Positions 1 through 33,504 of a stretch of 33,504 nt of DNA are shown here, piece by piece. Each line of letters starts with the position of its first letter. Position 1 is the first letter of the stretch. A program made the position numbers and the translations under genes. The DNA comes from Anaerolineae bacterium. Its GTDB lineage: Bacteria; Chloroflexota; Anaerolineae; JADYZS01. Below the pieces are notes generated by a model, which was given only the letters and a program-made list of their open reading frames with translations, was not told the origin of the DNA and did no database searches. The stretch is taken from contig JADYZS010000047.1 of NCBI GenBank assembly GCA_020853075.1, positions 1 to 33,504 on the forward strand, in the 5' to 3' direction.

Positions 1-60
1 GAGGATGGCAGCAAACGCCAGCACCCCGGCCAGGACGACGGCTCTGCGGTTACGGTTCAT
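1..60 (-). CDS. First 20 codons of an ORF that runs off the left edge; signal-peptide/TM-like N-terminus, product unknown
   Basis: ATG at 60..58 is preceded by GGAAGGCGAAGGAG. It translates MNRNRRAVVLAGVLAFAAIL (basic n-region plus hydrophobic core). It starts 17 nt after the stop of the upstream same-strand gene. Confidence 0.35.
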   Translation of the reverse strand, partial: MNRNRRAVVLAGVLAFAAIL

Positions 61-77
61 GCTCCTTCGCCTTCCGC

Positions 78-1133
78 CTACTCCAGAATGACCTTCTCAT
101 CTACCAATCGCTCGCGCACAAAGCCACCTGTGGTTGCCATGCGGAAGTGAGCAGCGTCCAAAAGATACTCCATATCCAACGCATTTCGCCCCGCGCGGTT
201 CTTCTCTACGCTCATGACGACCCAACTGCGCATGGTCTCGGCCTGCGATGGATTATAGATCATGTGCTCGCGACTGACAATATCGTGCTTGTTGTTGAGC
301 ACGAGGCCGACGTCGGCTTCGTATTGTAGGGCCGAACTTCCCCGGAGGTCCGCCAGGCGCATCCGTTTCGCCTTGAGCCCCGGCCTGTCCGATGCGGCGA
401 TGGCGATGACCTGAATCCCCATGGACATCGCCAATTCCTTCAGCCCTTGCGTCAGGAAGGTCGTTACCTCTGTCTCCGGTTGCAAGGTAGCCATATCCAC
501 CGGGATCTTTTGCAGATAGTCCACCACCAGCAGCAACCGCTGAGGGCCGACTGCGGCCATCTCTTGCACCCATTGGCGGATCTGGTCAAGGGTTGAGGTG
601 TCGCCGCTCGCTTTCACCAGTGCGAGGCGGTTAGAATATGAAGTCATCATATCCACTATGGCAGCGTACCGTGGCATGCGCCGCAACCTTGAGATGAGGC
701 CAACGCCGTTGGGCGTGCCTAAAGCCAATTCCGCCAACCTGCGCAGGGTCAACACCTCTCCCTTGCTGTTCTCTTCCGCGCTCTCAAGGCACAGGAGGCG
801 CGACATCAAGTGAGCACGATCATGCTCGTAACAGACGTATATCGCGCTGCTGCGCTCGTCGTTGTGCACCACGTTGCGCGCGATCTGCAAGGCGAAGATG
901 GTCTTGCCGACACCGTAAGGGCCGCCGACGATCATCAGATCGCCACGGCGTAGCCCCCCGTTGAGCACGTCGTCAAGAGGGTCAAAGCCGGTCGCCAGAG
1001 GCTGAAAGCGGGCCACCTCGCCTCTCGCGACTTGCTGCTCCACTTCCGCCATCACCTGGGCAAGGGTCGCCGGACCTACCGATTCTAATTCCCACCACCC
1101 CGGTTTATTGCTGGTCGGCGTTGGTTCTACCAT
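78..1133 (-). CDS. Stand-alone DnaB C-terminal-domain-like / KaiC-like RecA-fold ATPase (no DnaB N-terminal domain)
   Basis: 351-aa ORF with TGFDPLDDVLNGGLRRGDLMIVGGPYGVGKT (Walker A), LLLVVDYLQK (Walker B) and DLRGSSALQYEADVGLVL (DnaB_C-type C-motif). Only about 45 aa precede the ATPase core. It starts 29 nt after the cpaF stop on the same strand. Confidence 0.8.
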   Translation of the reverse strand: MVEPTPTSNKPGWWELESVGPATLAQVMAEVEQQVARGEVARFQPLATGFDPLDDVLNGGLRRGDLMIVGGPYGVGKTIFALQIARNVVHNDERSSAIYVCYEHDRAHLMSRLLCLESAEENSKGEVLTLRRLAELALGTPNGVGLISRLRRMPRYAAIVDMMTSYSNRLALVKASGDTSTLDQIRQWVQEMAAVGPQRLLLVVDYLQKIPVDMATLQPETEVTTFLTQGLKELAMSMGIQVIAIAASDRPGLKAKRMRLADLRGSSALQYEADVGLVLNNKHDIVSREHMIYNPSQAETMRSWVVMSVEKNRAGRNALDMEYLLDAAHFRMATTGGFVRERLVDEKVILE

Positions 1134-1162
1134 TTGCAGGTGCTCGCTCTGCTATCTATCTT

Positions 1163-2512
1163 CTACTTCGTCTTACGCGTCGGCGTGAAAATAGAAGGGG
1201 ATATGAAGATGCCCGCCGCCTCAATTCTATCCATGAACTTCGGGCGCACACCCGTCACCGTGAAATGGCCTTGCACCCGCCCATCCTTTACACCTGTCTG
1301 GACAAAGCGGAAGATATCCTGCATCACAATGACCTCACCCTCCATCCCCTGCACTTCGGAAATCTGTGTAACCTTGCGCGTTCCATCCGTTAAACGATCC
1401 AGGTGCACAATAAGATCAAAGGCGGAGGCTATCTGCTCGCGCACCGCGCGGAGCGGCAGCTCCATCCCTGCCATCAGGGTCATGGTTTCTATGCGATGTA
1501 AGGTGTCGCGTGGACTGTTGGAGTGGGCGGTGGTCAAAGAACCATCGTGGCCGGTGTTCATGGCTTGTAGCATATCCAGTGCTTCGCCGCCACGCACCTC
1601 GCCTACCACGATGCGATCAGGTCTCATGCGCAGCGCATTGATGACCAGTTGCCGGATCTTAATCTCGCCTTTCCCTTCCACGTTAGGCGGGCGGGCCTCA
1701 AGCCGGACGACGTGGCGTTGGCGGAGTTGCAGTTCCGCTGCATCTTCAATGGTGATGATCCGTTCCTTAGAAGGCAGAAAACTGGAAAGGACGTTCAACA
1801 GCGTCGTCTTGCCGGTGGATGTCCCGCCAGAGATCACGATGTTGAGGCGCGCCAGGACGCACGCGCGCAGAAACTCGGCGATTTCCTGCGTGAGAGCCCC
1901 CAGCCGTATCAGGTCATCGGCACTATAAGCCACTTTCGCGAATTTGCGGATGCTGATGCAAGGGCCCACCAGAGAGAGGGGGGGGATGACGGCATTGACG
2001 CGCGACCCATCAGGGAGACGCGCGTCCACCATCGGACTGCTCTCATCCACGCGGCGACCCAGAGGAGCGACGATACGATCTATAATGCGGAGGACCTGGT
2101 CTGCATCGCGGAAACGGATGTCGGTTTCCTCCAGAACGCCGTTCCTCTCAATGTATATCTGGTCAGGCCCATTCACCAGGATCTCGGTGATGGTCTCGTC
2201 TCGCAACAGCGGTTCAATGGGCCCGTAGCCCAAGATCGCCGCCACGATCTGCTCAAACAACTCTGTGCGTTCGTGGCGGCTCAGGGTAAGTTCCTCTTCG
2301 GCCAACGTCTCCGCGAAGATACGCTCCAAAGCCCGCCGCACTTCCTCAACGTTGCCGATGTCAACCGTAGGGCTCAATTCGGCGAGGAGTCGTCGTTGGA
2401 CACGCTCTCGTATAACCGCGTAGGGCTCTGTGCTATCTGAATGAGCCCCGCTTCCTCCTCTCACGTTATCAGAGCGAGTGACAGGGCGGGTACCGCGAGT
2501 GAAGTTGATCAT
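1163..2512 (-). CDS. cpaF: Tad/Flp pilus assembly ATPase CpaF/TadA (type II/IV secretion NTPase family)
   Basis: 449-aa ORF with Walker A ISGGTSTGKTTLLNVL, IITIEDAAEL, GEVRGGEALDMLQAMNTGHDGSLTTAHSN and the CpaF-type N-terminal region. Confidence 0.9.
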   Translation of the reverse strand: MINFTRGTRPVTRSDNVRGGSGAHSDSTEPYAVIRERVQRRLLAELSPTVDIGNVEEVRRALERIFAETLAEEELTLSRHERTELFEQIVAAILGYGPIEPLLRDETITEILVNGPDQIYIERNGVLEETDIRFRDADQVLRIIDRIVAPLGRRVDESSPMVDARLPDGSRVNAVIPPLSLVGPCISIRKFAKVAYSADDLIRLGALTQEIAEFLRACVLARLNIVISGGTSTGKTTLLNVLSSFLPSKERIITIEDAAELQLRQRHVVRLEARPPNVEGKGEIKIRQLVINALRMRPDRIVVGEVRGGEALDMLQAMNTGHDGSLTTAHSNSPRDTLHRIETMTLMAGMELPLRAVREQIASAFDLIVHLDRLTDGTRKVTQISEVQGMEGEVIVMQDIFRFVQTGVKDGRVQGHFTVTGVRPKFMDRIEAAGIFISPSIFTPTRKTK

Positions 2513-2558
2513 GCGGTCCGGCTACCTCTACCTTTCCCAGATAATCTCAAGACAGTCT

Positions 2559-4424
2559 CTACCTTATCCAGATCGGATCGTACTCATCCCATTCGGAGTT
2601 GCTGATGTTGCGCACGTTCCTGCCGTCAGCATCCATGACGAAAATCTGCTTCAATCCTGTCCGGTTAGACCAGAAGACGATGCGTTTGCTATCCGGCGAC
2701 CAGGAAGGATGCTTGTCCCATTCCCAGGTGTTTTCTGTGAGTTGCCTGACTCCCGTCCCATCAGTGTTGATCACCCAGATGTCGTCGCTTCCTTTCTCTT
2801 GGCTCACAAAGGCGATGCGACTTCCATCCGGTGACCACACCGGGTCGTAACTGACAGCGGCGAAGGTAGTGAGTTGTTTGGGCGGCTGCTGGCCGAACTG
2901 TCCTGCCGGCAACGCCAGGAAGACCTGCGGTACACGGCCTGCGTTCTGAACGAAGGCGCGGATGCGGCCATCCGGCGAGAGCTGCGCCTTCTGGATGAGC
3001 GCATCGTACTCTCTGCGCCTATCTCGCGTCTCGCTGCCCAGGTATTGCCGGTTCTTCCCCGTGGTGTCCATGACCCAGAGGCCCGGCTGTTTCTCGTCAT
3101 TTGAGTAGAAGATAATCATGTTGCGGTAATCTTGCAGCATCATCGGCGTCGGGGTAGGCGTCGGCGGTGTGGTCGGTGTAGGGAGGGGGGTCGGTGTTGC
3201 CGTCGGCGTTACCGTCGGTGTCGCCGTCGGCGTCAGCCTGGGCGCGATGCTGAACATGCGGCCACGAGCCAGCGCTTTATCGGCCACCGGCAGTTCAACG
3301 GCCTGGCGATACAATTCGTAGGCGAGGTAGAGGTCTCCGGCAGCCTGGCGCTGGTCGCCGCTGCGGATGTAGGCCTCGTAGAGAAGGTTGGCTATGGTTC
3401 CGCCCAGATAATCCGGCCGTTGGTCGTACACGGCCCGCAAGCGCGCGATGGCTTCATCCCACCGCCCCTCGTGATAGCGCGTTTGGCCTTCCATATAGAG
3501 GAGAGCCAAACGCTGTTCCAACGCTGCCTCGGCGCTACGGGGCTGCAAGGCCAGTGCCTTCGTGAAGTAGCCTACGGCCTGTTGCACGTCATCGGTAACT
3601 GGCGGGTTCTGGAGAATAAGCCCGCGTCCCAAGCGCATGTAGAGTTCATAAAGCCTCGCATCTACCACGTCGGGCTTGAAACTGACGTCCAGGTCCTTAA
3701 TCTGTTGGTACTTGGCGATGGCATCCAGAGCGAGACCTGCCCCATAGGCGGCCTCTGCCTCCGCATAGAGACGAGCGACGTCCTGCTGATGCTGGATAGC
3801 CTTGACGCGCAGGCTGACGTCACGATACCCCGCCCTCTTGACTGAGAGTTCGCTGTATTTGGTAAGAGCACCCTGGTAGTCGCCCTCCTCCTGCAAAGCG
3901 ACTGCCTCCTGGTAGAGCGCGAGGATTTCCCGCTCCTCTGCCACTCGCCGCAACCCCTCCTGTGCCTTTTCGTGGTCCGGCACCTGGGCAAGAAGCGCCT
4001 TAAAGCGGGCCTCCGCCGTGTCAAGGTCGCCCCCTTCCAGGTATCCATTGGCTTCCACCAGGAGTTGTGCTCGTTGCCGATCAACCTGAGCCTGAGCCAA
4101 TAGAGGGGCGGCTCGCTCACGGATGAGTCGTACCCCCTGCACGGCAATTACGGCGAGGGTGAGCAACACTAAGATTCGGAAAACCGCCGGGCGCCACTGA
4201 ATGATCCACCTTTTGGCCCGCACGCGAGACTTGGCATCAATGAGAGCCTTGAACTGGGCTTCTTCCAGGGCGCGCTGAATCAGCTGGCTATCTGGGTATT
4301 TCCGCGCCAATTCCTCAAAGGTGCGGATAGCCTCTTGCCACTCTCCGGACTGGAGATGCCCCATACCCTTTCGGAACAGGGGATCGTCTTTGCCGGCAGT
4401 ATGCCCTCCAAGTGCAACTGTCAT
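2559..4424 (-). CDS. Bitopic TPR-repeat protein with Pro/Thr linker and C-terminal PD40/TolB-like beta-propeller
   Basis: 621-aa ORF. It has N-terminal TPR-like helices (GEWQEAIRTFEELARKYPD), one TM helix (VFRILVLLTLAVIAVQGV) and a long TPR-like region. A linker TPTATPTVTPTATPTPLPTPTTPPTPTPTP follows, then SPDGRIRAF / SPDGSRIAFVS / SPDSKRIVFWS repeats typical of PD40 propellers. Confidence 0.8.
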   Translation of the reverse strand: MTVALGGHTAGKDDPLFRKGMGHLQSGEWQEAIRTFEELARKYPDSQLIQRALEEAQFKALIDAKSRVRAKRWIIQWRPAVFRILVLLTLAVIAVQGVRLIRERAAPLLAQAQVDRQRAQLLVEANGYLEGGDLDTAEARFKALLAQVPDHEKAQEGLRRVAEEREILALYQEAVALQEEGDYQGALTKYSELSVKRAGYRDVSLRVKAIQHQQDVARLYAEAEAAYGAGLALDAIAKYQQIKDLDVSFKPDVVDARLYELYMRLGRGLILQNPPVTDDVQQAVGYFTKALALQPRSAEAALEQRLALLYMEGQTRYHEGRWDEAIARLRAVYDQRPDYLGGTIANLLYEAYIRSGDQRQAAGDLYLAYELYRQAVELPVADKALARGRMFSIAPRLTPTATPTVTPTATPTPLPTPTTPPTPTPTPMMLQDYRNMIIFYSNDEKQPGLWVMDTTGKNRQYLGSETRDRRREYDALIQKAQLSPDGRIRAFVQNAGRVPQVFLALPAGQFGQQPPKQLTTFAAVSYDPVWSPDGSRIAFVSQEKGSDDIWVINTDGTGVRQLTENTWEWDKHPSWSPDSKRIVFWSNRTGLKQIFVMDADGRNVRNISNSEWDEYDPIWIR

Positions 4425-4493
4425 CTTGCTGGGGTTTCTCCTGGTGCTTGAGAATTTGCTTATGATCGGAGCCAGATCTTCAGCACGAGCCTG

Positions 4494-5459
4494 CTAACCT
4501 CCGTTCAGGCGATTCAGGAAGGTGATGGCGGTCGGTAATGCCGGCCCCAGAGCCACGACAAACATCGCAGGGAAGATAAACAAAATGAGGGGAAATACCA
4601 TCTTGACGCTGGCCTGTTGGGCCAGCTCCTCGGCCCGCTGCCGGCGTTTCATGCGCACCTGGGCCGCTTGTGCGTGTAGCACCTGGGCAATGCTGACACC
4701 CAACTGGCTTGATTGCAGCAAAACGGCCACAAAGGTGCTGACCTCCTGCACGCCTGACCGTTCGGCCATCCGTTGCAAAGCAACGTCGCGGGGGGTTCCC
4801 ACCCGCATCTCGGCGACAGCCCGGCGGAATTCCCGTGTCAGCGCATTGTTCCACTTCTCTCCGACCTTGACCATGGCTGATTCAAAGGCGAGTCCCGCTT
4901 CAACACCGATGGTCAACATATCAAGGGCATCCGGCAGGGCTCTCCTGATCTCGTATTTCCGCTGGTTCACACGATTGCGCAACCAGTAGAGAGGCACAAA
5001 GAAGCCGATCCCGCCCATGATGAGGGTATTGCGCGCGGCGGTAGCGACAGGGACGTTCTCGCCGAAGAGGAAGTAATAGCCTCCTCCCAGGAGTAAAACA
5101 GAAAGCAGGCGGAGGCCGAAGAAGTCAAGCATGGTCAGGCCGCCGGGGTTGCCAGCCTGAAGCAGCATCTTCTGCGTTGCCTCCGCGTTTCGTTTCGGCG
5201 CAAGCGAGCCGAGGAGACGCAAGAATCGGCGGAAGAGCGGCAACACGACCCGGCCGGCGAAGGGCTTGCGCATCTCGGCGTCTTCTATAACATCAACCCG
5301 TTCCAGGTAGCCGTCCAGCCTTCTGCGAATCATCTGGGCAGGGAAGGATGGCATGAACGCCAACCAGATAAGGATCGTGGCGAAACCGATCATCGCCCCG
5401 AAGGCGAAAGGTGAGGAGAATAAGCCACCGTTCACCAGCAGGTTGGTAATATCCACCAT
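4494..5459 (-). CDS. tadC: Tad pilus platform protein TadC (T2SS-F family)
   Basis: 321-aa polytopic ORF with a T2SSF-type cytoplasmic domain (LPDALDMLTIGVEAGLAFESAM ... SQLGVSIAQVLHAQA). It lies adjacent to tadB. Confidence 0.85.
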   Translation of the reverse strand: MVDITNLLVNGGLFSSPFAFGAMIGFATILIWLAFMPSFPAQMIRRRLDGYLERVDVIEDAEMRKPFAGRVVLPLFRRFLRLLGSLAPKRNAEATQKMLLQAGNPGGLTMLDFFGLRLLSVLLLGGGYYFLFGENVPVATAARNTLIMGGIGFFVPLYWLRNRVNQRKYEIRRALPDALDMLTIGVEAGLAFESAMVKVGEKWNNALTREFRRAVAEMRVGTPRDVALQRMAERSGVQEVSTFVAVLLQSSQLGVSIAQVLHAQAAQVRMKRRQRAEELAQQASVKMVFPLILFIFPAMFVVALGPALPTAITFLNRLNGG

Positions 5460-5464
5460 GCCCC

Positions 5465-6436
5465 TTACACCTCAATATCCAGTATCCTGCGGATGACCAG
5501 GAAGCCTGCCACCATCATAATCACAGCCGCAACCGGGAGGAGTCGCACCCAGCCCGGCTCAAAAAGACGGCTCATATACTCCGGACGCATGAGGAACAGG
5601 AGAACGGCGAGCACAACCGGCAATACCGCCAGCACGTATCCGCTCAAGCGTTGCTGGGCTGTGAGGACGAATATCTCTCGTTTGATACGTATGCGGTCGC
5701 GCACGGTCTCGCCGATAACCTCCAGGGTTTGAGCCAGGTTGCCGCCCATCTCATACTGGACATTGATGGCCGTCACCACCAAATCCGCGTCGTCGGTGCC
5801 GATACGATCTGCCATGTCGCTCAGCGCCTGCTGGGCCGAGAGGCCAAGCCCGATTGCGCGCACGACGCGCGCGAACTCGGCAGAGGCCGGCGGCGGCAAT
5901 TGTTCTATAACCACGTGCAGCGATTGGGATATACCATAGCCCGCGCGCAACGCGCCCACCAATAACGTGAGCACGTCTGGCAATTGCTCGGTGAAGGCGT
6001 TCTGGCGGCGTTGTCTCTTGACGCCAACGTAGAAGATAGGCGCATAGCCGAGGAGTGCTGCCAGAGCAAGGCCGATCAGGGGGCCGCCACGGGCGAAACC
6101 TATGAGAAAGCCAAAGAAGGCTGCGCCCAGGATCAGCATGGTGAACTCGGCTACGGTGAACGGCAGGTCGGCGCGCGCAATCTCCCTCGCCAGGATGGGC
6201 CCCAGGCCGAACCCCTGCATAATCCGGTTGATTCCCGTCAGGGCTGGTCGCCGTAGGGTCGCGTAGGGGCTGGTGTCTGGGTTGGCTGGCAGGTTCTTGG
6301 TCAGGCCGCTGTATTGGCGCAGGCGGGCCTCAATGGGGTCCTCGGTGCGCGCCATGCGCCACAGGGCGATAAAGAAGGTCATGATGGCGATCATGACGAG
6401 AAAGCCAAAAGTCAGCGGTCCCATACTGCTCCCCAT
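5465..6436 (-). CDS. tadB: Tad pilus platform protein TadB (T2SS-F family)
   Basis: 323-aa polytopic ORF with a T2SSF domain (LPDVLTLLVGALRAGYGISQSL ... YEMGGNLAQTLEVIGETVR). A 5-nt gap separates it from tadC. Confidence 0.85.
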   Translation of the reverse strand: MGSSMGPLTFGFLVMIAIMTFFIALWRMARTEDPIEARLRQYSGLTKNLPANPDTSPYATLRRPALTGINRIMQGFGLGPILAREIARADLPFTVAEFTMLILGAAFFGFLIGFARGGPLIGLALAALLGYAPIFYVGVKRQRRQNAFTEQLPDVLTLLVGALRAGYGISQSLHVVIEQLPPPASAEFARVVRAIGLGLSAQQALSDMADRIGTDDADLVVTAINVQYEMGGNLAQTLEVIGETVRDRIRIKREIFVLTAQQRLSGYVLAVLPVVLAVLLFLMRPEYMSRLFEPGWVRLLPVAAVIMMVAGFLVIRRILDIEV

Positions 6437-6484
6437 CCTGACAACAGGCGGTAGGCTGCTAGCGCGCGCACGCTGAATCGCTGC

Positions 6485-6646
6485 CTATTTCCCACGCCGG
6501 TAGAAGATCGCGCCGGCGATGACAATTGTTAGACCGAGGAAGATACCGCGTAGGCCGCTAATGGCTCCTACGTCCACAAAGGCCGCGGCTGCGGCCAGGA
6601 GTACGCCGATGATAATAAGAATGTAGCTGATGACGCGCTTGCCCAT
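6485..6646 (-). CDS. Unannotated 53-aa small membrane protein (two hydrophobic segments)
   Basis: Below the ORF-track size cut-off. ATG at 6646..6644 sits 7 nt downstream of AGGGAGG. It translates MGKRVISYILIIIGVLLAAAAAFVDVGAISGLRGIFLGLTIVIAGAIFYRRGK, with stop TAG at 6487..6485. It lies between cpaE and tadB on the same strand. Confidence 0.45.
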   Translation of the reverse strand: MGKRVISYILIIIGVLLAAAAAFVDVGAISGLRGIFLGLTIVIAGAIFYRRGK

Positions 6647-6727
6647 AGGATGGCCTCCCTGTGGTTCAGGATCATTAAGTGGGCTGAAGCCTTGAGATGG
6701 TATCCAGATGCAACCACGTCGCTAGCC

Positions 6728-8035
6728 TCAAACGTTAGCGGAACGAAAGCCTCGGCGCAACCGGCCCATCAAGCCGCCTTTCGCCTCCTCGCCCATAGAG
6801 GCCGGCATCATCTCGTGTCTCAGATCGTCGGCGAGCATGCGGGCAAGTTGCCTGATGGCTCTGGCAACCGCGCTGCGCCGGTGGCTCATCACCATCGGTA
6901 CCCCTCTATTGACGCTGTGGGTTGCCAGGGGCTGGTCATCTGGGATTCTATACCTCACTTGCACGTGCAAGCGTTCTCCGATGTCTCGTGCAGAAATACC
7001 GCCCGGTATCGTGGCACGGTTCAGCACAAGCCACAGCTTCTCATTGGGGTAGCCGCGCTCGTGCAGTTGGTCAAGCATGAGGCGCGTGTTGCGCAGGCCC
7101 ACCATCTCCGGCAACACGGTCATTACGATGCGGTCTGCCCCATCCAAGAAGGCGAAGGCGGTCTCGTCCAAAGGCAATCCCAGATCAACCACAACCCAGG
7201 GAAACATCTTTTTAAGGCGGGCAAGGACTTGCTGCACCTGGGGCAGTGTGATAGGAGTGGATAGGTCGCCGGGCGGCGGCGCCAGCAAGATGCGTACCCC
7301 TGATACGTGGCTGGCGAGCACGCTGGAGACCAGGTCTTCATCCAGGCGCGAAAGTCGCGGCAGCAAGTCCGAGATGTTGCGCTCCTGGTAGAGATTCAAG
7401 GCTACATCCAGGGCGGGAGCAGCGAAATCGGCGTCCACCAGGATAACGGATCTGCGGTCTATCGCTTGTAGGCTGACCGCTGTGTTGATCGCTAGGGTTG
7501 TGCGCCCCGTGCCTCCCTTCGGCGCGCAGAAGACAATGATGCGCCCGTTGGCGCCTCCTCCACCCTCTGGCTCCTGGGTGCGGCTGCCCCGTTGGGCCAG
7601 GACCTGCCGCAGGCTGGCGATGAGGTCGTCGGTATGAAGTGGCTTCGTAACGAATCCGCGCGCGCCCGCGAGGACGGCCTGGCGCGCTCGGTTCATGGCG
7701 CCTGCCTCTATCAACGCGAGAATCGCGGCTCCCGGCACGCGCGAGGAGAGTTGGGTGATGAGCGCATTGGCGTCGGCTCCGCCGAGCGCGTCATCCACCA
7801 AGACCACGTGGGGAACCAAGTCCTGAGCACGCACAGGAGCCAACTCTGGCTGCGCCACCCAATAGAGCCGGTGATCACCTGCCCCTCGTGCCAGGGATTC
7901 CCCGATTTCATCTCTTGCACTTTCTGCTGTACTGACAAGGAGAATGCGCAGGGCTTCTCCGGGAATTAACGTCGGCAATTGCCCCTCCACCGGGCTGTTG
8001 ACTGTTAAAGCCTGCCCTATTATACCACAACTCAT
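6728..8035 (-). CDS. cpaE: CpaE/TadZ: receiver-like N-terminal domain fused to ParA/MinD-type ATPase
   Basis: 435-aa ORF with an N-terminal REC-like segment (RILLVS...VVLVDDALGG) and a deviant Walker A VFCAPKGGTGRTTLAINTA. Its position in the tad operon fits. Confidence 0.85.
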   Translation of the reverse strand: MSCGIIGQALTVNSPVEGQLPTLIPGEALRILLVSTAESARDEIGESLARGAGDHRLYWVAQPELAPVRAQDLVPHVVLVDDALGGADANALITQLSSRVPGAAILALIEAGAMNRARQAVLAGARGFVTKPLHTDDLIASLRQVLAQRGSRTQEPEGGGGANGRIIVFCAPKGGTGRTTLAINTAVSLQAIDRRSVILVDADFAAPALDVALNLYQERNISDLLPRLSRLDEDLVSSVLASHVSGVRILLAPPPGDLSTPITLPQVQQVLARLKKMFPWVVVDLGLPLDETAFAFLDGADRIVMTVLPEMVGLRNTRLMLDQLHERGYPNEKLWLVLNRATIPGGISARDIGERLHVQVRYRIPDDQPLATHSVNRGVPMVMSHRRSAVARAIRQLARMLADDLRHEMMPASMGEEAKGGLMGRLRRGFRSANV

Positions 8036-8086
8036 TGCAGACCGAAGGTGATATAGATACTAACCCAGCCAGACTGAAAAGACCCG

Positions 8087-8219
8087 GTCATCGGTTAGAA
8101 ACCGACGGCAACCGGCTAGGAAGCCCGCAGAGCGGGCTTAACGAACGTGCAGCCGTACTCGCCCCGCGGAGCGGGACTTTGCGGGCCTCCCACCGCCGTC
8201 GGATTTTATCCGATGGCGG
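8087..8219. repeat. Modular hairpin cassette (type-1 hairpin / type-2 AGA-loop hairpins / inverted type-1 hairpin), copy 1
   Basis: Hairpins at 8087-8109 (CATCGGTT-AGA-AACCGACGG), 8121-8139 (AAGCCCGC-AGA-GCGGGCTT), 8163-8175 (CCCGC-GGA-GCGGG) and 8193-8219 (CCGCCGTCGGAT-TTT-ATCCGATGGCGG). The same module set recurs at 22415-22499. Confidence 0.6.
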
Positions 8220-8246
8220 CCTGTTTCTAGACTTCTCTGACAGTCT

Positions 8247-9071
8247 CTACGGCCCCACCTTCGTCGGGATCTGGTAACGGTTGATAAGATAGTCCACATC
8301 TACCGGCTCTGCCGGAAGGGGGCGCTCCATACCTGGCGCGCGCAGGACTACGTCCATGATACCGCCGGCATCCTTCACGTATTTCAATACCAGGGCGTCT
8401 TGCGCGCTCACCGCCAGCAGCAGCGCGTCCGGAGCGCGCGTATCACCACCTGTGGGGGTTCTGCCGGCCACGATAGCCGAGATGGTTACGTTCTGGAGCA
8501 GATTGAAGGTCGCTTGCTCCTTCTCGCGTATCACCACCGTTCCGCTGGTTGTGCCTCCTGCTTCGCTAGGTGTAGTAACCTGGGTGCCGCGATTGGCGGG
8601 GAACTCCAGCGAAAAGAGGAGGTCCACGTGGTCGCCGGGCTTCAGAACACCCACGCGGCTCATCAGGTCCTGAGCGGGGATCGCCATCAGCACTTCGTCT
8701 GCCGCGACAACCAGAGCCAACCGTCCATCGGCAGAGGTGACGTTAGGATCCAAGAGGCGTTGGGCCAGGACAACCTCGCCTGGATAGAGGTCCACCAGCG
8801 TCAGGCGGCCGGCGGCCTGTTCCACCTCGCGGATAGCCCCTTCGGGCACGGAATCTACCGGGATGTCCTTCAGTTGCAGGTCACCGGCGCTCAGAAGTGA
8901 TCGCACCGCGAGCGCCCGCGCCGCGACTACCACTTTTACCCTCGGTTGCACAACCTCCTGACCTGTGCGCTGGGCCGTGGCCCTTGTCAGGCTGATGAAG
9001 GCGACGAAGCCCGCCAAAACCGCAACAACCAAGCCGGCCGTTAGCCACAGGAGACCTCGCAAACGTCCCAT
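8247..9071 (-). CDS. cpaB: Flp pilus assembly protein CpaB/RcpC
   Basis: 274-aa ORF with an N-terminal TM anchor (LLWLTAGLVVAVLAGFVAFI) and a SAF-like segment (VKVVVAARALAVRSLLSAGDLQLKDIP). AGGAGGG lies 5 nt upstream of the ATG. Confidence 0.8.
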   Translation of the reverse strand: MGRLRGLLWLTAGLVVAVLAGFVAFISLTRATAQRTGQEVVQPRVKVVVAARALAVRSLLSAGDLQLKDIPVDSVPEGAIREVEQAAGRLTLVDLYPGEVVLAQRLLDPNVTSADGRLALVVAADEVLMAIPAQDLMSRVGVLKPGDHVDLLFSLEFPANRGTQVTTPSEAGGTTSGTVVIREKEQATFNLLQNVTISAIVAGRTPTGGDTRAPDALLLAVSAQDALVLKYVKDAGGIMDVVLRAPGMERPLPAEPVDVDYLINRYQIPTKVGP

Positions 9072-9119
9072 GCTACCCTCCTGAGAATCTGTGTACCATC
9101 ATCCCCTGGCTCTACCTGG

Positions 9120-9189
9120 AAAAAGCGGCGGCACACCTGCTCGTCGCAGCCCGCTGCCGCAGGCTCTTTCGCAAGGCGTGTCCGCCGCT
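9120..9189 (-). terminator. Terminator/attenuator-like stem-loop with U-tract between tadG-like gene and cpaB
   Basis: Minus-strand RNA reads AGCGGCGGACAC-(41 nt, internally paired)-GUGUGCCGCCGCU followed by UUUUCC. The stem is 12 bp with one bulge, and the A5 run on the plus strand is at 9120-9124. Confidence 0.4.
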
Positions 9190-9247
9190 GAGGAGCGCAA
9201 GGCTATTCGCAAGCCCTGGCGTTACCTCCTCTATGGAGCCAGGTGTG

Positions 9248-10357
9248 CTATTGTATCAAACGCAAGCGGATACGGTCAAAGATCGTTTGGTAGATCGCCA
9301 GGAGATCGCCGGCAGTGGGCGCATAAAATGCTTCGCCGTTGGTTATGTCGGCGATATCCTGCATCAAGCCCATGTCGGCGTTGTCACCCAGGCCGATGGC
9401 ATAGATGACAATGTTGTTTTGCGCGGCGATGTCTGCCTGGTTGCGTGTTGAGCTCTGTGCGGCAGCACAGGTGCCCGTTGGGCTGGAGCAGCAGTCAATG
9501 CCTTCATTTGGCACTTTGTTCGGGAGCCCATCGGTTAGGAAGACAATGATGCGCAACGCGTTGGCCCGTCCGCGCGGGCTTATCAGTTCGTTTTTCCCTG
9601 TTGCGATGCCTCCTGGTGCGTTGGTACAGCCGTTCGCCGTCAACACATCAAGGGCAGATTTTACCGCCGGGAAATTAGAAGTCAGTTGTTGATTGAGGGT
9701 CGCGTTATCCGCATACGATGCCAGGCCCATGTGGGTCAGGTTGGGGTTGTTCATATCCACGAAGGCTTTGGCCGCGTCCTTTGCGTCGGTGATGGGTTGC
9801 GGTGGTAAGGTCCAAACGCCACCACAGGCGATACAAGATGACTCGCTGGCGCCACAAGGGATGCTACACGAGTCGTCATCCATGCTGCCGGAGCGGTCAA
9901 AAACCAACATGATGTCCAGAGGCGAGAAGCCGCCCCCCGCCGTCCCTGCCGCGCTGATGGTGTTGAATCCTACCACACCGGCGAAGATGGTGGGGAAGGT
10001 CGTCCTGGCGATGACCTTGATGCCAGTAGCATTGGCAGGGACGGGCCCGCCGCCGACTACTTCGTTGCCGGGAAGGTAGTATGCCTCAAAAGACAGCGCC
10101 CGGTTCTGATTGATGGCGTATTCGTACACCGCGTCATAGACATCGTCGTCAATGCCGCCGTCGGCCAGAACCCAGGCTCCCGCCAGGGCTGCGGCGTCGG
10201 CGGCATTCTGCATCCGGCGCCGCTCTGTGTAGGCCAGACCAAAATCAATCGCCAGGGCCAATATGGAAAGGAGCGCGAGGGTGCTGAGTGCCACCAGGAT
10301 CAGCGACTGTCCACTTTCGTTACGCTCGCTTCTTTTCGTAAGCGGCCTCATAGCCAC
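9248..10357 (-). CDS. tadG: TadG-like pilus protein with von Willebrand factor A domain
   Basis: 369-aa ORF with a TadE/G-like N-terminus (SGQSLILVALSTLALLSILALAIDFGLAY) and a MIDAS motif DIMLVFDRSGSMDDD. Cys-rich inserts are present (CSIPCGASESSCIACGG; IDCCSSPTGTC). Confidence 0.8.
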   Translation of the reverse strand: MAMRPLTKRSERNESGQSLILVALSTLALLSILALAIDFGLAYTERRRMQNAADAAALAGAWVLADGGIDDDVYDAVYEYAINQNRALSFEAYYLPGNEVVGGGPVPANATGIKVIARTTFPTIFAGVVGFNTISAAGTAGGGFSPLDIMLVFDRSGSMDDDSCSIPCGASESSCIACGGVWTLPPQPITDAKDAAKAFVDMNNPNLTHMGLASYADNATLNQQLTSNFPAVKSALDVLTANGCTNAPGGIATGKNELISPRGRANALRIIVFLTDGLPNKVPNEGIDCCSSPTGTCAAAQSSTRNQADIAAQNNIVIYAIGLGDNADMGLMQDIADITNGEAFYAPTAGDLLAIYQTIFDRIRLRLIQ

Positions 10358-10377
10358 CTCTCACCCGTTGCCCCTGC

Positions 10378-10764
10378 CTACTCTATCTGCATGGTGGAGA
10401 CGCTGTTGAGCCGGAGGGTTGGATTTCCTCCCGCGATCTCCATGACAAAGCCGGTGATCAGGCTTACGTCGTAAATCGCTTCTACCCGGATGGTGTTGCC
10501 CCCTGGCCGGGTGATGTTGATTTGCAACGCGCCGCTGCTGAGCCCCGAAGTCAAGCGACGGGCCGCCGCCTCAATACCGGCGTCGTCGGTGGGATGGACG
10601 ATGCCGTAGCGGGCCCCTTCGCGCGTAGCGTTGGCAATCGTGTCATAAGAAAAAATGATGATCCCAAAGTCAATGATACCGAAAAGAAGCAAGAAAAGGA
10701 GGGGCAAAATGATGGCGAATTCTACGACCTCTTGCCCTTTATCGCTTCGCAAGCGTTTCCACAT
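10378..10764 (-). CDS. TadE/TadF-like pseudopilin
   Basis: 128-aa ORF with the TadE-type N-terminus GQEVVEFAIILPLLFLLLFGIIDFG. Confidence 0.8.
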   Translation of the reverse strand: MWKRLRSDKGQEVVEFAIILPLLFLLLFGIIDFGIIIFSYDTIANATREGARYGIVHPTDDAGIEAAARRLTSGLSSGALQINITRPGGNTIRVEAIYDVSLITGFVMEIAGGNPTLRLNSVSTMQIE

Positions 10765-10776
10765 CGGCGTTTTTCC

Positions 10777-11163
10777 TCAGCGGGCGCGGAACACCGCAGT
10801 TGCCTGCAGCGGTATACTACCGCTCCCCAAGACGCCTCCCATCACCAGAGAGAAGTTCATCTGCACGGTGACTCGCACCGGATTCCCCGATCCGCTTTGC
10901 GTTACCGAGCAGGTTGCCGTAGAGAGGTCCACGCCGCTGGTGCTGGCCTCGTTCACGACGGTAGTGCAGATTCTGCCGGTGTCCCACGGATAATTGACGC
11001 CGACGCGGGCCCCTTCGCGCGCGGCGTTCAGCATTGTGATGTAAGTGTGGTAGGCGCGGCCAACGTCCACCACGCCCGCCAGTATCAACAGCAGGAGGGG
11101 GACAATGATGGCTGTTTCTAACAAACTAGCGCCCACCTCGCGGGGGCGCTTGTCTTGCAGCAT
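10777..11163 (-). CDS. TadE/TadF-like pseudopilin (start trimmed relative to the 182-aa track ORF)
   Basis: Has the TadE-type segment GASLLETAIIVPLLLLILAGVVDVGRAY. The internal ATG at 11163 (MLQDKRPREV...) gives 128 aa, the same length as the paralogue, with GGGGAG upstream. The longer N-terminal extension is low-complexity and probably non-coding. Confidence 0.75.
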   Translation of the reverse strand: MLQDKRPREVGASLLETAIIVPLLLLILAGVVDVGRAYHTYITMLNAAREGARVGVNYPWDTGRICTTVVNEASTSGVDLSTATCSVTQSGSGNPVRVTVQMNFSLVMGGVLGSGSIPLQATAVFRAR

Positions 11164-11274
11164 AATCTTTGCTTGCTCCCCATGGTGGGAAAAGGAGCCG
11201 ATCCGGTGGGCTCGCTTAGATCCCCGCAAGTCGCCCCGTTCATCGCGAGGCCACTTTTGTTGCATGATGGTACA

Positions 11275-11337
11275 GGGGGGCAGCACTTGGCTGGGGGCCC
11301 TTCGTATTGGCTGCCCCCCTCCCAAGGCCCGAAGGCC
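11275..11337 (-). terminator. Two GC-rich stem-loops immediately 3' of flp (mRNA-stabilising or partial-termination structures)
   Basis: One is a 10-bp perfect stem GGGGGGCAGC/GCTGCCCCCC (11275-11284 / 11310-11319). The other is GGCC-UUCG-GGCC on the minus strand (11326-11337). Neither has a clear U-tract. Confidence 0.35.
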
Positions 11338-11344
11338 GTATGGG

Positions 11345-11533
11345 CTATTTGGTGAGCTCGGTCACAGCCTTCTGGAGAGCCGTGCTGACCGCATTGGCAA
11401 CCTGCGGGAAGACCGCGACCAGGGCTACGGCGACGAGAAGGACGAGCAGGGCATATTCCACCACGTCCTGCCCCTCTTCATCGCGCAGCGCGCGCAGCAT
11501 ATTGACAATGCGAAGATAGAAGAGTTCTACCAC
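11345..11533 (-). CDS. flp: Flp-family type IVb/c prepilin
   Basis: Has the Flp motif EEG/QDVVEYALLVLLVAVALVAVF (G-x4-EY followed by a hydrophobic helix). The GTG at 11533 lies 8 nt downstream of AGGAGG (62 aa). An alternative ATG at 11500 gives 51 aa. The track ORF to 11614 is over-extended. Confidence 0.8.
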   Translation of the reverse strand: MVELFYLRIVNMLRALRDEEGQDVVEYALLVLLVAVALVAVFPQVANAVSTALQKAVTELTK

Positions 11534-11605
11534 GTTCTGTTCCTCCTGGGGCAGCGCCCCTGTCTTTGAATCGCAGTGCAAGCGTTCCCAGAGCGATAAT
11601 GCAGA

Positions 11606-11629
11606 AACGCCCACTTTCTGGTGGGCGTT
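11606..11629. promoter_or_regulatory. 9-bp perfect hairpin in the probable flp 5' leader
   Basis: AACGCCCAC-TTTCTG-GTGGGCGTT. On the minus strand the stem is followed by UCUGCAUUAU. Confidence 0.3.
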
Positions 11630-11699
11630 ATCCTCATCGTGTGACTTGATACCAGCGGCGCTCCCACGTTAAATGTTGGCGAATGGGGCTAATGGCCTA

Positions 11700-11810
11700 T
11701 TGAAGTCGGCGCGCCTCTATGATATGCTGTCAGCACACGAAGGGTTCCGCCCGGACCCAGGTGCCATGGCCCCGGTAGTTGCCGCTACAAGGGGCCGCTT
11801 TTTGCTTCTT
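11700..11810 (+). ncRNA. Candidate small RNA unit: sigma70-like promoter plus intrinsic terminator, divergent from flp
   Basis: TTGAAG (11700-11705), a 17-nt spacer, then TATGCT (11723-11728). The stem GGCCCC..GTAG/CTAC..GGGGCC (11768-11796) is followed by GCTTTTTGCTTCTT. No ORF lies between promoter and terminator. Confidence 0.25.
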
Positions 11811-12130
11811 GGGTAATTCTGTTACCAAGAGGCCGACGCAGAACGGATTAATCCTGTTCCCCGTCGGCGCGTTGTAGCATAGGCCCCCTCCCTGCTACAC
11901 TGCATCATCCGGGCTTGCAGTCCCCCCTGTGCTGTCTGCCCTATGATGGTACGTTAGCCTGCCGCCCCCAGTGCTCCCCCTGCGTCAGACCCACGTTTAA
12001 CCAAGTGTCTATGGCGATTATATACAATAACGCAACCACTGTCAATACCCTTACCTTACAAGTAGTTTACAAAGGGCACAGGGGGTTGACAAGGGATGTC
12101 CTGCTAACAACTGGTGCGAGGACTATCTAA

Positions 12131-12197
12131 ATAAGCGGTCAGCGGATAGGGCGCGGATTAGCGGATATCGCCGCCGCGCGAAGGCTATCCGCTGACC
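12131..12197. repeat. TCAGCGGAT-bounded palindromic repeat element, copy 1
   Basis: TCAGCGGAT (12139-12147), CGCGGAT (12152-12158), TAGCGGAT (12159-12166) and inverted ATCCGCTGA (12187-12195). It shares GAAGGCTATCCGCT with the copy at 16565-16580. Confidence 0.6.
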
Positions 12198-12230
12198 CTG
12201 CCGTTCCATCATTTTATCCGGTGGTTCCTT

Positions 12231-12259
12231 TTGCGGCGCGGCCCCGGCTAGACTATAAT
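12231..12259 (+). promoter_or_regulatory. Sigma70-like promoter for the downstream membrane-protein gene
   Basis: TTGCGG (12231-12236), a 17-nt spacer, then a perfect TATAAT (12254-12259), 58 nt upstream of the ATG at 12317. Confidence 0.45.
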
Positions 12260-12316
12260 GGCAAGAGAGACCGGGTTCCTGGATCTCTTCCACGGTGAAC
12301 CGTTGCTCCGGATGCG

Positions 12317-13894
12317 ATGGCTATGCCCGACCATACAGACGAACAGGTAGCAAGATACCTTCCGACTCCGCAGGACGGCCCCGGCTGGTGGACGCGGTTC
12401 CAGGCCGCGCTGGGCCACCTGGTCACCGGCAAACTGTCCCTGGATGATCTGTGGCTGCTCGTGGTTCCTCTGGGCATGATTATGTTGTTGGGCCTGGAAC
12501 AGATCCGGCCTCACGACTTCTGGTGGCATCTGCGAAGCGGCCAGATCATCGTGGAGAATGGCTCCCTCCTGAGAGCCGACCTTTTCAGTTTCACCCGGTA
12601 CGGTTCTTCCTACACGACCCAGTATTGGCTGGCAGAGGTTGTCCTCTATCTCCTTTACCGACTCGGTGGGCTCCCCCTCGTCATATTCTGCCATGCCATC
12701 CTCATAGCCTGTGGGTACGTGCTCGTTGAGGCGGCCTCCCTGCGGTTGGCCGGCGGAGACGTGCGGGCGGCGGCCCTGGCTACCGTCGCGGCGATGGCTC
12801 TCGGTATGATGAACTGGACGGTGCGACCTCAATCCTTCTCGTTTTTGCTCTTCGGTGTGCTGGTTTGGATCCTGGAGACGCACCGGGCGCGGGGAGGACG
12901 GGTGATCTGGGCTGTTGTGCCGTTGTTTGCCCTGTGGTCTAACATGCACGCCGTCTATGCCTTCGGCATAGCGCTGCTGGCCGTCTATGTCCTGTCTCAC
13001 CTGTTTGCGGATTACGTGCAACACCGCTCGCTTGGGCAACAGACGCGCCCGTTGCTTGGGGCTGGTGTCGCCTCGTTGTTTGCCTTGTCCCTCAATCCTG
13101 GCGGCCTCCGGGCTATCGCTGCTTATCTCTCTAGCCTACTCCAAAGCAGCGTCGTGCAGAACAGCATTATAGAGTGGCAGCCCCTGTCTATAAGAGAAAC
13201 AGATGGGCAGGTGTTTGTTGTGACGGTGGTTCTGTTTCTTCTGTTGGCCTTCCATCGCCGCGTCTCTTTGCCACTCTACCTGGTTGCCGGGATGCTCCTC
13301 CTCGGCATCTTAAGCCTCTACACGCGGCGGGTATCCCCCTGGTTCGGGATGGCGGCTGCCCCCGCCTTTGCATTGGTCCTGGCCACACCGGCAAACTGGT
13401 TCTACCAGAAAACCCCGTTCCGGTCTGGGGGAGGGTCGCGCCTGTTTAATTACCTCTTTGTGGGGGCGCTGACTCTCCTTCTCGTCGCACGCTTGCCGTG
13501 GTTGCGGCCATACCTGCCGTTACCTCCTGAGAAGCGTTCCTACATTGCGGGCACCGAGACCCCTGTGCAGGCCGCCGTGGCCCTCTGTCGCCTCGGCCCT
13601 GGCCTGCGACCTTTCAACAACATGGTGTATGGCAGTTACTTGATCTGGGCTTGCCCGGAGGTGCCCGTATTCATAGACCCGCGCGTGGAGCTATATCCTG
13701 ATCGCATCTGGTACGATTATTTCCTGGTGGGCAGCGGACAGTTCGGTTGGGAGAAGGTGTTGGCCGGCTATGGCGTCAACGCCATCATTGTAGATAAGGT
13801 GGAGCAAGGGATACTCATTGCTGCGGTCAGGGCGTCGGGGAACTGGCAACTTATCTACGAAGACGACCACACGGCGCTTTACCATTTGCCCTAG
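12317..13894 (+). CDS. Polytopic membrane protein, GT-C-like glycosyltransferase fold suspected
   Basis: 525-aa ORF with many hydrophobic helices. The first loop motif is HDFWWHLRSGQIIVENGSLLRADLFSFT. The C-terminal ~150 aa look soluble. The functional call rests on pattern recognition only. Confidence 0.7.
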   Translation: MAMPDHTDEQVARYLPTPQDGPGWWTRFQAALGHLVTGKLSLDDLWLLVVPLGMIMLLGLEQIRPHDFWWHLRSGQIIVENGSLLRADLFSFTRYGSSYTTQYWLAEVVLYLLYRLGGLPLVIFCHAILIACGYVLVEAASLRLAGGDVRAAALATVAAMALGMMNWTVRPQSFSFLLFGVLVWILETHRARGGRVIWAVVPLFALWSNMHAVYAFGIALLAVYVLSHLFADYVQHRSLGQQTRPLLGAGVASLFALSLNPGGLRAIAAYLSSLLQSSVVQNSIIEWQPLSIRETDGQVFVVTVVLFLLLAFHRRVSLPLYLVAGMLLLGILSLYTRRVSPWFGMAAAPAFALVLATPANWFYQKTPFRSGGGSRLFNYLFVGALTLLLVARLPWLRPYLPLPPEKRSYIAGTETPVQAAVALCRLGPGLRPFNNMVYGSYLIWACPEVPVFIDPRVELYPDRIWYDYFLVGSGQFGWEKVLAGYGVNAIIVDKVEQGILIAAVRASGNWQLIYEDDHTALYHLP

Positions 13895-13903
13895 AGGCGA
13901 CGA

Positions 13904-13972
13904 GGGTCAGCGGATGCCTGCGGCGTAGCGGATTAGCGGATAGTCCCTCGTAGAGAGGCGTCATCCGCTGAC
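13904..13972. repeat. TCAGCGGAT-bounded palindromic repeat element, copy 2
   Basis: TCAGCGGAT (13907-13915), TAGCGGAT x2 (13926-13941) and inverted ATCCGCTGA (13963-13971). Positions 13904-13938 are 35/35 identical to the reverse complement of 20253-20287. Confidence 0.7.
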
Positions 13973-14110
13973 TTGAAAATAGCCTCGCGGTCATTCCCTG
14001 TGCCGGTCTTCGCCCGGCCAGGGCGGAGTACCGGCTGAGCGGGTTAACCCCCAAGACTACCGCCTAGAGCCATGACCAGCGAAGAATCTCACACCACTCC
14101 GAGATGCTTC

Positions 14111-14149
14111 GGCCCACAGTGTGCCGATCTGCCGGGCACACTGTGGGCC
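14111..14149. repeat. 15-bp perfect GC-rich hairpin inside a 507-bp gene-free region
   Basis: GGCCCACAGTGTGCC (14111-14125), a 9-nt loop, then GGCACACTGTGGGCC (14135-14149). Confidence 0.5.
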
Positions 14150-14401
14150 CGGCAAACTGCGGGCCTCAGCACCGTTCGTGCCGCGAGCAGCGGCGGCACG
14201 CCGGCCGTTCGCCTTGGCGTGCCCGCCAGGGCACGGCACAGGGTGCGAGACGGCATGACATTTTCATGCGAGGTGGTGAAGAGAGTTCATGTTGACTAAT
14301 CCGTTGCTTGCACCTCGTCGGCGCAAGCCGACAGGCTACTTATCAGCTGATCGGGAATCCCCCCCCCATATTTTTAGGATAGGTACTTAAGGTGAGATAC
14401 G

Positions 14402-15631
14402 ATGATCGTTCGGCTCCGACGCAACAGACCGCTGAAACTGGCACTTTTGCTGATCCTCGCGGCCATTCTTGTAAGGCAGAGCCTTCACGCCATCGGTAGC
14501 GCCGATCCCCACAGTGATGATTTCATCCAGTATTGGGCGGCAGGGCGGCTTGTGCTCATCGGTGGCAATCCCTACCTGCCTGCGGATGAGCAACTCCTTT
14601 CCGTGCCAGAGGCTGTGGATTGGTTGCGGGTGGAACGGGTCATCACGTATCTGCCACCCTGGGCGTTATCTTCCTTCGTACCTATCGGCTTTGTTTCTTT
14701 TTCCACTGCTCGCTTCATCTGGCTATTGGTCAGCTTGGGGCTGATTCTTGTCTGCGGAGACTGCCTTTGGCATCTCTATGGTGGCCCGGCCCGTTATAAG
14801 TGGCTGGCTCCCTGCCTCTGTGCTACCTTCTTTCCTGCCGTCAGCGCATGGCGTAATGGGCAGATTGGGCCTTTGATCCTGGCAGGTGTTGTTGCCTTCT
14901 TGTATTTTCAGAAGCGACAGCGATGGGGCTGGGCCGCGGTGGCCGCTCTCGTGATGGCTTTCAAGCCTCACCCGATCTATCTGGTGTGGATAGCCCTCTG
15001 CATTTGGATCTTCCGGTACCGGCTCTGGCGGTTGTCTCTGATGATAGCGGCTGCCGTAGCGATTGCGACGGCGATCACGTTGGCGTTTAACCCCTACGTG
15101 ATCGGCCAATACGCCAACGCCTTAGCGCGCGTGTCACCGTTTTACTGGGGGACACCTACTCTCGGATCAATTCTGCGGTTGGCGTTTGGCTGGGAGTATT
15201 CCTGGCTACCCTTCATCGCGCCGGCCTTGGGGATCATCTGGCTGGGGCTCTACCAGGGACGACGTAAGGGGATCTGGCAGTGGCTGGAGGAGATGCCTTT
15301 GCTACTCCTCGTATCGGTCACCACCAGTTGGTATGGCTGGCCGGTAGATCAGGTCGTCTTGTTACCGGCGGTGATGCAGGTTGCCGTCTGGAGCACAACG
15401 AGTCCCCGGCGTGCGGCTGCCATCGTTTCCCTCGTGGTGTATCTGGTAATCAACGGTGTGCTTCTGGTGATGAACCAGTTGGCGGTAAACCAGTTCCATT
15501 TCTATTGGCTGGCGCCGGCACTGTTAGTGGGTTACGTCAGCGCGCGCCGGGGTTTCCGGCGTGAGGAAGAGGTCGCTGCGCTCTCGCGCGCCGAACGCGC
15601 CTCTGAGCCGGCCGGCCAATATGGACGGTAA
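14402..15631 (+). CDS. DUF2029 / GT87-like polytopic membrane glycosyltransferase
   Basis: 409-aa ORF with the first-loop motif DDFIQYWAAGRLVLIGGNPY typical of DUF2029/GT87 proteins, and about 10 or more hydrophobic helices. AAGGTGAG lies 5 nt upstream of the ATG. Confidence 0.7.
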   Translation: MIVRLRRNRPLKLALLLILAAILVRQSLHAIGSADPHSDDFIQYWAAGRLVLIGGNPYLPADEQLLSVPEAVDWLRVERVITYLPPWALSSFVPIGFVSFSTARFIWLLVSLGLILVCGDCLWHLYGGPARYKWLAPCLCATFFPAVSAWRNGQIGPLILAGVVAFLYFQKRQRWGWAAVAALVMAFKPHPIYLVWIALCIWIFRYRLWRLSLMIAAAVAIATAITLAFNPYVIGQYANALARVSPFYWGTPTLGSILRLAFGWEYSWLPFIAPALGIIWLGLYQGRRKGIWQWLEEMPLLLLVSVTTSWYGWPVDQVVLLPAVMQVAVWSTTSPRRAAAIVSLVVYLVINGVLLVMNQLAVNQFHFYWLAPALLVGYVSARRGFRREEEVAALSRAERASEPAGQYGR

Positions 15632-15655
15632 CCTGTGTGCTGGGCCATCCATAGC

Positions 15656-15687
15656 AACGAGGGGATGTTCCGAGACATCCCCTCGTT
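15656..15687. terminator. 13-bp perfect hairpin between convergent genes (possible bidirectional terminator)
   Basis: AACGAGGGGATGT-TCCGAG-ACATCCCCTCGTT followed by TGG. It lies between the GT87-like stop (15631) and the M50 stop (15750). The U-tract is weak. Confidence 0.45.
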
Positions 15688-15749
15688 TGGCAATGGACCG
15701 TCCGGTGGGCCCCCGCGCCCCGAAACGGCAAATGGGGTAGGTAAATAGC

Positions 15750-16385
15750 TCAGGAAGCACCGGCCATGCGCACGGCCAATAGCAACATACACACCATGGC
15801 GGTCAGTTTGAGGCCGGTACGGTGCAGCATCGCCTCGCGCTGGGGCGATAACCGCAACCCCAGGCGCGCTACACTGAGCACCAGGATGTGGCCGCCATCC
15901 AGCCCTGGTAACGGCAGCAAGTTGTAGAACGCCAGGAGGAGCGAAATAGCCGCCGTGGCGATGAGCCAGGATTGGGCTGCCGGGTCAGACCTTGTGAAGA
16001 TGGCAAGGACGATCAGGGCTGCCATAAGGAGGAGGCTGGCTATGGGGCCACCAGCGGCAACGGTGAGGTCCTGTTTCCAGGGACGGCGATCCTCGCCGGT
16101 TTCACTCCGCCGCCCCAGCAGGCCGACGGCCATCCCGACCGGCACAAGCCGCCATTCAAACTGCACGCCGTTGGCGAAGGATCGCCGCCAGAGGATCGGC
16201 CCCAGGCCAACGGCTATTAACTTAATGGGAATGTGCAACGCCTTTGCCATAACCAGGTGTCCGAATTCGTGTCCGATGGTTGCCAATATGAGCGCAAGAG
16301 CAAACCCAACCAGCGAGAAGGGCATAGCGAATGTTGGTGACATGTATATTGTAGTCCGCTGTGACGCGTGATGATTCCCCTGCAT
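15750..16385 (-). CDS. M50 family site-2 metalloprotease (short form)
   Basis: Has HEFGH (HExxH) and NLLPLPGLDGGHIL (NxxPxxxLDG) in a polytopic protein. The start is set at ATG 16385, preceded by the purine-rich GGGAAGGGGAAGGGAAAA. ATG 16343 or the track start 16508 are alternatives. Confidence 0.75.
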   Translation of the reverse strand: MQGNHHASQRTTIYMSPTFAMPFSLVGFALALILATIGHEFGHLVMAKALHIPIKLIAVGLGPILWRRSFANGVQFEWRLVPVGMAVGLLGRRSETGEDRRPWKQDLTVAAGGPIASLLLMAALIVLAIFTRSDPAAQSWLIATAAISLLLAFYNLLPLPGLDGGHILVLSVARLGLRLSPQREAMLHRTGLKLTAMVCMLLLAVRMAGAS

Positions 16386-16520
16386 TTTTCCCTTCCCCTT
16401 CCCTACTTTATCTGTTTTCGTGCCGCCTCGCAATAGTACCAGGGTGACAAACCGTTGGCACGGGCGATAGGACTTTCGGCCTATCGGTGTGTAAAACCAC
16501 AAAGGCACGAAGGTCTATTC

Positions 16521-16610
16521 GGGTCAGCGGATGGGTAGAGGATAAGCGGATACCGTCTGCCCACAAGAAGGCTATCCGCTAATCGGCCACGCCGAAGCCA
16601 TCCGCTGATC
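16521..16610. repeat. TCAGCGGAT-bounded palindromic repeat element, copy 3
   Basis: TCAGCGGAT (16524-16532), AAGCGGAT (16544-16551), inverted ATCCGCTAA (16574-16582) and ATCCGCTGA (16600-16608). Confidence 0.6.
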
Positions 16611-16658
16611 TGGAGGTACAACGAGGAATCATGAACCAGGGGGAGGTAGCGAGGTGGA

Positions 16659-16832
16659 TCAGCCAGGTCGCCGTCCGATGAACAACCCTCTGCCGGTTAG
16701 CCCGTCAGGATCATACGTCACGTCAAGGCCGACTCCATTAGAACTGAAGAGGCACGTCACGACGTCGTACTCACGGCCCAGGTTGAAAGCGGTCATGTCT
16801 CCGTGATGGAAGGGGATGCCGGGGTTCCCTTG
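16659..16832 (-). pseudogene. Remnant of a class I SAM-dependent methyltransferase (5'-truncated, internally deleted)
   Basis: The in-frame translation is NPGIPFHHGDMTAFNLGREYDVVTCLFSSNG, then VGLDVTYDPDGLTGRGLFIGRRPG*. It matches the mid-protein GDM..F.LGR.FD.V.C.FSS.G motif joined directly to the C-terminal G.(S/T)GRGLF.G tail of TylM1/DesVI-type methyltransferases, as recalled from memory. There is no SAM-binding N-terminal part, and the upstream frame runs into the etfA 3' end. Confidence 0.6.
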
Positions 16833-16833
16833 C

Positions 16834-17904
16834 TTATCCCATCGCCTCCACCAGCGCCCGCACGATCTCCTTTGGTGAACCGATGATACCCCAATCGGCG
16901 GCTTTCAACAAGGGAGCATCGCTCTCGCGACATAAGGCGATAACGGCCCGGGCGCCTTCCATGCCCAGGTAATGCTCCGTCGTTCCTTCTATGCCGCAGG
17001 CGATGTAGAGCGCGGGCGTGACGATCACACCCAGCGCGCCGACCTGCTGCTCCGGCCCGATCCAGCCCATGTCCAGCGCGCCACGGTCCCCGGCGATGGC
17101 CGCGCCCAGCCGTGCCGCCAGTTGCTGTACCAGCGCAAAACCCTCCGCATCTTCCATCCCGCGCCCTGCGCTGACGACGATGCGCGCGGTGGTGAGCGCA
17201 GGGGGCGACGCGACTTCCGGCGCGGGCTCATATTGCACCGCGTCGGGCTGCCATGATGCGGATAGTTGCTCTATGCTCCCTGTGCGGCTGCGGTCAGGGT
17301 AGGGCAGGGGGAACGCGCCCGCGCGCACTGTGACGATCTGCGGCTTCGCCAGGCAGGCGATGACCTGGGAGGCTATACCCTCGTAGATGGGGCGGGTGAC
17401 GAGGAGGGCGCGGTCTATGGGGTCAGCGCGCACGTCCTCAGCCTCGGTGACGAGGGATGCATCCAATGCCTGGGCGACGCGCGCGGCGAGGGCACGGTTA
17501 GTGATGCTGTCATCCAGCAGGACGATCTCCGGCTTGCGCTCGCGCAGGAACGCGGCCAGCGTCTCCGCGTCGGCCTGGCCGGGAGCCAGATAGACGTAAT
17601 CTGCGCCGTGCGCAATGAGTGTCTGTGCCGTCTCTTCGTCGGGCGCGCCGGCCAGCAGGAACCGCACGTAAGCCCCCAACCCATCGGCTAGCCCGCGCGC
17701 CTTGCCCACGGTCTGCAAAGATAGGTCGGAAAGCCGGCCCTCAACGGCAGAGGCCAGCCCCCAAATATCCCGGTAGCCTTCCTCTCCTACCGGCTCGCCC
17801 ATTAACGCTTCCAGATACGATAGGTCTTGCATGGTTTTCGCTTTCAAAGAGTGCCTGGCGGAGTTGCCTTCCGTCATGCTGAGCCCCCGCAGGGGGCGAA
17901 GCAT
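16834..17904 (-). CDS. etfA: Electron transfer flavoprotein alpha subunit
   Basis: Has the C-terminal ETF-alpha FAD-binding region VVSAGRGM ... GDRGALDMGWIGPEQQVGALGVIVTPALYIACGIEGTTEHYLGM. The start is uncertain: ATG 17904, 17877 or 17832. Confidence 0.8.
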   Translation of the reverse strand: MLRPLRGLSMTEGNSARHSLKAKTMQDLSYLEALMGEPVGEEGYRDIWGLASAVEGRLSDLSLQTVGKARGLADGLGAYVRFLLAGAPDEETAQTLIAHGADYVYLAPGQADAETLAAFLRERKPEIVLLDDSITNRALAARVAQALDASLVTEAEDVRADPIDRALLVTRPIYEGIASQVIACLAKPQIVTVRAGAFPLPYPDRSRTGSIEQLSASWQPDAVQYEPAPEVASPPALTTARIVVSAGRGMEDAEGFALVQQLAARLGAAIAGDRGALDMGWIGPEQQVGALGVIVTPALYIACGIEGTTEHYLGMEGARAVIALCRESDAPLLKAADWGIIGSPKEIVRALVEAMG

Positions 17905-17968
17905 CTCAAGCCTGTTATTGAGACCCTTCGCTGCGCTCAGGGTGACAACCTGGATTCCGTCAGGGGTG

Positions 17969-18748
17969 CTAAATGAGCCTTTTTCCTCTCAACTCCGCGA
18001 CCAGGGAGCGCGCGGCCTCCTCCGGCGAGCCGGAGAGGATGAAGCCCAGGTTGCGCTCCGGCGGCATCACTAGGTTGCGTTCCTCTGTGTGCCGCGCCGA
18101 GATTTCTTCTGGCGACAGGCCCAGGTCGTCGCAGTCCCAGGTCTCTACCTCTGCCTCGCGGTAAGCCCAGGCGATGCGTAGCGCGGGCGGGTAGCGCGGC
18201 TTCTCTCTCTGGCGCGTGACGGCCAGGACCGCAGGCAAGGCGACTGAGACAGACCATCGTTGCTTTTCGTCCCTCTGGAACGCGCGGAGGATACTATCTT
18301 CTAATTGCGGTTCTGACGCATCCGTCACCACAGGCCAGCCTAGTTCTTGCGCCAGGCGGGCAGGGAGCGTACCCCCGCCGGTATCCAACGCGCGCTCGCC
18401 CGTGAGCACCAGGCTCACGTCGCCGATGTGCTCCACCGCGCGCGCGAGGGCTCTTGCCACACCTGACGCGTCCGCTCCGGCCAACATCTCGTCGCTCAGG
18501 AGGATGGCACGATCCGCGCCCATCGCCAGCGCCTCGCGCAGCGCGTCGCTTACGTCCCGCGCGCCGACGCTTAGGGCGATGACCTCGCCTCCGTGCCGTT
18601 CCCGTAGGCGCAGCGCGGCTTCCAAAGCGTATCTATCCGGCGGATTGACGATGCGCGCGGCCTGGCGCGGGTCAATAGCCTCGCGCGAGCGAGAGAGTCT
18701 CACGGCGCGCGGGTCAAGGATTTGCTTGATGCAGACGGCGATACGCAT
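17969..18748 (-). CDS. etfB: Electron transfer flavoprotein beta subunit
   Basis: 259-aa ORF starting MRIAVCIKQILDP, with NPPDRYALEAALRL and overall ETF-beta organisation. GGAG lies upstream of the ATG. Confidence 0.85.
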   Translation of the reverse strand: MRIAVCIKQILDPRAVRLSRSREAIDPRQAARIVNPPDRYALEAALRLRERHGGEVIALSVGARDVSDALREALAMGADRAILLSDEMLAGADASGVARALARAVEHIGDVSLVLTGERALDTGGGTLPARLAQELGWPVVTDASEPQLEDSILRAFQRDEKQRWSVSVALPAVLAVTRQREKPRYPPALRIAWAYREAEVETWDCDDLGLSPEEISARHTEERNLVMPPERNLGFILSGSPEEAARSLVAELRGKRLI

Positions 18749-18772
18749 GTCGGACTCCGAATTTCTATCTTA

Positions 18773-18827
18773 CCGCAGAGTCCGCAGAGAACACTTTTTA
18801 CCTCTGTGCTCTCGGCGTTCTCTGCGG
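18773..18827. repeat. CCGCAGAG-type hairpin repeat in the ACAD/etfB gap
   Basis: Direct CCGCAGAG (18773-18780) and CCGCAGAGAAC (18782-18792). The latter pairs with GTTCTCTGCGG (18817-18827). It shares CTCTGTGCTCTC with the 23883 repeat arm. Confidence 0.5.
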
Positions 18828-18834
18828 TTAATTC

Positions 18835-20001
18835 TCACGGACGTATCCGCACACCTGCCTCGCGGAATAACTCCGTGGCGATGACGATACGCTGGATCTC
18901 GTTGGTTCCCTCAAACAACTCCGCGATGCGGCTGTCGCGCAACATCCGCTCCAGAGGGAAATCGCGGCTGTAGCCCAGCGCGCCGTGGATCTGCATGGCA
19001 CGGTCCACGCAGCGCGAGGCGATCTCGCTCCCCAGGAGCTTGCACATCCCGGCCTCTTTGGTGAAAGGCTGCTTTGTATCTACCAGCCAGGCGGTGCGAT
19101 AGACCAGCGAGCGCAGGGCCTCTATCTCCGCGGCCATCTCTGCGACCATGAATTGCACCGACTGCAAATGGGCCAGGGGGCGGCCAAATTGCTCGCGCAC
19201 GCGGGCGTAACGAATCGCCATTTCCAAAGCCGTCTCCGCGCCGCCGAGGCAAGCCGCGCCCAGCGTTACGCGCCCCACGTCCAGGCTCTGCATGAAAGTC
19301 ACGAACCCAAGTCCCACCTGGCCCAAGACGTTCGCCGCCGGCACCTCCACCTCGTCAAAGATCAACTCGGCGGTGGCGCTGCCGCGAATACCCATCTTAT
19401 CCTCAATCGTGCCGACCTTATAGCCCGGATACTCTTTCTCTACGATGAAGGCGGTGACGCCGCCGCGCGCGCCCAGCGCGGGATCGGTGACGGCCATCAC
19501 CGAGATGATGTCGGCGAAGGAGCCGTTGGTGATGTAGATCTTCGTGCCGTTGAGGATGTAGCGGTCACCGTCGCGGACGGCGCGGGTGCGTATAGCTGCG
19601 GCGTCGGAGCCCGCGCCCGGTTCGGTGAGCGCGAAGGCAGCCAGTTTCTCGCCACGAGCCAGGGGAACCAGATACCTTTGCTTCTGCTCCTCGGTGCCAC
19701 CCAGATAGATCGCCATGGCGCCGATACCGATGTGCGCGCCGATGAAGGTCGCGGTGGAGGTGCACACGCGGCCCATCTCCTCCAACAAGATGCAATAACC
19801 CATCTCGCCCAGGCCCGCGCCGCCGTACTTCTGCGGAAACGGCACACCTAGCAAGCCCGCTTGCCGTAGTTTCGGAATCGTCTCCCAGGGGACGCGATCC
19901 TCCCGATCTATCGTGGCCGCGAGGGGGCGCACCTCTTCCTCGGCGAACTCGCGCACCATGCGCCGGAAGGCGACCATCTCAGGTGGAAACGAGAAGTCCA
20001 T
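18835..20001 (-). CDS. Acyl-CoA dehydrogenase
   Basis: 388-aa ORF with ACAD N/M/C domain motifs ([14 protein letters not shown]; ...[15 protein letters not shown]). Confidence 0.9.
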
Positions 20002-20020
20002 CTCCTCAGGCTCCTTGCTA

Positions 20021-20287
20021 GGTCAGCGGAAAGAGATACACCACGGAGACACGCAGAATAGATTCAGCGGATAGGTAGCGGATTAGCGGATGGTCCCTAC
20101 GGGCTGCTTTTCGTCTCTCCCCCGTTCGTTTTACGGGGGAGGGTTGGCCGCGAAGCGTTCCGTCGCTTGCACCTGTGCTGGGCTGCGCCCGGCCAGGGCG
20201 CAGGGTCGACTAATCGGCGCAAGCCAACAGGCACGCGGGTGTGGGGGCCTTTCGCTAATCCGCTACGCCGCAGGCATCCGCTGACCC
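20021..20287. repeat. MITE-like composite element bounded by inverted TCAGCGGAT/TAGCGGATTAGCG ends
   Basis: The left end at 20064-20091 is TCAGCGGAT-AGG-TAGCGGATTAGCGGAT. The right end at 20253-20287 is the reverse complement of GGGTCAGCGGATGCCTGCGGCGTAGCGGATTAGCG. Internal 8-bp hairpins lie at 20117-20141 and 20183-20203. GCTTGCACC...GGCGCAAGCC arms are shared with 14307-14330. It also has an upstream TCAGCGGAA (20023-20031) and CCACGGAGACAC (20041-20052). Confidence 0.6.
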
Positions 20288-20296
20288 CCTGTGGCA

Positions 20297-21445
20297 TCAC
20301 GCGACGACCGCGATCCCTTTCTCCGCCAGCATCTCTCGCGCGATGACGGCGCGTTGCAGCAAGCCGGGCCCTTCGGCGATGTCCAGCGCGCGGGCATCGC
20401 GGAACCAGCGCTCAATGGGGTAATCTTTCATGTAGCCCGCGCCGCCGTGGACCTGCACCATGCGGTTGGCGACGCGCAGGGCGACCTGGCTGCCGAAGAG
20501 TTTGGCAATGGCCGCATCCTGGGTGTAGTCTCCACCTTGGTCGGCCTTCCAGGCCACGGAGTCCACCAGGTGTCGCAGCGCCGCGATCTCCGCGCTGGAA
20601 TCGGCCAGATAGTTCTGGATAGCCTGCTTCTCGGCGATGAAAACCCCGAACTGCTTCCTTTGCAGAGCAAAGGTGATGCCCAGGTCTAGCGTGGCTTGGG
20701 CCGCGCCGAGGCTCATGGCCGCGACGCTCAGGCGTCCCCGATCCTGCGCCGCACGGGCGATAGCCAATCCTTCTCCTTCGGCTCCCAGGCGACTCTCCAC
20801 AAGGACACGGCAGCCTTCCAGATAAAGGGGATTGAGGGCGAGGCCGCGCAAACCAAGCGTCCGCTCGCGCCGCCCTACGGTGAGACCGTTTGCCTCTCGC
20901 TCTATCAGGAACGGGGTAACACCACCTTCCGTACAGGCGAAGATGACGAATAGGCCCGCGATCTCACCGTTGGCGACCCAGGTCTTTGTTCCGTCCAGAA
21001 CGTAAGAATCGCCTTCGCGCCGGGCGCGCGTGCGCAGGTTGCCGAAGTCGCTCCCTGCCTCCGGTTCCGTCAGCGCGAACGCGCCAGTGCGCTCGCCCGC
21101 GGCCAGCGCAGGCAGATAGCGTTCCTTCTGTTCCTCTGTGCCGTGGCGCAAGACCGTCAGCGCGGCCAGGCCGGTGTGGGTATGGACGGTGAACGCGGTG
21201 GAAAGGCAGGCGCGACCCAACGCCTCCAACAGCAAGGTATAGCCCAGCATGTCCAACCCTGCGCCGCCGTAAGCCTCCGGCAGCGGCGCTCCCAGGAACC
21301 CCTGTTGCGCGGCCTTCTGCAACGCCGCCAGCGGCGGGCGTTCCTCGGCGTCCAGGGCAGCGGCTTGCGGCGCGACCTCCTTCGCGGCAAATTCGGCAAA
21401 GAGGTCGCGGAACATCTGTTGTTCTTCGGTTAAGGAGAAATCCAT
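20297..21445 (-). CDS. Acyl-CoA dehydrogenase (second paralogue)
   Basis: 382-aa ORF with AFALTEPEAGSDFGNL and ...ALDIAEGPGLLQRAVIA. It has the ACAD fold throughout. Confidence 0.9.
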   Translation of the reverse strand: MDFSLTEEQQMFRDLFAEFAAKEVAPQAAALDAEERPPLAALQKAAQQGFLGAPLPEAYGGAGLDMLGYTLLLEALGRACLSTAFTVHTHTGLAALTVLRHGTEEQKERYLPALAAGERTGAFALTEPEAGSDFGNLRTRARREGDSYVLDGTKTWVANGEIAGLFVIFACTEGGVTPFLIEREANGLTVGRRERTLGLRGLALNPLYLEGCRVLVESRLGAEGEGLAIARAAQDRGRLSVAAMSLGAAQATLDLGITFALQRKQFGVFIAEKQAIQNYLADSSAEIAALRHLVDSVAWKADQGGDYTQDAAIAKLFGSQVALRVANRMVQVHGGAGYMKDYPIERWFRDARALDIAEGPGLLQRAVIAREMLAEKGIAVVA

Positions 21446-21481
21446 GTTCGTTGTGTACCTCTGCCTTCACCCTTCCCCTTC

Positions 21482-21548
21482 GCCCCGTACGGCGAGTACG
21501 CCCACGGGGCTTCCCCTTCCCTCTTCCATATTTAGGAGAGGGAAGGGG
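21482..21548. repeat. Two stem-loops in the ECH/ACAD gap
   Basis: GCCCCGT (21482-21488) pairs with ACGGGGC (21504-21510). CCCCTTCCCTCT (21513-21524) pairs with AGAGGGAAGGGG (21537-21548), a 12-bp perfect stem. The flanking CCCTTCCCCTTC tract also occurs upstream of the M50 gene, near 16390-16402. Confidence 0.5.
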
Positions 21549-21585
21549 TTGGGGGGATAGGTGAGGGCCGTCCTTTTCTCCACCC

Positions 21586-22380
21586 CTACTTATCCTGGAA
21601 AATCGGCTGCCGCTTCTGCAAGAAAGCGGTCACGCCTTCGCGCATGTCGTGAGTCTGCGTCAACTCCAGGAAGCGATCCACTTCGTACAGGAGGCCGTCG
21701 GCCAGGGAAAGCCGCCCGGAGTGGTCCACCGCGGCCAACGCCGCGGCAATCGCCACCGCGCTCTTGCTGGCGATCTTCTTCGCCAGTCCCTTCGCCTCTT
21801 TGATGAGCGCGTCGCCCGGCACTACCTTGTTGACCAGCCCCAGCCGGTATGCCTCTTGCGCGTTGATCAGATCCCCCGTCAGAATCAATTCCAGAGCCTT
21901 GCCCTTGCCCAGAATTCGCGGCAGCCGCTGCGTGCCACCCCAGCCGGGGATGATGCCCAGGTTGATCTCGGTCTGGCCCAGGCGCGCCCGGTCGGAGGCG
22001 AGGCGGATGTGGCAGGCCATCGCCAATTCCAGGCCGCCACCGATGCACGCGCCGTTGATGGCCGCGATGACCGGCTTCCTGGCCGACTCCACCTTGCTAA
22101 AGACGGCCTGCCCCTTGAGGAGCATACGGCGGGCATCACCCTCATTTGCGCCGTCGCCCAGGCGGGCGATCTCGTTGATGTCTGCACCGGCGACGAAGAC
22201 GTTGGGCCCTGCGCCGGTGATAATCAAGACCTTCACATCAGGATTCGCCATCGCTTCATCCAGCGCGCCGTCCAGTTCCATCATGGTGGCTGCATTGAAG
22301 GCGTTGACAGGCGGATGGTCAATGGTGAGGATGGCGATGCGCTCCTCTATCGTCATTTTGACAAACTGGCGTTCGGACAT
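21586..22380 (-). CDS. Enoyl-CoA hydratase (crotonase family)
   Basis: 264-aa ORF with AAINGACIGGGLELAMACHIRLAS and the crotonase fold pattern. Confidence 0.9.
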   Translation of the reverse strand: MSERQFVKMTIEERIAILTIDHPPVNAFNAATMMELDGALDEAMANPDVKVLIITGAGPNVFVAGADINEIARLGDGANEGDARRMLLKGQAVFSKVESARKPVIAAINGACIGGGLELAMACHIRLASDRARLGQTEINLGIIPGWGGTQRLPRILGKGKALELILTGDLINAQEAYRLGLVNKVVPGDALIKEAKGLAKKIASKSAVAIAAALAAVDHSGRLSLADGLLYEVDRFLELTQTHDMREGVTAFLQKRQPIFQDK

Positions 22381-22414
22381 TTTCTACTCCTTTGAGTCCT
22401 AATCGGTGCAGCCT

Positions 22415-22499
22415 GCCATCGGATAAATCCGACGGCTACATTCGCAAAACCCGCAGAGCGGGTTTCTTGATCGATAGCCGTCGGTTTCCAACCGATGGC
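22415..22499. repeat. Modular hairpin cassette, copy 2
   Basis: Hairpins at 22415-22436 (GCCATCGGAT-AA-ATCCGACGGC), 22447-22465 (AAACCCGC-AGA-GCGGGTTT) and 22477-22499 (GCCGTCGGTT-TCC-AACCGATGGC). The architecture matches 8087-8219. Confidence 0.6.
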
Positions 22500-22511
22500 C
22501 GGCACTCTGAA

Positions 22512-23744
22512 TCATCCGGTATATTCGTGGAAGCCTTTGCCTACCTTACGCCCCAGGTGTCCTGCGCGCACCTTCAGTTTCAGCAAGCGTGCGGGCCGGA
22601 AGCGTTCGCCACCCCAGGCTGCGCTCTGGTACTCCTCTAACCCGGCCAGCACGGTATCCAGGCCCAGGTGGTCGGCCAGGGCCAGGGGGCCCATGCGCTC
22701 GCCGTGCCAGGTCATGCCTGTGCCGGCGACCATCGCCATGTCAATGTCGGCGATGCCCGCGATGCGCTCCTGCCGGCAGAGGGCTGCCTCGTTGATGAGG
22801 GGATAGACCAGCCGCTCTACGCAGAAGGGTGTATTGGTGCGCACACCGTTTGTATGCTGCATCTCGGCGATCATCGCTTTCACCGGCTCGTCCGACTCGT
22901 TGCCGTAGCCGTAGAAGCCTGCACCGGCCTTCTCACCCAGGCGATTGGCGGCAATCAACTTGTGGAAGAGCCCCGCCGGAGCCATGCGCTCGCCATATTC
23001 ACTATACAGGTAGAGGCCGACGTCGCCGCAGACGTCAATGCCTAGCATATCCATCAGCGTAAAGGGGCCCATAGGCATCCCGAATTCGGTCAGCGCGCGG
23101 TCTATCGTCTGCGCATCGGCGGCACCCTCCTGTAAGCAGAAGGTCGCCTCATTAAGATAGGGCATGAGGAGCCGGTTGACGAGGAAGCCCGGACACTCCT
23201 GCACCACGACGGGGATTTTGCGCAGCGACTCGGCGAAGGAGACCACGTCGTCCACCGTCTCCTGTGCAGTATCCAGGCCGGGGATGACCTCCATCAATTT
23301 CATGACGTGCGCCGGGTTGAAGAAGTGCATCCCGATCATCTTCGCCGGGCGCTTGGTGGCCGCGCCCATCTCGCTGATGGAGAGGGCCGAGGTATTGCTG
23401 GCGAAGATCGTTGTCTCCGGGCAGACGGCGTCCAATTCGGCGAAGATGCGCTTTTTCAGATCCATCCGCTCCGGCACGGCTTCAATGACCAGGTCGGCAT
23501 CGCTGAGGCTGTCGTAGGCCAACGTCGGCTCAATGAGGGCCAACCTGTTCTCCATTTCCCCGGCGCTCATCTTGCCTTTGTCCACCCGCCGCTGATAGAT
23601 ATCGCGGATGCGGGTCAGGCCGCGCTCCAGCATCGCCTGATCCACGTCTTTCAGGACGACGGGGAGGCCGGAGTAACTGATGACCTGGGCGATCTCTGCG
23701 CCCATCGTTCCGGCGCCGATGACGCCTGCCTTGAAAATGTACAT
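22512..23744 (-). CDS. 3-hydroxyacyl-CoA dehydrogenase (NAD-binding, extended C-terminal domain)
   Basis: 410-aa ORF with the N-terminal Rossmann motif VIGAGTMGAEIAQV and a HADH C-domain (FLVNRLLMPYLNEA). AGGAGG lies 5 nt upstream of the ATG. Confidence 0.9.
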   Translation of the reverse strand: MYIFKAGVIGAGTMGAEIAQVISYSGLPVVLKDVDQAMLERGLTRIRDIYQRRVDKGKMSAGEMENRLALIEPTLAYDSLSDADLVIEAVPERMDLKKRIFAELDAVCPETTIFASNTSALSISEMGAATKRPAKMIGMHFFNPAHVMKLMEVIPGLDTAQETVDDVVSFAESLRKIPVVVQECPGFLVNRLLMPYLNEATFCLQEGAADAQTIDRALTEFGMPMGPFTLMDMLGIDVCGDVGLYLYSEYGERMAPAGLFHKLIAANRLGEKAGAGFYGYGNESDEPVKAMIAEMQHTNGVRTNTPFCVERLVYPLINEAALCRQERIAGIADIDMAMVAGTGMTWHGERMGPLALADHLGLDTVLAGLEEYQSAAWGGERFRPARLLKLKVRAGHLGRKVGKGFHEYTG

Positions 23745-23767
23745 GCGTGCCTCCTGACTTCTCGCTT

Positions 23768-23909
23768 AACCACGGAGACACAGAGGACACGGAGGAAGTG
23801 GTTTACCACAAAGACACAAAGGCACAAAGTTTATGATTATCTTTGTGTCTTGGTGCCTTGGTGGTGAGGCCTTGTTTCTTTTCTCTGTGCTCTCCGTGTC
23901 TCCGTGGTT
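23768..23909. repeat. 142-bp nested palindrome built from tandem short motifs
   Basis: The outer arms AACCACGGAGACAC (23768-23781) and GTGTCTCCGTGGTT (23896-23909) form a 14-bp perfect pair. The left half carries CACRGAG x3 then CACAAAG x3. The right half carries CTTKGTG x3 then CTCYGTG x3. It fills most of the 168-nt thiolase/HADH gap. Confidence 0.65.
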
Positions 23910-23912
23910 CAT

Positions 23913-25118
23913 CTATGCCTTCTCCACGATCAGTGCGCCACCCTGCCCGCCGCCGACGCACATGGTCACCATGCCGTAGCGGACGTTCCGCCGCTCCATC
24001 TCGTTCAGGATGGTCACCACCTGGCGAGAGCCGGTGGCGCCGACGGGGTGGCCCAGGGCTATCGCGCCGCCGTTGACGTTCACCTTCTCCCAATCCCAGC
24101 CGTAGCCCTGGGCGACCATCTCCCGGCCTACGGCCAGGCATTGCGCGGCAAAGGCTTCGTTCAACTCAATCAGGGCTACGTCGTCTAGTTTCAGCGCGGC
24201 TTTCTTGAGTGCCATGGGCATCGCCCGCGCCGGGCCGATGCCCATGTAGGCGGGATCCACCCCAGCGTAGGCATAAGCGACGAGGCGAGCGCGCGGCTTC
24301 AGGCCTAACTGCGCTGCCCGCTCGGCGGTGGCGACGATCATCGCTGCCGCACCGTCGCTGATGGGGCAGGAGTTGGCGGGCGTCACCGTGCCGCCCTCCT
24401 TGAAGATCGTGGGATAGAGCGCGGCTTTTTGCACCGTCAGCGCCGGGTTGATGGACTCGTCCTGGGTGATCGGCTCCGAGGCGACCTCCTGACCGGCCAC
24501 CTTCTTCTTGACATAAACAGGAACGATCTCCGTCTGGAACTTCCCCGTACGGGTCGCCATAAACGCCTTCTTGTGCGACTGCACCGCGAAGGCGTCTTGC
24601 TCTTCTCGTGTGATCTCGTATTGCTCCACCAGGTTTTCGGCGGTGCGCCCCATCAGTTGGCCGCAGACCGGGTCGGTCAGCCCTTCCCACAGCGCATCGG
24701 TGAATTGCACGTGGCGCAGTTTGATGCCCCAGCGCGCCTCGCGCACGATATAGGGGATGTTGGACATGCTCTCTGTGCCGCCGACGAGGTATAGCTCGCC
24801 TTCGCCCGCCTGGATCGCGCGGTAGGCCGAGGTGATTGCCTCTATGCCGGAGGCGCAGTTGCGATGGACGGTAAAGCCGGGGACTTCGCGCGGGATGCCG
24901 GCAAAGAGCGCGGCGACGCGAGCGATATTAGGTGCGTCCGAGGGCTGGGCGACGCAGCCGAGGATTACATCATCCAGGGTCGCGGCGTCCGCGCCTGTGT
25001 CGGCCAGGGTCTTCTTGAAGACGGTGGTTGCCAGATCCACCGCGGTGATAGTGCGGAGCGCGCCTCCGTGCGCGCCAAGGGGGGTACGGCTGCCGCCGAC
25101 GATGACAACGTCTTTCAT
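23913..25118 (-). CDS. Acetyl-CoA C-acetyltransferase / 3-ketoacyl-CoA thiolase
   Basis: 401-aa ORF with the thiolase active-site region [12 protein letters not shown] and the C-terminal [17 protein letters not shown] and [13 protein letters not shown]. Confidence 0.9.
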
Positions 25119-25132
25119 GCTGCTCTCCTCTG

Positions 25133-25196
25133 CAAACCCTAAAGGTCTCTGTAGAGACGAGCCGTCGGCTCGTCTCTACAACCCTTTAGGGGTTTG
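25133..25196. promoter_or_regulatory. 64-bp palindrome directly upstream of the thiolase RBS (operator, REP-like element or 5' UTR structure)
   Basis: The inner perfect arms are GTAGAGACGAGCCG (25151-25164) and CGGCTCGTCTCTAC (25166-25179). The outer 13-bp arms are CAAACCCTAAAGG and CCTTTAGG(G)GTTTG, with one bulge. The RBS GAGGAGAG lies 2 nt beyond the palindrome on the minus strand. Confidence 0.45.
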
Positions 25197-25435
25197 AATA
25201 CTTTGGTTTCTTGGGATTCACACAAAACGAAAAGGCGAGGGCCGCTGAGAGCACGTAACGCTCCATGAGGCTATCCCTCGCCTGATAGATAGGGCGGTGC
25301 CGGAAAGGCGGTCGCCGGTGACGTGCCTCCGCAAGCCGCAGCACACTTTGGTCAGTGTTATGAAACCACCGTCACCCATATTCTATACCAATTTCTGAGA
25401 GAGCACAAATGGCGTCAGGCCTCACGGTTCCTCGT

Positions 25436-25464
25436 TTGACATTGCATAGGATTAGCGTGATAAT
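25436..25464 (+). promoter_or_regulatory. Sigma70-like promoter of corA
   Basis: TTGACA (25436-25441), a 17-nt spacer, then GATAAT (25459-25464), about 30 nt upstream of the GTG start. GAGGA lies 6 nt before the start. Confidence 0.55.
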
Positions 25465-25493
25465 AGGTCTCACTATGAAACACGAGGATACCT

Positions 25494-26408
25494 GTGGCCG
25501 TCGAAGTCATCACCTATGGCAGACTAACCTGGGTCAACATCGTCCAGCCTTCGCCGGAGGATATGCAATACCTCCGCGCCCATTACTCCTTTCATCCCCT
25601 GGAACTAGAGGACTGCCTCAGCCAGATAGAACGGCCCAAGATAGACGAGCACGAGGATTATCTTTTCATTGTCATGCACTTCCCGGTCTTTGACCGTCAG
25701 GCTCAGATCAGCCGTCCTTCCGAAGTCAATTTCTTCATTGGGGCAAACTACCTGGTGACAATCCATGCCGGAGTATTGAAACCCCTCGTACTGCTATTCA
25801 ATTCCTGTAAAGAAGAGGAAACGGCGCGCCAGCGACACATGGGTAAAGGTGCCGGCCGGCTCCTTTACAACGTTCTGGATCGCATGGTGGACTACTGCTT
25901 CCCCATGCTTAACAAGGTGGGCCAGCATATCCGGGATATTGAAGAGGATATGTTCACCACCGACATGCGTCGCGTTGTACAGAACATTTCTCTGGTGCGC
26001 CGTGATCTGATTTCCTTGCGGCGTGTCATCAAACCTCAGATTGCCATTGTCACCAATCTGGAGAGAAAAGATCGCCCCTTCATCCAGGAAGAACTGGACG
26101 TCTATTTCGGCGACATCGTGGACGGTTTCTCCCGTGCCTGGGACATCCTGGAGGACTATGAGGAAGTGATTGAGGGGCTTAGTTCTACCAGCGACTCGCT
26201 CATTTCCTACCGCATCAACGAGGTGATCCGCATCTTAACGGTCATCTCGGTCATCATGCTGCCGCTGACCCTCGTTTCCGGCATCTATGGTATGAATATC
26301 GCGCTGCCGCTCGCGCAGCATCCGCTTTCATTCGTTTTCGTTCTCGGTGTAATGATCTTGGTTGCTGGCGGTATGTTGACCTTCTTCCGCCATCGGGGGT
26401 GGGTCTGA
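25494..26408 (+). CDS. corA: CorA-family magnesium/cobalt transporter
   Basis: 304-aa ORF with the YGMNI (GMN) motif ahead of the last TM helix and two C-terminal TM helices. The start codon is GTG. Confidence 0.9.
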   Translation: MAVEVITYGRLTWVNIVQPSPEDMQYLRAHYSFHPLELEDCLSQIERPKIDEHEDYLFIVMHFPVFDRQAQISRPSEVNFFIGANYLVTIHAGVLKPLVLLFNSCKEEETARQRHMGKGAGRLLYNVLDRMVDYCFPMLNKVGQHIRDIEEDMFTTDMRRVVQNISLVRRDLISLRRVIKPQIAIVTNLERKDRPFIQEELDVYFGDIVDGFSRAWDILEDYEEVIEGLSSTSDSLISYRINEVIRILTVISVIMLPLTLVSGIYGMNIALPLAQHPLSFVFVLGVMILVAGGMLTFFRHRGWV

Positions 26409-27577
26409 TGAGTAGCGTCGCCCGCGCCGCGCTCGCGCCACCCTCTTTGGTGACCACGCCGGAGCAACTCACCGCGCTCTTGCAGCGGCTCAAGGGTGAG
26501 CCGGTTGTGGCGGTAGATACCGAATCCAACAGTCTCTATGCCTATTATTATCGGGTCTGCCTCATCCAGGTCTCCATCCCCGGTGCCGATTACCTGCTAG
26601 ACCCCCTGATCCCCGACCTTGATATGTCTCCCCTGGGCGACATCTTCTCCAATCCAGCCGTGGAAAAGGTCTTCCACGCCGCAGAAAATGATATTCTGGT
26701 CTTGCAGCGCGACTACAATTTCTGCTTTGTTCGTTGCTTTGATACCATGCTGGCGGCTCGCATCCTCGGCTGGCGGCAGGTGGGGTTGGCTGCGATCCTG
26801 GACGAGCGTTTCCACGTCCAATTGGACAAGAGTCTGCAAAGAACCGATTGGGGGCGCCGCCCTCTGGCACGAGACCAAATGGCGTATGCCCGGCTTGATA
26901 CCCATTATCTCCTCCCCCTCCGGGATTTGCTCCTCGCGGAACTGCGCTCGCGTGGCCGTTTGGATGAGGCCAGGGAAGCCTTCGCCGCCCTAGAGAATAT
27001 CGCTTGGGTGGAGAAGCCGTTTGACCCCGACGGCTTCTGGCGGATAAACGGGGCGCGCGACCTCCCGCCGCGCGCGCTCGCCACCTTGCAAGAACTCTAC
27101 CTCTTCCGAGATGCCGAGGCTCGCCGCCAGAATTGGCCTCCCTTCAAGATCGCGACGGATCAAGCCCTGATCAACCTGGCGATGACACAACCCCAGGACG
27201 GCAATGCTCTGAGCCGGGTGCCACGGATCGGTTCAACCCAAGCCCATCGCTGGGGCAAGGGATTCCTGGCCGCGATTGAGCGCGGGCGTGTGGCTCCGCC
27301 TCCATCTCCCCCCCCGCGTCAAGGGAACCACAACGGGAGCCGTCCTGATGAGGCCACGATGACTCGCTTTGATGCGTTGCGTGCCTGGCGTAGCAAGAAG
27401 GCCCATGAGCGGGACGTGGAGCCCGACGTCGTTGCCAGCAACGAGGTCCTGATGACCCTGGCTCGCCTCTGTCCCCACACCCCGGATGAGTTGTCTCGCG
27501 CGGGCGTGTGGGGCCCCTGGAAGCAACGCACCTACGGCCCGGATATACTAAACATATTGAAGGATGCCCGTCACTGA
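26408..27577 (+). CDS. rnd: Ribonuclease D (DEDDy 3'-5' exonuclease plus HRDC region)
   Basis: Has VAVDTESNSL (Exo I), FHAAENDILVL (Exo II) and YARLDTHYLL (Exo III, Y-x3-D). The ATG at 26408 overlaps the corA stop (CTGATGA). GTG 26399 is an alternative start. Confidence 0.85.
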   Translation: MSSVARAALAPPSLVTTPEQLTALLQRLKGEPVVAVDTESNSLYAYYYRVCLIQVSIPGADYLLDPLIPDLDMSPLGDIFSNPAVEKVFHAAENDILVLQRDYNFCFVRCFDTMLAARILGWRQVGLAAILDERFHVQLDKSLQRTDWGRRPLARDQMAYARLDTHYLLPLRDLLLAELRSRGRLDEAREAFAALENIAWVEKPFDPDGFWRINGARDLPPRALATLQELYLFRDAEARRQNWPPFKIATDQALINLAMTQPQDGNALSRVPRIGSTQAHRWGKGFLAAIERGRVAPPPSPPPRQGNHNGSRPDEATMTRFDALRAWRSKKAHERDVEPDVVASNEVLMTLARLCPHTPDELSRAGVWGPWKQRTYGPDILNILKDARH

Positions 27578-28965
27578 TGATTTCAACGCGCTATCGCTGG
27601 CTAAGCGTGCCTCTCACCGTCCTGGCCCTATTCCTCGGCTGGGCACTAGGTGTCGTTGCCTCGCCTGAGGAGCCTAAGTACCGCTACGTTTTCCCGGTGC
27701 AGCCGCCGGACGTTGCCCACTTCGCGCCTGAGCATCACGACTACCCCGCAACGGATATTTTTGCCCCGGCAGGGGCCTTGTTCGTTGCACCAACCGACGG
27801 TGTGATTGAATTCATCAGCCGCGAGGATCTCTGGAACCCTGAGGCGGATGATCCGGTAACGCGCGGTGGGCTTGCGATCAGCATGGTAGGCGACGATGGC
27901 GTGCGCTACTACGGCTCACATTTGTCGGAGGTTGACGGTGCGCTGGCTGCGGGGATGCGGGTGCAGGCAGGGCAGACTCTAGGCCGGATAGGACAATCGG
28001 GCAACGCGCGCAGCACGCCCTCGCATCTGCACTTTGGCATCTCTCATCCTACCTTCCCCGATGATTGGGCGGTTCGCCGCGGCGAGGTCTCCCCTTATCC
28101 GTATCTACAGGCCTGGCTCAAGGGCGAGATGCGGGCACCGGCGATCCTCTCTCGTTCCTGCGCCGCTTCAGGTGCGGAGGCTGCATCCAACTGCGAGATT
28201 TTCGGCTATTCGGCGCAAGGACGTCCTTTGGAGGTCTATCGCTTTGGCAACGGCCCGGTGAAGATAGCCCTCATCGGTGCGATTCATGGCGGCTACGAGT
28301 GGAACTCGGCGGCGTTGATGCACCGGCTCATGGCTCACCTCGTTGCCAATCCTACCCTCGTCTTCACACGAACCACGTTGTACGTCGTTCCTCTGCTCAA
28401 TCCTGATGGCTTAGCCCGCAGCGGCGGCCCCGATGGACGCTTCAACGGCAACATGGTGGACATCAACCGCAACTGGGACTGTCTCTGGCAGCCCAGGGCC
28501 GAATGGAAAGGACGGGCGGTGAGCCCCGGCGCGCGGCCTTTCTCCGAGCCGGAAGCCCAGGCTCTGCGCGATTTCTTGTTGGATGGCCGCTTCCGTGCAG
28601 CGGTTTTCTACCATAGTTCCGGCGGGATGGTAACGGCTGGGGCACGCTGTGGCGGTGGCGACGCGTCGCGGGCGTTCTCCCATGCCATCGCCCGCGCGAC
28701 CGGCTATACCTCCATGCGTTTCCCGCAGTCTGACGTGACCGGCGAGGCAGCGGACTGGTTCACCTCCCAAGGCATTCCCGCCGTGGCTATTGAGTTAAGT
28801 ACCCATGTGAGTCTGGATTGGGCGCAAAACCTCAAGGCTCTGCAAGCGATTCAGCAGGTGGCGGTTGCGAACTCGCCGAGCCAACCACCTGTGCAAGAGG
28901 TCCCTCTGATCCCGATCCCAGGCCTACCTTATCCCCTGATCTGGCGCTGGGCCGAGGGCCTATGA
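27577..28965 (+). CDS. Membrane-anchored fusion of an M23 (LytM-type) peptidase domain and an M14 zinc-carboxypeptidase-like domain
   Basis: The ATG at 27577 overlaps the rnd stop (CTGATGA), and the N-terminal anchor is WLSVPLTVLALFLGWALGVVA. The M23 part has GQTLGRIGQSGNARSTPSHLHFGIS. The M14-like part has IHGGYEWNS, PLLNPDG, DINRNWD, FSEPEAQAL and FYHSSGG. Confidence 0.8.
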   Translation: MISTRYRWLSVPLTVLALFLGWALGVVASPEEPKYRYVFPVQPPDVAHFAPEHHDYPATDIFAPAGALFVAPTDGVIEFISREDLWNPEADDPVTRGGLAISMVGDDGVRYYGSHLSEVDGALAAGMRVQAGQTLGRIGQSGNARSTPSHLHFGISHPTFPDDWAVRRGEVSPYPYLQAWLKGEMRAPAILSRSCAASGAEAASNCEIFGYSAQGRPLEVYRFGNGPVKIALIGAIHGGYEWNSAALMHRLMAHLVANPTLVFTRTTLYVVPLLNPDGLARSGGPDGRFNGNMVDINRNWDCLWQPRAEWKGRAVSPGARPFSEPEAQALRDFLLDGRFRAAVFYHSSGGMVTAGARCGGGDASRAFSHAIARATGYTSMRFPQSDVTGEAADWFTSQGIPAVAIELSTHVSLDWAQNLKALQAIQQVAVANSPSQPPVQEVPLIPIPGLPYPLIWRWAEGL

Positions 28966-29004
28966 CCCGGTCTTGGAGCCCTGCCAGAAACGGATACCAG
29001 CCTC

Positions 29005-30411
29005 ATGAACATACAATTTCTTGGCGCGGCCCGCACGGTCACCGGCTCCATGCACCTGGTCACCGTCAACGGTCACCGGCTCCTCCTGGACTGCGGCTTG
29101 TTTCAGGGACGCCGCGCGGAGACGTGGGAGCGTAATCGCACTTTCCCTTTCAACGTCGCCGAACTGGACGCGGTCGTCCTATCCCATGCCCACATAGACC
29201 ATTCCGGCAACCTACCCAATCTGGTCAAGGCGGGGTTCCACGGCTGCGTCTATGCCACCTCTGCCACACGCGATCTCTGCGCGGCCATGCTCCCCGATTC
29301 AGGTCACATCCAGGAAAGCGATACGGCCTACGTGAACAAGAAACGGGCACGCCAGAATCTACCGCCTGTGGAACCGCTCTATACCCGCCAGGAGGCCATC
29401 GCTACACTTTCCTCGTTTCACTCCCTGGAGTACGGCCATACCTTCATGCCTGTTCCTGGCGTGAAGGCAACCTTTCTGGACGCCGGGCACATCCTGGGGT
29501 CGGCCATCACGGTCCTTGATCTGGACGAGGGGGGGCGCCGTTTGCGCCTGGCCTTCACCGGCGATCTAGGGCGCAAGGGTCTTCCCATTCTCCGCGACCC
29601 GGCGCCGGTAGAAGGTGCGGACGCGCTGATCGTGGAGAGTACCTACGGGGCACGCACGCACGAGACGCCCGACCAGGCGCGCGACAGATTAGTAGAGATC
29701 ACCCGCGAGACACAGCGCCGCGGCGGCAAACTCCTGATACCCGCCTTCGCCGTCGGGCGCACACAGGAGATCGTTTATGGTTTTCACCGCCTCTTTGAGG
29801 CCGGGGCTCTCCGCCCGATCAGTGTCTATGTGGATAGCCCGTTAGCCATCAACGTTACGGAGGCTTTTCGTCTCCACCCGGAGTGCTACGACGCGGACGT
29901 GAACGACTTCCTGCTGCGCGACTCGCACAACGATCCGTTCGGTTTCGGACGTCTCACCTATGTACGCGACGTGGAGGATTCCAAGGCTCTGAACACCCTT
30001 GACAAGCCTGCCATCATCATCGCGGCATCGGGGATGTGCGAAGGGGGGCGCATCCTGCACCATCTGCGCCACAACATTGAGGATCCGCGCACCTGTATCC
30101 TCTTCCCCGGCTTCCAGGCAGAGAATACGCTAGGCCGTCGCCTGGTGGATGGAGAGAAGAAGGTGCGTATCTTTGGTGAGGAGTTCAGGGTGCGGGCGAG
30201 GGTGGAGCAGATCAACGGCTACAGCGCGCACGCCGACCGCGACGAACTCCTCGGCTGGACACGAGAGGCGATGGCGCGAGGGCCGCTCAAGCGCGCCTTT
30301 GTCGTACATGGCGACGAGACGAACGCGTTTGCTCTCGCACAGGGGTTACAGCAGGAATTGGGAATTAGAGAGGTGGTTGTGCCGGAGCGGGGGCAGGAGG
30401 TAGAGTTATAG
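29005..30411 (+). CDS. MBL-fold beta-CASP family hydrolase (RNA-metabolising type)
   Basis: 468-aa ORF with LSHAHIDHSGNLP (HxHxDH), followed by a beta-CASP-like insert and a C-terminal ...YSAHADRDELL motif. Confidence 0.8.
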   Translation: MNIQFLGAARTVTGSMHLVTVNGHRLLLDCGLFQGRRAETWERNRTFPFNVAELDAVVLSHAHIDHSGNLPNLVKAGFHGCVYATSATRDLCAAMLPDSGHIQESDTAYVNKKRARQNLPPVEPLYTRQEAIATLSSFHSLEYGHTFMPVPGVKATFLDAGHILGSAITVLDLDEGGRRLRLAFTGDLGRKGLPILRDPAPVEGADALIVESTYGARTHETPDQARDRLVEITRETQRRGGKLLIPAFAVGRTQEIVYGFHRLFEAGALRPISVYVDSPLAINVTEAFRLHPECYDADVNDFLLRDSHNDPFGFGRLTYVRDVEDSKALNTLDKPAIIIAASGMCEGGRILHHLRHNIEDPRTCILFPGFQAENTLGRRLVDGEKKVRIFGEEFRVRARVEQINGYSAHADRDELLGWTREAMARGPLKRAFVVHGDETNAFALAQGLQQELGIREVVVPERGQEVEL

Positions 30412-30543
30412 CCAGTGGCTGCCCCCAGCGTTCTATCACAAACCGCTCAAGCCCATATCCGGCATAGGCAAGCAAATCGGGCAGGTTCTTGCGTGCTTCC
30501 GATGCGTTTATTTGCGTGGTCATCGTCGTCTAACGACCAGTCG

Positions 30544-31896
30544 CTATTTGTACGTCACCTTGTAGTCGGCAGGCACGACCTCAAACCAGGTGTTGCCCGG
30601 CTTGAAAGGAACCGGCCGGCCATCGGGGAACAGATAGGCGGTGTTCCGGTCGGGCTGGCTGCGCCAGATGGCTTCAAACACCTGGCCGTCACGGAAGATG
30701 AGGGCTTTCCCTTCCCCCCATAGTTCAATGCGGATGCTCAGGCTCCCCAGGCTGTCCTCTTTGATGTCGGTGTTGGTGTGCCGGGCGAACTGCACCACCA
30801 CGTTTGCTGCACCCAACTGCTCTTTGGAGGCTGCGTCCACGTGGGGCGCAGCGGCCATCGCGCGCAGGTAGCGACCTCTGCCTGCATCGTAGGTCCAATC
30901 TACTTCGTTATCCAGGCGGGTGAATTTCGGATAGGGGATGTGGATAGACGTGGCAGGGCTGCCGCCTCCGGGCACGTCCGTCGCGAACAGGAAGCCGCGC
31001 ACCTGCACGGTCTTCTCCAAGCCTTTGTCAGCCAGCCATTTTCGCAAGCCTGCGGTGCTGGTTTGCAGGCGTGTGCGATAATCGGTACCTACGTTATAGA
31101 AGTAGCGGTTGTTACCGGGATCATCCAGGTCGCCATCCAGATAGGGGAAACTCGCCTTGTGTTTCAGTATCCAGCGCACCATGTCGCTGCCACCGGAGCA
31201 GGCGAGGAGGCCACCGAATTGGGCGGTGAGTTCCGCATTGATGAGGCGAGCAGAGCGTACCGGCCCGATGCGCTCCGCTTCCTGGCCCCAGAACACGGCA
31301 GTGAAACGGGTAATAAAGTACGACTCCATCACGTACTCGTACACCAGGTCGGCCTGGGCAAACCCATACTGCGGGCGGGCTTGCGGATCGTTATTGATGC
31401 AGACGTGCAACGGGCGGAGCGCGAGTTTCGCGGGGTCCACTTCCAGGCCGGTCAGAGGATTGACGTTGGCCGCTCGGGGCGGGAGGTCGGGCAGTGGTGA
31501 CACCTGAGGCACAGGGCCAAAAGGCGGTGGCAGAAGCCAGACCTCACCTCCGGCTCCCTGCCCGCCGGAACCTTTCGGCGTAATTGTCGGGACCGGGCCA
31601 CTGGCATTGCCCGATTTGGCTACGGGTGTGTCAGTCGGTGGAGCGGGCGTATCGGTCGGTGGCACAGGTGTATCAGTAGCCGGAGGCAACGGTGTCGCGG
31701 TAGGCGGTTCCACGGGAGTAGAGGTAGGCGGAATAGGAGTAGCGGTAGCGATAGGTGCCAGGCGCGGTGTCCTGGTTGGGGTTGGGGAAGGACGAGGTCG
31801 CGGGCTGCCGCACGCGCCCATCACCAGCAGAGCAATGAGCGCCACGAGCAGCATGACCAGGCCCCGCCACCGTCGGTACGACCGGCGAATGGTCAT
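30544..31896 (-). CDS. DUF3048 (YerB-like) lipoprotein with long Pro/Thr-rich linker
   Basis: The ATG at 31896 lies 9 nt after AAGGAGGA. The signal/lipobox-like sequence is LLVALIALLVMGAC. A Pro/Thr linker of about 70 aa follows. DUF3048-type motifs are present (VNPLTGLEVD, RPLHVCINNDPQARPQYGFAQADLVYEYVMESYFITRFTAVF). Confidence 0.75.
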   Translation of the reverse strand: MTIRRSYRRWRGLVMLLVALIALLVMGACGSPRPRPSPTPTRTPRLAPIATATPIPPTSTPVEPPTATPLPPATDTPVPPTDTPAPPTDTPVAKSGNASGPVPTITPKGSGGQGAGGEVWLLPPPFGPVPQVSPLPDLPPRAANVNPLTGLEVDPAKLALRPLHVCINNDPQARPQYGFAQADLVYEYVMESYFITRFTAVFWGQEAERIGPVRSARLINAELTAQFGGLLACSGGSDMVRWILKHKASFPYLDGDLDDPGNNRYFYNVGTDYRTRLQTSTAGLRKWLADKGLEKTVQVRGFLFATDVPGGGSPATSIHIPYPKFTRLDNEVDWTYDAGRGRYLRAMAAAPHVDAASKEQLGAANVVVQFARHTNTDIKEDSLGSLSIRIELWGEGKALIFRDGQVFEAIWRSQPDRNTAYLFPDGRPVPFKPGNTWFEVVPADYKVTYK

Positions 31897-31983
31897 GCGA
31901 AGGGTTCCTCCTTTGCGGAACGCCATGTTACCAATTATAGGGACGTGGGGCTGAACCAAATCGTTCCCAGTGTGCGATCCCTC

Positions 31984-33504
31984 TCAATAATCTACGCCCA
32001 ATCCGAAGATGCCGTTGCCCTGGTCACCGTAGAAGGAGCCGACGTAGAGGCGATAGTCGCCGTCGGGCACGGGAAGCACGGTAGTCAAAATGGGAACGTT
32101 CTCATTCTTCTGAGCGATCAGCCCTTGATGCTCACTAAAGGGCCCGTAGGTCTGAAGCCACCAGTGACCATCGGCTCCCTCGCGTTCGGTGTAGGCACTG
32201 TCGCCGCTGGTGTAGCGGGGGTCTTCAGCCTCAAAACGAAGTTCGCCGCCGTCAGGCCCGACCAGGCGCACGTAGTCGTAGGCGGCGTCATGCCCCGGTA
32301 TCGGCCCGATGCGCAGCGTCAGTCTTCCCCCGGAGACTTCCACCATACCCAGGTCAATGTCCCAGGGCGCGGAGGTGACGTTGCCCCGGAAGGTGCGCCG
32401 GGGGTTCCACGATGCCGTGCCCGGTTGGGCTTCTGGAATCGTCGTCGGAGAAGCCGATACCGCCCCCGGCTCCTGGACTACCGCGGCGCCCGCGCTCACC
32501 CGTAACGTGGTGAACATCAAGTCGTTGTTCGCGCTACGATATTGTTTCGCCTGCGCCTCCGGGTAACGCTGGCGCAGCACCTCTAAGACAGGCTCGTGGT
32601 TGGGGCTGACGATGTACAGCGCGTTTGCCGCAGGGGATTGGCCGGGGTCCATTGCCTCCGCTTCCGTTACTTCGTGCAGGGTGCGCCCATAGGCAAAGTA
32701 GTCTAGGAGTCGCTCGCGTGCGTAGGGCTCTTTGATCAGAAAGATCTGCACCGAAGGGTCCAGCGCGGCGATGAGGCGTCCCATGCGCACCAGCGGCTGC
32801 GCATTGTCTCTCACGTGCGCGTAATAGACTTCCCAATTGTTCAGGCCCACGAAGATCAATGCTGCTGCGATGAGGATTCCGCCTATCCGGTCTCCTACGT
32901 CACCCAACAACGAGCCGGCGGTATGCCACAACCGCTCCAACGCGACGGCGGCCAAGATACAGACTGGTATGAGGAGGACGATCAGGTGCGGCCAGAAGGG
33001 CGGGTCGTTGCTGATGAAGTTGCCCAGCAGCAAGGTTCCAACCACCCAAACGATCAGGAGCAAGTAACGCGCCTGGCGCACGTAGCGCAGGCTGTAGCCC
33101 AGGCCTAAGGCCAGGAATCCGGCGGTGAAGAGGTCCACGAACGGACGCGGCAAACCGAAGTGGGTGCTGGTATCACCATAAACGCTGAAGACCAAAATCG
33201 TGCGCTTGAAGTTCTCCCACAGGACACCGGAGAGAGAGGCGACGCCGTATTTGCCCCGGAGGTGAGTGATAACCGCCGGATTGAAGATGGTAACGATGCT
33301 GCCACGGCCCATCAAGAGGGCGGGGTTTTGCAGCCCGAAGGCCAGGAAGGGGCCAAACGCGCAGAGCGCGCCCGCAGCCATCAGCCCCCAACCGCCGAGA
33401 GTGCGGCGCATGACGTCCCGCTGCCAGAGGAAAAGCCAGGGAACCAGGAAAACCAGGATCACACCCATCATGCGCGTCGGATAATAGACCTGCAACCCCA
33501 ACCC
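31984..33504 (-). CDS. 3' part (507 codons) of a polytopic GT39/ArnT-like membrane protein with a C-terminal CBM-like beta domain; the 5' end lies beyond the window
   Basis: The open frame reaches the right edge. Multiple TM helices are followed by a soluble tail containing LRFEAEDPRYTSGDSAY...GADGHWW...DGDYRLYVGSFYG, a pattern reminiscent of carbohydrate-binding modules. The family call is tentative because the catalytic first loop is outside the window. Confidence 0.6.
   Translation of the reverse strand, partial: GLGLQVYYPTRMMGVILVFLVPWLFLWQRDVMRRTLGGWGLMAAGALCAFGPFLAFGLQNPALLMGRGSIVTIFNPAVITHLRGKYGVASLSGVLWENFKRTILVFSVYGDTSTHFGLPRPFVDLFTAGFLALGLGYSLRYVRQARYLLLIVWVVGTLLLGNFISNDPPFWPHLIVLLIPVCILAAVALERLWHTAGSLLGDVGDRIGGILIAAALIFVGLNNWEVYYAHVRDNAQPLVRMGRLIAALDPSVQIFLIKEPYARERLLDYFAYGRTLHEVTEAEAMDPGQSPAANALYIVSPNHEPVLEVLRQRYPEAQAKQYRSANNDLMFTTLRVSAGAAVVQEPGAVSASPTTIPEAQPGTASWNPRRTFRGNVTSAPWDIDLGMVEVSGGRLTLRIGPIPGHDAAYDYVRLVGPDGGELRFEAEDPRYTSGDSAYTEREGADGHWWLQTYGPFSEHQGLIAQKNENVPILTTVLPVPDGDYRLYVGSFYGDQGNGIFGLGVDY

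Follow-up and report, generated by a model that had tools for sequence, protein, structure and literature searches.

A DnaB-type RecA-fold ATPase encoded beside cpaF in Tad pilus operons of Chloroflexota: a candidate third ATPase of the pilus machine

Organisation of the Tad locus

The window, i.e. the whole stretch of DNA analysed (33,504 nt, from an Anaerolineae bacterium), carries a Tad pilus operon on the minus strand, which is described here in the direction of transcription. The first gene is a probable Flp pilin (11345..11500) of ~51 aa counted from an internal Met, with a G/QDVVEY processing motif in the ORF 11345..11614, and is followed by a TadE-like ORF (10777..11325) of uncertain start codon with a hydrophobic N-terminal TadE-like segment; both assignments are readings of the sequence alone. 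The orthologous operon in locus L001 opens with PF04964 Flp genes, and a TadE gene occupies the position matching 10777..11325 in loci L004 (93% identical) and L007. Next come a TadE-like minor pilin (10378..10764), read from its sequence and from its same-position homologue in L004, which has a PF07811 TadE domain, and a TadG-like pseudopilin with a vWA domain (9248..10357; Pfam Tad, TadE, VWA). These are followed by cpaB/rcpC (8247..9071; Pfam SAF, RcpC) and by cpaE/tadZ (6728..8035), the product of which combines a receiver domain with a ParA/MinD-like ATPase (Pfam Response_reg, AAA_31, CbiA, ParA; NCBIfam MinD and CpaE_hom_Actino matches are under their cut-offs). The platform proteins are encoded by tadB (5465..6436; Pfam T2SSF 8.9e-18) and tadC (4494..5459; Pfam T2SSF 2.8e-16).

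Between tadC and cpaF lies a gene (2559..4424) for a membrane-anchored protein of 621 aa, in which TPR repeats, a PT-rich linker and a PD40/TolB-like propeller are joined (Pfam PD40, TPR; NCBIfam TolB propeller 4.7e-27, under cut-off). It is kept at the same position in orthologous loci and is a conserved lineage-specific tad accessory. The motor ATPase gene cpaF/tadA (1163..2512, 449 aa; Pfam T2SSE 2.4e-66) has as its top NCBIfam model TIGR03819, 'TadA family conjugal transfer-associated ATPase' (1.5e-104). After a spacer of 29 nt (1134..1162), which contains no terminator-like hairpin on the coding (minus) strand, follows an ATG-started ORF of 351 aa (78..1133) for an ATPase consisting of a DnaB C-terminal domain only, hereafter DnaBC. 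Position 60, 17 nt past the DnaBC stop, is the start of a further ORF on the same strand, which leaves the window after its first 20 codons (1..60), these being signal-peptide-like; its counterpart in L004 is a 536-aa FG-GAP repeat protein.

The locus holds the Tad (Flp) set of TadE/G, CpaB, TadZ/CpaE, TadB, TadC and TadA/CpaF, with a probable Flp as pilin. Flp and prepilin peptidase genes are present in orthologous loci. No secretin gene was found in this Tad locus, and Chloroflexota Tad loci have been reported without secretin. The operon order of the lineage is flp - tadE - (tadG) - cpaB - cpaE - tadB - tadC - TPR/PD40 - cpaF - DnaBC, continuing downstream as (FG-GAP) - (NERD membrane protein) - tadE/G - prepilin peptidase.

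Domain composition and predicted fold of DnaBC

The Pfam profile DnaB_C (PF03796) matches DnaBC with 8.7e-26 (91.3 bits; cut-off 27) over residues 46-317, which correspond to model positions 2-239 of 255, and all 105 sequences of the DnaBC family match the same profile. The ~45 residues ahead of the core represent the DnaB linker helix, and the architecture is completed by a RecA core and a family-specific C-terminal tail. The DnaB N-terminal domain (PF00772) had no match in the Pfam search, the DnaB equivalog TIGR00665 reaches 86.9 bits against a cut-off of 385.25, and the remaining DnaB equivalog models are all far under theirs. DnaBC is a RecA-fold ATPase of DnaB descent in which the N-terminal domain of DnaB has been lost. 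An earlier note on this DNA, made from the sequence, had described a DnaB_C-type ATPase without N-terminal domain that is not the replicative helicase, 29 nt behind the cpaF stop and 17 nt ahead of another same-strand ORF, and each of these statements, together with the motifs that it quoted, was borne out.

The AlphaFold (AF2) model of DnaBC, computed from an alignment of 105 diverse family sequences, has a pLDDT of 93.9; an earlier model from a shallow alignment of 20 sequences reached 61.6 and its C-terminal half was unusable. In a Foldseek search with this model the best 50 PDB matches were all DnaB/G40P (E about 1e-17), with TM scores of 0.68 when normalised to the query and 0.84 when normalised to the G40P ATPase domain. 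The likeness to the KaiC family is far shorter: KaiC (PF06745) matches residues 47-112 only (4.8e-8, 33 bits), archaeal KaiC models cover at most 67 residues, and in a PDB profile search KaiC, PH0284, PH0186 and SSO2452 match only positions ~31-101, with no chain named FlaH or ArlH among the best 60 matches. By sequence and by predicted fold, DnaBC is thus placed outside the KaiC/ArlH family, and the KaiC/ArlH-like label of the earlier note, which corresponds to a Walker-A region of ~65 residues, gives way to DnaB_C with a DnaB/G40P fold.

Conservation of the ATPase motifs

Alignment with canonical DnaB locates the motifs of the catalytic site. Walker A/H1 reads GGPYGVGKT (residues 70-78; 900..926), in which G76, K77 and T78 are invariant in a 9-sequence alignment with canonical DnaB, while in the 105-sequence family alignment G76 is invariant and K77 and T78 are nearly so. 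H1a is YEH (residues 102-104; 822..830), the catalytic Glu103 of which aligns with the Glu of DnaB SLEM/SMEM and is nearly invariant in the same 105 sequences. Walker B/H2 reads LLLVVDYLQ (residues 200-208; 510..536), and its D205 is invariant across the DnaBC family and DnaB. Finally, EKNRAGR (residues 310-316; 186..206) supplies the trans-acting Lys311 and the Arg finger Arg313, both invariant in 105/105 family sequences and in DnaB. Every element of the inter-subunit ATPase site (K77/T78, E103, D205, and K311/R313 in trans) is retained.

In two regions the comparison concerns the handling of DNA. The H4 motif is the DNA-binding loop of DnaB, and in DnaBC the corresponding loop DLRGSSALQYEAD (residues 262-274; 312..350) aligns with DLRESGAIEQDSD of DnaB; the longer motif DLRGSSALQYEADVGLVL spans residues 262-279. 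R264, G265, S266 and S267 do not vary within the tad-linked clade, the pattern D-L-R-G-S-S...E-A-D is conserved, and R264...D274 align with canonical DnaB. The H3 region VIAIAASDR (residues 242-250; 384..410), by contrast, has Ala247 in place of the DnaB sensor Gln: AASDR aligns with SQLSR and AQLNR of two canonical DnaB proteins (IALSQLSR, IALAQLNR), and the Ala is invariant in the tad-linked clade, the consensus of the wider family being AAD. In canonical DnaB this glutamine couples hydrolysis to DNA. Relative to DnaB there are also insertions of ~25 residues (residues 140-165) and of ~7 residues after H4, as well as the conserved C-terminal tail.

These features bear on the view that DnaBC is a DNA motor coupled to the pilus, i.e. 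that its ring would act as ssDNA translocase or helicase on DNA captured by the Tad pilus, be it for import, export or processing. Its role would resemble that of ComFA or RadA and may be exerted at the membrane together with a NERD protein. The fold, the best Foldseek matches, which include ssDNA-bound DnaB (4ESV, 7T22), and the conserved H4 loop speak for such a motor, as does the helicase activity of an N-terminally truncated phage DnaB (PMC4523182), whereas the exchange of the H3 sensor Gln for Ala across the family speaks against it. With the genomic evidence given below included, we regard the DNA motor as unlikely.

Synteny and distribution

Among 55 species-representative genomes, cpaF lies directly upstream of the DnaBC orthologue and on the same strand in 52, with a median spacer of about 21 nt in orthologous loci (type A order), and contigs obtained by exact-protein look-up repeat the cpaF-DnaBC order in Ardenticatenaceae, Caldilineae and Chloroflexota MAGs. 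The tad-linked DnaBC proteins form one clade in an unbootstrapped NJ tree, all data being from MAGs and metagenomes. Four genomes have two DnaBC loci, with one copy per locus and each in tad context; in three of the pairs (L051/L059, L055/L057, L062/L065) both loci carry a full tad operon, and in the fourth (L056/L080) L056 shows only NERD, tadE and prepilin peptidase genes downstream. With a median identity of 63.7%, DnaBC ranks second in conservation among seven operon proteins, after CpaF (75.7%) and ahead of the others (45-61%). A database search returned 953 matches, the best 120 of them at 64-100% identity. The signal lies far outside what chance would give; the family is genuine, and strong purifying selection acts on it. 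DnaBC is a dedicated, vertically co-inherited part of the Tad operon in Anaerolineae, Caldilineae and Ardenticatenia, in agreement with the operon membership proposed from the single locus in the earlier note.

DnaBC is present in only 2 out of 58 further cpaF loci and absent from the remaining 56, and is therefore lineage-specific. In such non-canonical loci the genes 3' of cpaF encode HTH, TPR, GNAT, FHA and ABC proteins, and no other RecA-like partner gene was found there. DnaBC is missing from published Chloroflexota Tad gene tables and from the discussions in the TFF surveys consulted, and literature searches gave no mention of it. That a third ATPase lies outside the canonical Tad set, as the earlier note had it, agrees with the 56 loci and with the tables, and suggests that a DnaBC-type third ATPase in Tad operons is new, no published description having been found.

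Not all homologues follow the type A order. In L084 and L165 a 39%-identical homologue occurs in the order cpaE-cpaF-tadB-tadC-DnaBC-prepilin peptidase (type B), an independent tad architecture in which it stands after tadC and not after cpaF. Two in-clade orthologues (L011, L038) lie away from tad genes, and about 17 of 19 distant homologues (38-45% identity) are found in unrelated housekeeping contexts. A Rosetta-stone search revealed no fusions of the DnaBC family to pilus proteins. Longer family members have either a DnaB N-terminal domain (P0131, P0137) or low-complexity tails; P0139 has a helical repeat with a weak DUF4388 match only (0.0019).

The varying neighbourhood leads to the possibility that DnaBC is a regulatory or assembly ATPase of the Tad system which does not act via CpaF. 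In one version it would be a KaiC-style nucleotide-state switch working with CpaE, the TadB/C platform or the NERD protein, and would set where or when the machine is built, or prepilin handling. Operon membership is conserved while the neighbour differs, being cpaF in type A as against tadC and prepilin peptidase in type B; a cytoplasmic NERD protein anchored in the membrane is often encoded alongside, the non-tad paralogues in varied contexts fit a general-purpose switch module, and archaeal KaiC-like ATPases have been proposed as regulators of varied T4P systems. Against this stands the spacing to cpaF in type A, which is tight and near-universal and is most simply explained by coupled expression with the motor; moreover, the observations suit this reading and that of a partner of CpaF alike. 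A switch independent of CpaF thus seems rather improbable to us.

The same survey deals with the explanation that DnaBC is simply a helicase unrelated to the pilus which happens to lie beside tad genes, whether as a DnaB paralogue, as a phage, plasmid or integrative remnant, or as part of a defence island. Such a view could draw on the JGI label 'replicative DNA helicase', on the two family members that keep the DnaB N-terminal domain, and on similarities to defence models (mad8 with DnaBC, 8e-7; MAD6 with the NERD neighbour, 1.8e-9). However, DnaBC itself lacks that domain and its DnaB equivalog scores fall far under the cut-offs, the synteny extends over the 52 of 55 species and the duplicated loci, and phage or plasmid DnaB are at most about 30% identical. 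The earlier note had named a lack of synteny with tad genes in related genomes, and clustering with phage or plasmid DnaB-like helicases along with mobile-element genes to the left of position 1, as observations that would speak against its own hypothesis; the orthologues are syntenic with tad genes (52 of 55), the closest phage and plasmid DnaB proteins are only ~28-30% identical, and the neighbours in the window and on orthologous contigs are housekeeping genes. We consider a chance neighbour of this kind highly improbable. A phage or plasmid origin was rejected, the sole 'Bacteriophage sp.' record (35%) being a mislabelled bacterial dxr-rseP fragment. Similarly, a MADS defence reading was discarded: the mad8 match amounts to 26.8 bits, that of MAD6 to 36.7 bits (cut-off 460), confined to the N-terminal part of the NERD protein, so both are generic P-loop/NERD similarities far under the thresholds, and no methylase gene occurs in orthologous loci.

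The NERD neighbour

A gene for a NERD (nuclease-related) membrane protein follows DnaBC in 29 of 45 loci. This neighbour would suit the DNA motor, as would the requirement of Flp/Tad pili for natural transformation in Micrococcus luteus (PMC4322843) and the name 'conjugal transfer-associated' of the best NCBIfam model for CpaF. Yet the four NERD orthologues compared do not share the catalytic D / E-x-K residues, and the gene is missing throughout one tad-linked subclade and in all distant loci; a NERD protein HMM gave no match in the NERD-less tad loci or in distant loci. For these reasons the NERD protein was dismissed as an obligate nuclease partner. Further points against the DNA motor are that annotated orthologous loci contain no ComEC, ComEA, DprA or relaxase genes, and that the wider DnaBC family has no association with DNA-metabolism genes.

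Discussion

In current descriptions, Tad pili are driven by a single motor, CpaF/TadA, together with the ParA-like TadZ. TadZ/CpaE is, like DnaBC, an accessory cytoplasmic P-loop ATPase of the tad operon, although it is a dimeric ParA/MinD-type ATPase with a receiver-like domain. As TadZ is likewise encoded here (6728-8035), DnaBC is an addition to it and not a replacement. Since Walker A and B, the catalytic Glu, the H4 loop and the trans-acting Lys/Arg finger are kept, DnaBC is predicted to be a ring ATPase. In our preferred reading it would assemble as a cytoplasmic hexameric ring and would act, in addition to CpaF and CpaE, as a third ATPase at the foot of the pilus machine. There it would most likely dock on, or signal to, either the hexamer of CpaF or the platform of TadB/C, and its nucleotide state would control assembly or a switch between extension and retraction. 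In function, such a ring would parallel ArlH of the archaellum and the KaiC-like ATPases found with archaeal type IV pili, and it would derive from a DnaB-type paralogue, recruited independently, and not from a KaiC-type one. We put forward this hexameric third ATPase, analogous to ArlH and acting via CpaF or TadB/C, as a leading proposal whose chances may fall just short of even.

The comparison with archaea concerns gene context. ArlH is the KaiC-like partner of the TadA homologue ArlI, to which it binds as a hexamer; many archaeal T4P loci have an associated KaiC-family ATPase, and in Epd pili, archaeal relatives of Tad, the FlaH gene directly adjoins that of the ATPase. ArlH/FlaH is a single-domain ATPase of the RecA superfamily whose gene shares an operon with that of a TadA/ArlI-type hexameric motor and in most cases adjoins it, and this likeness of DnaBC (52/55 loci) is one of context and not of homology. 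In DnaBC, too, a catalytic Glu after Walker A is conserved. DnaBC differs from ArlH in its DnaB_C family, in its length (351 aa as opposed to about 230 aa), in the DnaB linker helix, H4 and Lys/Arg finger, and in being bacterial and encoded beside TadZ/CpaE. An ancestral Epd-like order (tadB-tadC-cpaF-DnaBC) was considered and dropped, as Denise et al. place FlaH at the position of TadZ and as type B lacks the adjacency to cpaF, which is thus not universal; gene order was therefore not taken as a sign of common descent with FlaH.

An ArlH-like role of DnaBC as partner of CpaF is plausible by this analogy, although the argument from adjacency is weakened, because the type B homologue follows tadC. 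A nucleic-acid substrate is likewise possible, because the H4 motif with its Arg is retained and a lone DnaB RecA core can be a helicase. The C-terminal domain of DnaB or SPP1 G40P has the same fold as DnaBC, including the linker helix, and shares with it Walker A, the H1a Glu, Walker B, H4 and the arginine finger, but DnaBC has no primase-binding N-terminal domain, carries Ala for the H3 Gln, insertions and a tail, and belongs to a pilus operon with one copy per tad locus. Mycobacteriophage DnaB-like proteins with a RecA core only, and truncated Wildcat Gp80 (PMC4523182), set the precedent that such a lone core can work as ATPase and helicase; these are phage replication proteins, while DnaBC is chromosomal, lies within pilus operons and is only ~28-30% identical to phage DnaB. 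A broader formulation, in which a hexameric ring of helicase ancestry would be a stoichiometric third Tad ATPase that is either stacked on CpaF or threads DNA, we offer tentatively, as somewhat less probable than not. If the stacked version is true, DnaBC on CpaF would be a convergent bacterial counterpart of the archaellum pair ArlH-ArlI, built from a different RecA lineage; if the threading version is true, the system would represent an unrecognised pilus-coupled DNA-translocation machine in monoderm Chloroflexota.

How a single Tad motor switches between extension and retraction is a standing question, on which a third ATPase would bear. A conserved, ring-forming third ATPase of helicase type in a large environmental clade would, if true, be a new kind of accessory. 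It would allow ArlH/KaiC-style control, known so far for archaeal filaments only, to be studied in bacteria, and would indicate that another RecA lineage can arrive at the same solution. Filamentous Chloroflexota dominate activated sludge and sediments, and, should DnaBC move DNA, there would be a mechanistic link of Tad pili to gene transfer in these organisms. About a third of Chloroflexota genomes have been reported to carry Tad loci, and only a subset of these loci carry DnaBC. As a minor observation, JGI pipelines call members of the DnaBC family 'replicative DNA helicase', which is a recurrent annotation error.

A DnaB-derived gene after cpaF in the tad operon

The window is a complete contig (33,504 bp) from an Anaerolineae MAG. 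Its minus strand carries a full monoderm-type tad operon in the order probable flp, two tadE-like genes, tadG-vWA, cpaB, cpaE (receiver plus ParA), tadB, tadC, a gene for a TPR/PD40 membrane protein and cpaF (1163..2512; T2SSE, 2.4e-66), followed on the same strand by the gene of DnaBC, a 351-aa ATPase (78..1133, minus strand; ORF call and Pfam DnaB_C). The spacing claimed in the earlier note was recovered from the ORF positions: 29 nt separate the end of cpaF from the start of DnaBC, and a same-strand ORF, which extends beyond the window edge, begins 17 nt past the DnaBC stop. No terminator-like hairpin was found on the coding strand of the cpaF-DnaBC interval. A near-consensus sigma-70-like promoter match (TTGTCA-17-TATAAT, 11/12) lies within the DnaBC coding sequence at 252-280 (-), about 190 nt upstream of the start of the following gene; the region holds no more matches of this kind than expected after shuffling.

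The TPR/PD40 protein between tadC and cpaF (2559-4424, minus strand; 621 aa) combines a single transmembrane segment and TPR repeats with a Pro/Thr-rich linker and a PD40 propeller of TolB-like type, and is kept at this position in nearly all loci with the gene order of the window. One possible role is that of a Tad accessory which spans the envelope and is specific to Chloroflexota, perhaps as a stand-in for secretin/TadD functions.

Fold, active site and family identity

All motifs named in the earlier note are present, i.e. GGPYGVGKT (residues 70-78), LLLVVDYLQ (200-208) and DLRGSSALQYEADVGLVL (262-279). The Pfam model DnaB_C matches residues 46-317 (8.7e-26), while the KaiC model PF06745 covers just residues 47-112. 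Profile searches detected no DnaB N-terminal domain, and NCBIfam DnaB models match far under their equivalog cut-offs (e.g. 86.9 vs 385 bits), with alignments that begin at about model position 157, the DnaB linker-helix region; the view that DnaBC lacks the N-terminal domain and is not the replicative helicase therefore holds.

AlphaFold modelling gave a poor result with 20 close homologues as input (pLDDT 61.6) and an excellent one with 105 diverse family members (pLDDT 93.9, pTM 0.92). The top 50 Foldseek matches of DnaBC in the PDB are DnaB-type helicases only, among them B. stearothermophilus DnaB with ssDNA, E. coli and V. cholerae DnaB and the SPP1 G40P ATPase domain (E ~1e-17; TM 0.68 query-normalised, 0.84 normalised to the G40P ATPase domain; ~320 of 351 residues covered). 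Searched against PDB sequences, the family profile gave full-length matches to DnaB (4e-32 to 1e-21), whereas matches to KaiC and the archaeal single-domain KaiC-like proteins PH0284, PH0186 and SSO2452 were limited to profile positions ~31-101, and no FlaH/ArlH chain was among the best 60 matches. DnaB_C is the best profile match for all 105 family members. By homology, DnaBC is thus a member of the DnaB_C family, distinct from both replicative DnaB and KaiC/ArlH proteins: the RecA-fold, DnaB-C part of the earlier assignment stands, but its KaiC/ArlH-like label does not, as KaiC models match the Walker-A region only.

Alignment of the family with two canonical DnaB proteins revealed that DnaBC retains Walker A, the catalytic Glu of H1a (E103), Walker B (D205) and H4, together with the trans-acting Lys/Arg finger K311/R313, which is invariant in 105/105 family sequences. 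Since such trans-acting residues imply, from the established DnaB/RecA mechanism, active sites between subunits, DnaBC would be expected to form an oligomeric ring. It differs from canonical DnaB in an insertion of ~25 residues at 140-165, a short insertion past H4, a conserved C-terminal tail and the replacement of the H3 sensor Gln by Ala247, and this last change would speak against canonical DNA-coupled hydrolysis. Taken together, the comparisons identify DnaBC as a dedicated, strongly constrained DnaB-derived ATPase within Tad operons, with an intact inter-subunit active site.

Two family members, P0131 and P0137, keep the DnaB N-terminal domain, so the family represents a DnaB paralogue lineage that has mostly lost it. 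Both are full-length DnaB-like proteins whose C-terminal domains carry the family signatures CYEHD, AADR and the C-terminal tail, and they may represent evolutionary steps between DnaB and the stand-alone family. In another member, P0139, residues 20-80 form an N-terminal helical repeat LGQLLIEQYGLSPEQL...LGRILISLGYVSSHQL similar to a motif of the GspE/MshE N-terminal type, a likeness supported solely by a weak DUF4388 match (E 0.0019).

Conservation of the link with tad genes

The evidence on gene context is comparative throughout and comes from MAGs or metagenomes, neighbours being annotated with the proteins of the window as tblastn and HMM queries. Exact-protein look-ups placed 4/4 homologues (68-93% identity; Ardenticatenaceae, Caldilineae and other Chloroflexota MAGs) in the common order ...cpaB-cpaE-tadB-tadC-(~620-aa protein)-cpaF-DnaBC. 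Synteny of orthologues with tad genes, on which the earlier reading had been made to depend, was likewise found when one genome per GTDB species was scanned and the best 80 of 153 relatives were analysed: where the orthologue was at least 55% identical and the upstream DNA extended for 1.5 kb or more, cpaF lies directly upstream on the same strand in 52/55 loci (median spacer ~21 nt). A chance neighbourhood of DnaBC and tad genes is effectively excluded by this survey, and we regard it as highly improbable.

The tad-linked proteins form one clade, with the non-tad pair L066/L068 as sister, in an NJ tree that carries no support values. Four MAGs possess two DnaBC loci each (L051/L059, L055/L057, L062/L065, L056/L080), every one in tad context and, in three of the four pairs, with full tad operons at both loci. 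DnaBC takes second place in conservation among seven operon proteins (63.7% median identity to the window, compared with 75.7% for CpaF and 45-61% for the rest) and holds this rank in 19/24 loci. Two in-clade orthologues lie away from tad genes, L011 (3199-4239; 71%) beside a PMT_2/NHL protein and L038 (7949-8944; 65%; Litorilinea MAG) beside an NRPS-like enzyme and an ABC transporter, which could reflect relocation or mis-binning. The Tad table published for the cultured L. aerophila stops at tadA, the gene after it being unreported.

The remaining window genes encode beta-oxidation enzymes, peptidases and a beta-CASP RNase, and the beta-oxidation cluster (ETF alpha, two acyl-CoA dehydrogenases, 3-hydroxyacyl-CoA dehydrogenase and thiolase; 16834-25118, minus strand) indicates an ordinary chromosomal setting of the operon. 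No mobile-element genes were found in the rest of the window, and phage and plasmid DnaB proteins share only ~28-30% identity with DnaBC, so that neither the mobile flanks nor the phage or plasmid clustering considered in the earlier note was observed. In the sole phage-collection record with a family member of 35% identity (L089; GenBank MT839844.1, 'UNVERIFIED: Bacteriophage sp.'), that gene adjoins dxr and an RseP-type M50 protease, and this high-GC record hence appears to be a piece of bacterial chromosome. On these grounds a phage or plasmid origin was rejected.

A second architecture

From the side of cpaF, we surveyed 80 metagenomic relatives (52-76% identity), 58 of them with at least 1.3 kb of downstream sequence. 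The canonical order cpaE-cpaF-tadB-tadC occurs in 48/58 of these, DnaBC in only two, once in the window's architecture (L092) and once after tadC (L165). The latter exemplifies a second order, cpaB-cpaE-cpaF-tadB-tadC-DnaBC-prepilin peptidase (L165, 1741-7866; L084, a Chloroflexia MAG, 3227-11840); the gene for the L084 homologue (39% identity) starts 47 nt past the one containing tadC and overlaps that for the peptidase. The grouping of this homologue with non-tad homologues in the NJ tree suggests an old association or a second recruitment. An actinomycetotal homologue (L088) and a tad operon converge, with 115 nt between the homologue and the operon end. The link between DnaBC and the Tad machinery thus recurs in two gene orders and, given its rarity among cpaF loci, DnaBC is a lineage-specific accessory of particular Tad variants and no general Tad component. 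Published accounts of Chloroflexota Tad loci name tadA, tadB, tadC, tadZ, tadE, rcpC and flp only, and full-text searches for Tad/CpaF with DnaB or KaiC found no account of a DnaBC component.

The NERD neighbour and possible roles

In the four loci retrieved by exact-protein look-up, the gene after DnaBC usually encodes a ~620-aa protein with an N-terminal NERD domain, followed on several contigs by tadE, tadG and prepilin peptidase. This membrane protein (L004, 12798-14687; L001, 11245-13176; L006, 11180-13024; L007, 11143-13020) has its NERD domain in the cytoplasm, a middle region that is conserved, and 4-5 transmembrane helices at the C-terminus. It occurs at most 2.5 kb downstream of DnaBC in 29/45 loci from the best 80 of 153 relatives, and HMM searches did not find it in one whole tad-linked subclade or in any distant locus; it is often present beside DnaBC but dispensable. 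The catalytic Asp and Glu-x-Lys positions differ among four orthologues, and the protein is probably no active nuclease.

DnaBC would form a cytoplasmic ring that acts at the base of the machine. In the leading reading, held with somewhat less than even confidence, it would modulate CpaF or the platform much as ArlH does. The tight cpaF-DnaBC spacing, joint inheritance with tad loci and the precedent from archaea argue for this reading; ArlH and the KaiC-like ATPases of archaeal type IV filaments resemble DnaBC by gene context, not by homology. The second architecture would also fit a Tad-linked switch that acts other than via CpaF, a rather unlikely role. Equally doubtful is a DNA motor: the H4 loop is kept, the fold is like that of DnaB with ssDNA, a truncated phage DnaB has helicase activity (PMC4523182) and transformation in Micrococcus is reported to depend on Tad (PMC4322843), but the H3 Gln is lost, the NERD domain is degenerate and competence genes are absent from the annotated orthologous loci.

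Wider contexts of the family

A defence system was rejected as an explanation, matches being generic and sub-threshold (DnaBC to mad8, 27 bits; NERD part to MAD6, 36.7 bits vs a cut-off of 460). Weak similarity connects the NERD protein with the N-terminal part of MADS kinase MAD6, and DnaBC weakly matches mad8, a pairing of NERD and RecA-like proteins that may or may not carry meaning.

Homologues of 38-45% identity in Chloroflexia and Actinomycetota adjoin varied housekeeping genes (LysM-YkuD transpeptidase and typA; TgpA-like transglutaminase and prfA; aldehyde dehydrogenase; M20 peptidase), and no mobile or DNA-related context was found among those examined. In Chloroflexia MAGs (L069, 7260-9953; L073, 7365-9953), a 43% homologue lies ~50 nt downstream, on the same strand, of a TgpA-like transglutaminase, a membrane protein of 860-900 aa near prfA, which is another conserved context of the wider family. 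An unrelated case of a DnaB gene among type IV filament genes is found on Allomeiothermus silvanus plasmid pMESIL02 (48.6-52.4 kb), where a full-length dnaB and rusA are flanked by genes annotated as type II secretion/pilin-like and T2SS F-family.

Follow-up and report, generated by a model that had tools for sequence, protein, structure and literature searches.

Results

Four AGCGGAT loci in the window

The stretch of DNA analysed here (the window, 33,504 nucleotides; contig C47 of the source assembly, G000) carries four intergenic repeat loci, the coordinates of which are collected in Table 1. Their gene neighbours, as recognised with Pfam, encode a GT87-like protein, an M50 peptidase, EtfA and EtfB (etfA/etfB) and two acyl-CoA dehydrogenases (ACAD), together with a 525-aa ORF that has no Pfam match. 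An Rfam scan of the window matched no family. The heptamer AGCGGAT occurs 22 times on the two strands of the 33.5-kb window, as against 6.06 +/- 2.58 expected from dinucleotide-preserving shuffles, and 22 copies were reached in 0 of 100 shuffles. Sixteen of the 22 exact heptamers (10 plus, 6 minus) lie inside the four loci; the other six, at 5638, 9265, 10890, 18944, 23464 and 26320, are all solitary and correspond to about the number expected by chance.

The preliminary description of this DNA proposed that the four loci share one design, an outer 9-bp inverted repeat enclosing further direct heptamers, and the sequence agrees with this at all four. Its estimate of about 12 plus- and 6 minus-orientation heptamers is close to the exact counts given above, the plus figure rising to about 12-13 when units with one mismatch are admitted, and the 35/35 identity between positions 13904-13938 and the reverse complement of 20253-20287 was reproduced. 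Its mention of a single chance heptamer in coding sequence was an undercount, given the six solitary copies outside the loci.

Table 1. Repeat elements of the window and their parts (positions on the window; H, heptamer unit of the left arm; H', of the right arm)
Feature	Positions	Strand	Description
Locus 1	12137-12197	.	short variant, 57-bp core; inner right arm absent
Locus 1, H1	12139-12147		TCAGCGGAT, left arm, followed by AGG spacer
Locus 1, H2	12151-12158		degenerate, GCGCGGAT
Locus 1, H3	12159-12166		TAGCGGAT
Locus 1, loop	12167-12186
Locus 1, H1'	12187-12195		ATCCGCTGA
Locus 2	13905-13972	.	short variant, 65-bp core, complete long-spacer arm; nhmmer 46 bits
Locus 2, H1	13907-13915
Locus 2, spacer	13916-13925		mini-hairpin, GCCTGCGGCG
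Locus 2, H2	13926-13933
Locus 2, H3	13934-13941
Locus 2, loop	13942-13962
Locus 2, H1'	13963-13971
Locus 3	16522-16609	+	full-length canonical element, between M50 peptidase gene and etfA
Locus 3, H1	16524-16532		left arm, followed by GGG
Locus 3, H2	16536-16543		degenerate, TAGAGGAT
Locus 3, H3	16544-16551
Locus 3, loop	16552-16573		22 nt
Locus 3, H3'	16574-16581		start of right arm
Locus 3, H2'	16582-16589		degenerate, ATCGGCCA
Locus 3, spacer	16590-16599		side hairpin, CGCCGAAGCC
Locus 3, H1'	16600-16608		end of right arm
Degenerate stretch abutting locus 4	20021-20063	.	degenerate extra end (GGTCAGCGGAA), then CACGGAG/CACGCAG-type units
Locus 4	20064-20285	+	long composite variant, 221 bp; fills gap between two acyl-CoA dehydrogenase genes
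Locus 4, H1	20064-20072		short-spacer arm, followed by AGG
Locus 4, H2	20076-20083
Locus 4, H3	20084-20091
Locus 4, interior hairpin	~20117-20141		CCCCCGT...ACGGGGG, other repeat module
Locus 4, interior module	20162-20232		GTCGCTTGCACC...GCAAGCCAACAGG, other repeat module
Locus 4, H2'	20258-20265		long-spacer arm
Locus 4, spacer	20266-20275		CGCCGCAGGC
Locus 4, H1'	20276-20284

A profile of the canonical copies (see below) matches locus 3 over model positions 2-88 with 65.4 bits and locus 1 over 12138-12197 with 32 bits; locus 4 is recovered as two half-hits, 20064-20101 and 20240-20285. The DNA folds predicted for loci 3 and 1 have energies of -27.4 kcal/mol (z -5.9) and -21.8 kcal/mol (z -3.4) respectively. 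Locus 2 is followed by a conserved module, CTTGAAAATAGCC..., that is common to several short copies. The degenerate stretch that abuts the locus 4 composite is, judged from its letters, debris of the AGCGGAT family and of a second, CACGGAG-type heptamer family.

Anatomy and predicted fold of the canonical unit

The canonical unit has a core of 85 bp, or about 97 bp counting its weak outer ends, and consists of two inverted arms of three phased heptamers each (H1-spacer-H2-H3 / H3'-H2'-spacer-H1') separated by a variable loop of some 22 nt. The left half reads [TTnnnG]GTC-AGCGGAT-AGG-TAGCGGAT-TAGCGGAT-(22-nt loop) and the right half, after the loop, ATCCGCTA-ATCCGCTA-CGCCGAAGGC-ATCCGCT-GAC[CnnnAA], so that the unit is bounded by terminal inverted repeats, GTCAGCGGAT / ATCCGCTGAC, with a weaker TTnnnG...CnnnAA extension. 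H2 and H3 follow each other with a period of 8 nt, and H1 is set off from them by a 3-nt spacer in one arm and by 8-12 nt in the other. The long spacers vary in sequence (GCCTTCGGC, GCCTGCGGC, GCTACGCGTAGC, TGACTGCGTCA, TGCCTGCGGCA and GTGCTACGCAC) yet are all self-complementary, which indicates that the side hairpin is conserved as a structure. As a single strand the unit is predicted to form, in addition to the side hairpin, an outer stem of 10 bp and an inner stem of 17 bp, with an energy of -37.6 kcal/mol (z -10.2). Conservation is at least 90% in the arms and 40-60% in the loop. Two loop families are recognisable. Each is found both ways round with respect to the asymmetric arms (9:4 and 4:3), and therefore either the centre flips or the arms are exchanged.

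Genome-wide census

The source assembly, from class Anaerolineae of phylum Chloroflexota, comprises 4.18 Mb in 532 contigs, is 84% complete and has a G+C content of 61.6%. It contains AGCGGAT 1020 times and GTCAGCGGAT 152 times, the expected count of any 10-mer in the genome being about 8 by a uniform-frequency estimate. The heptamers group into 104 clusters, most commonly in the pattern ++--. When each TCAGCGGAT is paired with the next ATCCGCTGA, 63 elements result, with a sharp mode at 85 bp (20 elements), and an nhmmer profile built from 23 canonical copies finds 97 non-overlapping copies. With ORF-based gene calls, by which 86.4% of the genome is coding and 13.6% non-coding, non-coding DNA holds 164 of the 193 TCAGCGGAT ends and 46 of the 48 copies of the 16-mer TAGCGGATTAGCGGAT. 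The intergenic enrichment of the heptamer that the preliminary description saw in the window therefore holds genome-wide, and the family stands. The exact 35-mer at 13904-13938 is unique within the genome to its two window sites; given that 25 genomic sites match it with at most two mismatches, and 45 with at most four, it represents an arm of the family and not a mere local duplication.

The variants range in size from 57 to 345 bp. Short variants of 57-66 bp, to which loci 1 and 2 belong, are without one inner arm, and long variants of 114-345 bp, such as locus 4, hold other repeat modules inside. Many copies sit at contig ends, several of them identical or near-identical, indicating that the family breaks the assembly. 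Unpaired ends are chance matches in genes, copies cut at a contig end, or ends whose partner is degenerate. Copies with the outer repeat but without the core were too scarce to be informative. No gene-bearing copy was found in this assembly: no pair of ends encloses an ORF, and the sole large pair has its ends 16 kb apart.

Genomic context and distribution

Called genes flank 75 copies on either side. The two neighbours point the same way in 61 cases, away from each other in 9 and towards each other in 5, so that most of these copies are transcribed together with operons. Intergenic regions as a whole show the same mix of neighbours, operon ends are not favoured, and the copies have no more than a weak bias in their orientation to transcription (39:22). 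The 16-mer was found in 9 of the 401 genomes of the class that were sampled, a reversed-sequence control giving approximately zero; the source assembly has 48 copies, G155 21, G024 11, G007 8 and five further genomes 1-2 each. The one other genome of the same genus that was compared, G001 (94% complete), has 0 copies. Its contig C154 is syntenic with 11.4-22 kb of the window, and there the junction between the two ACAD genes is 16 bp long compared with 295 bp here, a difference of 279 bp. With a coding identity of 66-84% between the two genomes, the intergenic DNA has diverged to the point that element ends and duplications cannot be placed on this comparison. Paralogous empty sites were sought by joining the 50-nt flanks of 38 copies and searching the genome with blastn, and no match spanned a junction. 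Target-site duplications, which the preliminary description had suggested looking for, were not detected: in 57 copies, for k = 2-8 and offsets of 0-4 on each side (25 combinations), the signal never rose above that of shuffled controls.

RAYT genes and their flanks

REPs are imperfect palindromes of 20-40 bp with a 5-13 bp stem and an unpaired GTAG or CGTC tag, and they flank RAYT genes (PMC3733652). The likeness to the GTAG head of REPs that had been pointed out for the present elements stands insofar as the inner stem does begin with GTAG, and falls insofar as this GTAG pairs with CTAC in the stem and is thus not a REP-type tag; the outer end of the element reads GGTCAGCGGAT. A preceding GT is found at 114 of the 1020 heptamers (GTAGCGGAT, 114 copies in the genome). 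PF01797 was searched in the source assembly and in five other genomes that hold the 16-mer, and the flanks of the main matches were read. The source assembly encodes one RAYT-like Y1 transposase (G000:C65:16907-17251). It is bracketed by other hairpins (CGTCGGATTTTATCCGATGG, GCCATCGGTTAAAACCGACGG and GGGAAGCCCGCAGAGCGGGCTT), with three tandem copies upstream and one downstream, and no exact AGCGGAT lies within 1.5 kb of it, so that the search for a cognate RAYT led, in this 84%-complete assembly, to a gene flanked by a different repeat. The same was seen at five RAYT-like loci read in G155, G024 and G013, none of which has AGCGGAT flanks and each of which is bracketed by unrelated repeats. No RAYT match was obtained in G007 and G393, both of which have AGCGGAT elements.

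GxxExxY nuclease genes bracketed by the same arms

In contig C317 of G393, inverted arrays of the long-spacer-arm type bracket a gene for a 134-aa protein with a TIGR04256 ('GxxExxY protein') score of 108 bits, and in contig C192 of G007 complete AGCGGAT palindromes bracket a GxxExxY gene whose product is 70% identical to the first. TIGR04256 scores of 108-158 bits were obtained for genes that lie between AGCGGAT or AACGGAT arms. In five genomes all GxxExxY genes are bracketed by heptamer arrays, and the heptamer tracks the type of GxxExxY protein (AGCGGAT, GTCAACGGAT, CGCAGAG, CGCAAAG, ACGAAT).

An alignment of the two proteins served as the query for homologues, of which those with at least 52% identity were counted as close. 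In genome contigs, close homologues number approximately 30 and belong to Anaerolineae, Dehalococcoidia, Bipolaricaulota, Calothrix, Stigonema and Microcoleus. Most of them have several A[GA]CGGAT heptamers within 300 nt, with up to 18 per 600 nt; remoter homologues show the same 3+3 layout built from CACGAAT, CGCAGAT, CACAAAT or AGCAGAT. In metagenome contigs, at least four A[GA]CGGAT heptamers lie within 300 nt at 42 of 48 loci of close homologues, and their density is 25-fold higher near the gene than away from it (397 per 27.2 kb within 300 nt vs 33 per 56.2 kb beyond 350 nt). Such heptamers accompany 3 of 31 remoter metagenome homologues, the others having CACGAAT, CGCAGAT or CGCGGAT instead. 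The arm layout recurs with AACGGAT, CACGAAT and CRCAGAT at loci L060, L084 and L091, and the upstream elements of L105, L106 and L110 share the asymmetric design, GGTCAGCGGAT-AGG-TAGCGGATAAGCGGAT ... ATCCGCTAATCTGCTA-GGCCGTAGGTC-ATCCGCTGA. Two arrangements of gene and arms were seen: many units have the gene between two complete palindromes (L024, L059 and L061 among them), and in others (L019, L023, L057 and the G393 locus) it lies in the loop between half arms. In Calothrix relatives, tandem AACGGAT(GT) arrays lie on either side of the cognate gene (L057, L066).

In a tree of the proteins, nearly all CGGAT-flanked genes fall into one group of 26 rows (SH-aLRT 87), in which one CACGAAT pair and two rows lacking a clear heptamer are the exceptions. 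The pairs with CACGAAT and with CGCAGAT each cluster together. Given that kin share flank labels by descent, the tree is read as gene and arms travelling together and not as a formal test of co-evolution. The clade of AGCGGAT/AACGGAT arms and genes spans Chloroflexota, Bipolaricaulota and cyanobacteria.

The GxxExxY protein

GxxExxY proteins form the PD-(D/E)XK family PF13366 (PDDEXK_3) / TIGR04256, and PF13366 was listed as of unknown function in a 2012 survey of the superfamily (PMC3424549). In an alignment of 35 sequences, from which rows L067 and L102 were excluded on account of in-frame stop codons, G18, H24, G30, E33, Y36, D72, N114, F115 and R124 are invariant and E82 and K84 nearly so; the conservation of D72 together with E82/K84 indicates a D...ExK signature. 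A search of PDB sequences with the nuclease gave no match. Its AlphaFold model is confident (pLDDT 91.5), and a fold search brought up generic PD-(D/E)XK neighbours alone, all at TM values of about 0.5: Cas4 SSO0001, the AdnAB nuclease domain, RecE-like exonucleases and MGME1 are the nearest, and Hjc ranks lower. Given the model and the conserved residues, it is plausible that the protein is an active nuclease without a close characterised relative.

Partner genes in the source assembly

A tblastn search with 13 GxxExxY proteins found no gene of the AGCGGAT clade in the 84%-complete source assembly. The only GxxExxY gene that it returned (C273:3560-3933) comes from a different clade and lies between CACGGAG arrays (AACCACGGAGACACGGAGGACAC...), which closely resemble the outer arms of a gene-less palindrome at 23768-23909 of the window; this genome therefore holds both a gene-bearing and a gene-less form of the CACGGAG type. 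As the cognate gene is missing from the assembly, its approximately 100 AGCGGAT copies are orphans. G155, where the 16-mer occurs 21 times, yielded no GxxExxY gene. Both assemblies are 81-84% complete, and repeat-flanked genes assemble badly. As an observation that counts against a cassette, about 100 copies stand without a visible partner gene in the source genome, and G155 is in the same situation.

Discussion

The four loci of the window are best read, and with fair probability, as copies of a dispersed family of about 100 gene-less palindromes tied to a GxxExxY nuclease cassette. The co-occurrence of gene and arms suggests that the nuclease would recognise the phased heptamer arrays, that gene and arms together would form a selfish cassette moving between genomes, and that the gene-less palindromes would be its non-autonomous form. 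The nuclease may act on the array, or on a hairpin or cruciform formed by the array, and so spread or maintain the gene-less form, a spread that would proceed without target-site duplication. Both the mobility of the AGCGGAT elements and this mechanism are things that we infer. The arrays may be element ends, homing targets, or scars of deletion between flanking palindromes, and the arms are most likely arrays of protein-binding sites. The preliminary description had offered REP/BIME elements, MITEs and protein-binding arrays as options; what holds of these is a dispersed, structured and probably mobile intergenic family, and what does not is membership of either named family.

Given the high copy number of the palindromes, their intergenic position, the 114 copies of GTAGCGGAT, the GTAG...CTAC of the inner stem and the presence of a RAYT-like Y1 transposase gene in the genome, it might be supposed that a RAYT, a Y1 HUH transposase with specificity for a GTAG-tagged hairpin, mobilises them as REP/BIME or REPIN elements. 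This is very improbable: the RAYT loci of four genomes (G000, G155, G024 and G013) are flanked by unrelated repeats, two genomes (G007 and G393) have the elements without a RAYT match, and a paired GTAG in a unit of 85-97 bp stands against an unpaired tag in one of 20-40 bp. An identity with REPs or BIMEs was rejected on these grounds. A REPIN consists of two inverted REPs, each a palindrome, with a spacer between them. Identity with REPINs was rejected as well, since the arms are direct heptamer arrays that, save for the spacer mini-hairpin, are not themselves palindromic. Classical MITEs, that is deletion derivatives of IS elements moved by a DDE transposase binding the terminal inverted repeats, would account for terminal inverted repeats with repeated subterminal motifs, for size variants of 57-345 bp and for the patchy distribution. 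That scenario is just as improbable. The absence of target-site duplications beyond shuffled controls tells against a DDE-type MITE, and for all the terminal inverted repeats there is no transposase-bearing parent: no pair of ends encloses a transposase gene, the only large pair being that with its ends 16 kb apart, and nowhere was a gene other than that of the GxxExxY nuclease seen between such arms.

Two further explanations do without a mobile gene-less form. Host-serving regulatory or structural elements, be they protein-binding arrays or RNA hairpins that tune operon mRNA, unrelated to any mobile system, would fit with the 61 of 75 copies that are transcribed with operons, with the very stable hairpins and with arms that are much better conserved than the loop. 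This is improbable, if slightly less so than the previous two, given that the elements were not found in the same-genus G001 and occur in 9 of 401 sampled genomes of the class, that their context is the intergenic background with little orientation bias, that Rfam holds no match, and that the same arms accompany the nuclease gene across phyla. Any effect of the copies on the host, as strong hairpins within operon transcripts, is probably incidental. It is also conceivable that the copies are not independently mobile but are solo palindromes left as scars of gene loss, or homing targets that pre-existed the arrival of the nuclease gene and whose loop can take up a copy of it. Many units with complete palindromes on both sides of the gene invite deletion, a gene in the loop between half arms fits the expectation for a homing endonuclease gene splitting its target, and the loops in both orientations mean that recombination between arms does happen. 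This remains unlikely, although it is the strongest of the competing explanations: some 100 cassette insertions, each having lost its gene and none having retained it, would be unparsimonious, and the identical or near-identical copies at contig ends suggest recent copying of the gene-less form. A dispersed gene-less family tied to the nuclease cassette is thus the reading retained here.

More tentatively, and as something possible rather than probable, GxxExxY proteins in general may be widespread, hitherto unrecognised element-specific nucleases that read a phased heptamer code and spread or maintain their own cassettes and large families of gene-less palindromes across phyla. That code, put forward with the same reserve, would be roughly N-R-C-R-R-A-K (AGCGGAT, AACGGAT, CACGAAT, CGCAGAT, CACGGAG...), read on hairpin or cruciform DNA. 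If this wider reading is true, the system would be a PD-(D/E)XK counterpart of RAYT-REPIN, and the flanking repeats would allow its specificity to be predicted.

Bacterial genomes commonly contain dispersed palindromic repeats and, to our knowledge, REPs are the only ones with an identified enzyme partner, RAYT. The present case concerns a second kind of repeat, one that is built differently, and links it by genomic context across phyla to a very large family of unknown function, PF13366/TIGR04256. Should the link be functional, this family would gain a testable DNA substrate, natural pairs of protein and heptamer would become available for deriving a recognition code, and many of the 'mysterious' intergenic palindromes of metagenome-assembled genomes would be explained. 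In a search of the literature on GxxExxY, PF13366, PDDEXK_3 and TIGR04256, no paper was found that links the family to flanking heptamer palindromes, and an enzyme partner of the AGCGGAT repeat family has apparently not been described. What the case adds is the near-versus-far enrichment, the asymmetric arm with its conserved side hairpin, the flipping of the loop and a large orphan family. There are also practical consequences. The elements break short-read assemblies, many contigs here ending within a copy, and they introduce strong hairpins into operons, among them the beta-oxidation/ETF operon of the window.

Comparison with known systems

The attC sites of integrons have GTTRRRY / RYYYAAC core sites and stand in cassette arrays beside an integrase. 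An identity with attC was rejected, as the ends here read GTCAGCGGAT and the copies are single and dispersed between housekeeping genes (etfA, ACAD). Intergenic heptamer arrays are also shared with the STRR repeats of filamentous cyanobacteria and with the TAACTGA repeat of Beggiatoaceae (PMC4679880), both of which, as published, differ in having other sequences and no gene partner assigned. By layout, the gene-bearing units resemble 23S rRNA intervening sequences with ORFs, in which small accessory ORFs lie between stem-forming inverted repeats. MITEs and transposons whose ends hold multiple subterminal binding sites, such as IS21, Tn7 and Mu-type elements, are alike in their inverted ends with several direct copies of a short motif and in their short gene-less derivatives, and unlike in that there is here no target-site duplication or DDE transposase and the unit is a near-perfect hairpin. 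With the GxxExxY family itself (TIGR04256/PF13366) the arm-bracketed genes agree in their TIGR04256 scores and in keeping the D...ExK residues, whereas the window holds the DNA partner alone and no GxxExxY gene.

The closest parallel is REPIN-RAYT, the logic of which the proposed cassette would follow with an enzyme of a different superfamily. In REPIN-RAYT systems, also called REPtrons, hairpin-forming REP doublets go with a REP-associated tyrosine transposase. In both systems, high-copy, hairpin-forming, gene-less intergenic repeats occur without target-site duplications and with a patchy distribution, the repeat also flanks a low-copy gene for a DNA-cleaving enzyme, and repeat flavours pair with enzyme clades. 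The two differ in the enzyme, here a PD-(D/E)XK (GxxExxY) nuclease of approximately 125-150 aa and not an HUH/Y1 transposase, and in the repeat, whose arms are here built from three phased heptamers, whereas a REP is a short palindrome with an unpaired GTAG tag.

Organization of the repeats

At least five repeat families are interleaved in this Anaerolineae genome. One of them is a third repeat module, GTCGCTTGCACC...GGTGCAAGCCGAC-AG. Of its 75 ends across the genome, about 24 belong to copies lodged within AGCGGAT elements, at a constant point in the second heptamer (H2) of the arm, TAGC^GGAT, in either arm and with no duplication. The constant point, the use of either arm and the lack of a duplication suggest site-specific nesting of one palindromic element inside another.

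The short AGCGGAT variants (59-66 bp) are regularly followed by a conserved module, CTTGAAAATAGCC...TGAGCGGGTTAACC.CAAGACTAC, and thus form a composite subfamily. Some cores sit within a bigger palindrome, whose outer inverted repeat is CCTATCCKAAAAAT...; next to these cores comes a hairpin, GTAGAGACG...CGTCTCTAC, present in 70 copies. The start or end of many contigs lies within AGCGGAT elements, and several of these share one identical sequence. The family is among the chief causes of breaks in this assembly, and its real copy number is probably higher than the 97 found by the profile search.

A second heptamer flavour is seen in a gene-less palindrome of the window, whose loop holds a nested CACAAAG palindrome. 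Its outer arms (AACCACGGAGACACAGAGGACACGGAGG...) closely resemble the arrays around the genome's only GxxExxY nuclease gene, which makes the two loci a gene-less and gene-bearing pair. The gap between hisI and hisE is the exact location of an AGCGGAT-bracketed GxxExxY cassette in two Anaerolineae MAGs; there the downstream arm array, in which SVNPLRRSQSADHP is repeated, is open and in frame with hisE, giving a read-through ORF of 309 aa.

Comparison of window 13786-16833 with positions 2196-3192 of contig C154 of a same-genus genome (G001) showed that the latter has no counterpart of the GT87-like gene (window 14402-15631) or of the 430-nt structured gap adjoining the AGCGGAT element; there the homologue of the 525-aa ORF is followed directly by the M50 peptidase gene. 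The difference is an indel adjoining the repeats.

Location of the repeat arrangements (C, contig of this assembly unless a genome, G, is named; L, excerpted locus; G000, this assembly)
Feature	Location
Third module in AGCGGAT elements	window 20162-20232; C9, C42, C69, C181, C248, C319, C346, C418
GTAG-headed 28-nt palindrome	C69:10385, C226:1428, C281:767, C348:1784, C362:435, C153:4459
Module after short variants	window 13973-14060; C421:14217-14290, C92:6704, C210:5083, C330:6950, C405:6240
Cores in larger palindrome	C138:5270-5500; ~25-40 further sites
Contigs with ends in AGCGGAT elements	C40, C95, C101, C140, C222, C264, C338, C371, C384, C415, C422, C423, C490
Gene-less nested palindrome, 142 bp	window 23768-23909
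GxxExxY gene with bracketing arrays	G000:C273:3470-3990
hisI-cassette-hisE	L012 (G393:C317) 1432-2901; L052
RAYT-like gene region	G000:C65:16600-17400 (L001 1190-1960)
RAYT-flanking modules, further occurrences	window 8036-8246; 22381-22511

Relation to REP elements

The single RAYT-like gene of the genome is flanked on both sides by CGTC-tagged hairpins, CGTCGGATTTTATCCGATGG (n = 62 genome-wide), accompanied by GCCATCGGTTAAAACCGACGG and a CCCGC-AGA-GCGGG hairpin; the whole set is present three times in tandem upstream and once downstream. Given that CGTC-tagged REPs are reported to have no dedicated transposase (Di Nocera et al. 2013, PMC3733652), this pairing may be of interest. In several AGCGGAT elements one inner arm is substituted by a perfect 28-nt palindrome with a GTAG head, GTAGGGGCGCAGCATGCTGCGCCCCTAC (n = 16), and it is this palindrome, rather than the AGCGGAT family, that bears the closer likeness to a classical GTAG REP.

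Follow-up and report, generated by a model that had tools for sequence, protein, structure and literature searches.

The cassette that occurs twice in the window (the whole 33,504-nt stretch analysed, contig C47) represents a variant form of a known repeat type, and the enzyme subclass with which it is associated has not previously been linked to such repeats. We consider it very probable that the cassette is a non-autonomous palindromic REP-doublet repeat, similar to REPINs, BIMEs and MITEs, that consists of the ends of a Y1 transposase locus without the gene, with the Y1 enzyme as its likely mobiliser. The small palindromic repeat is, in other words, probably mobile DNA. The second copy with its compensatory base pair is then ordinary repeat biology, a REP doublet and no new RNA; what exceeds the routine is the link to Y1 subclass 1.2 and the flipping of the inner loop.

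Copy 2 sits in the 22381-22511 gap between two minus-strand genes, inside a co-directional operon (Table 1). The three-hairpin layout and the central stems of both copies are exactly as the original prediction described them, with AAGCCCGC/GCGGGCTT in copy 1 versus AAACCCGC/GCGGGTTT in copy 2. When these patterns are searched in the 4.18-Mb assembly, exact matches number 159 for the outer hairpin and 92 for the inner hairpin, compared with 0 for reversed control patterns, an abundance far above chance. Copy 1 alone carries a nested 43-nt insert and outer flanking repeats, both of which copy 2 lacks; the mini-insert unit occurs at 8 loci, 3 of which are inside cassettes.

The relative orientation of the two copies changes how their differences are read. 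In a repeat search, 8084-8148 and 22438-22502 form an inverted match, the first sign that the copies are oppositely oriented, and the left end is a T-type hairpin in copy 1 and an A-type hairpin in copy 2. The apical pairs, which had been described as swapped between copies, appear so because of this opposite orientation; what they reflect is a fixed difference between the T-type end (GGTT-loop-AACC) and the A-type end (GGAT-loop-ATCC) that is found in 85/85 doublets of this genome. For the same reason, the AGA loop is identical in both copies, as had been claimed, on the plus strand but is inverted in element polarity, where one copy has AGA and the other TCT.

Table 1. Positions of the two cassette copies, their component hairpins and the genes neighbouring copy 2 in the window.
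Feature	Coordinates	Strand	Remarks
Copy 1, class A element	8070..8249	+	doublet 8088-8216; outer flanking inverted repeats 8070-8087 and 8217-8249
Copy 1 T-type outer hairpin, TCATCGGTTAGAAACCGACGG	8088..8108	+	
Copy 1 inner hairpin, AAGCCCGC-AGA-GCGGGCTT	8121..8139	.	
Copy 1 nested 43-nt mini-insert	8153..8195	+	at foot of A-type hairpin; own CCCCGC-GGA-GCGGG hairpin
Copy 1 A-type outer hairpin, CCGTCGGATTTTATCCGATGG	8196..8216	+	
Enoyl-CoA hydratase gene, downstream neighbour of copy 2	21586..22380	-	start 35 nt from element; AAGGAG ribosome-binding site intact
Copy 2, 85-bp core-only REP doublet	22415..22499	-	T-type to A-type polarity on minus strand
Copy 2 A-type outer REP hairpin, GCCATCGGAT-AA-ATCCGACGGC	22415..22436	+	A.C mismatch on + strand, G.T on - strand; in full GCCATCGGATAAATCCGACGGC
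Copy 2 inner (central) hairpin, AAACCCGC-AGA-GCGGGTTT	22447..22465	.	junction of two inverted modules
Copy 2 T-type outer REP hairpin, GCCGTCGGTT-TCC-AACCGATGGC	22477..22499	+	G.T wobble on + strand; in full GCCGTCGGTTTCCAACCGATGGC
3-hydroxyacyl-CoA dehydrogenase gene, upstream neighbour of copy 2	22512..23744	-	stop codon 13 nt from element

The assembly to which the window belongs is a fragmented MAG of 532 contigs (61.6% G+C, 84% complete), and throughout it the cassette forms a large repeat family. With one mismatch allowed per arm, outer hairpins are found at 283 sites in the whole assembly, and a tolerant search yields about 123 inner hairpins. The asymmetric position of the outer stem is occupied by G.T at 124 of the 283 sites, by A.C at 113, by G-C at 36 and by A-T at 8. 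We resolve 85 doublets, all of which have the order A.C then G.T, split 45 to 40 between the two orientations. The single relative arrangement of T-type and A-type hairpins in all doublets indicates that the element has a fixed polarity. Doublet spacers are mostly 41-47 nt with a peak at 46 nt, the longer ones being the result of small nested inserts. In total, the gene-less unit has expanded to at least 85 doublets and approximately 100 single hairpins.

The distribution and folding of the family are those of REPs and REPINs (BIMEs): high-copy, mostly extragenic imperfect palindromes that form inverted pairs with a short spacer and can fold as one long hairpin. A crude gene finder places 70/85 doublets outside predicted genes, with 87.5% of the genome being coding, and the intergenic doublets fall into co-directional (44), divergent (9) and convergent (7) gaps in approximately the background mix of the genome. 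The two arms of a doublet can form a mean of 17.2 Watson-Crick pairs out of 20, and by pair counting, the local hairpins and the long-hairpin conformation have about equal support. At the 5' foot of the hairpin, the bases preceding CCGTCGG vary (CAG, TAG, TTG, CTG). A conserved GTAG (GT[AG]G) tag is not found at this foot, where GTAG occurs in a minority of copies, copy 2 among them.

A search of the whole assembly with the Pfam Y1_Tnp model returns a single gene (C65:16889-17305, 139 aa, 91 bits), the copy number of which is not certain because the assembly is a fragmented MAG. The gene is surrounded by unique flanks on an 18.8-kb contig, and its product contains the motifs DHLH and YWQ as well as a tyrosine within QYIQNQKRHH, such that both the HUH motif and the tyrosine are intact; this tyrosine aligns with the catalytic Y127 of IS608 TnpA ('QYIxNQ'). 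Three tandem cassettes, repeating every 100 nt, directly precede the gene; the A-type hairpin of the third is decayed. The gene is directly followed by a half cassette, in which an A-type hairpin comes after an inner-type hairpin (AACCTGC-GTA-GCAGGTT). The most frequent 16-mer of the 5' flank, CGTCGGATTTTATCCG, has 64 copies and is also the most frequent 16-mer of the genome, such abundance being the criterion for REP association used by Bertels et al. (PMC5581495). The locus thereby has the makeup of a REPtron, with one full-length Y1 gene as counted in a fragmented MAG, REPs on both sides and an abundant flanking 16-mer. The 283 sites and this one Y1 gene, flanked by the same modules, bear out the expectation that the cassette belongs to a REP/MITE-like family and that a RAYT-type transposase is encoded elsewhere in the genome.

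Across the assembly, no gene other than the Y1 gene is bracketed by T-type and A-type hairpins. The rimM gene on contig C221 was considered as a second case and rejected, as it merely lies between two independent insertions. Because the single Y1 gene on C65 is flanked by the same modules and no other gene is bracketed in this way, the Y1 protein is the likely mobilising enzyme; and because the cassette has the layout of the Y1 locus minus the gene, it resembles a REPIN, BIME or MITE. Integron attC sites and CRISPR repeats were also dropped as identities, as the units lack regular spacing next to cassettes or spacers and flank a Y1 gene.

Comparison with related genomes separates the presence of the gene from the spread of the repeat. 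The Y1 orthologues of genomes G036 (76% identity) and G020 (67%) have tandem three-hairpin cassettes directly upstream, and the exact inner hairpins of these genomes (2 and 6, respectively) are confined to these upstream cassettes. Overall, in 12 genomes other than the source genome that have an orthologous gene, hairpins are few (0-12) and mostly beside the gene; the presence of the gene alone therefore does not cause dispersal. Ten orthologue-bearing genomes besides G036 and G020 contain the inner hairpin 0-12 times and the identical outer hairpin sequence 2-11 times, partly on other contigs, which makes the source genome an outlier with a large expansion. Genome G001, which belongs to the same genus and is 94% complete, contains neither a Y1 gene of the C65 type nor outer or inner hairpins, a pattern of presence and absence consistent with a mobile element. 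At the orthologous dehydrogenase-hydratase site of G001, the cassette is absent: the gap is 41 nt versus 131 nt here, a difference close to the 85-bp length of the element, in intergenic DNA that is too diverged in G001 to place the element boundaries. The flanks of copy 1 map to different G001 contigs. A copy that lies in frame within hypF is inserted in a variable linker, where it adds a net 66 nt.

A wider scan for Y1 homologues, using one genome per species, returned 80 loci. Approximately 25 of these are Chloroflexota loci with 67-80% identity, which share a layout in which the gene is enclosed by two inner hairpins, one ahead of the ribosome-binding site and one after the stop, with an outer hairpin beyond each, about 10 nt away on the upstream side and about 12 nt away on the downstream side. 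The inner loops of these loci are TNC upstream and GNA downstream, which indicates that the two gene flanks are inverted copies of one module. Adjacent gene-less cassettes in Chloroflexota MAGs correspond to two such modules fused at one inner hairpin. More distant homologues are found in Cyanobacteria and Bacteroidota. Among the 58 testable homologous loci, the Y---Q--HH motif is present in 54, and inverted two-hairpin modules flank the gene in 33 (z>5), including loci from Cyanobacteria, Bacteroidota, Armatimonadota, Acidobacteriota and Firmicutes.

The affiliation of the enzyme bears on whether the cassettes are instead MITEs or 'PATEs' of an ordinary active IS200/IS605 insertion sequence, with a selfish Y1 gene whose full copies are collapsed or missing. 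The Y1 protein does score as an IS200/IS605 transposase (PF01797, 91 bits; NF033573, 81 bits versus a cut-off of 55) and falls below the cut-off of the RAYT/TnpA-REP class 2 model (NF047646, 25.2 bits versus 80), its tyrosine motif being YIQNQKRHH and not YIxxNP. Among solved structures, the IS608 and ISDra2 transposases are its nearest relatives, E. coli TnpA-REP is absent among its PDB matches, and an assembly that is fragmented and 84% complete could have lost full copies. However, the defining traits of a mobile IS200/IS605 unit, namely multiple near-identical gene copies, often with tnpB, were not found in this fragmented assembly, which limits the test: the one Y1 gene recovered has unique flanks on its 18.8-kb contig, and no TnpB-type domain was detected, with the same limit on the search. 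The flanks of the gene are, moreover, inverted repeats of each other, and to our knowledge, IS200/IS605 elements have not been described as having inverted-repeat ends. The orthologues also share neighbouring genes in several related genomes. By motif signature (Y---Q--HH, WQ, DHxH, 139 aa, single copy), the protein is a TnpA-Y1 of subclass 1.2, and YIQNQKRHH fits this subclass, characterised by its authors as low-copy and without insertion-sequence properties (PMC6006769). We therefore regard derivation from an ordinary insertion sequence as unlikely, though it is the most serious competitor of the REP-doublet reading.

The extremities of the doublets raise a different question on which enzyme has moved them. 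Core-only doublets (40/85), including copy 2, end at the hairpin feet without outer repeats, whereas the class A doublets (26/85), including copy 1, have outer inverted repeats CTGTCTGARAAGTC and the class B doublets (19/85) are units of about 200 bp with ends TAGGGCCCTGTCAAAGTC. Classes A and B together comprise the 45/85 doublets that bear additional terminal inverted repeats on the outside, and these doublets may have been dispersed in the form of larger units, possibly via a different enzyme; their close within-class similarity (mean identity 84-86%, up to 100%) suggests recent bursts of such units. Taken further, the whole family could have been spread by a non-Y1 enzyme, such as a DDE transposase for which the outer repeats of classes A and B are the substrate, with the Y1 locus as a frequent landing site. 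We find this scarcely credible, as the 40 core-only doublets lack outer repeats altogether and the outer repeats are always accompanied by hairpins, with no empty versions of the class A or B repeats in the assembly. The modules that flank the Y1 gene in 33/58 loci across several phyla also mean that chance landing is no explanation.

The hairpin structure of the element is clearly conserved across genomes through compensatory changes. We aligned the upstream module of 18 genomes, which contains two hairpins with 18 pairs, and find that 91% of the alignment cells at these positions are paired. Both sides change in 8/18 pairs (27 cells), compared with 3.3 in shuffled alignments (0/500 shuffles reach the observed value), and the covariation score is 0.262, compared with 0.099 in shuffles (again 0/500) and at most 0.052 for slid partners. 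The covariation count favours conserved pairing, with slid controls near zero. The inner pair singled out in the original prediction is A-U in 10 and G-C in 8 of the 18 genomes and is unpaired in none. Conversely, the A.C position is non-paired in 16/18 genomes, which indicates that the mismatch itself is conserved.

Within the source genome, the same inner position is G-C in 68, A-T in 45, G.T in 7 and A.C in 3 of the 123 inner hairpins, while a second pair of this stem is C-G in 103, T-A in 10 and T.G in 5. A Watson-Crick pair is kept at the variable position in 113/123 copies. We built a copy tree without the columns of the inner hairpin; on this tree, the G-C/A-T state needs 6 changes, versus 20.3 with shuffled labels, and within the tree set, the class A copies are all A-T and the class B copies all G-C. 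The state is therefore mostly inherited by subfamily. The G-C to A-T double change noted between the two window copies does preserve pairing, but it is mostly a subfamily marker and did not arise independently. A single template-switch step can also produce a double change where a DNA palindrome is perfect (quasi-palindrome mutagenesis), and thus double changes alone are no proof of selection on RNA structure. The claim that pairing is constrained holds on the evidence of the 18-genome alignment and the 123 inner hairpins; selection at the RNA level is not proven by the double changes.

The inner loop behaves differently from the stem. In element polarity, the loops include TTT (16), AAA (16), AGA (10) and TCT (9), and the number of orientation changes on the copy tree equals that with shuffled labels (10 versus 9.5 and 6 versus 6.0), which indicates that the 3-nt loop inverts much faster than copies diverge. 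In one tandem array, the successive loops are TCT, TCT and AGA. The inner loop thus flips freely with respect to the element around it.

These observations bear on the view that the cassette is mainly a structured RNA of operon transcripts, acting as a terminator, attenuator, RNase target or mRNA stabiliser. Copy 2 lies inside a co-directional operon and folds into one long and very stable hairpin (RNA -60.2 kcal/mol, z = -6.7; DNA -34 kcal/mol, z = -6.9), its inner hairpin is followed by UUUUG on the transcribed strand, and in E. coli, an influence of REP elements on the stability of mRNA is known (cited in PMC6006769). Yet the structured-RNA search suggested earlier yields no Rfam match at gathering score in the whole window, and at a permissive E-value, 22350-22550 gives only chance-level matches far below gathering scores (best E-value 0.012). 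The inner hairpin fails a simple terminator scan, and its loop orientation is random. Copies 1 and 2 lie in opposite orientations relative to the transcription of their operons, the doublets in co-directional gaps are only weakly biased genome-wide (29:15), and copies also occur in divergent and convergent gaps and inside reading frames. The modules are also found on both sides of a transposase gene. An effect at the RNA level would be a by-product of insertion and not the cause of the family. A primarily RNA-level role is accordingly very improbable; the overall pattern fits mobile DNA, an RNA gene is unlikely here, and local mRNA effects are possible.

Returning to the REP-doublet reading, we picture an element in which two different REP hairpins, T-type and A-type, are inverted and joined through a GC-rich inner hairpin. 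By analogy with IS608/ISDra2 TnpA and E. coli TnpA-REP, the Y1 enzyme would recognise these hairpins in single-stranded DNA, cut at the hairpin feet and then rejoin the ends. The gene-less unit would in this way have multiplied, mostly between genes, including at the dehydrogenase-hydratase junction. Movement of the cassette by the Y1 enzyme, the strand and cleavage sites involved, and any effect on the operon mRNA are what we infer from sequence. More tentatively, and with somewhat less than even confidence, we suggest that orphan subclass 1.2 could be a widespread REPtron-type system with its own end architecture, an outer mismatch hairpin plus a GC-rich inner hairpin inverted across the gene, that ranges from Chloroflexota to Cyanobacteria, Bacteroidota and Armatimonadota. 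The present genome could then be a rare gene-less bloom, and the flip/flop of the loop could mark processing of the hairpin by the enzyme or by replication.

For annotation, identification as a REP doublet helps with the dehydrogenase-hydratase operon and many similar junctions in the genome. For research on single-strand DNA transposases, the element is of moderate interest: a Y1 subclass of 2018, reported without repeats or insertion-sequence properties, is bracketed by conserved two-hairpin modules in many phyla and gains a testable substrate in the form of defined hairpins with a conserved A.C/G.T asymmetry. The genomes that have kept the element beside the gene offer a natural comparison with the one in which it has spread. 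The fast inversion of the 3-nt loop versus the slowly changing stem is also a clear small case of palindrome-driven mutation and a reminder that 'compensatory' double changes in DNA palindromes need not mean selection on RNA.

When compared to known systems, the family is closest in overall form to the REPIN/BIME plus RAYT 'REPtrons' (Bertels & Rainey 2011, PMC3116915; Ton-Hoang et al. 2012; Quentin et al. 2018, PMC6006769). As in REPtrons, the short hairpins are high-copy and mostly between genes, form an inverted two-hairpin unit able to fold into one long hairpin, flank a single Y1 gene with tandem clusters beside it, include the commonest 16-mer of the genome in this flank, and are missing from a close relative without the gene. 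Unlike in REPtrons, the enzyme is not a class 2 TnpA-REP, as it fails NF047646 and has Y---Q--HH instead of YIxxNP; there is no conserved GTAG, with only YAG/G preceding the hairpin; every doublet combines two hairpin variants as a heterodimer; each module includes a conserved GC-rich inner hairpin; and the hairpin sequence is common to genomes of different families rather than species-specific. The CGTC- and GTAG-tagged REP superfamilies (Di Nocera, De Gregorio & Rocco 2013, PMC3733652) are similar in having stems of 8-10 bp with loops of 3-5 nt, a predominance of head-to-head dimers, heterodimers with structured spacers, some copies in frame in genes and some families in longer palindromic flanks. 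The CGTC of our repeat, however, lies inside the stem as part of CCGTCGG, which is paired to CCGATGG, rather than forming an unpaired tag, and whereas no dedicated transposase was found for CGTC repeats in that study, the present family has one.

The IS200/IS605 elements IS608 and ISDra2 and their miniature derivatives share with the present system the same kind of catalytic core (Pfam Y1_Tnp, NCBIfam IS200 model), imperfect subterminal hairpins in which a mismatch is conserved, and gene-less derivatives made of the two ends. They differ in that the gene here is single-copy and without TnpB, the left end is an inverted repeat of the right end, and the gene-less unit far outnumbers the gene. 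The enzyme itself finds its closest counterpart in subclass 1.2, for which we found, in the literature searched, nothing later than its description by Quentin, Siguier, Chandler & Fichant (2018, PMC6006769). In their Table 1, the subclass has DH[IV]H, WQ and YIKNQKEHH with a median length of 148 aa; the authors list it as low-copy and 'REP: no', and report that it lacks typical terminal hairpins and occurs mainly in Cyanobacteria and Bacteroidetes. The Y1 protein studied here, with DHLH, WQ and YIQNQKRHH in 139 aa and a low copy number, agrees with this description in its motifs, length and rarity. It departs from it in that its homologues' genes are flanked by inverted two-hairpin modules (33/58 loci), its Chloroflexota hosts are outside the stated taxonomic range, and in one genome the hairpins are dispersed in hundreds of copies.

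In the source assembly (G000, 4.18 Mb), cassettes lie in frame within long reading frames at three sites. One of these falls within HypF, in the region of the C-terminal Kae1-like domain (confirmed with Pfam), where it amounts to a net gain of 22 codons relative to the same-genus genome G001, while the other two are found within large membrane-protein ORFs.

Cassettes also occur in altered forms. Single hairpins that retain both outer flanks of class A, one of the two doublet classes with outer inverted repeats, look as if recombination had deleted the region between the hairpins, and many of the 102 singletons (lone outer hairpins), only 8 of which are near contig ends, may be such deletion-type forms. 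Other cassettes carry insertions. One insertion is a 43-nt mini-unit that carries a CCCCGC-GGA-GCGGG hairpin of its own and sits precisely at the foot of the A-type hairpin, with CCGT repeated on both sides. This unit is also the core of a further palindromic family flanked by CCCTC...GAGGG runs (contigs C161, C220, C305 and C448). A 37-nt unit, CCTCGCTTGCACCTAGTCGGCGCAAGCCGACAGGC, recurs as an insertion in apical loops, both those of T-type hairpins and those of inner hairpins (18 loci). In several cassettes the place of the inner hairpin is taken by a 28-nt perfect palindrome, GTAGGGGCGAGGCATGCCTCGCCCCTAC (17 loci). In these last two cases one small element is nested within another.

Two further repeat families are present in the window. 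The first, built on an AGCGGAT heptamer and unrelated to the hairpin cassettes, occupies approximately 159 loci genome-wide; because a repeat of this kind also lies just 3′ of the Y1 (IS200-like transposase) orthologue in G020, such repeats are common to Anaerolineae-like genomes. The second consists of CACGGAG/CACAGAG units that form long palindromes, at approximately 34 loci genome-wide.

Gene-less cassettes are additionally arranged in tandem arrays, with 3 copies at a 100-nt period in G000, approximately 16 in L040 and approximately 10 in L035 (loci carrying Y1 gene homologues), and the position of these arrays is always 5′ of the Y1 gene. Directly 3′ of this gene in G000 is an N6/N4 DNA methylase gene (163 bits), and at three other loci (L021, L022 and L030) the orthologous Y1 genes have neighbours in common, the upstream gene ending in ...TLQVKVG and the downstream gene starting with MPRKKQ. 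Together, the methylase and the common neighbours suggest that the position of the Y1 gene is conserved, near a restriction-modification-like locus.

Coordinates of cassette variants, associated repeats and the methylase gene
Feature	Window	G000 contigs	Other loci	Pfam
In-frame cassettes		C181:4724-4811; C238:7613-7700; C238:9797-9884		
Flank-retaining single hairpins		C347:8423-8500; C510; C330; C387		
43-nt mini-unit	8153-8195	C6:2476; C29:11085		
37-nt unit / 28-nt palindrome		C23, C30, C105, C184, C252, C263, C332, C438 and others		
AGCGGAT-heptamer repeats	12137-12197; 13904-13972; 16521-16610; 20021-20287			
CACGGAG/CACAGAG palindromes	23768-23909; 20034-20057			
Tandem cassette arrays		C65:16594-16880; C104:3-284	L040 270-1925; L035 1085-1955	
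N6/N4 DNA methylase gene		C65:17399-18751 (= L001 1993-3345)		PF01555
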